Below are positions 1-63,830 of a stretch of 63,830 nt of DNA, piece by piece. A program made the translations under genes and the position numbers. Position 1 is the stretch's first letter. Each line of letters starts with the position of its first letter. Under the pieces are notes generated by a model that saw only the letters and a list, made by a program, of their open reading frames with translations, did no database searches and was not told the DNA's origin. The DNA is from Octopus bimaculoides (taxonomy: Eukaryota), in assembly GCF_001194135.2 (NCBI RefSeq), contig NC_068984.1, forward strand, positions 95,215,961 through 95,279,790, given 5' to 3'.

Positions 1-733
1 ATTGTCTGTAGTTCATTGTTCTAACATCCTGTACCCTGATATGCATATATATACACATGTAGATGTAAGTATGTACATATATGTGTGTATACATGTATAT
101 ATATTCTTTGTATTAAATATAGATATATATATATATATAGATGAATAAATAAATAAATGGAGTTAAACGCAGGTGTTATTCAAATTTTTTTACTTCCAAC
201 ATGCTTCAAAGACAATTTGATATTTGACTGTCTTACATTTCACTTCCACTAAATATATCTACTTCCATGCCTTTAAGCTTTATTCTAATTCACCTATCGC
301 TGTATATCTCTCCACTATTAGTTTTCTGCTAATTTCTTTCTTTCTCCTCCTTCTCTTTCTATAAACTACCTTGACATTGTATCTACTAATGGTTTTTAAA
401 AAAAAACTTGATAGCATTCCCTTCATCATATATGCAGTCATCACATTCTGTTAAAATGTCTTATTGATGTGTTTGGTTTCTTTCTTTCCCTGATGAGAAG
501 ATTGCATTGTTTTACACCAATTTATTCCTTTTTGAATAATACCAATGTTGTCTTCAAAACATATGTCGGAAGTAAAAGAATTTGAATAACATGTGTGTTT
601 AACTCCATTTATTTATATTATCCCTGGAGTTTCTACCTTTATAAGTAGGCTGTTACATCCTTGATACTTGTGTGAATTTTTGTTACCCTGGTAACTGTTT
701 ATTAATTTTTTTCTGTGTTATTTGTAAACACTG

Positions 734-735
<2 letters not shown>

Positions 736-787
<52 letters not shown>

Positions 788-802
788 GCACACACACACA
801 CA
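736..802. repeat. (CA)n/(TA)n microsatellite
   Basis: Seen directly in sequence. Confidence 0.95.
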
Positions 803-2263
803 TACAAATATATTAGAACGATCTTTGACCTCAGTCAATTTTAGCTTTTCTTGTCGTAAAAACAATACTTTTACTGTGTCACACTGTTTATGTATAATGA
901 ATACATTGTTTAGTTAATCTATATAATGTTTTCTTTAGTGTTTCTATATATTCATGTTTCAGTTTTCTGTTGTGAGGGCTAAACTTTGAACTATTCATTG
1001 TTTTATTTCTTCTTCACCTACTATTTAAATAATCTCAGTAGGAAATCTTATTGTGCAGTTATATTGAAATAATTCAAATCTTTGCCTTCAATCTATCTGC
1101 CAAAGACAGCAACAGAACTGTTAAACATTTTGAATTTGAATTTTATTTGGAAAAGCAAGAAATATTTATTCCTTGACACTTTTTGAGAACACCAAAAAAT
1201 ATTAATGCCCCAGAGACATCAGCCAAATATAGAGAGAATGGAATTCTTCTCTTATCTTCCTTGGATTGTCTGTAGTTATGTTCTCTATATCCAAACATCT
1301 GTTTCTATTTTGTATGAATGAGATTAGCATCTACCTTTACTACTTGAGATTTAGTCACACTATTTTGTTCCTGATGCCAAATCTGGTCTAACTGCTCAGG
1401 CAATGGGAGTTCTAATCACTGGCACTGACAGTGGAGAGCGAATCTGATTTTACAAGTTGGTTTTAAAGGAACCATGGAGATAATCCATCTCTAAGGAATT
1501 ATGAGAGATTTGCTCCTTGGTTTATGCTGTTTTATTTCCAATAAGTTCTCTGTGTAAAAGTATCACTTTTTGACTTATTTTTGTAAATATTATTTTGGAG
1601 TTTAATTTTACCATCTGAAAGTTTTATCAAGATTATGGAACCTATTGAAAATTTATTTCTTCCTCATAATGTGAGTAGGCATTACTTTTACACTCCATTC
1701 TTAACTTTTACACACACACATTATGCTAGAGACAGATTATTTTCAGATGTAGAGTATTTGGATGAATGAAGGTGTTGTTAGGGGGTACTATGTCTTCAGT
1801 GCCATGTGACTTGTGGTTGTCCTCATCTTCCTTTTATTGGTGTCCATCTCACTGTACCATTCCTACCACTACTCACATACCTACCAACTTTTGAATAATC
1901 AACTGGCAACAATAATAGTATCAGATTGATAGCAGTGTCTGTAGCTCTATATATGTTGTATGTCAACACAGCCTTGTGTGTGGAGATTTTATAGTTCAAG
2001 TCAGTGTTTCGGGGGTAAAGTGCCCATGAACTTGATGACCCTTCAATTAACTGTAACTGCATAGCGCTTCCTCCCACCTCGCTCCACCTTTTCATCATCT
2101 TGGGTGCATTCTTACATCCATACAATTTTTTTTTTCACAAGACAGTTCATTCTTGTTGCTATATTCTTTTACTTTGCATTTGTTGTGGATAATAGTTGAT
2201 TACTGTTGGATTTACCTGGAATTCAAGATATCTGGAAGGAGATCATCAAGTTGAACTGAAGGT

Positions 2264-2420
2264 ATCATCATCATCATCATTATCATCATTTAGCGTCCAT
2301 TGTCCATGCTGGCACGGTTTGGACGGTTTGACTAGGGTTGGCAAGTTGGAAGGCTGCACCAGACACCAGTCTGATTTGGCATGGTTTCTATGGCTGGATG
2401 CCCTTCCTAACGCCAAACAT
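2264..2420 (-). mobile_element. RTE LINE 3' end fragment with (GAT)n tail
   Basis: (ATC)n followed by ...gtccattgtccatgctggc...ggctggatgcccttcctaacgccaa; same tail family as 16455 and 61870. Confidence 0.7.
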
Positions 2421-2469
2421 GCAAGGCAAAAAGGAATTGTAAAAGGATTACACTGGATATTAAACTTGA

Positions 2470-4860
2470 TGTTTTAAAAAAGTTTAATGCAGGAGAGAAA
2501 AAAAATCAACCTTATTGTCAAAACATTGAGTCTTTTAATGTCTGCAGTGGGAACAATATGTGACAACAGTGGGGAAATTAGATCAAATGCTCAAGAAGTT
2601 ACTCTGTTCATTTCTCAGACATGATTTTTTTTTTCATAAATACTTAAAATGGGACAACTCTTGTGGTATATGGAAGGAGAACAAGAATAGACACAATGTG
2701 CTAATAAGTTTGTTTATTTCTTAAAAAAAAATAATTGTAAAAAAATGCTGTTATGAAAAGTTTAAGATGTGCTGTCAGTTTGATACAGTGTACAGTATGG
2801 GAGAAATTATGCTTTTCTAGGAACTCATGCCTGCTAGATTTCTTGAGAAGAAAAATCAGCACTGAAATTTATAGCTTCCAATAATTGTCTCATGCTTCTG
2901 GGAGGAAATATTGCTGCTGGTAGGATTTTAAGGCCCCCATCCCTCCTTGTATATCACTCCAAAAACCCAACGGCTTTCATGGGTCAGGCAAAGTTCAATT
3001 TGCCTCTTATTTTACGTTATGGCATTGATGACTAAGAGCCTTTTTGAAGAGTGGTTTACAAATATTTTTTGTCCTGTTATAGAAAGGTACAGTCAGACAT
3101 ATTTTCAACTAAGCTTTAACAGCATATTGAGAACTTAACCCTTTCGTTACTAACCTGGACGTAGCCGGCCGAAAAATCTTTTGGTTCATAAGACTAACCC
3201 GGCCGTAGCCGGCAGAGCGTACCCATTGTTATTTAAATGTATATTTGAACCCAAATTTCATTAGTACATTCGTTAAAACACCTGATTTCACTTTGCAAAC
3301 AGTTGAGTTATTGTCTCCGACATTGTTTGGCGTGATATTTGAACTCAGTGAATTTTGGAAGATTTTTTTCCACATTTTTTTCAACTTTGAAGATGGAGAG
3401 GAGTTTCAAGCTATCAAGCAGTAATTCCGAATTTGAAGGTTTTTCAACAGAAGATATGGAGATATCAAAGAAAAGAATGAATGAGCTACAAAAGCATGTG
3501 GTGAACAGTAATGAAATGGATATTTCTGTATCCGAAACTGAAAGCAGCGACGGCGACAGCGAGGATGATTTTACACCAGAAAAAGATTTTAAAATATTAA
3601 CAATTTTTCTGAGGAAACAGGGTCTACTCATAGTCTTTTTCAGGAAGCGAAACCTTTAGACTTCTTTTTCATGCTTGTTTGAAATGATTACTGCGGAAAC
3701 AAACCGTTACGCAGAATGTAATCAAACTGGAAAAAAAAAGATAGCTTGTGGTTTCCTGCAACTGTAGATGAAATACGGGCATTTTTTGCCATAAATATTA
3801 TTATGGGTATTAGACAGTTACCCAGAATAACAAATTACTGGAGCGATCAGGAATCTTTTAGCGATGAATATATTTCCAGTATTATGAACAAGTACGATTC
3901 GTGAAGCTGAACCAATATTTACATGTGAGAGACACTAGCAGTAACCCCCCACCCCACCAGTACGTGGAGAACTTAGAGACAAAAATTATGCAATAGAATT
4001 GATTAAGAACCCTTTCTTTAATTATGTTCCAAATATCACATTAATATGTTGATAAATAAAAAAGTTACAGGTGTTTAATGAGACTAGTCTAAATTCATGA
4101 TTATTTTAGAATTTAATTGAAACTCATGAGGGGTGTATTTTGGTCAGAAATATAGTAACGAAAGGGTTAAATGAACTTTCTCAATAATTGTGAGAGTAGA
4201 GTGTATCCTTAAGAATACCTCTTTGCTTCAGCCTATGAATCAAAGTATGATAGCTTACTTCAAGGCATATTATATGAGATGAACTTTCAAACAATTTAGG
4301 GATGGAGATGATAAGGAAGATAAAGCTGCAATTAGAGATTTCTAGAAGAAGTTCAACATGATGAATGTTGTCGATAACATAGCCGAGTCATAGGATGAAG
4401 TGAAATCTTCAACTTTTAATGGTGCTTGGGAAACTATATTGCCAGTTTGTATCCATGACTTCCACAAGCTTAAAATCTACATTACATTTGGAAAGATATG
4501 ACATTTACAAATGATGTATGGTTTGAAGAAGTTCTCTTGGAGGATGTAGTGAAGTGGCTTGTGTTCTATTGAGAAAGTTTGTTAATGAGGAATTGATGTT
4601 GTTAGAACAAGAGCAAGCTGAAAGTACACAATTTCTGCCTACTTCACTTAAATTGACTGCAAAAAGTATTGCTAAAGGTTTGGCACGTATAGAAGAAGGG
4701 CTGCAAGTTTTTGCTAATAACAACTCTAATCATGAACATAGTATAAAAACTACAAGAGGAGTTTACAATGAGCTCAGTTCCTACATCAAGCTCTACAAAT
4801 AGATGATGTGCTATAAACATCAAACAGTTTTTAAGTTCTTCACCCTTTAAGTAGATGATG
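2470..4860 (+). mobile_element. Decayed Tigger/pogo (TIGD1-like) DNA transposon, interrupted by a piggyBac
   Basis: Broken transposase motifs: LFEEWFTNIFCPVIERY (about 3040-3090), NTSLLQPMNQSMIAYFKAYYMR (about 4215-4280) and the helical C-terminus in ORF 4554-4802. Ends not resolved. Confidence 0.7.
3135..4170 (+). mobile_element. Non-autonomous piggyBac element with TTAA TSDs and 14-bp TIRs
   Basis: TTAA(3135-3138)+CCCTTTCGTTACTA ... TAGTAACGAAAGGG+TTAA(4167-4170). Internal PGBD4-like remnants: acidic N-terminus (ORF 3339-3659), EMITAETNRYA, DEIRAFFAINIIMGIRQLPRITNYWS. Confidence 0.93.
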
Positions 4861-5424
4861 ATGAAATGTAAGACAGAAGATAGTGTCCTTTCACCCATCC
4901 ACTAACTCTCATTCCACTACTACCACTATTCCTCACACAGTAGCCAACTTTTATGGTAAGAACACATCCTATTATGATATGATTCTTGTTCATTCCCTAA
5001 TGTATTTGATTCTTGTTCATTCCCTAATGTATTTCTCTTCAAATGTTTTTATGTATACTTGTACTGTGTATTTTTAGAAGTTGTTTTTATGCATAAAAAG
5101 GGGTTGTAAAGCTTGTTCTATTTTGTTGTTTTGAAAAAAAAATCTGTCAGAGCACATTATTACTTAATTATATGAAAATCAGTAAGAAAATTAATTCACA
5201 TTACGGTATGTTTTTCATGCCTAATGTAGAAGATAGAAAGTTCTGGAGTGATATTTGGGATAAGCTAGTTAATCATAATGAGGGTGCAGCATGGTTTAAG
5301 AAAGTGAGGGGTAAAGTAGTTTATGAGAAGCAGCCAGATCTAAAGCTAACTAGTGCATTAATGAGTAAAGTGTTAGGAAGAATGCTGAATTGGAAGGGCC
5401 CAGGACCAGATTTAGTTCAAGGCT

Positions 5425-5500
5425 TCCCAGACCCCAGTCAAACTGTCCAACCCATGCCAGCATGGAAAACAGATGTTAAACGATGATGATAATGATGCAT
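5425..5500 (+). mobile_element. Short RTE 3' tail inserted into the Dong element
   Basis: gtccaacccatgccagcatggaaaacagatgttaaacgatgatgataatgatg interrupts the Dong RT between GPGPDLVQGF and WIDYKKA. Confidence 0.75.
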
Positions 5501-6704
5501 GGATAGATTATAAGAAAGCCCCACTCAGTTTAGTATTAAGAAAGGCAAATACAAGGCATCGGTTTAGAGATAGTAAAGGAAAAAATCAACCTTTTGCTCT
5601 ACATGGATAATCTGTAGCATTTTAGTAAAAATAAAAAAAGAGATTCTTTCATACAAAGTTCAGCAAAGATATAGGTTATGGAATTTGGCCAGAAGTGTGC
5701 AATATTAGTAATAAAAAAGGGACAAATAGTCAGCAGTGAAGGCATTCAATTACCAGATGGCCAAGCATTAAAATCACTGAAGGAAGAAGAAGGTTATGAA
5801 TATCTAGGAGTATTAGCTGACAGTACTAACTATAGAAATGAAGGAGAAAGTTGAGGAGGAGTACATTAGAAGGGTGAGGAAGTAAATGAATTCAAAACTA
5901 AATGGTCTGATTCTAGTGAGGGCTGTAAATACTTGAGTAGTATTGTTATTTTAGATATTCAGCAGCTTTTGTAGATTGGATAAAATCTGAATTGGCAAAT
6001 CTAGACAGAACTAGGAAGGAATTCAGTATGAGGACTTCATCCTGCAGCAGGAGTAGCAAGTGTGTACTTACCTAGAAAGTAAGGTGGTAGAGATTTAATG
6101 TCAGTAGAAGACTGTGTGAAGTTAGCTAGAGTAGATATAACCTCCTATATAGGTAATAGGAAATTGTATTAAGAGCTGCTAGTGTAGCATGAGGAGATAG
6201 GGAAACCAAAAAGCCAAATGTAGTTAAAAAAAACAGTAAAAAGAAGTAAGATATGTGACTGGCATGAGAAGGCTTTGCATGGTAAATTTTCAAAAGATAG
6301 TTGCAAAATATAGTAATAGTGAGACATGGTTGTGGTTGCAGAAAGGAAGGTTGAAAAGGAGGACAGAAAATTCGTTAGCAACAGCACAAGATTCAGGACT
6401 AACTGGAGGAAGGCTAAGATAGACTAAAATCAGGTAGATTCCCAATGTAGGTTATGTAAATCAAAAGAATAAAGTGTTACTCATTTAGTTAGTGAATGTA
6501 GTATGATGGCACAAAAGGGATACATGACATGACAACCTGGGAGAATAATCCACTGGGAGCTATGTAGAAAACTAGGATTTGATCTTACCAGTAAATGATG
6601 TGAACATGAACTTAGTAAAGTACGAGAAAGTTAGAAATATAAAATGTGGGATTTTAGCACTCAGACTTAGTAATAGAAACTAGAAGGCCTGATTTAGTAG
6701 TTCA

Positions 6705-6906
6705 TTTACTTTTTTATTTTACTTGCTTCAGTCATCTGACTGCAGCCATACTGGAACACTGCCTTTAGTCGAACAAATCAACCCCAGGTCTTACTCTTTG
6801 TAAGCCTAGTACTTATTCTATCGGTCCCTTTTGCCGAACCGCCAAGTTATGAGGACGTAAACACACCAACATCGGTTGTCAAGCAATGGTGGGGGAGCAA
6901 ACAGAC

Positions 6907-6956
<50 letters not shown>

Positions 6957-7120
6957 TGGGCTTCTTTCAGTTTCCACTTACCAAATCCACTCACAAGGCT
7001 TCGGTGAGCCCAAGGTTATAACAGAAGACACTTGCCCAAGATGCCATGCAGTGGGACTGAACTCAGAACCATTTGGTTGGGAAGCAAGCTTCTTACCACA
7101 TGGCCATGCCTGCACCTATA
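6705..7120 (-). mobile_element. tRNA-derived SINE family 1 with internal (AT)n(GT)n microsatellite
   Basis: Reverse complement of the copies at 15591 and 44196; splits the Dong endonuclease region. Confidence 0.85.
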
Positions 7121-7431
7121 GCTGTAGACAAAGAAAATAGAAAGTGCCAGGTAATTGACTTTATAGTCCTAAATGATGAAAAAAGTCAATATGAAAGATA
7201 ATATAGAGAAAAAAGCAAAGTACCAGGACTGAACCATTGAGTTACAACAGCCAGGGAAAGTGTGGCTAAAATGTTTCCCTATAAAATAGGTGCATTAGGA
7301 GTTATCCCTAAAGATTTGAACAGGTGGAAAGAGGAAATAGGCATAAAACCTAAGGTTACTTGTTGTAGACCAATGTTAGGAATTTTTTCCAATAGTCTAA
7401 TCTTGTGCATAACTGAAATAATAATAATACT

Positions 7432-7625
7432 TTTGGCAAAAGGCTAGCAGTTTTTGAGGGAAGGGGATTAGTTGATATCATTGACCCTAGTATTGGACTA
7501 GTACTTTATTTTATTGACCCTAGAAGGATAAAAGGCAAAGTTGGCCATGATAGTTTGAACTCAGAGAATAAGTCATTTTACTAGGTATTTTGTCTGATGT
7601 TAACAATTCTGCCAGCTCACCAGCT
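7432..7625 (-). mobile_element. SINE family 2 (degenerate)
   Basis: Shares gaaggataaaaggcaaagt...tttgaactcaga core with copies at 12505 and 51500; flanked by (AAT)n. Confidence 0.65.
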
Positions 7626-7626
7626 T

Positions 7627-10600
7627 AATAATAATAATAATGATTTCTTTTATTTGCTACCAGGGGGGATGAAGGGGACAATACAAAGACAGGCATAAAG
7701 TGTGGGGGTTTGCATATGATGGAATGATAAAAAAAAAAGTATACACAGTATATATCAGAAGAAGGGAAGTATATATATAGTATACGACACTAGAAGAAGT
7801 GGGGGAAAAAGAGACAGTGATAGGATCCCCCTGATACAGGGGTAATTGAGGAACTCCACTGTCCAAGGTCACCCTGAGTACCAAGGACAAGTACCTTCTC
7901 CAACTCCTTTCTTCCGACTCACAGGTCTACACTGAGAGTGGTACCATCCACTCTTGCCATTTTCACAACTTTCACCCACCTTTTCATAGATTCACTTGAG
8001 GACAGCACCTCTCTCCCCACCCTCATTTTCCTTTTCAAGTGAAACTTGAAAAAGTTGATGAGGGCTTTAACAAAGAGGACAGTTTCTGTCCTCAATCCTT
8101 TCAACCTCGTCCACCAGACAACCTCTTTCACCACAGCCACCAAATAAAGGAAAACTGCCTTGCCTGCTCGATTAAAGGAGGGCAGCAGAGTAATCATCAT
8201 TATGGACTTGGCTGACAGATGGATCCATCCCACATGCAATAGCAGCTGTTCAGCATAACTCCATGAGTCAGCAATGCCCAGACACTGAACGAGTGCATGC
8301 AGAATGGTTTTGTCACTCTGCAATCACCTCAGACAAGCTCGTCTAGCAGCACATCCATGCCTGTAGAGTTTATCTTGAACTAGTAGCACCCCCTGGTAGC
8401 ACTGCCAGGCCAAAGACATCTGGAAATTATCCATAACAGTCCCTGACTGGTAAGTCCTCCGGAATAGACTTGCCAGTTCATCTTCGTCAATGCCTAGGTT
8501 TTCCCCAAGGAAGTCGTCACACTTTACGGCTACTAATCCTCTGTATATAGCTAAAGTGGAACATTCACCAATCCTATTGTTCGACTTGTATAGGACAGTG
8601 AGTGCCTGATGACATTATAAGTGCCAGGTGCCCAGTCTCGGCCTATCCTTTACCCAGCACTGCAGGTCTGTCAAGGAGGCGAACTGTGGAAAGGCGTGTC
8701 TCACAAACAGAGCCCACACACATTCACTCTCTAAAAATTGTTGCAGTTGGCACAATCTGAATGCGTGTCTGTTCATCAAAAGGCATGGCCTGCCTAAGCT
8801 GCCATGCAGAGGGAGTTGGCAGCAGACTGACTGCCTGACCATTGAAATGTGTCCCTTCCACAAGAAAATTAACAAGATACACTCCAATCTAATCAAGCAG
8901 TAACTGGGGCAAGGCACAAAAGTCAGACAATAAAAATTGACAGAGGCGATGTAGGCATTTGTCACCTCTACCCGATCTTTCAGGGACAACTTCCTCACTG
9001 CCCATTTCTTGGTAAGACAGGTCACCCTGTTCATCACCTCTTCCTAATTCTTATCCACTTGAAGGTTGGGGCCAAACCAGACCCCGAGCAGTTTAACTGG
9101 TCCATCAGTGTCCCACCTCTCTACGTGACCAGTCACAATCTCACTGACCAGACTACCAATGACAAATGCCAACCTTTTCACTAACACCTTGGCCAAGATC
9201 TTAAACTCTGTGTTTATAAGAGTTATGGGCTGAAAATTGCCTAGCACATCCCCATTGTCGGTATCCTTTCTCAGCAGTGTTACCACAGTCTAGCTAACAG
9301 CACTAGGAATTCTCCCTTTCTGCTGCCAGTTACTGTCGACATCTACCAAACAAATCTGGCATGAAAACAGAATTTGTAGGGTAAACCATCCACACCAGGC
9401 GATTTGTGACTTGTGCAATTGCTCATCGCCTCCCCTATTTCAGTGGCTGTAATTGGCTTTTCACAGAATCTCGTGTCCATTACTGAGAGCTATGATAGGC
9501 TGTCTGGGTATGAAGTAAAGTCCACTACCATCATTGACCCCATCACCCTCCCCTAACAGCTGTGCAAAGTGCTGCTGGAAAGCTGCACATATCTGCTCAG
9601 AACCAAGTAGCATGTGTCCATCCTGATCCATCAAAGACTTGGATCATGGTTTTGTTTCCACAGCATGTCTCTACTGTTTGGGTCCATCGGATGGCTTTAG
9701 TTCCTTTGTGTTTTAGTGCACAGGCCTTAGCTCTGACAATGCACTCTTCGTGTTTCACCTCTTCTAGTTTGCTAACTAGTTCTCCTATTCTATTTCTTTC
9801 TATTGCTAAATCCTTGCTAAACTCTATCAATTCTACTCTAATTACTCTCTTCAAAGCAACCTACCACTGGTTGTCGATGATAGCCCCCTTCAACTGCTGC
9901 TTAACTAGTTTGCTAATCCAGTCCCTGTAGACTTTGCAAGCTGGTAAGGATGCATTCAACTTCCAGTAACTAGGTCCCTCTCTACAGGTCCTGTCTAAAT
10001 CGACTGAGCATATCACAAATTTGTGATCTATGTAGCCGACCGATTTAAATTGTGGACAAGCTATGCTATCCCTGTCCTCTGACCTAACAAATACCTTATC
10101 TCAATATCTGGATGACCCACTTTGGTTGCTCGATATCCACACTGGCATATCGGAAATCCAGTTGGTATCTGTTAGAAAGCTGGAAAGTCCAAACAGGTTT
10201 CCAAGGCTTTTACACCTGCTTCTACTATGTTCTAAACCCACACAGTCCTTCCGTGCATCCAAAATACTATTCCAGTCCCCCACTAGTACTAAAGTGTGAG
10301 ATGTTCCCAAGAATGTTTCTAGACGCCGAAAGAAATCTGGCTTTTCAGTCCCTGTTGGGGCATAAACTGCCACCAGTCTAAAGGCACAACCTTTACTGTC
10401 ATTCACATCCAGGACCACCACCTTACCATCCAAGTCCAGGGAGATAGCCCGTACTTGGAGATCTAAAGATTTCCAGAGTAGCACTGCTACACCACTACAT
10501 GCTCTCGATAGACCACAAGATGAGAATACCTCATAGTCCTCAAAAATGGATGCTAGAGCATGTTTTCTGGAGATCCTTGTTTCACTAATGGCAACTACAT

Positions 10601-12200
10601 CCAAATCAAGTGACCTGAGATCATTGAGCAAGTGACTTTGCTTCCAAGCTGATCCCAGGCCACACACATTCGCATACCCCATCTCAGTACAGTCATGTTA
10701 GTCGGAGAAAGAAAATGAGGAGGTTACTCACCTTGATTTTCAAGAAGCTTGGGAGTTCTGGGCCTCTCTACTGGCAAAAATTTTTAAAGGCACTTCCAAC
10801 ACCAACTGATTTTTTTAAAATACCAACACTACATGAGAATTTTTCTCTTATAATTTTATAAATGTCTGACATTTTAATTAAAGGTCTGTCTTTGGGTTTT
10901 GAGGATGAAATCCTTACATTTCTTTCCCTCTGTCTCTATTTTGTCTTTGTTTTGACTTAGAAAATCCATCAGTTCACTGTTGCACTTGTTCACAACAGTG
11001 AAATTGATGGATACATTTCATCTACAGTCTGATGAATATTCTTGTTTTTGAAGTTCTGTAATCGGTTTTTTCTGTGTTTTTCATACTGTTGTTGGTGATG
11101 TTGCTGTTTTTGAAGTTGTTTTTGTTCGAGTGAATTGTGTTGCAGTTGTGATTTCAGTATATCCTTTCGTTGAGTTCTTGGAGTAGGGCTATGTACTCTC
11201 CTCTTTTGCCTAACCCCTTTTTTCACTGTGATCCATTGATCGTTCAGCTCTTCTTTCTCTATGTCATTGCAGTTGATGTTGGTTTGGGAGGTAGAGCATT
11301 CAGGAGAAGCTTTCTTTTCCATGGCAACCAGGGGTAGACTCCTTTGTCTTGGTATGGATGTAGGAGTTGAGCACTTGTTCATGATTTTGCATTTGTGGTC
11401 TTTGTAGTGTTGGCAACAGTGGAAGTTTGGTTTTTCTTGTTTAAGTGAGTTACAGATCCATATGTGTGGCATCTTGGCTTTCTACTCCACTAACACTGAC
11501 AGATGAAGACCATCTGGTTGATATGGTCCTGCTTGTAGGGTCAGATTCATACCTATACCTGACCAATTTTGCTTAGGTATTTTCTTGACCGCAAATATTG
11601 TCACTTTGTCTTTCTGGCAGCACATTCAGTACCCTAATCTTGGCAAGGCATTGGCTGCAATGGCTGGGGATTAAGAAGTTGTTAATCCTCAGAGTGGTTG
11701 TGGAATTATACGTGGCTTCTTCTGTCCTAAATCTCACCTCAATATTTCCAAACTTCTTTTCTCAAGTGATGTGGATCTTTTGTTTCCACATGCGCCCAAA
11801 ACATTTTTGTATTTCACTGTCAGGAGCCTTTTCCACCTGGTGTGACTTAACTCTGATGCAACAGTATGTGACCATGCATCTTAAAATACTTTCTATCACA
11901 TCAGATGGAGAGTTTGCAGCTACCCTTCTCCCATTCCTTTTTACAATTTTCCTTGCCATTTTAAAATCTTCTTCATCTAGGTGGAGATCTTCCATATTTC
12001 TTGCTGCAAACACAAAAGAAGCGGAAGCAATATTCTTGTTTTTATGTTTTATTTCTTTCATGTTGGCAGTGGCATTGGCTTTGTAGATGTTGACACTAAG
12101 AGTGTTGATGTTGCTGAGAGACGCATTATTCGCCTCAAAGATGTCATTAAGTGTAGGCCATTCTATATCTTTGTTCTCAATTTTTTTTTATGAGGAATGC
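7627..12200 (-). mobile_element. L1/Tx1-like LINE, near full span but decayed, RT core deleted
   Basis: APE endonuclease ORF 10101-10682 (NVCGL, ISETR, VYAP, GDWN); RT start (FQPITLINTEFKILAK); RT end (LLGVWFG); ORF1-like basic and degenerate zinc-knuckle pieces at 11000-12060; AATAAA and (ATT)n at the 3' end near 7630-7650. Confidence 0.85.
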
Positions 12201-12504
12201 GTTCTGTTGTCGAACATTATGATGGCTTCTTTATCAGCTATCTTTAACTGAATAATCAAAACAGCAAAATATTTTTTTCAAAAGTTGTTAAGATTAAAAA
12301 AATATTGATGTGCACCCCCTGCCATGCAGGGGGTGTTTCTGCACAAAAATACTATCTGCGCAGTCCAGACAATCTCAGAAATGCAATGGTAACAATAAAA
12401 TGAAAACACAGGGCCTTAGAAGGTTGAAAAGATTACAAACACTATTTCAACTTACGACGCTTCAAATTTCCATGACTTTACACTGCGGCAGCCATAATAA
12501 TAAT

Positions 12505-12720
12505 CCTTTCTACTATAAGCACAAGGCCTGAAATTTTGGGGTAAAAGGATAGTCGATTACATCGACCCCAGAGCACAACTGGTACTTATTTTATCAACCC
12601 TGAAAGGATAAAAGGCAAAGTCAACCCTAGTGGAATTTGAACTAAGAATGTAGTGATGGATGAAATGCTGCTAAGCATTTCGTCCAGCAGGCTAATGATT
12701 CTGGCGGCTCACTGCCTTAA
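12505..12720 (-). mobile_element. SINE family 2
   Basis: gtacttattttatcaaccctgaaaggataaaaggcaaagtcaacc...tttgaactaag, between two (AAT)n tracts. Confidence 0.7.
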
Positions 12721-12738
12721 TAATGATATTAATAATAA

Positions 12739-13303
12739 GTACGCTTTGGACAAAACAGAAAATGGTACAAGCATGAACCAGAGGGTGTTGCTGAGAACAA
12801 TGAATATAAGATTCTATGGGATTTTACAATCCAATGTGACTCCCTAATTGATATTTGAAGACCAGACAATGTTATGATAGACAAAAAAGAAAAGGATGCC
12901 AAGATCATAGATATTGCCATATCTGGGGATGCACATGTAAATGACTAAGAGCTTGAAAAGATGGAGAAATACAGACTAGTAAAAGATGAAATTGCAAGAA
13001 TGTGGGCAATGATGAGAGTAGTTGTAGAGGCACTTGGAGCACTAACAACCAGGTTTGAGAAATATGTTGGAGAAATTGGAATTGACATATGGGTAGAGCA
13101 GGCCAAAAAAACTGCTCTATTGGGGGCAGCTAGGATTTCGAGATTGGTACTTGGATGTTAATTTATTGTGGAAAACACACAGCACCCAAGTACCAAAGCT
13201 TATAATTTGTGGAAAGAGACCCAATGAAACCTCTGACAACAGGTTGCTGTTTGCTGCCATTGAATAAACCAGAGCAAGTAAAACTGAGAGCTCTAAGAAG
13301 TAA

Positions 13304-13341
<38 letters not shown>
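12739..13341 (+). mobile_element. 5'-truncated R4/Dong element (restriction-like endonuclease region and 3' UTR) ending in (AAT)n
   Basis: KWYKHEPEGVAENNEYKILWDFTIQCD...RPD...KIIDIAI...EKMEKY...ALGAL...QAKKTALLGAARI; (AAT)n at 13304-13341. Confidence 0.88.
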
Positions 13342-13343
<2 letters not shown>

Positions 13344-14131
13344 TTGGTAGCTTAGAAATATTTAGTTGTTTGGGTACTCTAGGTTGAATGAAGCTGTAAT
13401 TAATGTGAGAATTAATTATCAATTTAAGAAGTACCTTGAGTAACTGTTTGATCTTTATTGCACAATATTTTATCCCCTGAAGTGCAGCATGGTTGAGACA
13501 GCAGTATTGTATTCCATTCATTACAGTATTTGTTTTACTCCCTTTCAGTTTTTGAGATCAAATCTCTTCTGGTTTAACTTCATGTTCATCATTCTGTAAC
13601 TGACAAAATTAGTATTTCTGTTAATTATATGGAATTCAGTTGATGATACTCTTTGAAAAATGGCCTTTTGACCATTCAAAGTAGTATATTTTGCCTGGTG
13701 AGTGTGTTCTGTAAGAAGCTTAGTATGATTTACTTTGTTGTTCAATATTTTAAACTATCAAAGTGTTCAGTGCTATATCTTAGGGACAATCTATTCTGTA
13801 CATCAAATGTTTCAGTTCAGTTCTATCTTGTTGTGTAGCTTCTACTCAGCTCTAATTTAGTAGACCTATGATCAGAGATTTCCTAGCTTTGACCATCATG
13901 TCTTATTTTCAGACATAAGTAGTTTGTCTAGGATTACATTATCTATTATTTTCTCTTTTAGTTAGACAGCAGACTGTGATTTGAGAGATAAATTTGCTGT
14001 TTCTAGCGAATTCAATGACATACATTGGCTATATATTAGGGCTAATTGCTGACATAACTACTTTCAATAACTTTATATTAGCTGTAGGCTTTTTTGCAGT
14101 TCTCAGATTGTAATGCAACATATGAATAATT

Positions 14132-14255
14132 TAGCATGAGTTGGACAATTTGACTGAGGACTGGTGTAGCCATCTGGTTTCACCAGTCCTCAGTCAAATC
14201 GTCCAACCCATGCTAGCATGGAAAGCGGACGTTAAACGACGATGATGATGATGAT
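14132..14255 (+). mobile_element. RTE 3' tail with an inverted 35-bp duplication (hairpin)
   Basis: Arms 14132-14166 and 14181-14215 match at 33/35; ends in aaacgacgatgatgatgatgat. Confidence 0.85.
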
Positions 14256-15590
14256 TTAGTTAGCAGAAATGTTTCCATTTAAGATAATACTAACACTGCT
14301 CTGATATTCTATAATGCACAATAAACCAACACATAATTGTCATTTAGTTGCTGTTGATGTAACTTGCACAAGCTTATCCATTTCCTGATTACACATTGAG
14401 AGAAAATTATAGAATATTTTCTTATATTTGTCTTTGAGTATTATTTTATCTCCATGCTATGGTCTCTTTGCTGTGTTAGGTTTAAATTTGGAAAACTTCT
14501 CACAGTCACTCTCCATACTTCATGTATACAATAAATTCATGGCTACATTTGCATCAAAACAAAATTGAGAAAGTTATTTCTACCATTGTGAATAATGACA
14601 TTGAATGACATGATTCTCCAACCCATAGCTAAGTTTTTAAGTACGCTCTAATTGAAGCAGCCTCATCCTCCTGACTGATATCAAAACAATCCTTGTTCCC
14701 ACTCATCATATTTTTGTAACTGCTTCTAAAGAAGAGGTAGTTGTAGCAGTTGTGTGGATGACTTGTGACCAGGTTACCTTAAAAACATAACTTTGTTGCA
14801 CTCTGCTGTAGCTGATGAATGTCTGCTTCAGTCAAACACCCCTCTAGAAAATAGCTTGCTCCAACCCAACCTCTTCATTATACTTACAACCTTTTCATAA
14901 TTCACAGTTGCTTCAATGTCTCTAGGATATAGCCAATAAACACAACTGGAACAATCTCAACACAAGAATCCAGTTGTCACTTTACCAGCGCTTTCTTTGA
15001 CTAGGACCCTTCTTGACAATGAGTGCACTCACATCAGATTTGTCCTGCACCATTGCTGACAAGTTCAGATTGCTCCAACATTGTTGTCATTACACTATGG
15101 GATATGTTTCCTTTGCTATGTGACAGTGTTATTAAAAAACAGCATTAATGCTGCCAGTTTTCTATTACAACTAGAGCCTGTTGGCTTTGATGGCAATAAT
15201 GGAAGGCATCTGGATAAGATAACCTTTTTACATTCATGGGAGGAAAGTTGCTTATCTGAGAGGCTACTTGTGTGACTCATTCTCCAATCTTGATCTTTTC
15301 ACTTTGGCCCTGAACCTTTTCAAAACAGAGAGGAGTGGTAGATAACTAAGTGCAGTCATTAATGGGAAGTTTCCTTTTCATACAGTTGTTGTTGAGACCT
15401 CTGGTGCTCTCAGTCTCTAGACTACTGCTTTACAAATTGGAATGGAGTCATTATGGCTGATGCAAAGAATATTGCTGGTTGTTCTTTATGATGGCAGTTT
15501 TGCCATTTTGTTTATGGGATGTAGATTGTTCAAAAATTGTACTGAGTTTTTTTTAATATACAATAAAAGATGTTTTGTAAAGTTCAACAT

Positions 15591-15965
15591 AGGTGCAGGA
15601 GTGGTTGTGTGGTAAGAAGCTTGCTTCATAACCCCATGGTTCTGGGTTCAGTCTCACTGCTTGGCACCTTGGGCAAAAGTGTCTTCTACTATAACCTTGG
15701 GTTGACCAAATCCTTGTGAGTGGATTTGGTAGATGAAAACTGAAAGAAACCTGTCATATATATATATATATATATATATGTATTTGTGTGTCTGTGTTTG
15801 TCCCCCTCACCATCACTTAATGCCGATGTTGGTGTGTTTATGTCCCCGTAACCTAGCGGTTTGGCAAAAGAGACCAAGAAAATAATTACTAGGCTTACAA
15901 AGAATAAGTCTTAGGGTTGATTTGTTCAACTAAAGGTGGTGCTCCAACATGAAACAAGTAAAAGA
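15591..15965 (+). mobile_element. tRNA-derived SINE family 1
   Basis: A-box-like gtggttgtgtgg and B-box-like gggttcagtc; internal (AT)n; same body as 44196. Confidence 0.85.
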
Positions 15966-16454
15966 ATAAATGAAAAATATCTTTTGTTAAATTATGTTAT
16001 AAATCACCACATGAAAGTAAAGTTTGTGATTTTATTTAACCCATGGAATTTTTTTATTGTATATTTTTTATTAGGCTTAATATCTTATTTTTGGAAAAGA
16101 AAGTGCTTTTTATTCATCCTCACAATTTCTAAATATTGTCTGAATCATAATCATAATCATCAACATTTTCATAGCTTCTTTTTCATTTCTGGTATAGATT
16201 TGGAAGTCTGCAGTACGGCATATCTCTGTCATATTCCCTTGCAATATCTTAATATTTTCAAACCTCATCTTTTTTTTTGTATCATCTTCAATCTACTTGT
16301 ATTATGGTTGTGTCTTCTATCAGTTTGTAGCAGTTATCATCCTCCCTAGTTGAGCCTGCTATATATTCTCCCAATGTCTTTGATAGCCAGTCATTTTTAT
16401 TCCTGTTCAATCTTTCCAGACCTGTAGAAATTCTTACTCACAGAACCAATTCTA

Positions 16455-19045
16455 TCATCATCCACTTTCCATGCTAGCATGGGTTGGACGATTTGACTGA
16501 GGACTGGTGAACCAGATGGCTACACCAGGCTCAAATCTGATTTGGCAGAGTTTCTACAGCTGGATGCCCTTCCTAATGCCAACCATTCTGAGAATGTAGT
16601 GGGTGCTTTTATGTGCCACCGGCACGAAGGCCAGTCAGGTGGTACTGGCAACGGCCACACTCAAAATGGTGTATTTTGCATGCCACCTGCATAGGAGCCA
16701 GTCCAGCGGCACTGGCAACGATCTCGCTCGAATGTCCTTACACGNNNNNNNNNNNNNNNNNNNNNNNNNNNNNNNNNNNNNNNNNNNNNNNNNNNNNNNN
16801 NNNNNNNNNNNNNNNNNNNNNNNNNNNNNNNNNNNNNNNNNNNNNNNNNNNNNNNNNNNNNNNNNNNNNNNNNNNNNNNNNNNNNNNNNNNNNNNNNNNN
16901 NNNNNNNNNNNNNNNNNNNNNNNNNNNNNNNNNNNNNNNNNNNNNNNNNNNNNNNNNNNNNNNNNNNNNNNNNNNNNNNNNNNNNNNNNNNNNNNNNNNN
17001 NNNNNNNNNNNNNNNNNNNNNNNNNNNNNNNNNNNNNNNNNNNNNNNNNNNNNNNNNNNNNNNNNNNNNNNNNNNNNNNNNNNNNNNNNNNNNNNNNNNN
17101 NNNNNNNNNNNNNNNNNNNNNNNNNNNNNNNNNNNNNNNNNNNNNNNNNNNNNNNNNNNNNNNNNNNNNNNNNNNNNNNNNNNNNNNNNNNNNNNNNNNN
17201 NNTCTTCTCATGCACAGCATATTTCCAAACGTCTCGGTCAGAAGTCATCGCCTCGGTGAGGCCCAATGTTCGAAGGTCGTGCCTCACCACCTCATCCCAG
17301 GTCTTCCTGGGCCTGCCTCTTCCACAGGTTCCCTCAACTGCTAGGGTGTGGCACTTTTTCAAACAACTATCCTCATTCATTCTCGCCACATGACCGTACC
17401 AGCGCAATCGTCTCTCTTGCACACCACAACTGATAATTCTTAGCTCTAACTTTTCTCTCAAGGTACTTACACTCTGTCTAGTATGCACACTGATATTNNN
17501 NNNNNNNAACCTTCCTTTGATATTGCTGCACCTCTTATGTGTCCATAGCTTGCACTTATAAAGTTTCTACCTATGCTTTTTCTACAGATTCAGTAGGGCC
17601 ATCTACCTGAAGGGGTTTGTGTTTTTTCTGCCTTCCTACTTATGAGGACTTTAGTTTTAGCTAGGTTGACTCTAAGGCCCTTTGATTCTAGTCCTTGCTT
17701 CTACACCTGAAACTTTTCCTCTAGTTCTGATAGTGACTCCACAATTAGTGCAAGGTCATCAGCATAGAGGAGCTCCCAGAGGCATCTCGTCTTGAATTCC
17801 TGTGTTATCGCCTGGAGGACTATGATAAATAGGAGGGGGCTGAGGACAGAACCTTGGTGGACCCCTACCTCTACCCGGAATTCTTCACTGTACTCGTTGC
17901 CAACCCTCAACTTACTGACAGCGTCTCTGTACATGGCTCGCACAGCTCTCACTAACCATTCTTCTATCCCTAGTTTCCTCATTGACCACCAGATGAAGGA
18001 TCGGGAGACCCTGTCAAAGGCTTTCTCCATNNNNNNNNNNNNNNNNNNNNNNNNNNNNNNNNNNNNNNNNNNNNNNNNNNNNNNNNNNNNNNNNNNNNNN
18101 NNNNNNNNNNNNNNNNNNNNNNNNNNNNNNNNNNNNNNNNNNNNNNNNNNNNNNNNNNNNNNNNNNNNNNNNNNNNNNNNNNNNNNNNNNNNNNNNNNNN
18201 NNNNNNNNNNNNNNNNNNNNNNNNNNNNNNNNNNNNNNNNNNNNNNNNNNNNNNNNNNNNNNNNNNNNNNNNNNNNNNNNNNNNNNNNNNNNNNNNNNNN
18301 NNNNNNNNNNNNNNNNNNNNNNNNNNNNNNNNNNNNNNNNNNNNNNNNNNNNNNNNNNNNNNNNNNNNNNNNNNNNNNNNNNNNNNNNNNNNNNNNNNNN
18401 NNNNNNNNNNNNNNNNNNNNNNNNNNNNNNNNNNNNNNNNNNNNNNNNNNNNNNNNNNNNNNNNNNNNNTAGCATCAGTGGTGCTTTTCCCAGGCATGAA
18501 CCCAAACTGCATCTCATCTAAACTGACTTGCTCCCTAAGTAGTTGGGCTATGACCCTCTCCGTGACTTTCATTACCTGATATAACAGCTTGATGCCTCTG
18601 TAATTATTTGTATCTAAAGCGTCACGTTTACCTTTGTAGCAGTTGACTATGGTGCTGCTACACCAGTCATTGGGTATGACTCCTTCGTGTATCACCTGGT
18701 TAACAATATGGGTGACTAGGCTATAGCTGACACTGCCAGATATTTTGAGCATCTCTGCAGTGATTCCTGATGGGCTGGGGGCCTTCCCTGTCTTCATACT
18801 CTTAATTGCTTTATGTACCATGGTACTGTCAACTCGGATGGCTGGTCCCTTAGTTGGGTCGACATTCGGCAGACTCTCTTTCTCCCATCCGTTCTCTTTA
18901 TTGAGCAATCTTTCGTAGTGGCGTCTCCAAACCTCTTTCTTTGCAGCCTCGTTTAGTGCAAGCGTACCATCATCCATGCGAACACATTTCTCTCCCCTCT
19001 GGCTAAATAAACCTGTCGCCTAGCTTCCCTTCTGGCAGTCTGGGT
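16455..19045 (-). mobile_element. RTE LINE family A, 5'-truncated, spanning N gaps
   Basis: ORFs with NYRGIKLL, MEKAFDRV, VHQGSVLSPLLF, LLYADDL, RLRWYGHV, GRPRKTW; 3' tail with (GAT)n at about 16455. Confidence 0.92.
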
Positions 19046-19354
19046 ATTTATTATTTAGGTATCTGACCAGTAATGTAAAGACTAAGTCAGAAGTTTTGCA
19101 GTCTTTTGGTAACTTACTTGCTCTATTTGTCAAGATGCCATAAAAGCATCCTAGCATTCACAGTAGAGTCCATTGTGTTGTACTGTCTGAAGCCACCTTT
19201 CTGCTAGTTCTTTGATCCCATGCTGATATCAGCTCTTGTCCTTTGAGCTGAAGAACTCCTTCACTGAAGCTTCTGCCTCATCTTGGTTGATGAAGTGCTG
19301 CAAGTGCAGGAAGTGAGCCATTGATCGGAACAAATAATAATTCAAGGAACCTGG

Positions 19355-20112
19355 GTCTAGACCAGTAATTCCCAACCGATCTTTGGCCATGCCCTACTGA
19401 ATCATTTCTAAAATCCTGATGCGCCTTTGTGATATTTAATTTTTGTTATTCAAAATTTGGTTAATGTTTACAATATTACCCGGAAACAATAGCAAAAGAA
19501 AAAATAGTGCAATGGATGTAAAAAAAAATGTGTAGGAAGCGAATATGAAAAAAAAAATGTGCGGAAATCAACGGGGGTGGGGAGGACTTCAGAAAATTCA
19601 TAAGATCCCTCATAACTTTTAGGAAAATGTTTTTTTTTTAAATGAGATTTTACATAAAAACCTTTCAACCAGCATAGATTACGATTATAAACAAATTTGT
19701 GGGAAAATCTTTTCTGAGGGGTGGGGAGAGGACTTCAGAAAATTCACAAGATCCGAGTTTTNNNNNNNNNNNNNNNNNNNNNNNNNNNNNNNNNNNNNNN
19801 NNNNNNNNNNNNNNNNNNNNNNNNNNNNNNNNNNNNNNNNNNNNNNNNNNNNNNNNNNNNNNNNNNNNNNNNNNNNNNNNNNNNNNNNNNNNNNNNNNNN
19901 NNNNNNNNNNNNNNNNNNNNNNNNNNNNNNNNNNNNNNNNNNNNNNNNNNNNNNNNNNNNNNNNNNNNNNNNNNNNNNNNNNNNNNNNNNNNNNNNNNNN
20001 NNNNNNNNNNNNNNNNNNNNNNNNNNNNNNNNNNNNNNNNNNNNNNNNNNNNNNNNNNNNNNNNNNNNNNNNNNNNNNNNNNNNNNNNNNNNNNNNNNNN
20101 NNNNNNNNNNNN

Positions 20113-20144
<32 letters not shown>

Positions 20145-20826
20145 GTAATTAAATAAGTTCAAACTGGGAATTTACTTAAAGTGAAAAAACATTGTATGCA
20201 ACAGATAAGTCGTCTTAATAACATATTTCTGTGTACCAGACCTTTAGCTGTTATTTTTAACATAATGAGTTTTCTGGTGAGGGCTTCAGTTGCCTTCATT
20301 GCCTGTGTGTTGCTTCAGTAGAAATTTACGGATGCACAAACGCACAAAAGGAGAAAATGAAACAAATGTGGGCAACTTGTTCAGAAACACCCACGAGTGG
20401 GGGAACAGTTCTCAAAAACATCCCCCAATTGTTTTCCCCCAAAATTCCTATTTCCTCGGAATCTACATAGTCCAAGGTATATTTGTAGAGAATTTCATTA
20501 AAAAATATCCATTGTCTTGAAAATTAAGACGAATTGAAGTGGACTCTGGTGAATTTTCCGAAATTCCCACCTCAACCCCTCCTAAAACACTTTCCCCTCC
20601 AAATTTTATATATTTGGAATCTACATGATATAACACATATTTGTTCAAAAAGATTTCAGTTTAAACTTTTGGAAAACATGCTCAAAAAGAAACAAAAAAT
20701 ATTCTGTGAATCTTCTTAGCTGCAAAAGTCTTTGTATCAATGATGAAAGTTTTTTCTTGATTTTTTGCTGAATTCACAAAACTGACTGGTGGGAATAAAA
20801 TGACCTGTTAATTTTCATCTTTGTTC

Positions 20827-20858
<32 letters not shown>

Positions 20859-21647
20859 GTGTGTGTGTGTGTGTGTGCGCGTGTGTGCGCGCGCGCGCTA
20901 CCAGTACCATAAATCTCTCTCTCTCTCTCTCTCTCTCTGTCTATCTGTCTCCCTCTCTCTCTCCTCTTTCTTTCTCTCTCTTTCTCTTCCTTCATTGATG
21001 CTACCCCTTACTTCCACTCCATTTCAACCCATTTCACACCATTCAATTCTTTCATCCTTCACCCCCGCAACACCATTTATTGCCCTATCAACACTCTGCA
21101 GCACCACATTTTTCTTGTGTACCTAGATTTTTTTGTCACAGAGATAAAAGAGTCACTACTCTTAGACACACTGGCCCACATAAGTCTGTCTCCAGTTTAT
21201 TTCTCCATAGGGAATTAAGATGGAATTGCTTTCAGTACTGACTAGTTCTATACTACATACATGCATTCAAGCATGCACAAACACACACACATATGCGTTT
21301 GTAATTACCTACATATTTTCACATACTACTAAATCGAAGGAAATAATCTTATTCCCTCTTTCGTGACATCAGATCTTATGAATATGATGAAAATGACCTG
21401 TTGTCTCTAAAGTGTTAAAAATTTGATAAAATTGTCCACAGAAAGGACGTGAAGAATTTTTTTTTAATTACTCATTCTCGAATTGCCCCCCCCCCCCCTT
21501 CTCTTATTGGTATACTAAACATTGTGTACAAAAGTATGCAGCATAACCCTATGCACACCTCACCAAAATATTACTATGCCCCACCAAAATATTACCATGC
21601 CCCACCAGTGGGGCATGCTCCCCATGTTGGGAATCACGGGTCTAGAC
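19355..21647. mobile_element. Non-autonomous hAT-Charlie-like element with 8-bp TSD GTCTAGAC
   Basis: TSD at 19355-19362 and 21640-21647; TIRs CAGTAATTCCCAAC and GTTGGGAATCACGG (12/14); subterminal direct repeats and ATGCCCCAC-CA-GTGGGGCAT hairpin near the right end. Confidence 0.85.
20823..20990. repeat. Compound microsatellite (TA)n(CA)n(GT)n(GC)n...(CT)n
   Basis: Seen directly in sequence. Confidence 0.95.
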
Positions 21648-24600
21648 TATACACTGGGTATGGCATCAGTTCAACTCTCTCAAGTTCCTGGAGTTTATTC
21701 TGGGTCATTCAAGCAATCTGATGTTTTGTGTTGTCTTGCTGCAGAAGAGATTACTCTTTGTTGACCAATGCTGTTTTTTGGCTGTTCAGAGTACAGAATG
21801 AACTCATCACCTTTTGTTCAAAATGTCCATGTTTGGCAACAAGTTCCAAAAGCTAGCCCTTACTTAACCACTGCTTAGGCACATCAGGATTGTGGAAAAA
21901 TATCCAATTTTCATCACGTTATTATCCTCTTCAGGAAATGCAGATCATGCAGATTTTCCAGGATCTCACTGTAAACATCCACTCACCTTTGTGCTTGAGC
22001 TGGTGCTTTTACTGAGGCCGTGAAGGTGACAAGCCACACTGAACTGTGAGATGCCGAGCTCACCTAATACTCTTCAAATGCTACTTTCTGGATTTGCCTC
22101 TATGGCTTGGAGCATGACCTTGGAATCCATGGTTTTAGGTCTATATGACCTTGTTTGAATGTCAAGGTTTTTACAACTCAAGCAAAATTTCTCAAACTAT
22201 CTGACTACTGTACTGTGATCAACTGTGCCTTCACTTTTCACACAACAAAGGGTTCTGGTTGCTTCCACAGTGTTATGGCCCAAATCAAACTCATAAAGCA
22301 TAAGTTTCCAAATTAGACTACATTGTGCGTTCATCTGTGTGGCTTTGAAATCACATGTGGAGTGAAGCAATGTACATGACAGTTCACCAACTGTCATGAT
22401 ACTACTAACCTTAGTGGGCACCTTCCATGCTTTTGAACTGCTTCAGTCACATAATATACACACTGCAAACTAGCACATGCAAATGTTGCAAACCTTTTGA
22501 CTTGCTTTGTAAATAGTTAGTAGACTGTGTTCACAGTTCTCTAACTTGTTTGCTCTTCTTATGAGTTTTTTTTTTTTTGTTTGTCTGTAAGTTTGTTTCT
22601 TAAAAAATTCAGTATTGTAACTCATCTTATGTATGTGTGACAACTATTTCACTGGATGATATCTTAGCAGGTCTTCTGGAGCTATTTTTTTTTGTTTTAT
22701 CATTTTTGTTTGATTTTCTGAAATATTCCTCATGAGATTTTATAACATTTCAGTAAAATGTGATGTTTATTTTAGCCTACAATGCTTTATTTGTAAATAT
22801 AACCCTACTCCTTAAAAACATACTCACAACAACACTATTTTGTTGTGAGTTCTCAACATGGTAGACTTACTAATTTCAATTTTGAATATGAATGATAACA
22901 CAAGTGTTACTGTTTTTTTTTTTCTCAATAAGGTAAGATGTTTGTGAATAAACAGCTGTCTTCTGATAACAGTGTACTCTAAAGTAGCTAAAGCTGATGT
23001 TTTGTTTTGTATTGATTTATCATACTTGCCTATATCTTGTAGTACTACTAATGCATGTAACTTACACCAATAGGTATTCCTTTTGTCAGTTACTGACTGG
23101 GGACCCCACTGATTTCTGAAACCTTTTAAATAGATGTACTAAGTTATATAATTTGTTGATTTTACTTTAGAATATCTGGTAAGCTATGTCTGTAACATTA
23201 TTTGTAAATGTATCTTGTTAAAATAGAACTTAAAATACAAAATAGAATGCGCCTGATATTTAATCATTATTCCTGTGTTCCCTCCATCAATCTGTTGTAT
23301 CTCAAGTTGAAGTCATTTATCATATATACAGTTAGTTGATGATAATTATTTTGGTTCTCTTCTTCCAAGGTTTTTTTATTGACACATTGTTTAACCCTCT
23401 TACTCTTTTTTTGTTCTACAGTCTTTCTCTGAGCACACTTAGTTTATCAGATAAATTATTGATTATTGGTAGAATAGACTAAGTCTAGAGTGATATACTC
23501 CTTTTGGTCACCAGCCTCCTTGACAGAATATTGAAATATCAAGCATTTTTGATTAATTGGAATATCTTCTCTCCATCTACTGTGTTCTATCATTGCCATA
23601 ATCGCCTCTTCTTTGGAATTATATGTACATTCAACCTAGTCAAGCCACTTTGTTGCATATTGTCAACTTAGTCTCATTTTGTTTCTGCTTATATTAAATT
23701 TTGGCAAGAATCTACTTCTTAGAACAATGTCACTTTGGAATTAATATTCATCTCTGTTAAATAACATCAGCATTATCAAGATAATCTCACAATTCCAGAA
23801 AGTTACCATTAGTTTGATTCTTTCTGGAAAACCATATATAAAAAATATCTTACACATTCCCTGACAAATTCAGTACTCCTTTCCCATCCCATGTCTTATA
23901 TAGCCAAAACTGCATCATAAAGACTAAGTATTTTCTTTAGGATAAAAAAAAAATGTTGTTGGCCTTCATTAACTGCTAACTCTCTTCCTTATACTCAAAT
24001 ACGGGCCACATATATTTGATTCATTGGATTCAAAATATGTAAATTGTCTCAACCACAACCAAGGAAAAAATCCAATGAATAAACAGGCAAATCAAATTCA
24101 CTAACAATCATTGACCCATTTCTAAGCTCTATTCTTTCTCAAACTTTCCAACTACTTCAGCAGCAACTGCTCTTTTAAACTTATAAACTCTATACCACTC
24201 TTGCTTAAAATTCCCCCAATTTGTATGACTCTTCATTCATTGTTATCTCTAAGGTGTCTTCTCAGGTTCTTCAACTTTTAACACTTATCCAATCCTTGTA
24301 GAGTTGTTTCCATACTCACTAAAAACCTGTACAAGAACACTTAACCATACTAACAATATATGATTATCTCTCTCCTTCAACTTACGAAAGTCTGAAGAGG
24401 TTGAATATTAACTCTTCAGACTAACAGTAAAACTAAGTTCCTTTGTGTCTTTTGATTTAAACAACTACCTCGACTATCTTTTTTTTTTATTCATAATGTA
24501 TATTATGTTAATACATCTGCTTTAGTGATATGTGCACACTATGGCCTTACATTAATAATTCCCTAACACATTGGAGAAGATATTTTTGAGAAAAATATCC

Positions 24601-25281
24601 AAATGAAGCTTCCAATCAAACCTGAAGCTAATGTGTTCTGTCTGCTTATTTGACAGTGTAGAACTGATAGTGTTACATGTAAGATAAGCAATTATTGGTT
24701 CTGATATCTAATATATGCTGTTTAGTGTATAACTAGTTAATCTTACTGGTATTGTTTTACAGATACTTCTGCTTGCAGACATTTGATGTTACTTACAACA
24801 CAAAACTCAATGTGTTCATGCTAGTCAATCTGTCTACTACTGATGGAGATAGACTGAGTGCATCAAATGCACAGCAGTGTTTTTGCTTTTAAGTAAAATT
24901 TTACATAACCACATTTACCTAGCTCTCTAGAATAGCTACCAAACCTGGAAAGTAACTTCTAATAGTCTGGCATTTTATTAAGTGACTTGTCCACTTAACT
25001 CTATGAAACAAGAGGTAAGCACTGCTCTCTTGTGTCCTTTGATGTTCTCAGATACACAATGGACAACTCAGAAGCATAAACATTGAAACCTGATACTAAT
25101 TTTGTCTTATATACATATTTTACGAAATAATTTAACCTAATTTATCTACCTTACTACCAGCCATTTCACTCCTGTTGGTGTTGTCTCTCCTCATTAAACA
25201 TCTCTCCTTTGCTAATTGAATCCTGTTTGAAAACTCTCTGTATTCAATATTACAAAATATTTGATGCCTTTTTTCTTGCAG

Positions 25282-25421
25282 TCCTATGAAGATGATGCTG
25301 GTGGGGATTTTATGGTTGGCTCGTTCCAAGATTTTGGATATGGTACAGTTGATCAGGAGAATGAAGCTACAGCTTCAAGTTCAGATGAAAAACCACGGAT
25401 TCTGTTGATGGGCCTTCGAAG
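25282..25421 (+). CDS. RRAGC: RagC/D GTPase, first visible coding exon (SYEDDAGGDFMVGSFQDFGYG...SDEKPRILLMGLR)
   Basis: Preceded by polypyrimidine tract and CAG (ends 25281); ends AG|GTCAGT (phase 2). Encodes the DFGYG motif and KPRILLMGLR of RagC/D. Confidence 0.9.
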
Positions 25422-26998
25422 GTCAGTCTTATCATTCTTTAAAAGGTGTAATGAATAGATTGAACATGTGTTTTAGAAGTTGACCATATTAATGTTATGT
25501 TTTTTTTTTAATTATCTTGGGCAAGGGCATTCTGCAGCTTTGGGTCAAACAATGTTTTGTGTGTGGAATCTTGTTGAAAGAAACTGTTTAGAAGCCAGGT
25601 AAATACATGTATCAGAATTTGTTTACATATATAAAACACTGCATCAAAAGTTAAGTCATTTGGTAAATAGAGTTTGATAAAATATGTTCCACTCCAAAAT
25701 GAGTACTGAGTTCAGTATGATCAACTGAAAAGCCAGCATGAAAAGTGGACATAAAATGATGAACTTGATGCCTTATATTGATGATTCTTCAGTTTCTATA
25801 GTAATATAGACATTACCAAAGTTGCAATAAATATAATTTCTTATTGAACATTTTTGTGATAAATGCCTCATTTTTCACATTTAAGATGTGCCATGTAGAG
25901 CACATTTCTATCTCAATATAGTTATCTTCATCCCTTTGCTTTTTCATCTGAAGGCAGGGTGTGATAGAGTATTTGAGAATGTTATATAACAATGAACATT
26001 GGGTTTTAGGTACCTGAAGTTGATGTTTGATGTATAGTGGTGTAGTGAAGACTCTCTCTAGTAGCTGGAAATATTTTGTGGCAGGTAACACAGAACTTAA
26101 TCTAGTGTTCTATAATGTTTGTAAAATATAAGGAGTGAAAAAAGAGGAGCTTCAGTTAGAGTAGAAGAATAGCTAAGTATGGTTATTCTGAATCTGCTGC
26201 ATGACCTTGAGAAACTTACTGTATTCTAGGCTTTATATGCAAGTCAAAAGTTTGTGTGAATCTTGGTGACATCGTTGAAATGTATCCTTTGGATGTTAAA
26301 CCAGTGGAACTAAGGATGATCATGAGGAAGATGCCAGCAGCAGCAATGATGATGATAATTGATGCTATTGTTTTTCAGTTCCTGATGGACCCATATCAGG
26401 CAGACCTGATCAAAAGCATTCCAGTTATGGTTAACTCATCTGTGTTTTTCAGACAGAGTACATCTGGGACTACATTATCCAATGTGTCTATTCCTTTTTT
26501 CATGTGATGGGCTGTGATATGAGAGCAATTTGGCTACTATTTGTTGCAAGTCAAGTGACCACATAGAGACTTGCTCATAGCAGTTGTCAAATCACTCAGT
26601 ACTGTTAGTTTCTTGTTTGAATCTGCTGATAGGTAAAGAGGAGTCCTTTTGAGAGCAGCAATATTTTGGGTGCTCCTCAAACCATGGAACATTTGCAATG
26701 AACAGTAAATATACCCAGTATAGCTTTTCAGTGAAAACACACACATACAATCTACAAGTGTATACATGCATGCACAGGTTCCTACACATGCATCAATTAG
26801 CATGCACATCTGTACACATATATGCCTTGACACTATTGAAGAAAGAAGCACATCTCAATTGCAGATCGGAGGAGGGTGCATATCTGATATTGTGAAGGTA
26901 GTTTGGAGTTTCTAGCTGAAGGTGAACTCTTTATAACTCTATTGTATGTGGTAGGGTATGTTCCATTTGTAATTTACTACCTTTATCTTTCTTTTCAG

Positions 26999-27093
26999 AA
27001 GTGGCAAGTCCTCCATACAAAAAGTTGTGTTTCATAAAGTATCCCCAAATGAAACCCTGTTCCTTGAAAGCACTAACAAAATAGTCAAAGATG
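26999..27093 (+). CDS. RRAGC: RagC/D exon: P-loop and switch I ([32 protein letters not shown])
   Basis: ttttcAG acceptor, G|GTAAGT donor; 95 nt, phase 2 to phase 1; completes G1 motif GLRRSGKS. Confidence 0.96.
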
Positions 27094-28353
27094 GTAAGTC
27101 TGATAAGTTTATTAGTTTCAGTGAGGGCAGAGGAATAGTTTTGATTCTTTCATGTGATTTTATATTTCCATCTTATTGTATACATATATTTCTGAAATTG
27201 GCCATTTTGTTTGTAGTCATTAGTTCCATTTAGAGTATACATATCAACTCTAATGTGCTCCAAAGTTTGATTTTGTCCCCTAGACTTTTCACCCTGTATA
27301 TCAATTAACATCTTTCCATCAGTTCCAGCAACTCCCACTCCTAAACAGATGACACCACCCTTCATTCATCCCTAACCTTCTGTATCTGAGCATTATTCAC
27401 GTGCAAACTATAAGCCTCTGATGCTACATATGGTGGGCCTCACTATCACTGATGATCTCTGTGAAAGCCATGGGAACACTCTCTTCCTCTAGACTAGATC
27501 TATAAAGAAAAAAACTATATTGTATTTCTGGGGGAGGGGGATATTTCTGGAAGAAATATTCCAGTGTCAGGGTCACCAATTTTAGTGAGTTGGCTACCAA
27601 CTATATTGTTTTGCATTGAATACTATCATTTATGATATTGTCTAATATTCTCATGTTTTGTAATCTAGTTTTATTATATAGTTTTGTATTATAGTGCTTA
27701 GTCTTGAATATAATATTGCATGGTATAATATTGTAGACATCTACTGATGTTCATGTAAACCATTTCAATCTTCGCATGGTCAGGCCTTCAGTGACTAAAC
27801 TAGCAACCCTCAGAAAGCTTGCTTGGTAAGGAAGGTGATCATTGGAATGAAAAGCAAAATCTGTCAAGATGGACAGAATGATTCAATAGTTAACCTACTG
27901 ACTAAGTTTTCTATGGCATTCTCTTAGATGTGTGGTGACATGTCACACTGTGACTGTCTTCTGGCCAACCACCACAATAGTTGTAGGATCAGTATGTTTT
28001 GGCATGTTCTTGCTCACTATGTTTACATCATCTTATTGAAAAATTTTTACTAATAATTCCAAAAGCTATTAACACTTGCAAACATCCCTCTGAAATAATG
28101 TCAACTATTCAAAATGATATCTGATTGATTGCTCCCTGAGTTGCCAAGCATCTCTTTGCTCTGAGACGTAGCAAACAATTTAGTAGGATGCAAGAAAATG
28201 AGCCTTTATCTAGCCCAGTGGAATGATAGGAGACTACTAAATAGAAGAAATAAAGATCAACCAAAAATGCAATTGTGGCACTAGCTGGAAACACACAACA
28301 TTGATATAGTTGTCCTTTGTGATATGAGTACACATTCTCTTGGAATAAGAAAC

Positions 28354-28645
28354 TGTAGTGAGACATGAAAGCACTATTTTGTTGTGGTGGATTAGCTCAG
28401 TCATGCTATGCCCATTTCATCCATTTAGAGTTGGCTGCGGAAGGATACATGTGACAACTTCCGCCCAGCACTATATGTGCGTTTTTCAAAGAGCTAAATT
28501 AGTTGCTTCATAAACAAAACATGCCATCTGACATTTATTTCTACATACACTTTATTCCACATTATATTGTGACATTATCTTCCAACACATTACATTCAAA
28601 CATGTTACAACTTTGAACCCGTTACTTTAGTGACAACCTATAACA
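28354..28645 (+). repeat. 5' LTR of the Gypsy element (TG...CA, internally deleted)
   Basis: Begins TGTAGTGAGACATG, ends CTATAACA, followed by PBS-like TGGTAACC; lacks about 280 bp present in the 3' LTR. Confidence 0.8.
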
Positions 28646-31600
28646 TTGGTAACCAATCCATTAGATTAAAGATATACGTCTGATGTTGACTGATTTTCCC
28701 CCGCTCACTGCCATTTGTAAAAAAATTTTGATCCTGCTTCATTTTGGGTTTGTTTTACAGTCAATTGAGAGGAGAATAGAACAAATCACTGAGGATTAAT
28801 ATTTCTTTTCTTTGAGAACTGTGCTCACAACATTTTATTAATTCATACATACTACATTTCTTTGCCAGTATGAATCACTCTTTGTTACCAGCGTTCAATG
28901 GTTATGTAAGAGTTGGGTTTGCGCAAATAGTGTCATACTTTACTGCAAACGATATTAACTTGGGGCAGCAACAGCTGCATATTTTACTGAGTGCCATCCC
29001 TTCTTCATTAGCTGTTCATTTGAAGGATCTTATAACAGACCCACCTAAGGATGCATCTTATTTTTCAATAAAGAATAAAGTTCTCTGTAGAATGTCTCTT
29101 TCAGCAGAGAAACACTTTTGTAGTTGGTTAATGAGGAACACATGGATGACTGGATGCCAAGCCAACTCCTATGCAGGATGCAGGAAGTTACTGAGGGATC
29201 ATCTGAGGACAACTCCATGATTAAACAGTTTTTCTTCTCCTGTTTGCCATCAAATGTACAGGCCATCCTTGCTCCTACGATGGAGGTCAGTTCAGTAGAT
29301 CAGTTGGTTTCTTCAGCTGATAAAATATTAAAATATACTGGCAACAGAGATGCTGCTGTTTTTTCTTCTCCTTCTACAGTAGCAACTACTTCTCCTGAGG
29401 CTGATTCGATGCAATCAACGACTCTACAGACCATTCTTGATTTAACTAAAGAGGTGAAGAGATTATGTGCTGTGCAGAATTTTTCACACCGAAGATCATT
29501 CAGTTGTTCGTCCTCTCCTACATGGACACTGAGCATGACAGCTGCTCACAGTTTGTACCCTCGTACTCATGCATTTTTTGTTGAGGACTTATCGCACCAA
29601 CTTTTCCTTGTCAATCCTGGTGCTGGCTGCAGTATTTGGCCAGTAAAATTCATTAAAGATAAACCTCCTCTTGCAAGCAGTGAACCACTCACCTATTCTG
29701 ATGTACTGGCAAGTCTCTCTTTCTTCGGATTTGGCTCTGCGTTGTAATTTTAAATGGATTTTCATCATAGCTGACCAGCCTTACCCAACCCTTGGTGCGG
29801 ATTTTCTCCACCACTATTCTCTTATGTTCAGAAGCAGTGGCTTTTGGACAGCACTATAAACTTTTCTATTTTGGGGCAAAAATTGAGTATTTCATTGGTT
29901 ATCCTGACATTCTTTACTGCAGCGTCTGGAAACTTATATTGCTTTTAAGCTCTTACCCAGAGCTCACCAACCTGAGTTTCCAGGGGAATAATCCTACTCA
30001 CTCAATGAAATATTTCATTTCTAGGGATAGTGCTCTAGTGTTTTCATGTCCTTGTCATCTGCCTCTGGAGATGCTCAAAGCAGCAAAGGTAGAATTTGAT
30101 CACTTGCTGGAGCTCGAGATTATCCGCCCTTCCACAAGCCAATGGGCCTCACCCCTGCACATGGTCCCCAAGAGCTCTGATGATTGGAGACCTACAGTAA
30201 AAGTTAGACGTCTTAATGCTATCACCACTCTTGATAGGTTTCCAATTTCTCTTCTACAGGATTTTGCTTCCCCACTGCTTGGATGTACTGTGTTTTCCAA
30301 GCTCGATCTCATGAGGGCTTATCACCAAATACCTGTTCACCCTGAGGATGTTCTGAAGACTGCAGTTACAACCCCATTTAGCTCCTTTGAATTCTTGACT
30401 TTGCCATTTGGCCTTCACAATGCTGCCAGCACATTTCAGCAGTTCATAGATGTCATTTGTGGACTGGACTTTGTCTATGCATATATTGATGATCTCTTTA
30501 TTGCCAGTTCTTCAGCTGCAGAGCATGTTCATCATTTAAAGCTGCTCTTCCAGCATCTAAACCAATTTCAAGTTCAGATTAACCCTGTTAAATGTGTTTT
30601 TGACACATCCTCTCTTGTGTTTCTTTGCCGTATTATTGACAAAGAGGATATTCAACCTCTTCCAGAAAAGGTGTGGGCTATTAAGGACCTTCCTCCTTCT
30701 CCTTCCCTTTGCCTGCCTTGGATTGCTAAGTCTTTATAGACGTTTCATTTCTTGCTGTGCTGGGCCTCTGTCTCCTCTTATTGAGCTCTTAAAGTATTGT
30801 CATAAGAAGAATGAAGTTATTGTATTGACTCTGGCCCAGATGGAAGCTTTTGATATTGTTAAACATGAACTTGTTAAAGCATCTTTCCTCGTACATCCTG
30901 TCTTCAATGCAAAGCTTTCGCTTGTGGTTGATGCATCGAACACAGCTGTTGGCGCCATTTTACAACAGTTTCATGAAGGACACCTGCAACCTCTTGCCTT
31001 TTTCTCTCAGCAGCTGAAACCTGCCAAGACTTGTTACAGCCTCTTTGGTCGCAAATTGTTAGTGATCTACCTTTCGGTAAAGCATTTCCAGCATACCCTT
31101 GAAGGGAGGAACTTTATCATCTATACTGATCATAAGCCTCTTACTTTTGCCTTATGATCCAAGCCTGAGAAGTATTCACCGAGGTAGACTAGACACCTGG
31201 ATTTCATATCTCAATTTACCAGTGACATCCAGCACATCTCTGGAGCTCAGAACACTGCTGCAGATGCATTTTCCCACCTTCCAGTGAATTCTTTGTTATC
31301 TACTTCTGAAATAGACCTGACTGTTTTATCCTCTGGACTCACTTGACACATCTTCTCCTGAATTTGTAACATGCAAATTCAAATACCTGCCTCTACCAAC
31401 TGTTGACATGCAGATCTTGTGTGATGTGTCAATGGATTCGCGTAATCCTTTCATCCCAGGAACCCATTGTTGAGCTGTATTGGAAGCTTTGCACAGTCTT
31501 TCTCACCCTGGAGTTTTGGCCTCAGTAAAGCTTATCATAATGGCTAAATTCTTCTGGCCAAATATGAGACACGACATTACTGAATGGATCCGATCTTGCC

Positions 31601-32699
31601 TTCAATGCCAGAAGTCGAAGGTGCATAAGCACATCTGTGCCCCTTTTGGCACTTTTAGTACTCTTGATGTGCGTTTCTGCCACATTCATATTACCTGAAG
31701 CCATTCTGCTAAGTGATATTTCTGCTGAACCTATAGTGCAAGCCCTGGTATCAGGATGGATATCATGTTACAGTGTTCCTGCCCTCGTTACTACAGACTA
31801 TGGTAGACACTTTGAATTTCACCTTTTTTTTTTGGAGCTCACAAAAATCATCGGTGCTCAATGGACTCGAACTACCAGTTATCATCCTGCATCTAATGTA
31901 ATGGTGGAGCACTTCCATCACCAGTTGAAAGTCGCATTTTGTGCCTATCCTGATACTCAGTGCTGGAACGGAACGAGTACCTCCTCAAAGTACTCCTTGG
32001 CATCCAGACTTCATTTAAGGAGGACCTTGGATTCTCCCCAGTTGAGATTTTGTAAGGTGCTCTTTGTCTTTGCCTGGGCAGATACTTGCCCCAGTCAATC
32101 TTTCTACTCAGGATCCTGCACTCTATGTGAACTGCCTACATGCGAACTTTCAAGTCCTGCACCAAGCCATTAAACTTTCAGTCCTGAGGGACATTGCCTT
32201 GTGGATCCATGTTTTCATTAGAAATGATGCAAAAGTCCTCTCACTCCACCTTACTCTAGACCTTATTGCATGCTGGCATGCTCAGACAAACATTTTACTA
32301 TTGACTATAATGGGTCTAGAGACACAGTTCCCATAGATAGACTAAAAAAAGGCCTTCACAGATGCTCATACCCTGGAGCCCCCCCCCCTCACACTGTTAC
32401 ACACACACACACACACACACACCTCCCCTACCTTCACTAACATGCATCACAACAGCCCACAGTGGTCGTCATGTTCATTGACCCAAGGAACTGTGTAAAA
32501 CTATTTTCATATGAATTGACCTTTAATGCCTATTATTGTCTTGCATTTTTTCTTAATATATTCATAATGTTTTCTTTTTTCCAGTATTTGAACGTTTGTT
32601 AACTTTTCATGTATACAATGTATTTTTTCTTTTGCCTTTGCTTTGCATTTTTCATTCTTCCTGCTTGTTTGTAACGACTTTCAGTCTGCAGTGGGGTAG

Positions 32700-33272
32700 T
32701 GTAGTGAGACATGAAAGCACTATTTTGTCATAGTGGCATAGCTCAGTTGTGCTATGCCCATTTCATCCAATTAGAGCTGGCTGTGGAAGAACATATGTGG
32801 CTACTTCTGCCCAGCAGTGTACACGTTTTTCAAAGAGCTAAATCAGTTGCGGATTTGATGGCCCTAGTGGCAACATTACTCTTTCTGCTATGTATGTTTT
32901 ACATTGTTCACTATCAACACTGCACAACTCATTTTGACTTATATCTATAATCATTCTGAAGCATATAAGCTACCAAGGTTAAATACTTAGTAAGTCATGC
33001 AAAATTCATTCATGTCTCGCTACGTCTCTCTCATTCTTCCAATGCTCTACAATTTTTAGCATTCACACACAAAGATAAAAATTAATTCTTTACTTAGCAT
33101 TTATCAACAATCCTAAATAAATTACTATGCTTCATAAACAAAGCATGCCTTCTGACATTTATTTCTACATACACTTCATTCCACATTATACTGTGACATT
33201 GTTATATTCCAACACATTACATTCAAACATGTTACAACTTTGAACCCGTTACTTTAGTGACAACCTATAACA
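32700..33272 (+). repeat. 3' LTR of the Gypsy element
   Basis: Immediately follows the PPT; begins TGTAGTGAGACATG, ends CTATAACA. Confidence 0.85.
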
Positions 33273-33629
33273 TTGGTAACCAATCCATTAGATTAAAGAT
33301 ATACGTCTGATGTTGACTTTGCCATTATGGACAGTATTGCGGTTAAATCAGACCAGAAACCAGTTGCTCTTAGTGACCAGATGATAAGTTTGGGAATTCC
33401 CATTAGAAGGGATTCTATGCCACTTAGCTCAACATTTTTGCAAAATTATTGATCGTTAAACTGAGCAAGAAAATTGCTATAGTCCTACTTCAAATTCAGT
33501 GTGTGTTTAGAAGAAGTACAATGAACTAGATTATCTGTCTATATCAGATCCAATAGAAATATGCGGAATAGAAAAAATGATCAACAATTTTGCAAAAATT
33601 TTCCAGAATTTGTTTTCTACAATTTGGAA

Positions 33630-34810
33630 AATTATAGCAAGTAATGAAATCCTTCAATAGTTCCTGCAGTCATTCTTGTTGTGCTTCTTAAATATGGGGA
33701 TGATGCTAGCATCCTTCCAGTCATATGGGGCATCACCAACATCATCTGGTGGAGACATCTAATGGTATAGTGTCCACCATTTCCCATACTTCTGCTGGGA
33801 CTAACGACTCTGATTTTAATTGACTTCATGAAGGTATTCAGCACAGTAAACCAATTGAGCATGTGGAAGGTAGAAAATTCACTTGTCTGATTGAGTTCCT
33901 GACAGCTTGAGTTATGCAGTTGAACACCAGCTCTGCACAATTTAATCTTATAGTGGAATTCAAGCAGAACTGACTCTGTGCTATGCTAACATTATTCTCA
34001 CTTTGTCTGACAGCAGCACTCAAGGAGGTATTCTATAACTCCATTGAAGTTATATGCATATAGCCAAGATTTCGAAGCTAAGATTTACATAAATCTTAAA
34101 GTGAGAAATGTTGTTTGCTGATGATTGAGCCCTGGTTTCTTATCATGCAGAGGACATGCAGAGACTGGTGGATGCTTTTGGCAGTGCAACCACAAAACTT
34201 GGCTGGAAAATTAACATCTTGTAGACGGAAATTCTCTGTCAGCTAAACAAAGTTGCATAAACCAAGCTTATCAACATTGAATAAAAGTTGACAAAGCCAA
34301 GTCACTTTACCTATCTGGACATTGCAATCAGTTGTGATGATAAAATCAGTAAGGAACTAGATTGCAGGATGAATAGAGCCAAGTTGGCATTTGGAAGATT
34401 GAGAGTGCCACTGTGAAACAACTGGCATGCAGTTGTCTGAGTGAAGGGCTAAGCAATTGTATTATCTACTCTAGATTGGAATCATGGATGTTACACTTCA
34501 AACAGGTAAATAAAACTGTATGTATTCAAAATGAGACATCTGAGGTAAATCATGAATATTACTCAAGACAGGTCAGAGACACTTTTATTCTAGGGCTTTC
34601 CCTAATATGAAAGAGATATTGGTACAGTGAACCCTCAGGTAGCTCTGCATGTCCAAACAATGAAGAAAACTCAGTTTTCAAGACAAATGCTATATTCATA
34701 ACTGGCTAGTTGTACAAGAAATCAGAGTAGACCACATTTGAAATACAAGGATATGGTTAAAGACAACTTGAGGGGATTGAATATTGACATATACAGCTGG
34801 ATCACAAGAA
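33630..34810. mobile_element. Old RTE (BovB-like) fragment with inverted 5' segment
   Basis: Minus 33630-34030: WKDASIIPIFKK...DCRNY.RISLL. Plus 34080-34810: LFADD.AL...MQRLVDAF...KLAFGRL...KYKDMVKDNL. Confidence 0.7.
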
Positions 34811-35282
34811 TCTAGTATAGAGGCCTACAGAGTTTGAGATTATGTCTATGGATAGTTATCATTGGTATCAATGGACAGTCTGTGATTGATGAAATAGAAT
34901 CTATTGTAATATTGTATGCTATTGTGTAGTATTGTACATAGTACAGTATTGTATAGCTTAATTGTTTAATTTGTAATAGACTAATGACTGAGTGGAAGAG
35001 ATCTTATCAAGTAGCCTGTCTTATGTTCACCAGCAATATCCAATTTGCAACTTGCATCAGTATGTGCTGGTATGACCATGTAGTGTCTGTCTTCCCCGAG
35101 CATAACTCATTAATTTTCAACTCCTGGTAATATATTATATTATGTTTATTTCTATCAACTGAAATAGTTAACACAATATGACATACTACCAACAGTTTTA
35201 TGCTAATTGAGATAATTGAGATCATGATGATGATTATTGTCACTGTTGTCATTCTTTTCCAATCTATATTACTCTCACACAG

Positions 35283-35416
35283 ATATTTCTAACAGTTCAT
35301 TTGTCCAATTCCAAGTATGGGATTTGCCTGGTCACATAGATTTCTTTGATACTCTATTTGATGTCGACAAAATATTTCGTGGTTGTGGTGCCTTGATTTT
35401 TGTCATTGATGCACAA
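35283..35416 (+). CDS. RRAGC: RagC/D exon: switch II ([45 protein letters not shown])
   Basis: cacacAG acceptor, CAA|GTGAGT donor; 134 nt, phase 1 to phase 0. Confidence 0.96.
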
Positions 35417-35499
35417 GTGAGTATTTTATTTTTATTGATTTATTTTAATGTAGTTAGTGTGAGAAGGTTAAGTTCCTATAGCCTTTTTCAGCTCCTCCT

Positions 35500-35717
35500 A
35501 GATTGGGTGAGGGTAGCATAGTTGATATTTAAATTGAATTATTACATGAAAAGTATGATTAAATAGTCTACCTGTTTTATGTTCAAACTAGCCAGATTCA
35601 ACCTTTCAGATTGGGTGAGGGTAGCATAGTTAATATTTAAATTGAATTATTACATGAAAAATATGATCAAATATTCTACCTGTTTTATGTTCAAACTGGT
35701 TAGATCCAACCTTTCAG
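35500..35717. repeat. Tandem duplication, 2 x 108 bp
   Basis: Units start at 35500 and 35608 (agattgggtgagggtagcatag...); about 90% identical by eye. Confidence 0.9.
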
Positions 35718-35860
35718 GCTTACCCTGCAATGTAATTCTAAAAACAAACAATAACATCATTGAAATCTCAAAGCTACAAGATAGTACAGGATTAATTTTT
35801 AAAAAATATGAATAAATAAGCATTACGTTTGACAAAGTAATCTGAATGCTAAAGGGTTAA
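35660..35860 (-). mobile_element. Partial piggyBac-like MITE
   Basis: Ends ...aatctgaatgctaaagggTTAA (35860); a related terminus TTAAccctttagcatttaaacc occurs at 63446-63467. Confidence 0.55.
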
Positions 35861-36439
35861 GGTTTCTTAGGATATCTTCCACTTCAGAATTTTAATTTTC
35901 CTGTTAACCTAGTATTATGGAAAGATATTTTCCTTACTTGCTATATTTAGGATAATTTTTTTCCATCTGGATTTAAGTACATCATAGGAAAATTATTCAA
36001 ATTATATTGCAAACAATTTTTAAAATTCTAGTTGATCTTAATATATATTTTTTAATGCAACCCTGATCAAAATTTGCTTTTTTGTTTCTCTTTTAGATTT
36101 ACATATATTTTCTAATTCTGTAAATATTTGTATTTGTAAGGATTTTTGTTCTTATTTATATTCAAATTGATTACTGTCAATAATAAAATAACCAAATAGA
36201 ATGGTACATATCTGTGCTTTGGATCTGTCTAGAAATAAAGACAAAGAAAGGGAAGTTCCATTTTTGATATACACATGCAAGAATACATGCAGACAACTAG
36301 TTGCAAAGTTGATAGTTGGTTGATAAGTAAAAGTGATAGTAAAGGTTGAGGTTGAGTGAGCAAACAGCAGAAAGTACACACACACAAATTTACCAAGAGA
36401 AAAGCTTACAAGATGTAGTTCTTTTCACTCAAATATATA

Positions 36440-36630
36440 TAAATATAATGGCTGCCCCCTCGTTATCGAGTATGGCCATTGCTGCTGTGATTGAATGTGA
36501 CTTTTTAGCCCAGCCAAAGATCTACAATGTCTTGTACAGAATTGGCAGCTAAAACTTTTATTAGCAATAGCTGGCTGTAGTTGTAATTGGGCTTCATGTA
36601 CCTTTGCATGTCGTTTAAGTCCTCCCACTG
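36440..36630 (-). mobile_element. RTE 3' end encoding C2H2 zinc-finger remnants
   Basis: GLKRHAKVH...FSCQFCTRHCRSLAGLKSHIQS, followed by SITRGQP and an AT-rich tail. Confidence 0.7.
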
Positions 36631-36639
36631 AATCATACT

Positions 36640-37500
36640 CCCTTCCACGTACCTAACAGGTATGATTAGTATGGTGTATAGCGCCACCACCAGCGGCCTG
36701 GTAGTCGATCATCAGTCTCGCTTTATGACTACGAAGATGACTCTTGAGTCCAGCTTTACTGAGGCAGGGTCTTGCACAGACACTGCATGTCAGCGTCATA
36801 GGAAGACCTTTACCGTCTGGAAGTGCAACAGCGACGCCCTTCTTGACATCCCTCCTTACTTTCTCATGCACACCTCGAGATTTCTCAAAAGTAGCTGTCC
36901 CCTCATGCACAATGCTTCTCCACCTGCTACGGTAAATAGCTGTGCCTCCCCACCATGTGTCAGGAGAGATGCTAGCATCTCTCAAGGAAGTCTTCAAGTC
37001 TTTATACCTCTTTTTTGGTGGAGGTTGTTCTCCTTTAGCTAACTCTCCATAAAAGAGTTGTTTTAGCATCCTTGAATCTTTCATCCTGACCAGATGACCA
37101 CTCCATCTGAGACTTTGCCTCAACACAAGAGCGAAAGTACAGAAGTACTTTCGCACTGAGAGCTTTCTAATATCTCAAGATCACTGATGCGGTCCTCCCA
37201 CTTAATGCCATAGATCCGTCTGAGACACATCTGATGGAAACATTCCAGTTTAAGGTGGTATTGATATGTGACCCAGGTCACACAGGAATAAAGAAGAGAA
37301 GAGAGCACACACGCCTTGTACACCTTTATCTTTGTCTTCCAGCATATGTCTCGCCAACTCCAGAGGCACCTTTTTAGCCTTCTGAAAGCATCACTTGCTT
37401 TCCTAATTCTGTATGGAATTTCCAGAATCCCAAAAAATATTTTTCACTTCTGTCTCACAATTTAGGCATTTGCTGTCTCATTCAATTTTGTTACCAAAAT
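36640..37500 (-). mobile_element. RTE family B (BovB-like), 3' part with C-terminal C2H2 finger
   Basis: KVYKACVLSSLLYSC, CLRRIYGIKWEDRI, LRWSGHLVRM, KQLFYGEL, CSVCARPCLSKAGLKSHLRSH. Confidence 0.88.
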
Positions 37501-38039
37501 CCCAAAGAATATTCTCCTCGTGATGTATTTACTGCCTGATCCCCTCTCTCTCTCTGCCTCACTCTCTCTTTCTCTCTCTCTCTCTTCGATTTCCACCCGG
37601 TCTGCCATCTTCCCCCCCTCCCTTACCCTAACTCTATATAAACCAGGTCAATATTCTACTTTCTCCTAATCGAGTTCGAATTTCTCTGCTGACAGAATAC
37701 GAAATCCAGAAGATGAATAGCTAAGACCTTTACTTTCAACCTTTCATATACTCCTATTTCAGTGTTGATCATAATCTCCCCCCCACATCCGTCCGTTCTT
37801 TATTATCTATCTATTTCTTTACCATGTAAACATCACCCATTTTGATTCATCTCTCTGTTTGTCTTAAATTCATGCAATCCTTTAATTGCCATGCTTTATT
37901 TATTTTCTTTACTTTATTCAGGTTTATTGTTCCTTTAACTCATTCTCTCTAAATTTGTCTACTATAGTATAAAAGTGCAGAAGTGGCTCTCACTTTAAAC
38001 TTGCTGGCTCGCAGTATGCCCCCCCCCTCCCCCAGTACC

Positions 38040-41000
38040 AGAAATTCTTATCCTCTGTCATCCTTGGTTGTCTCCTACGTACACTTCTAAGGGCCTAATG
38101 CCATCCCCTCCCCTACCCAGGGTTTTATCGATCTTATAGTGCATAAAGATGGTGTAGTGTATGCAGGTTGTAGGCATTGTTTGTTTATGAATTCTGCCAA
38201 ATGCAAGCTTTCTTTTCATGTACAGGGCACTGCTTTCCCTCATCCCAGGGTCGCACATGCCCACACCCTTAGAATTGGCACACTCAACGTCGGCATACTG
38301 ATAGGTAGGTCTGGTGAGAAGTAAGGTGGAGAGGAGGTTCCGCTAGGTTCCTCACAGGCAAAGAACTCAGGTACAAGATTTCCTGGGCAGGGAACACTGA
38401 TGGGGTTGGGGGTGTGGGAATACTTCTTGCAGAGAAATGGGTTAAGGTAATCGAGGTAGTCAGAGTATGTGACAGAGTACTTAAGATTAGACTAGTGCTT
38501 CACCATAGGTCATCTCGGCCTATGCCCCTCAACCGGGGCTACCGGATGGGAAGAAAGACCAATTCTATGACACCCTGTTGCAAACTACCTCATTGATGAA
38601 TGACAGGGACCTTCTCTTCGTGGCTGGTGATTTAAATGGACATGTTGGACAACATGCAGGGGGCTTCCTTGGCGTACATGGAGGCTTCGGTTCCCGCAAT
38701 GAGGAGGGAACCAGACTGCTGGAGTTCTGCAATGCAAATGATCTTATGGTTTGCAATACCAACTTCAGGAAACCTGCCTGTCACCTACCGTTCCGGCAGA
38801 CACACTAGCCAAATCAACTACATCCTTGCTAGAAATAGGGAAAGAGGACTGCTTATAAATGCCAAAACCTTCCAAGGTGAAGAATGTACCCCTCAACACA
38901 GATTAGTAGTTAGCGACTTCGGGATCAAGGCTAAATGGATGCCCAGAAGTAGACCAGCTTGGAGGAGAAGGGTCTGGAAGCTTAAAGATCCTGCAAATGG
39001 ACAGAGATTTAGAAATGTCTTACTTGAAGCATTTGACGAAATAAAAGGGGATATAGCATCACACAATGTGGAAGACAATTGGAGGTTTCTACAGGACAAC
39101 CTGCTGAGAGCCTCCAACCAGATCTGTGGCTGGTGCAAAGTCCCCTCTCGACCCAAAATAACATGGTGGTGGAACAATGTGGTTGACAGGGCTATTAGAC
39201 AAAAGAAACAGGCTTGGAAGGACTGGAAGAACAGAGGTAGCAGGGAATTGTATCAGATTGCCAGAAGGGAAGCTAGGAGACAGGTTTACTTAGTCAGAGG
39301 GGAAGCAGATAAGAAAAAGTTTGCTAATGTTCTGCACCGTGAGGACCAAAGACTTGAAGTATTTCGTGTTGCAAGACAGTGTGTGAGAGAGAATCATGAT
39401 GTCGTAGGAGAGAAATGTGTCCGCATGGATGATGGCTCACTTACACGAAATGAGGCTACAAAGAGAGAGGTTTGGAGACGTCACTATGAAAGGCTGCTTA
39501 ATAAAGAGAATGAATGGGAGGAAGAGAGTCTGCCGCATGCCAACCCAACAGAGGGACCAGCTATCCTAATTGACAGTACCTTGGTAGATAAAGCGACCAA
39601 GAGTATGAAGACAAGGAAAGCCCTCGGCCCATCAGGAATCACTGCAGAGATGCTCAAAATATCTGGCAGTGTCGGCTATAGCCTAGTCACCCGTATAGTT
39701 AATCAGGTGATACACGAAGGAGTCATATCCAATGACTGGTGTAGCAGCACCTTAATCAACTGCTACAAAGGTAAAGGTGACGCTTTAGACACAAACAATT
39801 ACAGAAGTATCAAGTTGTTGGACCAGGTAATGAAGGTCACCGAGAGGGTTATAGCCCAACTAATTAGGGAGAGAGTCAGTTTAGATGAGATGTAGTTTGG
39901 GTCCGTTCCAGGAAAAAGCACCACTGATGCTATATTTCTGGTAAGACAGCTTCAGGAGAAATACCTAGCCAAAGATAAATCTCTGTACCTAGCTTTCGTC
40001 GACATGGAGAAAGCCTTTGACAGGGTCCCCGATCCCTTATCTGGTGGTCAATGAGGAAACTAGGGGTAGATGAGTGGTTAGTGAGAGCTGTGCAAGCCAT
40101 GTACAGGGACGCTGTCAGTAAGTTGAGGGTTGACAATGAGTACAGTGAAGAAATCCGAGTAGGGGTCCACCAAGGTTCAATCCTCAGCTCCCTCCTATTT
40201 ATCATAGTCCTCCAGGCAATAACACAAGGAATTCAAGACAGGAGCACCTCTATGCTGATGACCTTGCGCTAATTACTGAGTCACTATCAGAACTAGAGGA
40301 GAAGTTTCAGGTGTGGAAGCAAGGACTGGAATCGAAGGGCCTTAGAGTCAACCTACCTAAAACCAAAGTCTTAATAAGTAGGAAGGTAGACAAACTACAA
40401 ACCCCTTCAGGTAGATGGCTCTGCTCGATCTGTTGAAAAGACGTAGGTAGAAACTCCGTAAGATGTACCCAGTGTAAGCTATGGACACATAAGAGGTGCA
40501 GCAATATCAAAGAATGGCTAACCAGCAAGATAGTTTTTGTATGTTGCAGATGCTCAGGAGCAATAAACACTGAAAATGTGGAGAAAACCTTTTCCACACT
40601 TCAGGGAGAAAAACTAGAAGTAGTTGATAGCTTCTGCTACCTAGGTGACCAAGTTAGTAGCGGGGGAGGGTGCGCTGAAAGTGTAGCTGCTAGAATAAGA
40701 ATAGCCTGGGCAAAGTTTAGAGAGCTCTTACCTCTGCTGGTGACAAAGAGCCTCTCACTCAGAGTAAAAAGCAGACTGTATGACGCATGTGTATGAACAG
40801 CCATGCTACATGGCAGTGAAACATGGGCCGTGACTGCAGAGGACATGCGTAAGCTTGCAAGAAACNNNNNNNNNNNNNNNNNNNNNNNNNNNNNNNNNNN
40901 NNNNNNNNNNNNNNNNNNNNNNNNNNNNNNNNNNNNNNNNNNNNNNNNNNNNNNNNNNNNNNNNNNNNNNNNNNNNNNNNNNNNNNNNNNNNNNNNNNNN

Positions 41001-41384
41001 NNNNNNNNNNNNNNNNNNNNNNNNNNNNNNNNNNNNNNNNNNNNNNNNNNNNNNNNNNNNNNNNNNNNNNNNNNNNNNNNNNNNNNNNNNNNNNNNNNNN
41101 NNNNNNNNNNNNNNNNNNNNNNNNNNNNNNNNNNNNNNNNNNNNNNNNNNNNNNNNNNNNNNNNNNNNNNNNNNNNNNNNNNNNNNNNNNNNNNNNNNNN
41201 NNNNNNNNNNNNNNNNNNNNNNNNNNNNNNNNNNNNNNNNNNNNNNNNNNNNNNNNNNNNNNNNNNNNNNNNNNNNNNNNNNNNNNNNNNNNNNNNNNNN
41301 NNNNNNNNNNNNNNNNNNNNNNNNNNNNNNNNNNNNNNNNNNNNNNNNNNNNNNNNNNNNNNNNNNNNNNNNNNNNNNNNNNNN
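38040..41384 (+). mobile_element. RTE family A, near full length (APE plus RT), disabled by stops and frameshifts; 3' end in an N gap
   Basis: LRIGTLNVG, GDLNGHVG, EECTPQHRLVV, NYRSIKLL, DMEKAFD, VHQGSILS, FCYLGD, LHGSETW. Confidence 0.93.
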
Positions 41385-43890
41385 TTACTTCATTGGAGTT
41401 TACTCTGCTTGTGAAGACCTGTTGAGGCAAGTGAATATCCCCCTGTTTCACTCCATTTTGTATTAAGATGGGCTCTGACATTTTACCTCTAACATTAACC
41501 CTACCCTTCATGTCTTCATAAAAAGACCTAAACAAAGCAAGAAACTTTTTGGGACAACCAAGTTTCTGGAGGACTTTCCACAGTGCATTTCTATTAACTG
41601 TATCAAAGGCTTTTGTCAGATCGACAAAATCCTGATATAAATTCAGACCCTGTTCCACAAACTTCTCCTGAAGCTGTCTAGCTGAGAAGATCACACCACC
41701 AGTGCTGCATTCCACACAAAAGCCAGATTGACTTTCTGGAAGAACACAATCTGCAATGGGTTCAGCAGACAATCAAGAAGTACCCTGCATAAAACCTTTC
41801 TTACGACAGAAAGCAATGATATTCCCCTATAGTTACCACAATCATTCCTGTTGCCCTTTCTCTTATATAAGACCACCATTACTGTATCTCTCCAGTTCTC
41901 AGGTACAGATTCAGTAGCCCACATCCTGCCAAACAAAGAGTGAAGTTGCTGTAGAAGTTTCTCACTGCCATACTGTAACAACTCCGCATGTATACCATCC
42001 ATATCTGGAAACCTCCCATTATTCATCCTTGAGACAGCCACTGCAACTTCTTCCAACATTGGTGGGTCCATGAGAGCCACCCTCATAGGTAACTCAGGGA
42101 TGAGATTGAGAACATCCTCACTAACTGCAGACTGCTGATTCAAAAGTTCATTAAAGTGTACTCGCTACCTTCGCAGAATTCTTTACCATCCCTGCTTCGA
42201 AGTGGTGTCATCAGAGAAGAAGTCGGTCCATACAACAAGAGACCATATAACAGCTTTGTGTTATTGGAATCCGACGCCGCCTGTATCTCATCAGCCTTCT
42301 TACTCCACCAGGTATCCCTCATTTGAGAGAGCCTCCACCTCACACGTGACTTCACATCCTTGAGTTCCCTATGCAACACATCTCTCTCCTGTGGCTTTGC
42401 TGACAAATAGCGTGACAAAGTATGTCTTTTATCAGCCAATAAATCATCTATATGTTCATCATTTTCTTTAAACTAATCTTGATATTTTCTTTGTATCAAT
42501 CCCAGAACTTTCCTGCCTATAAACTGACTTTTTAAGGGTCTGCCAATCCTACCCAATATCAGCAACATTCATTTCCTCTCGTAAAGTTCTCTTCACACTG
42601 TTACAACTAACATTGTCTTTTAGGCAGGGTAATACCTGCAACCCAGATTTTACATTTTGTGATTAATTTCACTTTTGCACATACTAGGCAGTGGTCAGTC
42701 CAACACACAGCACATTTCGTCTGTCACACACCCTAACAGGATGTAATCCAGAATATGCCATTCTTTAGATGCAGGGTGCATCCATGTAGTCTTAAACTTA
42801 TCCTTTTGTTGAAACATGGTATTGGTAGCACACAGATGCAACTCCTCGCACATCTGCAGCAGAAGCATAACATTACTATTACACTTTCCCACCCCATGCT
42901 TTTCAATTACAGTCCATGTGTTAAAATCCCTACCCACTCTAGCATTAAAGTCACTCAGTATGATGACTTTGTCTGCCCTAGGGATGTTTCTCATAATGCC
43001 CTTCATAGCATAGTAGAAAGAAACTTTTTCGTCTTCAGTAGAGCACATAGTTGGAGCATACACACTCACCAAGATCACATAATTTCCTTTAGCCAAAGGA
43101 ATTCTCATGGACATAAGACGCTCATTAATCCCGACTGGGAATTCTTCCAACCTGTCCACAAGAGTAGTCTTAACAGCAAATGCCACTCTAGCCTCTCCTC
43201 AAAACTCTTCATCTCTCCCTTTCCAAAAGAATGTATATTTTCCACAAGATTCTGTAAGATGATCATCTCCAGCTAATCTCATCCCAGATAAAGTAACGAT
43301 GTCAAGATCATAGCGTTGAAGCTCCTTTGCAACAAGAGCAGTCCTTCATTCAGGATATTCTGAGGATTCACTGTCAAGTGGTGTCTGTACATTCCAACAG
43401 CCAATATTCAATATTTTATTTAGTTCTATCACAGTAGCACGATGACGGCTGGGTTCAGACTGTGATGTTCTGGAGCCCCTTCCGGGCCAGACTCTTTCAT
43501 CTGATGTGGTTGCAGAGTCCTTACTGCCATTTATTTTTATACTGTTTTGGTACATCATTGATTGTTTGCTTTTTAAGGTTACAGCCAGCCATTCAGTTGA
43601 GACTCAACAATCATCAATTAGTTAATTAATCAATCAATCAATGTTGTTATCATGCAGTGCCTGTGCAAGAAGATTTTTTAAAGTAAGAAAAGGCTGTGCA
43701 CTGAGTCAATCCCACTCACTAAGCAACAGTAACTATAACCCGAAAAGAAGAACAAGTCAACATCATCAGTAACCACTGAGCCGCAGGTTTTATGTCGGAG
43801 TTATCCCAGTTACCTGAGTTGCCTTCTCCTATAAAGATGCCCTAACAAGGGCTAGGAGTCCTTCACTCCCAATGGTTTAACCGTGTGATC
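41385..43890 (-). mobile_element. RTE family B (BovB-like), 5' part (5' UTR, APE, RT start)
   Basis: LNIGCWNVQT, VSVYAPT, DFNARVG, HILDYIL, NYRGISLLS, DLTKAFDTV, GVKQGD; 5' UTR motif ggagaaggcaactc. Confidence 0.9.
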
Positions 43891-44164
43891 AGGTATTCAG
43901 TCCAATTATTTCTATCTCTCCGCGCAAGATACAGCCATAAGGTGGATAAAATAGATTAAAAAAAACAAAAAACATGATATATAAAAATATTGATATACAA
44001 TATATACGATATACGGTTTTGCTTTTCATCCCGCAGGGTGTCCAATAAACACCCTCCTCACCAAGCAAGCTTGGTAGGATTGCCAGTTTAGTCGCCGACG
44101 GGCCGATCATGCAATAGGTTGTACTGGGTTACATGTTACTAGTAGCACTTGAAAGTGACCTGAC

Positions 44165-44195
<31 letters not shown>

Positions 44196-44605
44196 GGCGC
44201 AGGAGTGGCTGTGTGGTAAGTAGCTTGCTTACCAACCACATGGTTCCGGGTTCAGTCCCACTGTGTGGCACCTTGGGCAAGTGTCTTCTACAATAGCTTT
44301 GGGCCGACCAAAGCCTTGTGAGTGGATTTGGTAGACGGAAACTGAAAGAAGCCTGTCGTATATATGTGTGTGTGTGTATATATATATATATATGTATGTA
44401 TGTACGTGTGTCTGTGTTTGTACCCCTACCATCGCTTGATAACCGATGCTGGTGTGTTTATGTCTCTGTAACTTAGCGGTTCGGCAAAAAGAGACCGATA
44501 GAATAAGTACTAGGCTTACAAAGAATAAGTCCTGGGGTCGATTTTCTCAACTAAAGGTGGTGCTCCAGCATGGCCGCAGTCAAATGACTGAAACAAGTAA
44601 AAGAG
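44196..44605 (+). mobile_element. tRNA-derived SINE family 1 (best-preserved copy)
   Basis: GGCGCAGGAGTGGCTGTGTGG (A box) ... GGTTCCGGGTTCAGTCCC (B box); internal (GT)n(AT)n; flanked 5' by (AT)n. Confidence 0.9.
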
Positions 44606-46683
44606 TATATACTCGCACTTACATACTTACAAACAGGCAACTAACAGGACAAGAAGGGAAGGGTAGGGAACTTATTAATACCAAGAATTATTTTTGAGAA
44701 TACTGTCACCATGAGATATGCTGTGCTTGAAAAATTCAGCCACCCAGTCATTTAATGTGGTACACTGTAATGTGGGATATAATATTGTTCAGTACTTGGC
44801 TGGTATTTTATTATATTGACTCTGGAAGCATGAGTGGCAAAGTTGACCATGACAGAATTTTAATTTTGACACTCTAAAAATTCTGTCAATCCTATTATAA
44901 TAACAGCAATAATAATTTATTTATTTATTAACTAAAAAAGATTACTACAAAAGAGTGTCAGGTTATTAAAAACTGAATGCAATGCTACTATAAGATATTA
45001 GGTGTAAATATGCTAGCCATTATTATAAATTACAACTTCACCATAATAAATAAGAAGTTAAGTAAATTGAAAAGCTTGGACAGAAGAACCAGGAAACTAC
45101 TAATTGCATTCTGAATCTACCATATCAAAGCTGGTATAAAATAGAATATACACAGACACAAGAAGAGTGGGACCTGTATAGGCTGAAAACATCTACAAAA
45201 TAACAACAGTAAGAATAAAAAAAATACAAGCAAAGTGAAGCTGATAAATGTAATTAGGGAACATGAAAAACAGAACAGTAAACTTTTATATATGTAAAGA
45301 ATTGGTAAAAGAGAAATAGTAAAATACAAACAGGAAATGAACTTCACTGAAATAATATAGATTTAGGTAAGGACAGCAACTGAAAAGTTTGGAAAAATCA
45401 AAGATATAAAAAAAAATGGAGGAAAACCTCCCACTCTGTGGCCAACATCTTACCATCTTTATCAGAGAGTGATGTAAATCACAATGAAAGCTAACAGTGG
45501 CTCAAAAGCTCAGAGCTAAAAGAAACAGGTTTAATACTTGCTGTATTAATCACAAACAACTGCAAAAATAAAATAGTAAAAGCAGTGTTAACATCAAATG
45601 CTGACTAAACAACCAGTACAATGAAACCATAACCTCATTGGCTGCCCAGTTCTTACTAAGTCTGAATATTTGCACTAACAGGGTTGAGTCATTACCCATT
45701 TTGTACTAGCTCTATCTTCATTTGTTGCTTTTTTTTTTTTTTTACTTATTTGATACTTTCTATTCCTCTGTCTCATTCATTGTACTATGCCACCAGTGCA
45801 ATGTGATATCTGTCCATGCTTAAGTTCCACCATTTACTACCATCTGTAACCCTCTACTTCTCTCACTCTCCCATTATAGTGCTTGAGTAACAAGGGATTG
45901 CATCAAATCTTTTGTTCTCTGATACACTCATCCATTTACTACTCTATACCTCCCTCTTTCTCAGGTCATTCCATTATTGACAGCCACCACAGTCTCTTGC
46001 TATTAACTATTATCTATTATTACATTTTTGGATAGACTCTATCTCTCTCCATGCATCCTCTTCAATTAGCAGAAGTGCTTACTCCTATTGACTAAATAAG
46101 CCTTGAATCATCTAAATTGTATTTTCACTGAAACACAAATGTTGTCTGAAAATAAAATTGTCGACTAATTTATTCATCTTAAATCTATACCTTATTGACC
46201 TCACGGATGCCTTTACCACTATTCTTCTGAACCTCTTTTCCTTGTTTATTGACATATGTTGTTGCAAATATTGATCTACTTACCTTCAAAAGAAAAAAAA
46301 GAAAAATCTGACTAAAATATGAAATATGTTCTCCTTTTACAACAATCTAGTTGTACCTTTTTTTTTTTATCAGCTCTTTGGTGTTGAGTTTAAATCTATC
46401 ATCTGCAAATATTGCTATGTTCATTTTAGCAGTACACTAAATTTTACATAGCAACTTGGTTGTTAGCAGTAAGTAGCAGGTCACATGTGAATATTGACCA
46501 AGATAAATTAGTATTATGTCCAGTGGTAAATCTGTGATTTTTTTTATACCTTGAAACCAGAATTAAGTAATGATCCTTAGGGTTTGCCAATGATTTTTTT
46601 TACTGGTTTCATGTTATTTTGTTTCTCCTATTGTTTGAGTTGTGTTGTCCCCCTTTAACTTAATATTTGTATTTCTTTCCTAG

Positions 46684-46883
46684 GATGAATATGTGGAGGC
46701 GCTAGACAAACTAAATATGACAGTGACCCGGGCACATAAAATTAACCCTGAAATCAAGTTTGAGGTATTCATTCATAAAGTGGATAGCTTGTCTGATGAT
46801 CAAAAGATAGAATCTCAGCGAGATATTCACCAGAGGGCTAATGATGATCTTGTTGATGCTGGATTTGAAGGGATCTACCTGAG
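46684..46883 (+). CDS. RRAGC: RagC/D exon: G4 ([10 protein letters not shown]...[41 protein letters not shown])
   Basis: ttcctAG acceptor, AG|GTGAGA donor; 200 nt, phase 0 to phase 2. Confidence 0.96.
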
Positions 46884-47357
46884 GTGAGAAATATGCTTTG
46901 ATAAATTTAAAATGAATTGCTTCAGATTTTATATCAAACAGTCTTTCTTTAATATTTAACTTCAAAGCAATTTTTTTCTACTTTAGAGTAAAATATTTTG
47001 AAGAATTTATTTTCAGTATGACCTATTAAGTTACTTCTATTGTTAGTTACCTCATATCTATTGGGATGGTTGAGATGATTTACCAAAGTTTGCATGTACT
47101 AAGTTATTTATCAAATAATTTCCCCATTAAAATAGTATTTTTGTGTAATATGGCATCATTTGACTTTCAGCTCTTTTACAAATTCAATGAAAGAGACCTG
47201 CAGTGTCAGCATAGCCTTTGATATTGCATAGATGACATAAAGCAGATGTCAGAAGTCTACAGCTGTTTTGAAAGATGTGAGACTTCCTTAGATTCTTATC
47301 TTATTGTCTGTCTATAACCACTTTAATATGATCATTTTTTTTTTTACTTTCATGCAG

Positions 47358-47472
47358 TTTCTATCTGACCAGTATCTATGACCACTCTATATTTGAAGCA
47401 TTCAGCAAAGTGGTCCAGAAACTGATACCTCAGCTACCTACATTGGAAAACCTTCTGAACATGCTCATCTCT
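47358..47472 (+). CDS. RRAGC: RagC/D exon: G5 ([39 protein letters not shown])
   Basis: catgcAG acceptor, TCT|GTAAGT donor; 115 nt, phase 2 to phase 0. Too short for the ORF track; translated by hand. Confidence 0.96.
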
Positions 47473-49194
47473 GTAAGTTACTTGAAAAACACTTATTCTA
47501 ACCTAGAACAAACACTTTGCAATATCCATCTTACTACTAGACAAGTAAAGAAATTATATAATAGTCTTTAAATTTTTCATATTTTCCATACTGTAGACCA
47601 GTTTTTGATGGAGCAAACTGTTTTCACAGCTGAATGTCATTCTTCTTCAGTTTCTCTACTGTGTTATGTTCCTTGCTCAGGTATACAACATGAAGCAAGG
47701 TGTCTGAAGTGGTGACTTTTCAAACACCTTTACTTCTCCATCACTAAATTTCAATGAAGCCACAATGTTTGTGACATAAATTGTTCTGGATTACTAAGTA
47801 TGTGGTCAGGAGTTCAAACTAGTTCAACTTTTGTGGTGATACAGACGAACAGATGTTCATATTTCTGTTTGCCTGGCTGACATAAAACTGATTCTACTCC
47901 CTACTTTGTGGTTGAGGAGTTAGTAATGGAAAGAAACCTCATCTATGTAAGTATGGAAAAAATAGATATAAAAATCCTTGAGATAAAGATGTTATGAAAA
48001 GCTTTATTGTCATCTTGAAATATTTAATATCAATTATTACTACTGAGTAAACAAGTACTCCAACTGTACTAAGGCATGTAACTGACTGGATATTTGAGAG
48101 TGACTCATATGTATAGTATAGTAGAAATAGTTGAGCTGCTACTGCATGTGATGGGGAGAAGAGCATCTGACACTTGACAATCTCAAAGAGAAAATTAAGT
48201 TTTTTGTCTGAGTGCAAATATTTTTTTGTCTGAGGTCATTATCCTCTTCTTTCACAGCATACAACCTGCTGCATGTGCTGTAGAATGTTGTGTGTGTGTG
48301 ACTGTATGGATATGTGTAGAGTGAGGGTGTGACTGAGACATGATGTATGAGAGCTATGTGACAGTGTGGGCAAGTTGTGTGGGGAGCAATGAAGTGTCAT
48401 CATCTAATTTGTCTTAGCATTTTCTCTTGCCTTCTCTCTTATGCTGTTCACAATTAATCTCTCCTACCACCATCACTAGCTCTCTACTCTTTTTTCCCTC
48501 CCGTCACAATTCTTGAGTAATGAGGGATTGCATTGGTTCTCTTGGTATCCAATACATATCTTCATTTATCCTCTTGTGCTGTCACTATCACTTCTTTATT
48601 CTCAGGCTTTTCTTTTATCGACATCCATTACTCTTTTACCATTGCTATCTTGATTAATCATCACCTAGAGTCTCTGTACCAGCTATTATTTCTTTTCTGT
48701 ACTTTAAACCCTCCTAAAAGACAGTGACGGTCTAGTGACATCTATGCGCTCTCTTACGACCACTCATCATTGACACTCTCTCTTACCAATAGCTCTCTTC
48801 GAGAGCCTTTCAATTTTATAGCACAACTTAAATATTCTTTGGACTGTGTGTAGGGTTGTGAGCCCTGGCACGATTTTCCTATATTTTTGTTCATATTTTT
48901 CTTATACCTTGTGTTTCATTTATTATTGATACTAGTTTCACTTTCACATCTTTTATCCAGCTTAGTTTTGTAAATAGGTATGATAGTTGTCATAGAGAAT
49001 TTAGTCTCTCTCTATCACCTTTCAACAGCATTATAAATGAAGAGACATCAGAACAATTTACAATATAATAAAAAGGTTTTATTTATGATGATACTTGGTT
49101 ATACAAATTCCTGTCATTCAGCTTAGCAGCCGCTGATTAAGTTGTGGTTTGGTAATGGAAGGTTAAGGTCTTCCTTGATGCCTGCAGAGAACAG

Positions 49195-50448
49195 TGTAAA
49201 AGTGCTTCGTGGAGGAGCGAGATGTTGTCACGTAGAAGGTCTCAGCTCAACTCACTGAGAAAGTGAAACTCTTTCTTTAAGTACGAGTTTTACTACGCAT
49301 GCGCAACTCGAGGGGCTTCCGGTGGTGAAGTCCCCTGCGCATGCGCAGAATAGTACTTCCTCAATGGCGGCTATAATTTCACGCCACTACAATAGCCCCC
49401 CCCCCCCCGAGTGCGTAGCACGAATAAGGAAAGGATTGTAGTGGGCGCCTGAAANNNNNNNNNNCCCCCGAGTGCGTAGCACGAATAAGGAAAGGATTGT
49501 AGTGGGCGCCTGAAACAAGATGCGGCTGTAGATATACAATGAAAAAGATACACAATGAAAAAGAAACAATTCGTTAATACAGAGAATGAAAAATAATATT
49601 CCAGCGGCACAAGTCAAGTTCAGCTTGGTAAATGTTGTTGGCTGCAAAAAAAAAATTTCTGCTTACATCACTGCAGTTCCTTTATTACTTATGATTGATG
49701 CAGTGGCGCAAGAAATGTCTGAGTGTTCAGCACTAATAGGGAAAAACACAGTTTGAGCCTTTTTTACAAAAGGAATGCTGAAAAAGGCAATAATATACAA
49801 TGCAGTCAAATATAAATTGTCATGGAGAGTTTCTTCGGCCAGTGTACTGTACGGCCAGACCTAGTGACATAGGGTTCACTTGTGGTAGTTCTCAACGATA
49901 AAGGTGGAGTTTTCACAGGTGTTGGTGATGGTGTTGGCAAAAGTGTATGCAAAGGTTGAAAAGGGAGTATGTAGTATTGTCAACGGAAGATGTAGTTTTA
50001 TCAAAATACGCTTTCGTCAGACGGTCGACAGACATGGTCTCCGTACGACCATTTGCGTCTATTTTAGAAAATTTGGGTGTGTGAGAGAGCACACGAAAGG
50101 GTCCTTTATAAGGAGAAATCTCGTAATCGAGTGACATAGGACACTGGATTTGGAGGCTGTAATTTGTCTGGTACCAACATCGTACCAGGCAATGCCAGTG
50201 TGGTACCATACAATAATTCTGCTGCAGAAAAACCAAGGTCTGCTTTAACTACAGTCCTGCATCCAAGTAGGACAACAGGAAGAAATACAGTCCATGACTG
50301 CAGATTGAGCGAGGCACGCAATGCGGCCTTTAGTTGCCTATGAAACTGCTCCACCATCCCATTAGAAGCGGGATGGTAGCTGGTGGTGCGTATACGCATG
50401 CGCAGAATAGTACTTCCTCAATGGCGGCTATAATTTCACGCCACTACA
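49195..50448 (-). mobile_element. Internally deleted CsRn1-like Gypsy element (second family): 5' LTR stub, integrase C-terminus, PPT, 3' LTR
   Basis: Integrase RTTSYHPASNGMVEQFHRQLK and GPF module (PYKGPFRV...SVDRL); poly-G PPT at about 49396-49408; LTR TGTAGTGGCG...TTTTACA at 49391-49195; identical LTR start at 50448-50397. Confidence 0.85.
49294..49378. promoter_or_regulatory. Cluster of NRF1-like, ETS-like and YY1-like motifs inside the LTR
   Basis: TACGCATGCGCA 49294-49305, CTTCCGGT 49316-49323, TGCGCATGCGCA 49336-49347, ATGGCGGC 49364-49371. Motif match only; activity unknown. Confidence 0.4.
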
Positions 50449-50559
50449 GTTTTCTATTCTTGTATCTTGTATTTTGACAGTTTCTTAACATCCATCCATG
50501 TAATATTTTGTTCAAAAGGGATTAAAAGGTCTATCTGAATACAAAGATATCCTATCCCA

Positions 50560-50900
50560 CCCATACACATTGGGAAGGAATACTTTGTGGTATTTGTTCT
50601 GGCTCTTTATTCTCTGAATTCAAATCCCATCGAAATTGATAAAATAAAGTACAAGTCAGATGCTAAGGTCAATGGTATTAACACTTTTCTTTCAAAATTA
50701 CTGGCCTTGTGCCTATCAGGTGCCTAAATTAGAAACAATCATCATCATCATTATGTGAACTGCCAGGATTAGGGTGCCACAAAAAATGCTTAATGGGATT
50801 TCTTTCAGTTCTATGTTCTGAGTTAAAATGTTGCCAAAGTTGACTTTATTTTATTGATTGCGAAACAATAAAAAGCAAAGTATTGGTTGAGTGCTGAGGT
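50560..50900 (+). mobile_element. Degenerate SINE family 2 copies
   Basis: ctgaattcaaatcc..., ggccttgtgcc, gttctgagttaaaatgttgcc cores. Confidence 0.5.
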
Positions 50901-51239
50901 ACTCTCCCCTGAAAACTGCTGCCCATGTGCCAAAATTATTATTATTGAGTGAAAGAGCAGTACATGCCATCAAAGTGACACTCGGGTACAGATATACGAA
51001 GATGACAACCTATCTGATAAGGGTACACCAAGCACATGCATCTCAACCATATGTATACAACATGGTGATCTCATATCAAGATAAACAGCATATGACCTTG
51101 CAGGTGGGGGCCAGTTAGAATTTTCTTCAGGTTGAGTAGTCCATCCCACTCAAAAAGTCCCTGAATAAGGTTTGTTTAAGGATGGTCAATGAAATACCTA
51201 TATCTCCAGAGGTGAATTATTCAAACCCCAAAGAAAAAT

Positions 51240-51715
51240 GGACTTGTGCCAAATTTTGGAGCTATGGGGAAGTGAGCTGGCTGAATTATTAGCACATTGG
51301 AAATTTCCTTTGCATCATCTCTTCTGGATTTTTACACACTGAATTCAAATCCTGCTGAGGTCCACTTTGACTTTCATCCTTTCAGTGTCAGTAAAATGAA
51401 TACCAGTTGAAAAATGGGGTTAATGTAATTGACTTGCTTCCATCCCACTAAAATTACTGGCTTTATACCAAAATTTGAAACAGCTATTATTATTGGCGGT
51501 ATTTTGTCTGCCTTTACGTTCTGAGTTCAAATTCCACTGAGGTTGACTTTGCCTTTCATCCTTTCGGGGTCGATAAATTAAGTACCAGTTGTGCACTAGA
51601 GTTGATTTAATCAACTGGTCCCCTCCTCTAAAATTTTGGGCCTTGTGCCTAGAATAGAAAAGATAATAATAATAATTATTATTATTATTATTATTATTAT
51701 TTTATTATTATTTTC
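51240..51715 (+). mobile_element. Two tandem SINE family 2 copies ending in (AAT)n(ATT)n
   Basis: gttctgagttcaaattccactgaggttgactttgcctttcatcctttcggggtcgataaattaagtacc core and an older copy upstream. Confidence 0.75.
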
Positions 51716-52463
51716 TGTCCCTTCAGATTGCTCATAAGTTTGTTGTTTATTAATTGTTTAAAAAAGTTGATTGTTAAAAACTTACATATTAATTTGTTGC
51801 TAAACTGCCCATAATCCTGAGAAAGTAGTCAGTTCTGTTTTGTTTTTACCCTTTGGGGCATTATTTGTTAAGTTTTTTCTGGAACCTACCCATTTGAAAA
51901 AAAATAATATCAAAGCATAATGTCAAAAGTTTTGGCAAAAGATCAGAGGGAGATAGATAGTGTTGGGAACAACATTCTTAATGCTACCTCGCCAATCTTA
52001 ATGGACCTAAGCCATCTTGTAACAAGAAAGTAATAACACATTTGTATTTTGTCCTTTTGTACTGTCATTGCTTTTCTTGAAGTTTTTGTGGCTAAAAAAG
52101 AAATCATCATCATTATTTAAATTCAGTTATTATGTTTGCGCTTATGTGTTGACTGAAATAAATGTAAAAAGTTGTTAATGTCATGGATTAGGATATTACA
52201 TACTGGCAGACACTGCATTGAGTGCTTCTGTTAACATGTGATAGACTGGAATCACTGGGTTACAATTACTGAGTTAGATTGGGGTAACAGGGAGAGGTTA
52301 GTCTGGTGACTGGGGCAACTCAATTATTATAATTAGAGAAATGCTTTTAAGTTAGTCACTAAACAAGCAAAAACTGAAATAAAGTGTCAAAGTAGTTACA
52401 TAAAATAAAAAGATAGAACAATATACAACAAGCAAATTAACAGAGAGAAATTGTTATTTTCAG

Positions 52464-52606
52464 AATTCTGGTATTGAAAAAGCCTTCTTGTTTGATGTTG
52501 TCAGCAAAATTTACATTGCCACTGACAGCTCACCTGTTGACATGCAGTCCTATGAATTGTGTTGTGATATGATAGATGTGGTCTTAGATATCTCCTGTAT
52601 CTATGG
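52464..52606 (+). CDS. RRAGC: RagC/D exon: C-terminal roadblock domain ([48 protein letters not shown])
   Basis: ttttcAG acceptor, GG|GTAAGT donor; 143 nt, phase 0 to phase 2; translated by hand. Confidence 0.96.
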
Positions 52607-52780
52607 GTAAGTTAGCAGCACTCACTGTTTTAACATATTTGCTAACCTGTCCATGCATTAATGTACACAGCTGCACACACATACACTGTCCTGTTATATC
52701 TATCTTCTATTAAAATATTTTCTAACATGGTGTAACAAGTAACACATGTATATCTCCATTTCATGTTTTCATACATATGA

Positions 52781-52930
52781 GAAGGTATGACCATGTAGTT
52801 TAAGAAGCTGCCTCATAACCACAAGGTTCTGAGTTCAACCCTGCAGCATGGCACTTTGGAAAAATGCCTTTATAGTAGCCTTAGTGAGTGAAATTTAGTA
52901 GGTAGAAACAATGCAGTAATTCATTATGTA
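52781..52930 (+). mobile_element. Degenerate SINE family 1 head
   Basis: ggttctgagttcaaccc...ggcactttgga...gtgagtgaaatttagtagg resembles the 44196 copy. Confidence 0.55.
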
Positions 52931-54147
52931 TGTATGTTTGAATAAAATAAATGACAAGAGAAAGGAATGTTGAACTCAATTCCATTAGTTTACAACTGTT
53001 TCTGTTCTAAGATGTAGTACACTCAAAGCTGAGTGCTTGTGCTTCACTTTATTGTTTCTTTAGAGCTTCTAAAATTAAGTACAAGTTTATGTGGGAAAGC
53101 ATAAATACTTTTATGATTATCATTTGCCAATTAAACACATGGACTATTTATTTGATCTCCACTTTAGCTTTATTATTATTATTTTTAGTTTACCTGTCCA
53201 AATTCTTTTGTCATACATCGTGACCTCTTCAGCAACTTTCTGTCCTATGTGTCTTGTGTCTCATCTTATCCTGCCTATTCCATTTTTCCAAATGGAACAG
53301 GCAGGACAAAAGGAGACACATGAAATAGAAATATATATATGTATAGCACACACATACACACACAATATATCCCTTGCCAATGTATATTGGCAAATAATGT
53401 AACCAAAGGGAAGAAAACTTAAAAACAATGCTTTTTGAGTAAAGCCCTTTGTAATATTTTCTGCCCCATGTTGTAGATAATTCTTTGCAACACTTACCAT
53501 CAGAAAATCAGTGACTAAGTGATTAGCCTGTTGGAACCAGCAATACTATTGTCTGCCAGTTATGACATGCATGTGTGAATGCATTTGCACTTGCAAACAC
53601 ATGTATTCACACATGCACATGTGTGTGCATGCAAGACTTCTCCCTCATTACATTTTTCTTATTGAATATTGACCCACAGCTGTTCAAGCTGAACATGAAT
53701 TGAATCAGTTTTCCCACTATAGGATCGTTTACTATGGTAATGGTTGCTGCTTTTTCTTCTGAAGATGACATCTTTTCATAATTGGTTAAACTGCTAGAAG
53801 TAGCAGTCAAACTCCTCTCAAATTGCACAACCATTTAAACAAAAAGAAAGGACACATTGGATAAGGTAACTGTGGTTACATTATATCTCAAAAAAAAAAA
53901 AAAGAAAAGAGATAAGATGGTCATGGCTGAAATGCCTTTTGATCAAAGACTGCTCACTTGGTGCTAGATAAAAACAAATTCACTCACACATACTTTATGT
54001 AAAAGATTAAATTTTTTTAATGCATTTCAATATAATTTAAAGTCGTTTAAAGGTTTTATAAATCTTTGATGACAGTTGAAGATTATCTTATTGTGTTTAA
54101 CCCTGTCTGTTTCACTGCCATTTATATCATGTGTATATTATATGTAG

Positions 54148-54296
54148 GTTACAGGATGATAATGAACTGAATGCATTTGATGATGAGTCTGCATCAATCA
54201 TCAAACTAAACAACACAACAGTCTTATACCTTCGGGAAGTCAATAGATATTTGGCTCTTGTTTGCATTTTACGTGAGGATAACTTCATTAAACAAG
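54148..54296 (+). CDS. RRAGC: RagC/D exon: roadblock domain (LQDDNELNAFDDESASIIKLNNTTVLYLREVNRYLALVCILREDNFIKQ)
   Basis: tatgtAG acceptor, G|GTAAGA donor; 149 nt, phase 2 to phase 1. Confidence 0.95.
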
Positions 54297-56222
54297 GTAA
54301 GACTGAAGCATGTGTTTTTAATTGGTGACCACTTCACAATGTAAACAGATTATGAAAAGTATTTAGTTCTTTGTTGTTATGAATACGTTTGTTTTATATT
54401 GTACTCTTTGATGTCTTCCAACCTCAAACAAACCAGTGAGCTGTAAAGGTTGATTGTATGTTAGTTGTTTAAGCTTTTAACTCAGTAATTGGAACTTGCT
54501 CTAGTTTTTCACTCATAGAAAATTCTCAAGACTGAAGTGGTCCTTTGTTCTTGAGAATTTCACTGAAAGCAATGTCATATACTTGACATCAGTTAGACTA
54601 TGTCAAGAAAATCTGGCTAAACTGATTGCTGATAGGATCCATTTGCTTGGATTTGAAGCTTTTTGTCAGATTGTATCATCACTGTGTGCACAAATGGGGC
54701 TCCCTCTGACCTGCATTCTATAAATTCTGGTATGTCCTATGGCTTGGTTATGTCACCCATTATTCCTATGCTAATATTATTGTTTGCATCTTCCTTATCT
54801 ACAGTACAGGTGTCATCCTAATCTAATGTACGGGCGTCATCCTTACATAATCTACATAAAATGTTCAGCAGTAGAGTCTGAATAATCTTGTTTCTTAACT
54901 GTGCAAAGACACAACTGCTATCCATGAAAAAATAATCTTGTGCTCTAACTTCTCAAGTTTTACACAACATGAAACATATTTTTCATGTCACTGTAAATGC
55001 TTGACATTACAATCACATGATTTTCTATGACTGAAGGTAAGACAACTCCATCTGAATTTTAAAATACTTCAGCTATGCAAAATAGTAAATACCTACAGAG
55101 TTAAAATGGGGGGCCACAGTAGTGTATTAATCACACATTTAGAATTGTATTGCTGCTTCTATACACACACACACACATCCTGGATCCACAATGGAATACT
55201 AATTATCCCTCTGGAGTGATGTTGTTCTTGATGTAGAGGCAATTTGATGGATACATAGCAATGGAGTTCCCTCATCTGGAATGGTATTGTTGTTGTACAT
55301 CAAATAGAACATCCAGCTTATTAACAAAGACTCTAAGACCAACATTTTCCAATATGTAAACAACTGATGTGCTGTCTCTTCACTCTATTGCTACTATAAT
55401 GAATTCTTCTCCTCAACTAGCAGGCTGTAATATCACCTTCACTCAGCTTCATATGTATATCTTTCCTACCCACATCATATATCTCTCCTTCTCCCATTCT
55501 CTGTTCAATCCTGTCTTCTCAGAATGTCAATTCTCTAGAAATTCCTTCTCACCGACATGAATTTGCAAATGTTCAACTGAACCACATTAATCACATCAAT
55601 GTTAGAGGGCCAGTAGAAATTTTTTAGGCACAACCCGTTCCTTTTGGCTAAAACCATGAAGTAGATTATCTCTTTGGCTCTTGTACTTTAGAGAAAATGT
55701 TTAAAATAAAGAGGAAAATTTTTTTTATTTTCAATTACACTAATGCCACCTTTTTTTAGGCTGACTTTGAATCTGGATATTTGCTTATGAATTGTAAGGG
55801 TAAGTGCTTTACAGCTGGGACATTCTACTGCTGCTACCGACTCCTCTTTTTGTCATCATTATTATTGCCACTGTCATCATAATGTTTTCTGCTTGGCAGA
55901 TTACTGAGCAATTCATGATCCATCAAATTGCCTCTACATCAAGAGTAGAAAGCCTTTTTAGTACCTGGGGAAAATTATAAATGCATAAGAACCTATTGGG
56001 GAGAAGCACTACTGAAGACTTCAGTTTTATGTAATGTGCTGAGGGCAAAGTGAGCTAAAAGGCAAGTGTTTAAAATAGACTGCAGCAATAATCCAACCTG
56101 CTGAGTGATGCCATTCTAAACTGATCATCTTCATACAATACTGACTAAATTTTCAGTTATTTTATTCAATATATTTACTCATAATAAATGTCTGAACTAT
56201 GTTTAATTTAATTTTTGAACAG

Positions 56223-56365
56223 GTATAATTAACTACAACTTTCTCTGCTTCCGCAAAGCTATCCAAGAAGTGTTTGAAGTGCGGCAAAAGATGTTGGCCT
56301 CCAAGACTGAGAATGGTACTGACCATCAGGTGCTCAATGGCATTGCTGTTAACAAAGATGAATGA
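56223..56365 (+). CDS. RRAGC: RagC/D last coding exon ([47 protein letters not shown])
   Basis: ttgaacAG acceptor; phase 1; YNFxCFRKAIxEVF motif; TGA at 56363-56365. Confidence 0.94.
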
Positions 56366-56658
56366 ATTGAAGTGATGTTTCCTGCCTGTGATCTTTCTAC
56401 AGATTGACTGGTGTTCTGTGCTGAGACTGCCTTCCTCATCTTATGATAAATTTTCCATCTTTTGCTTTCTGCAACTGTTTCTCTCTTTTTCTCTCTTTCT
56501 TCCCCTCTCTCTCTCTCATTAGAATTAATTTAGTAATTAATTACTATACTTTGTTTTGTTATTCTTTAATCTTGTAGCTTATACACTCAACATTCTAATA
56601 TGTATGTGCAGTATACAAAGCTGAAATATTGTTTGTGTATGTATATGATTGGCTCTGC

Positions 56659-56667
56659 CGTTCGTTG

Positions 56668-56705
<38 letters not shown>

Positions 56706-56707
56706 TG
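56659..56707. repeat. (GT)n microsatellite in the probable 3' UTR
   Basis: Seen directly in sequence. Confidence 0.9.
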
Positions 56708-57639
56708 CCTTTTTAGTGTTTTTATTTAGGTGTGCATACATTTATGGGTGCTGTGTGAATGTGTGTATATAAATTCTTGGCATAGGTATCATACTCTTTT
56801 CTCACTTCTTTCTCTCCCTATCTCTCTCTCTTACACACACACACTCACACGAACACACAGATGTTCAATGCATGTCCTTTGTCTGTTCACCCTCTGTCTG
56901 CATGTGTTCTTGGTTCCTTGATGGGAACAACACATTATCACACCTTATTAATGCTCAACCTCTTGTTGTTGTGGTTGCCCTAACAGAAGTTCAGTGTTGT
57001 AATTTTGAGCTGAGATACCAGAATGGCTTCAGCTCAATTTAACATAAGATTTGAAACTTTTGGGGAGAACTTGGCCATAGGAACAGTGCCTCGGGTAAGT
57101 TTGGTAGTGTAATTTGCTTTCCATTTGGAATATGGTTCCATCTTGAAAATACTGCTCCATTAGAACCCTCAACCTCCTGTCAGTTTCTCCTTCAAATATC
57201 TTTTACTATCTTCCCCTGTTCAAAGAAAAAAAAAAAATTGCCATACTTGAATGAATGGCTTTTACAGATGGTCGGTCTGTCTCTTTATATATAGAATCAT
57301 ACCCACTATTCAGCTGTCTAACTATTATTTGATTAAAGTATATTGTTTTAATAAATTGTTCCTTATTGGTCATACCTGTAGTATGGTCACACTTGAAGTG
57401 TTTTCACATCTGCAGTGCTTTCATCCTTTACCAGATACCAATTAACATTACATTAACTTACTAGTCTACTTAAGTTGCAGAAATGCTAGCAACCATTTAT
57501 ATTTACATGTGTGCATATATGCAACACTAAAATGTGCTTGCTTACAATTTGCACATGTATTTCTTTGTTTTGATCTTTTTATCTATGTAAACATTTGATG
57601 TATATGGTGTTAATTTCTATTTATTTTCCTCTTCCCCTT

Positions 57640-57860
57640 TCTTTTGAGCTGGCAGAATTGTTAGTATCAGTAAAAATGCTTTGTAGTATTTGTGCTGACT
57701 CTACAGTCTCAGTTCAAATCCCACTGAGGTCAACTTTGCCTTTCCTCCAATTGGGGGTCAATAAAATAAAGTACCAATAAAGTATTGGTGTTGACTGTAT
57801 TAACTAAATTCCCTTCACCTCAAAATCGTTGGCCTTGTACCTAAATCAGATACCAATGTT
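57640..57860 (+). mobile_element. SINE family 2 in the probable 3' UTR
   Basis: gttcaaatcccactgaggtcaactttgcctttcctcc...aaagtacc...ggccttgtacc core. Confidence 0.65.
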
Positions 57861-58612
57861 ATTATTTTTATTAAAATGTTGTGTGAGAATCACTGTACAA
57901 AACTGGTTTTATTTTGACTTTTATTTTCATCTACTGTCAGAATTCTCTCGTGTGTACACATACATGCATGTATGTGCATGCACATACAAGATTATGTCAG
58001 TGTGCATAACCTTTATAATTTCTGCTGTTTGATATTTCACATACTGGAATAATTGTTACCATTTGGTACTTTTTGTTCCATTTTCCTTCTAAATTCCATT
58101 GTGGAAGAATTAGTAGAGAACTCCTTACCAATGTCACTTCTCTAATATTGATGCATATGACATTTCCCATTTGTTCACTTATAAAAACAAAACCTTCACA
58201 GAAACCTATCTCTATCACAGATAGATATGACCAAACTAGATATAATCACTCTTAGTTATAATTCATTTCCACTGAAGCCTAGCTATTATATTCACCTCAT
58301 TGTCATGTTGTGATGTGCTAGTGTACTGTTGTATCATTGACTTGTTCCGGTGACTGCTATGCAAACATTGTTCAGTAAAACACAACCACATTACAAGCAA
58401 CAGCGGTGCTAAACTTAAAACAAACCTAAAAATTAAACAAAAAATGCATTTTTCCCCTTTTTTTTTCTTTTGTTGCAATTTACTGCTATTTTGGTTGTCT
58501 AGTGTCAGTGTAGAGTTGAAGAAAATAATAGTAATTTATTATTGTCAGCTTTGGAATAAAGAAGCTAAAATCTATCTATCTGTCTGTCTACATACATACA
58601 TATAAATATAAA

Positions 58613-58883
58613 CTAGTTTAACCCCAGGCAGATTCTCCGCCAGCTGGTTATCGGTGCAACAGTCTGCACCCTTTATATACAGTATGTCGTTAGCAGGGGG
58701 AGCAAACCCTTACTACCCTCTAGCAGCTAACAGGATCTCAAAACTGAGTCAGTCTCACAATCCTGTTAGCTGCTGGAGGGTAGTAGGGGTTTGCTCCTCC
58801 TGCTAACGACATATTGTATATAAAGAGTGCAGAATGATGCACTGATAACCAGCTGGCTTAGAATCTGCCTGGGGTTAAACTAG
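58613..58883. mobile_element. Fold-back MITE: two 124-bp inverted arms with a 23-bp spacer
   Basis: Arms 58613-58736 and 58760-58883 match at 114/124 by hand alignment; termini CTAGTTTAACCCC...GGGGTTAAACTAG. Confidence 0.92.
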
Positions 58884-59810
58884 AAGTAACATTCAACTGC
58901 CACTTTCATGTGGCTACTCGCTTTACTGTTTAGTATACGTTACTACTCTTTTATAACTAGCTATTTTGCTTATATTCGTGTGTGTGTGTATGTACACACT
59001 CACACACATCGTACTTACATACATGTTTGCACTCATATATGTTAGTGTATGAAGAGATGTCTTGCATCTCCTATCACACTTCTATCTTGAAAGATGAGAT
59101 AACATTCATTCCAGATTATCATAAGATGAAATGTTGTCATTACTTGATCTGAATGGTAGTAGAATAAATGACAGACAGTGAAGTACTGGTTAATCTTGCT
59201 GTGTTATGCTACATCACACTTTTTATCATTTTATCTACACCTTTCATATTCTCAAACAAACAAATTCCTTCTTCTTAACAAATCAGGTTAAAATTTCTCC
59301 AATGTTTTCTCAATAACATTGACAGTTGCTTATTAGAACCAGAAAACCAGATCTACTGTTGAAACCTGTAACAAGTTATATACGATATGATATGCATAAC
59401 AAACATATATAGTATAAATATATACTGTCCATATTCCATGTCTTTCTGCATATTGCTACTAAATATCAGTGAGGCTGTTGTTGGCAGAAAACTGTAATCT
59501 CAAATGTTGTTGTGAGGCATGTAGTTTTTGCTATGGCCATTCAACAACATGCTGTGGGAACAGATGTTCAAATGAATCTTCGTTGGCACATGTTTTGGCC
59601 TTTGCTCAAATTAAGAGGCATTTTGCTCCCAGAAAGATCTTTTAGAAATTCTTATTTTGATCAGCTTCCTGACTTAGACATTTGTGGTGGATTCAATTAC
59701 TTAAATGTTTTGAGATTGTGAATTAGGTTTAAATATATACTATAAACTTGTAGGAAGTGCCCACACTTAGTGGCTACATAGATGCATGCATGTGCATTCC
59801 TTTATGTATA

Positions 59811-59845
<35 letters not shown>

Positions 59846-60008
59846 NNNNNNNNNNNNNNNNNNNNNNNNNNNNNNNNNNNNNNNNNNNNNNNNNNNNNNN
59901 NNNNNNNNNNNNNNNNNNNNNNNNNNNNNNNNNNNNNNNNNNNNNNNNNNNNNNNNNNNNNNNNNNNNNNNNNNNNNNNNNNNNNNNNNNNNNNNNNNNN
60001 NNNNNNNN

Positions 60009-60041
<33 letters not shown>

Positions 60042-61479
60042 ATATATCTGAATGTGTAAATGTAAATGTGTGTTGTTTTAGCTGGTTTAGCTACTAGGTT
60101 GCTGGACAGGTAGTTGAAGAGATGATAGCAGTGGTGTATGTTTTATCACTGGTGCTGTGATGTGTCTAATATCTGTCTAGTTATAAATAGGTACCACAGT
60201 GCAACTACTATTTACACCTCTAAGTACTGGTAGCACTGTAAAATTCAAAATATTTTATCATCTTGCAATTGTGAGTGTAATTTGAAGATTCATGCAACCT
60301 TTGGATAAACTGCAGTGTGTGTATCAAGTGACTGGTGATGTCCCTATCAGTGTATGGATGTCAGTGTATGTATTGTGTGTATCTGCTTGCATATTTGTGA
60401 ACATTGATTTATGTCAGTGCTTGACTAATCTTTTGTTGTTGGTTTTGCTGTTTTATGCAACACCTTATGGTTATCAATGTCTTATATGGCTGATATGCTG
60501 TGCTCTGGCCAGTCATTTCTAATTTCATATTTTGCTGTAGTGACAAATTGTTTCCTCTCTGAGTGTCTTGAAGTTGGATCATTTCAAAAATTATTCTTTC
60601 TCACAAATTATGAAACTTGTAATAACATCTAAATTAGAATAATTAAATATAAACACCTATAGTTTTCTGCCTGGTTTGATAATTTCTGTGAGATATGTTG
60701 GACATATTAATTAAATATGTTGTACATGTTAAATATTTTGTCTATGTAAATTAAATACCTTTTAAAAAATAAGCATGCTGCTAACGTTTCATGTCTGCCA
60801 ACATAAAACCTACATATAAAATGGTTACTGCTTCTCTCTCTCTCTCTCTCTCTCTCTCAAATAAAAGAAATGATTTTGTTGAACTGTTTGCATATTTGTC
60901 AAAGTTATTGAATGCTTAATTGACAAATGAGAAAGAAATTATTAAAATTGAAGTTTAAAAAGTTATTAAAAAACACAAAAACAAAAGCCCCACTCCTTCC
61001 CTTCCCCCCAAATTTGAGATCAGCTGATTTAACGAAAATTCCCCCTCCCCACTTCCTTCCCTTTCAGATGACTTAAAGAGGACAAAAGGCCCCACTCTCC
61101 TTCCCTTCTAGAAGAAGATCAAAAAAAGTTTAATTCAGGAACAACCAAAGACATTTTCTGGATTCCCAACAATTTGTATTTTATTACTGCGTGTAAATAG
61201 CCTTCCATTATCTGATTCCTTGACCAGATTTTGTAAATCCCCCCATCCCCTTTCGATATTGTATAAATCTCTCTCTCTTTCTTGCTGTCTCTCCCTATCT
61301 CCCCCCCTCTCTCTGTATCTTGCTATCTCTATCTTTTTTTTTTTGTGAAGAAAGAAAATTATTAATTTTAATAAAGATCAATGATATAAGATTCATATTT
61401 GTTTTTTGATTTATTGCTTTACAGCCCTTTTGTGATGGTTGATATGATGTCACCTGGGGGTAGTGTGGTGGTATAAATG

Positions 61480-62070
61480 GTCATTTGGGGTTATCTCCGT
61501 TCCAAGATGCAGCATTTTCATACGAGTCTTCACCACTTTGTCCTAAATCTTCCTTGGTCTCTTCCTTCCCCAGATTCTACTAACTTGGAGCATACACCAT
61601 TTCCTTATGTAGCAATCATCCTCTATGTACACCACATACTCGTACCAGCACAGTCTTTTCTCTTGCACACTATAGATGATTCTCTTATATTCAGTTATTT
61701 TCTTAGTTCATGTCTTTCCTGCCTTTGCACATCTTCATTCAAGACCTACATCTCACTGCCATGCAGTTTGAACATAAGCATTGTACAATCTGCCCTTCAA
61801 TTTAAGAGAAAAGATCTTTGTTGCCAGTAGAAGTAATAGACCCTTAAACTTTTCCTAACCTGTTCTCACTCTCATCATCATCACCATCACCGTTTAACAT
61901 CCGCCTTCCATGCTAGCATGGGTTGGATGATTTGATTGAGGACTGGCGAACCAGATGGCTACACCAGGCTCCAATCTGATTTGGCAGAGTTTCTACAGCT
62001 GGATGCCCTTCCTAACGCCAACCACTCCGAGAGTGTAGTGGGTGCTTTTACATGCCACCCGCACAAAGGC
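61480..62070 (-). mobile_element. RTE 3' ends: a degenerate copy (61480-61860) and a family A tail (61870-62070)
   Basis: Minus-strand VQEKRLCWY motif; (ATC)n plus ccatgctagcatgggttggatgatttgattgaggactgg tail. Confidence 0.7.
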
Positions 62071-62099
62071 CATCACCACTGCTAATTATGTCATTTACA

Positions 62100-62960
62100 T
62101 AAAAGAAGTTACTAACTACTTCTAGGGAGCCTCCCAGTCATTTGAGATAATCTGTTTCCTGTGTTTGCATTGGTTATTTTTTGAGCTGGATGTCCAGTTG
62201 ATCTTTTCACGAGTGTGAAACAGAGGCTGTTTAGATTATCGAGTGATGTTCTGAGGACATAATCCAGGGTGACCACAAAAAGAAACGGTGCCAATGTGAC
62301 CCCTTGGAGTACTCCAGCTCTGATATCAAAGAAGCTTGTATCTTCATCTGGGGATCTTACCATTGGTTTGGTGTTGTTATAGAGTATCATAGTTACTGCT
62401 GGTGTTTCTTCAGGCATAACATAGGCCAATAGTATTTTTTTCCTTTTTACCACAGTGGATAGAGTCAAAAGCCTTTGAGAAATCAATAAACTAATACTGC
62501 TTCAAAATTTCTGGCTTCTACTCCTTGCAGATGAACTGTAAGTATTTGTCCATCACCTGATCTATTTTTTTTCTGGAGCCATTTTGATTTTTTCTCAATT
62601 TCTGGTTGTATCCTGTTGAGTAAGGAGTGAATTATAAATTTTGCAGCAGTGGCTGTAAGAGTGATATCTCTAGTTCTTTGTGAGACCCAAATCACCTGTC
62701 TTTGGAAATAGGAGTATGCAGCCTTCTGTCCATTTGTCAATGTTGCCTCCATTATAGACTATATTGCAGATGCCTAACAAAATATCATTGAATTCTCCTG
62801 TTTTCCAGACTTTAAGCAGAATGTTATCCAGTCCAGCAGCCTTTTGTTTTTTGTGTTTTTTAAGGATTTCTTTCAATTCATCAATGCTAGTATGATATCA
62901 AAAGTGTGGTCAATAATTGATGTTACATCTAGATCAGAAAATGAGGGTATATTCCCAAGC
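62100..62960 (-). mobile_element. RTE-clade RT fragment (third family)
   Basis: KAAGLDNI, WTEGCILLFPKTGDLG, FDIRAGVLQGVTLAPFLFVVTLDYVLR. Confidence 0.8.
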
Positions 62961-63009
62961 AACTTTTGAAAATGATCCCTCCTCTTTTCTAAGCCTTTCT
63001 GTGGATAGG

Positions 63010-63830
63010 CTAAAGGAGATGCAGTTTGGTTTTATGCCAGGGAGAAGTACTATTGATGCTTTCTTTCTAGTAGGACAACTACTGAGAAATATGTAGCCAA
63101 AAGTAAACCCCTGTACTTATTGACATGGAGAAAATCTTTGACAGGGTCCCTTGCTCCCTGATCTGGAGTTAGTTGATGAATAGCTGGTGAGAGCTGTTCA
63201 AACTTTGTATAGAGTTGCTGTCTGTAAAGTGAGAGTTAACGAGTACAGAATGAATTTAGTGTGCTAATAAAAATGGTTCTCTGTTCCATCCTATTCTTCA
63301 TATTCCTCCAGGCCATAAAGAATGAATTTACTACTGGTTTCCCATGAGTACTCCTCTATGCTAATGACTTTGTTCTTAGAGCTCAATCTGTAGTAAAAGA
63401 AAAGAAATTCTAGGTGTGGAAGCAAAACCTGGAATCAAAGGGCCTTTAACCCTTTAGCATTTAAACCAGAGGCTTATAAATGCCAAAACCCTCCCTGGCG
63501 AAGAATGTGCACCCCAACACAGATTAGTAGTTAGCGACTTCGAGATCAAAGCAATATGGGTGCCCAGAAGTAGACCGGCTTGGAGGAGAAGGGTATGGAA
63601 ACTTAAAGACCCTGCAAATGGACAGAGACTTAGAGACAAGTTACTTGAAGCATTTGACGAAATAGAAGGGGATATAGCATCATACAACGTGGAAGACAAT
63701 TGGAGATTTCTGCGGGACAACCTGTTGAGAGCCACAGACCAGATCTGTGGCTGGTGTAAAGTCCCCTCTTGACCCAGAGTAACGTGGAACAAGGATGTAG
63801 ACAGGGCTATTAGACAAAAGAAACAGGCTT
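63010..63830 (+). mobile_element. RTE family A fragments (degenerate RT piece, then a younger copy running off the window end)
   Basis: MQFGFMPGRST, DMEK.FDRVP; then MPRSRPAWRRRVWKLKDPANGQR, closely similar to 38890-39200. Confidence 0.85.

What the first reader, a model, noticed from the sequence alone, without database searches (positions are those of the whole stretch)
35318..35335. RagC switch-II glutamine replaced by histidine (WDLPGH instead of WDFPGQ)
Seen: exon 35283-35416 encodes W-D-L-P-G-H, with CAC at 35333-35335, in an intact ORF with canonical splice sites. Established: this position is Gln in RagC/D (human Q120, where Q120L is the standard GTP-locked mutant) and in yeast Gtr2. 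Q-to-H at the equivalent Ras position (Q61H) impairs hydrolysis, whereas DxPGH is the normal catalytic motif of translational GTPases such as EF-Tu. RagC must be GDP-bound, via the FLCN-FNIP GAP, to activate mTORC1. Inference: this may be a natural RagC variant with altered nucleotide cycling, and so a rewired amino-acid sensing input. A-to-I editing cannot restore Gln; CAC would become CGC (Arg).
Basis: partly seen in the sequence, partly recalled or inferred. Interest (0 to 1): 0.75.

Follow-up and report, generated by a model that had tools for sequence, protein, structure and literature searches.

The report
Octopus RagC with switch-II histidine
The octopus nutrient-sensing GTPase RagC really carries histidine where humans and yeast have the "catalytic" glutamine, but the change is ancient, shared by most shelled molluscs and found again in flatworms and a chytrid fungus, so it is probably a tolerated swap, not an octopus-specific rewiring.

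Summary
Window 35318-35335 reads TGG GAT TTG CCT GGT CAC (WDLPGH) in exon 35283-35416 of an intact RagC/D gene, 100% identical to Octopus RagC. The His aligns without gaps to human RagC Q120.

It is not an assembly error. A spliced transcript from a sister Octopus species has CAC. Decapodiform transcripts have CAT, with three further synonymous changes in the six motif codons. dN/dS against the decapodiform is 0.02.

It is not octopus-specific. WDLPGH occurs in every cephalopod sequence seen, in the named bivalves (Solemya, Mercenaria, Ruditapes, Potamilus) and in Patella, Haliotis and Gigantopelta. A chiton and other phyla keep WDFPGQ. Caenogastropods and Biomphalaria have WD[I/V]PGQ and nest inside the His-bearing clade. 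This fits one gain in the conchiferan stem and one reversal.

His also occurs in Fasciola, Macrostomum and Batrachochytrium. Among 118 divergent RagC/Gtr2 cluster representatives, only 59 have Gln (D 18, H 12, G 8, and others).

The most likely mechanism is inferred, not tested: His takes over the water-positioning role, as in Sar1 (His79 with the Sec23/24 GAP), so FLCN-FNIP-driven hydrolysis is kept. A rewired nucleotide cycle is not excluded. Interest is modest.

The parts
1635..1670 (+). Alternative first coding exon (MEPIENLFLPHN, as in O. sinensis isoform X2), followed by a GTGAGT donor
   Evidence: Exact six-frame match to the N-terminus of P0237.
12090..12152 (+). Possible alternative first coding exon related to isoform X1 (MLTLRVLMLLRDALFASKMSLS); weak evidence
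   Evidence: tblastn hit at 71% identity to the N-terminus of P0003. Not verified by any transcript.
25282..25421 (+). First shared coding exon (SYEDDAGG...LMGLRR); carries the start of the P-loop
   Evidence: tblastn against human RagC; AG/GT boundaries; junctions match transcript L001.
26999..27093 (+). Coding exon with the P-loop GKS and switch I ([31 protein letters not shown])
35283..35416 (+). Coding exon with beta-3 and switch II ([45 protein letters not shown])
   Evidence: The same exon end (VIDAQ|GT) is seen in other WDLPGH-bearing genomic fragments.
35318..35335 (+). G3/switch-II motif WDLPGH; Leu at 35324-35326 replaces the usual Phe and His at 35333-35335 (CAC) replaces the usual Gln
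   Evidence: Aligns to human W115-Q120.
46684..46883 (+). Coding exon with the Rag-type guanine-binding motif HKVD
47358..47472 (+). Coding exon ([11 protein letters not shown]...); end of the G domain and the linker
52464..52606 (+). Coding exon; start of the C-terminal roadblock domain
54148..54296 (+). Coding exon; roadblock domain
56223..56365 (+). Last coding exon, ending in stop TGA; the 3'UTR runs to at least 56495
   Evidence: The L001 alignment reaches 56495.

Best explanation
This is the functional RagC/D orthologue of an Octopus (vulgaris/sinensis group); no second copy surfaced. Its switch-II motif changed from WDFPGQ to WDLPGH in the stem of the conchiferan molluscs. It has been kept since under strong purifying selection. 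The likely mechanism is inferred: the His imidazole takes over the job of the Gln carboxamide, orienting the attacking water, while the GAP (FLCN-FNIP, Arg164 finger in humans) supplies the main catalytic power. This would parallel Sar1, where His79 works in Sec23/24-stimulated hydrolysis. On this reading RagC still cycles between GTP and GDP and still feeds amino-acid status to mTORC1 and TFEB, possibly with shifted kinetics. Shown here: the sequence, its expression, its homology, its phylogenetic distribution and the selection on it. Inferred: hydrolysis competence and the role of the His.
For: Identity and integrity: Gtr1_RagA scores 273 bits. The alignment to human RagC is ungapped with E=1.7e-167. 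All splice sites are canonical and confirmed by a transcript. The P-loop GLRRSGKS, HKVD and TSI motifs are intact (read from the sequence). Selection: 18 synonymous and 0 non-synonymous differences from a sister Octopus. Omega is 0.02 against a decapodiform, with dS saturated. The His codon alternates between CAC and CAT among lineages. Age: WDLPGH occurs in Octopus, Argonauta, Acanthosepion, Solemya, Mercenaria, Ruditapes, Potamilus, Haliotis, Patella and Gigantopelta. A chiton, a brachiopod, annelids and nemerteans have WDFPGQ. With the two motif columns masked, an NJ tree nests the Gln-bearing Apogastropoda inside the His-bearing gastropods. Exchangeability: His arose independently in Fasciola, Macrostomum and Batrachochytrium and reverted to Gln in Apogastropoda. 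Precedent: Sar1 His79 corresponds to Ras Gln61 and Arf1 Gln71, and H79G lowers Sec23/24-stimulated hydrolysis (PMC2150902). FLCN acts through the Arg164 finger (PMC9473554). The DLPGH motif raises the similarity to GTP_EFTU and SRPRB profiles.
Against: No biochemistry exists for any His-type RagC. In Ras, Q61H impairs intrinsic and GAP-stimulated hydrolysis (established knowledge), so His is not generally equivalent to Gln in an Arg-finger GAP setting. Divergent RagC/Gtr2 representatives also carry G, A, P or V at this position, residues that cannot orient a water molecule. That suggests the position may simply matter little, rather than that His is catalytic. Conservation of FLCN, FNIP and the Arg finger in molluscs could not be checked here.
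Confidence: 0.6

Rival explanations
1. The position is largely dispensable in the RagC/Gtr2 subfamily, as Gln64 is in Rheb and as in Rap, which lacks the Gln. The GAP and the cis P-loop arginine would do the chemistry, and His would be an effectively neutral substitution frozen by history.
For: Only 59 of 118 divergent RagC/Gtr2 cluster representatives have Gln. The rest have D 18, H 12, G 8, S 5, N 5, A 3 and others. Named examples are Amoeba proteus (D), Porphyridium (S) and Nowakowskiella (N). Q<->H is a single third-position change, and it has gone both ways within molluscs. The review PMC5618229 lists a P-loop Arg (Gtr2 R18 / RagC R70) as a possible transition-state stabiliser, and that Arg is kept here.
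Against: Each large clade keeps its own residue. All 21 full-length WDLPGH proteins have His and all 121 other sequences in that set, mostly animal, have Gln, despite synonymous turnover of the codon. A neutral site should drift. Gtr2 Q66L and RagC Q120L have clear phenotypes, although Leu may be actively disruptive. The representatives over-sample fast-evolving lineages and partial gene models.
Confidence: 0.22
2. As with Ras Q61H, the His slows hydrolysis, so mollusc RagC is biased toward GTP or uses a different off-switch, and the amino-acid input to mTORC1/TFEB is rewired.
For: Q61H impairs hydrolysis in Ras (established knowledge). The change comes with F->L at position -3 and with loss of the hydrophobic residue at the human M132 position in all His-bearing molluscs, which could reflect a re-tuned switch II. 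Apogastropoda reverted to Gln, which could mean the two states are not equivalent.
Against: GTP-locked RagC/Gtr2 inhibits TORC1 and growth (PMC5618229). A constitutively biased sole RagC would be costly, yet the gene has omega 0.02. His has been retained across three mollusc classes and arose again in flatworms and a chytrid. Sar1 shows that His at this position supports GAP-stimulated hydrolysis. Outside molluscs His pairs with F, V or I at -3, so no special co-adaptation is required.
Confidence: 0.13
3. Artefact: an assembly or sequencing error, a pseudogene, or a codon corrected at the RNA level.
For: The window contains several N gaps, so the assembly is imperfect.
Against: An independent transcript has CAC. 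Other cephalopods have CAT. Many species share His. The ORF is intact with canonical splice sites and 0 non-synonymous differences from a sister species. Editing cannot produce a Gln codon from CAC.
Confidence: 0.01

Closest known systems
Human RagC/RagD (RRAGC/RRAGD) and yeast Gtr2
   Same: Same family and architecture: a Gtr1_RagA G domain plus a C-terminal roadblock domain. The alignment to human RagC 56-370 is ungapped. The P-loop GLRRSGKS, switch-I Thr, Rag-type HKVD and TSI motifs are identical.
   Different: Switch II reads WDLPGH instead of WDFPGQ. His replaces Q120 (Gtr2 Q66), Leu replaces F117, and Lys replaces the human Met132.
Sar1 (with the Sec23/24 GAP)
   Same: An Arf-like small GTPase whose switch-II catalytic position is His (His79, equivalent to Ras Q61 and Arf1 Q71). 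H79G lowers Sec23/24 GAP-stimulated hydrolysis (PMC2150902). From memory, its motif is DLGGH and the Sec23 finger is Arg722. It is a working model for how a His-type RagC could still be switched off by the FLCN Arg164 finger.
   Different: It is not homologous at family level. Sar1 has no roadblock domain and no heterodimer, and it acts in the COPII coat. The resemblance is one residue and its role.
Translational GTPases (EF-Tu, EF-G, LepA) and SRP receptor beta
   Same: They share a DxPGH switch-II motif. The native octopus protein gets a GTP_EFTU hit of 25.0 bits that vanishes in the L->F/H->Q revertant, and its SRPRB score rises slightly. There are weak PDB hits to EF4 and EF2 over the same stretch.
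   Different: The scores are at or below the Pfam cut-offs and cover only part of each profile. In translational GTPases the His is activated by the ribosomal sarcin-ricin loop (established knowledge), not by an Arg-finger GAP. This is convergence of a motif, not membership.
Ras Q61H
   Same: The same Gln->His change at the structurally equivalent residue.
   Different: In Ras it is a somatic, hydrolysis-impairing oncogenic mutation. Here it is a germline state fixed across whole classes of animals under purifying selection.

Membership tests
RagC/D-Gtr2 subfamily of Rag GTPases | Gtr1/RagA-type G domain (Pfam PF04670) | tested here: met
   273.1 bits against a cut-off of 22, covering profile positions 1-232 of 232.
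RagC/D-Gtr2 subfamily of Rag GTPases | Closer to RagC/D/Gtr2 than to RagA/B/Gtr1 | tested here: met
   Human RagC E=1.7e-167 and Gtr2 about 1e-89 to 1e-124, against RagA/Gtr1 at about 1e-15.
RagC/D-Gtr2 subfamily of Rag GTPases | Rag-specific guanine-binding motifs: His in place of Asn (HKxD) and Ile in place of Ala (TSI), as described in PMC5618229 | tested here: met
   FIHKVD and LTSIYD are present in the translated exons.
RagC/D-Gtr2 subfamily of Rag GTPases | C-terminal roadblock (dimerisation) domain | tested here: met
   The query aligns across human RagC C-terminal-domain chains 6ehr_G and 5x6v_G (query 215-346, E about 1e-66).
RagC/D-Gtr2 subfamily of Rag GTPases | Switch-II DxxGQ with the 'catalytic' Gln (Q120 / Gtr2 Q66) | tested here: not met
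   His at this position. Gln is present in only 59 of 118 divergent family representatives, so it is a common feature of the family rather than a defining one.
RagC/D-Gtr2 subfamily of Rag GTPases | Heterodimer with RagA/B and GAP regulation by FLCN-FNIP | not testable with these tools
   This needs the octopus RagA, FLCN and FNIP sequences plus biochemistry.
His-type GTPases (translation-factor GTP_EFTU family; SRP receptor beta) | Full-length match to the family profile above Pfam's cut-off | tested here: not met
   GTP_EFTU scores 25.0 bits, below the cut-off of 26.5, and covers profile positions 70-187 only. SRPRB scores 26.6 against a cut-off of 25, but over profile positions 2-82 of 178, and the Gln revertant still scores 25.4. 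The octopus protein resembles these families in the motif only.

The most novel reading that the evidence does not exclude
The His gives mollusc RagC (and, independently, flatworm and chytrid RagC) a hydrolysis step with different control from the Gln form. For example, the step could be titratable near physiological pH at the lysosomal surface, or it could depend differently on FLCN-FNIP. The TFEB/mTORC1 nutrient switch would then be tuned differently in these animals, and Apogastropoda would have reverted for a functional reason.
Probability: 0.12. Interest if true: 0.6.

Novelty: new variant of a known kind. Interest (0 to 1): 0.3.

Why it matters
RagC Q120L and Gtr2 Q66L are standard tools built on the assumption that this Gln is the catalytic residue. 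This work shows that nature has replaced it with His for the whole history of cephalopods, bivalves and basal gastropods. It has also been replaced with His, Asp, Asn, Ser or Gly in other eukaryotes. That gives GTPase biochemists a ready-made set of natural variants for testing what the residue contributes to FLCN-FNIP-stimulated hydrolysis. It also warns against reading a Ras-Q61H-like defect into the sequence alone. For octopus biology specifically, nothing unusual is implied.

Tried and rejected
1. A mutually exclusive Gln-type copy of exon 3 in the long flanking introns. A six-frame motif scan and tblastn found only one such exon, so this was rejected.

2. A second protein search with a 48-aa exon profile. 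It returned only short gene fragments, apparently because candidates are limited by length. It did add seven WDLPGH exon fragments and showed WDLPGQ in fragments that lack the conchiferan Val and the mollusc exon boundary.

3. ENA and Logan sample accessions do not reveal taxa. The origin of P0025, which has L+H but does not cluster with molluscs, therefore stays unknown.

4. An obligatory Leu(-3)/His coupling. It is perfect among the 142 full-length proteins, which are mostly animal. It fails in the wider family, where His also pairs with F, V and I, so it was rejected as a biophysical requirement.

5. Literature searches for any report of a mollusc or other His-type RagC found nothing in the held library.

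6. Rfam and tRNA scans of the window found nothing.

7. The first coding exon 'MSAIKVK', conserved among cephalopods, was not found in the window. It may lie in a gap or upstream.

Full report
**Observation**

The stretch 35318-35335 reads TGG GAT TTG CCT GGT CAC, which is W-D-L-P-G-H, with CAC at 35333-35335. It lies in exon 35283-35416, which encodes [45 protein letters not shown] and is flanked by AG and GT.

tblastn with a human RagC sequence written from memory located eight coding exons on the + strand, from 25282 to 56365, all with canonical splice sites. The joined ORF is 100% identical to RagC of Octopus sinensis, O. vulgaris and O. bimaculoides. The annotated isoforms differ only in their first exon, and one of those first exons is at 1635-1670.

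A phmmer search of PDB sequences aligned the protein without gaps to human RagC residues 56-370 (E=1.7e-167). This puts the His exactly at Q120. The P-loop (GLRRSGKS), the Rag-type HKVD motif and the TSI motif are intact.

**Not an artefact**

L001 is a 1322-nt spliced contig from run SRR3401912, from a sister Octopus species (96-97% nucleotide identity). It reproduces every exon junction and has CAC at the His codon. It shows 18 synonymous and 0 non-synonymous differences from the window over 372 codons.

Six transcript contigs of a decapodiform have TGG GAT CTT CCA GGC CAT. Their protein cluster includes Acanthosepion pharaonis. His is therefore kept while four of the six motif codons changed synonymously. 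Across 359 codons dN/dS is 0.02, with dS saturated.

No cluster member has Arg at the site, so there is no sign of dominant A-to-I recoding. Low-level editing cannot be judged from assemblies.

**Distribution**

Among the 120 best full-length homologues:
- 103 have WDFPGQ.
- 8 have WD[I/V]PGQ.
- 9 have WDLPGH.

A profile search added more sequences. The named sequences fall into three groups:
- WDLPGH: the cephalopods Octopus, Argonauta and Acanthosepion; the bivalves Solemya, Mercenaria, Ruditapes and Potamilus; and the gastropods Patella, Haliotis and Gigantopelta.
- WDFPGQ: the chiton Liolophura, Lingula, annelids, nemerteans, arthropods, deuterostomes, cnidarians and sponges.
- WD[I/V]PGQ: the caenogastropods Pomacea, Littorina, Batillaria and Babylonia, and the heterobranch Biomphalaria.

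The apogastropods share conchiferan-specific residues with the His-bearers, for example Val in HKVSPNE. An NJ tree built with the two motif columns masked places them inside the gastropods, next to Patella, Haliotis and Gigantopelta. The simplest history is one F->L plus Q->H change in the conchiferan stem, followed by one reversal in the Apogastropoda stem. The Cambrian age of that stem comes from established mollusc phylogeny, not from a test done here.

No species showed both a His-type and a Gln-type protein in these searches. That argues against an ancient paralogue pair, but whole genomes could not be scanned.

**Wider family**

A full HMMER scan of 1.84 billion 50%-identity cluster representatives returned 150 RagC/Gtr2-type proteins (E<=5e-61). 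Of the 118 sequences in that alignment (the window protein included) with an unambiguous xxxPGx at the aligned columns:
- 59 have Gln.
- 18 have Asp.
- 12 have His, counting the window protein.
- 8 have Gly, 5 Ser, 5 Asn and 3 Ala; the rest have other residues.

Named examples:
- His: Fasciola hepatica and F. gigantica (WDFPGH), Macrostomum lignano (WDVPGH) and Batrachochytrium dendrobatidis Gtr2 (WDFPGH).
- Asp: Amoeba proteus.
- Ser: Porphyridium.
- Asn: the chytrid Nowakowskiella.

Cluster representatives over-sample fast-evolving lineages and include partial gene models, so these are counts of clusters and not of species. They still show that Gln at this site is not a universal feature of the RagC/Gtr2 side of the dimer, and that Gln->His has happened several times.

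Among the 142 full-length sequences from the first and third searches, Leu at -3 goes with His without exception. In the wider set, His also pairs with F, V or I. The coupling is therefore historical and not obligatory.

**Mechanism**

No tool here measures hydrolysis, so this part is inference.

Points from the literature:
- Gtr2 Q66 / RagC Q120 is predicted to stabilise the transition state, and Gtr2 Q66L inhibits TORC1 (review PMC5618229).
- FLCN acts on RagC through the Arg164 finger (PMC9473554).
- Intrinsic Rag hydrolysis is barely detectable in vitro (PMC3908400).
- Sar1 has His79 at the position of Ras Q61 and Arf1 Q71, and H79G lowers Sec23/24-stimulated hydrolysis (PMC2150902).
- From general knowledge, translational GTPases use the His of DxPGH.

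Consistent with that last point, the native octopus protein gets a weak GTP_EFTU hit (25.0 bits). An in-silico L->F/H->Q revertant loses that hit and gains 4 bits on the Gtr1_RagA profile.

Putting together the strong purifying selection, the retention across three mollusc classes, the repeated independent origin and the reversal, my best reading is a functionally conservative swap of the water-positioning residue, with GAP-driven cycling preserved (about 0.6). The rivals are:
- The residue is largely dispensable in this subfamily (about 0.22).
- It is an artefact (about 0.01).

**Comparison and novelty**

The gene is an ordinary, already annotated RagC orthologue. What is not ordinary is the catalytic-site residue. 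I found no paper in the held library that mentions a His-type RagC. I therefore class it as a new variant of a known kind. Interest is modest, because it is widespread, recurrent and probably tolerated. Its main value is as a natural test set for the role of Q120.

**Limits**

All three word-indexed protein searches went on the distribution of the His. Octopus RagA, FLCN and FNIP were therefore not examined. Many His-bearing sequences are unnamed transcript assemblies. The NJ tree is a simple distance tree on a slowly evolving protein.

Noticed in passing
Related proteins P0247-P0395 (not in the window): Across divergent RagC/Gtr2 cluster representatives the switch-II 'catalytic' position is Gln in only 59 of 118. 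Asp (18), His (12), Gly (8), Ser, Asn and Ala are common. Many Asp-type proteins carry long low-complexity insertions right after the motif.
   Followed up: partly
P0025 / L011 (Logan SRR21130500); fragments P0121 and P0124: This is a WDLPGH-bearing RagC that has Met rather than the conchiferan Val in HKMSPNE. It does not group with molluscs in the NJ tree. It may be an unsampled mollusc class or another independent origin of His.
   Followed up: partly
window 17979-18977 (-) and 38636-39895 (+): Two copies of the same non-LTR retrotransposon family, with near-identical reverse-transcriptase N-terminal peptides, lie in opposite orientation. They sit in the introns flanking exons 25282-35416. 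Such inverted copies can pair in pre-mRNA, but no effect was tested.
   Followed up: no
window 29792-31157 (+); also 29124-29747 and 31637-32173: A degraded LTR-retrotransposon pol region (Pfam RVT_1, RT_RNaseH_2), split over overlapping frames, lies inside the 8-kb intron before the switch-II exon.
   Followed up: partly
window 10101-10682 (-); 40759-42143 (-); 42695-43186 (-): Further non-LTR retrotransposon remnants. The first ORF has a weak Exo_endo_phos endonuclease hit. The other ORFs look reverse-transcriptase or endonuclease-like by eye.
   Followed up: partly
window 16745-17202, 18031-18469, 19762-20112, 40866-41384, 59846-60008 (plus 10-N runs at 17498 and 49455): These are assembly gaps (runs of N), all intronic or outside the coding exons. 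A CA/TG microsatellite borders the gap at about 20.1 kb.
   Followed up: no
window 1635-1670 and 12090-12152; upstream of 25282: The gene has several alternative first exons (RefSeq isoforms X1-X4). The 'MSAIKVK' first coding exon, conserved in Octopus, Argonauta and cuttlefish transcripts, was not found in the window, so the gene may start upstream or in a gap. The read-through start MPFFLQ at 25264 matches a UniProt O. bimaculoides model.
   Followed up: partly
window 35369-35371 (Lys; human Met132 position): Besides Leu at -3, this is the only other column that nearly separates His-bearers (H, N, K or A) from Gln-bearers (M, T, V or L). It lies in the switch-II helix.
   Followed up: no
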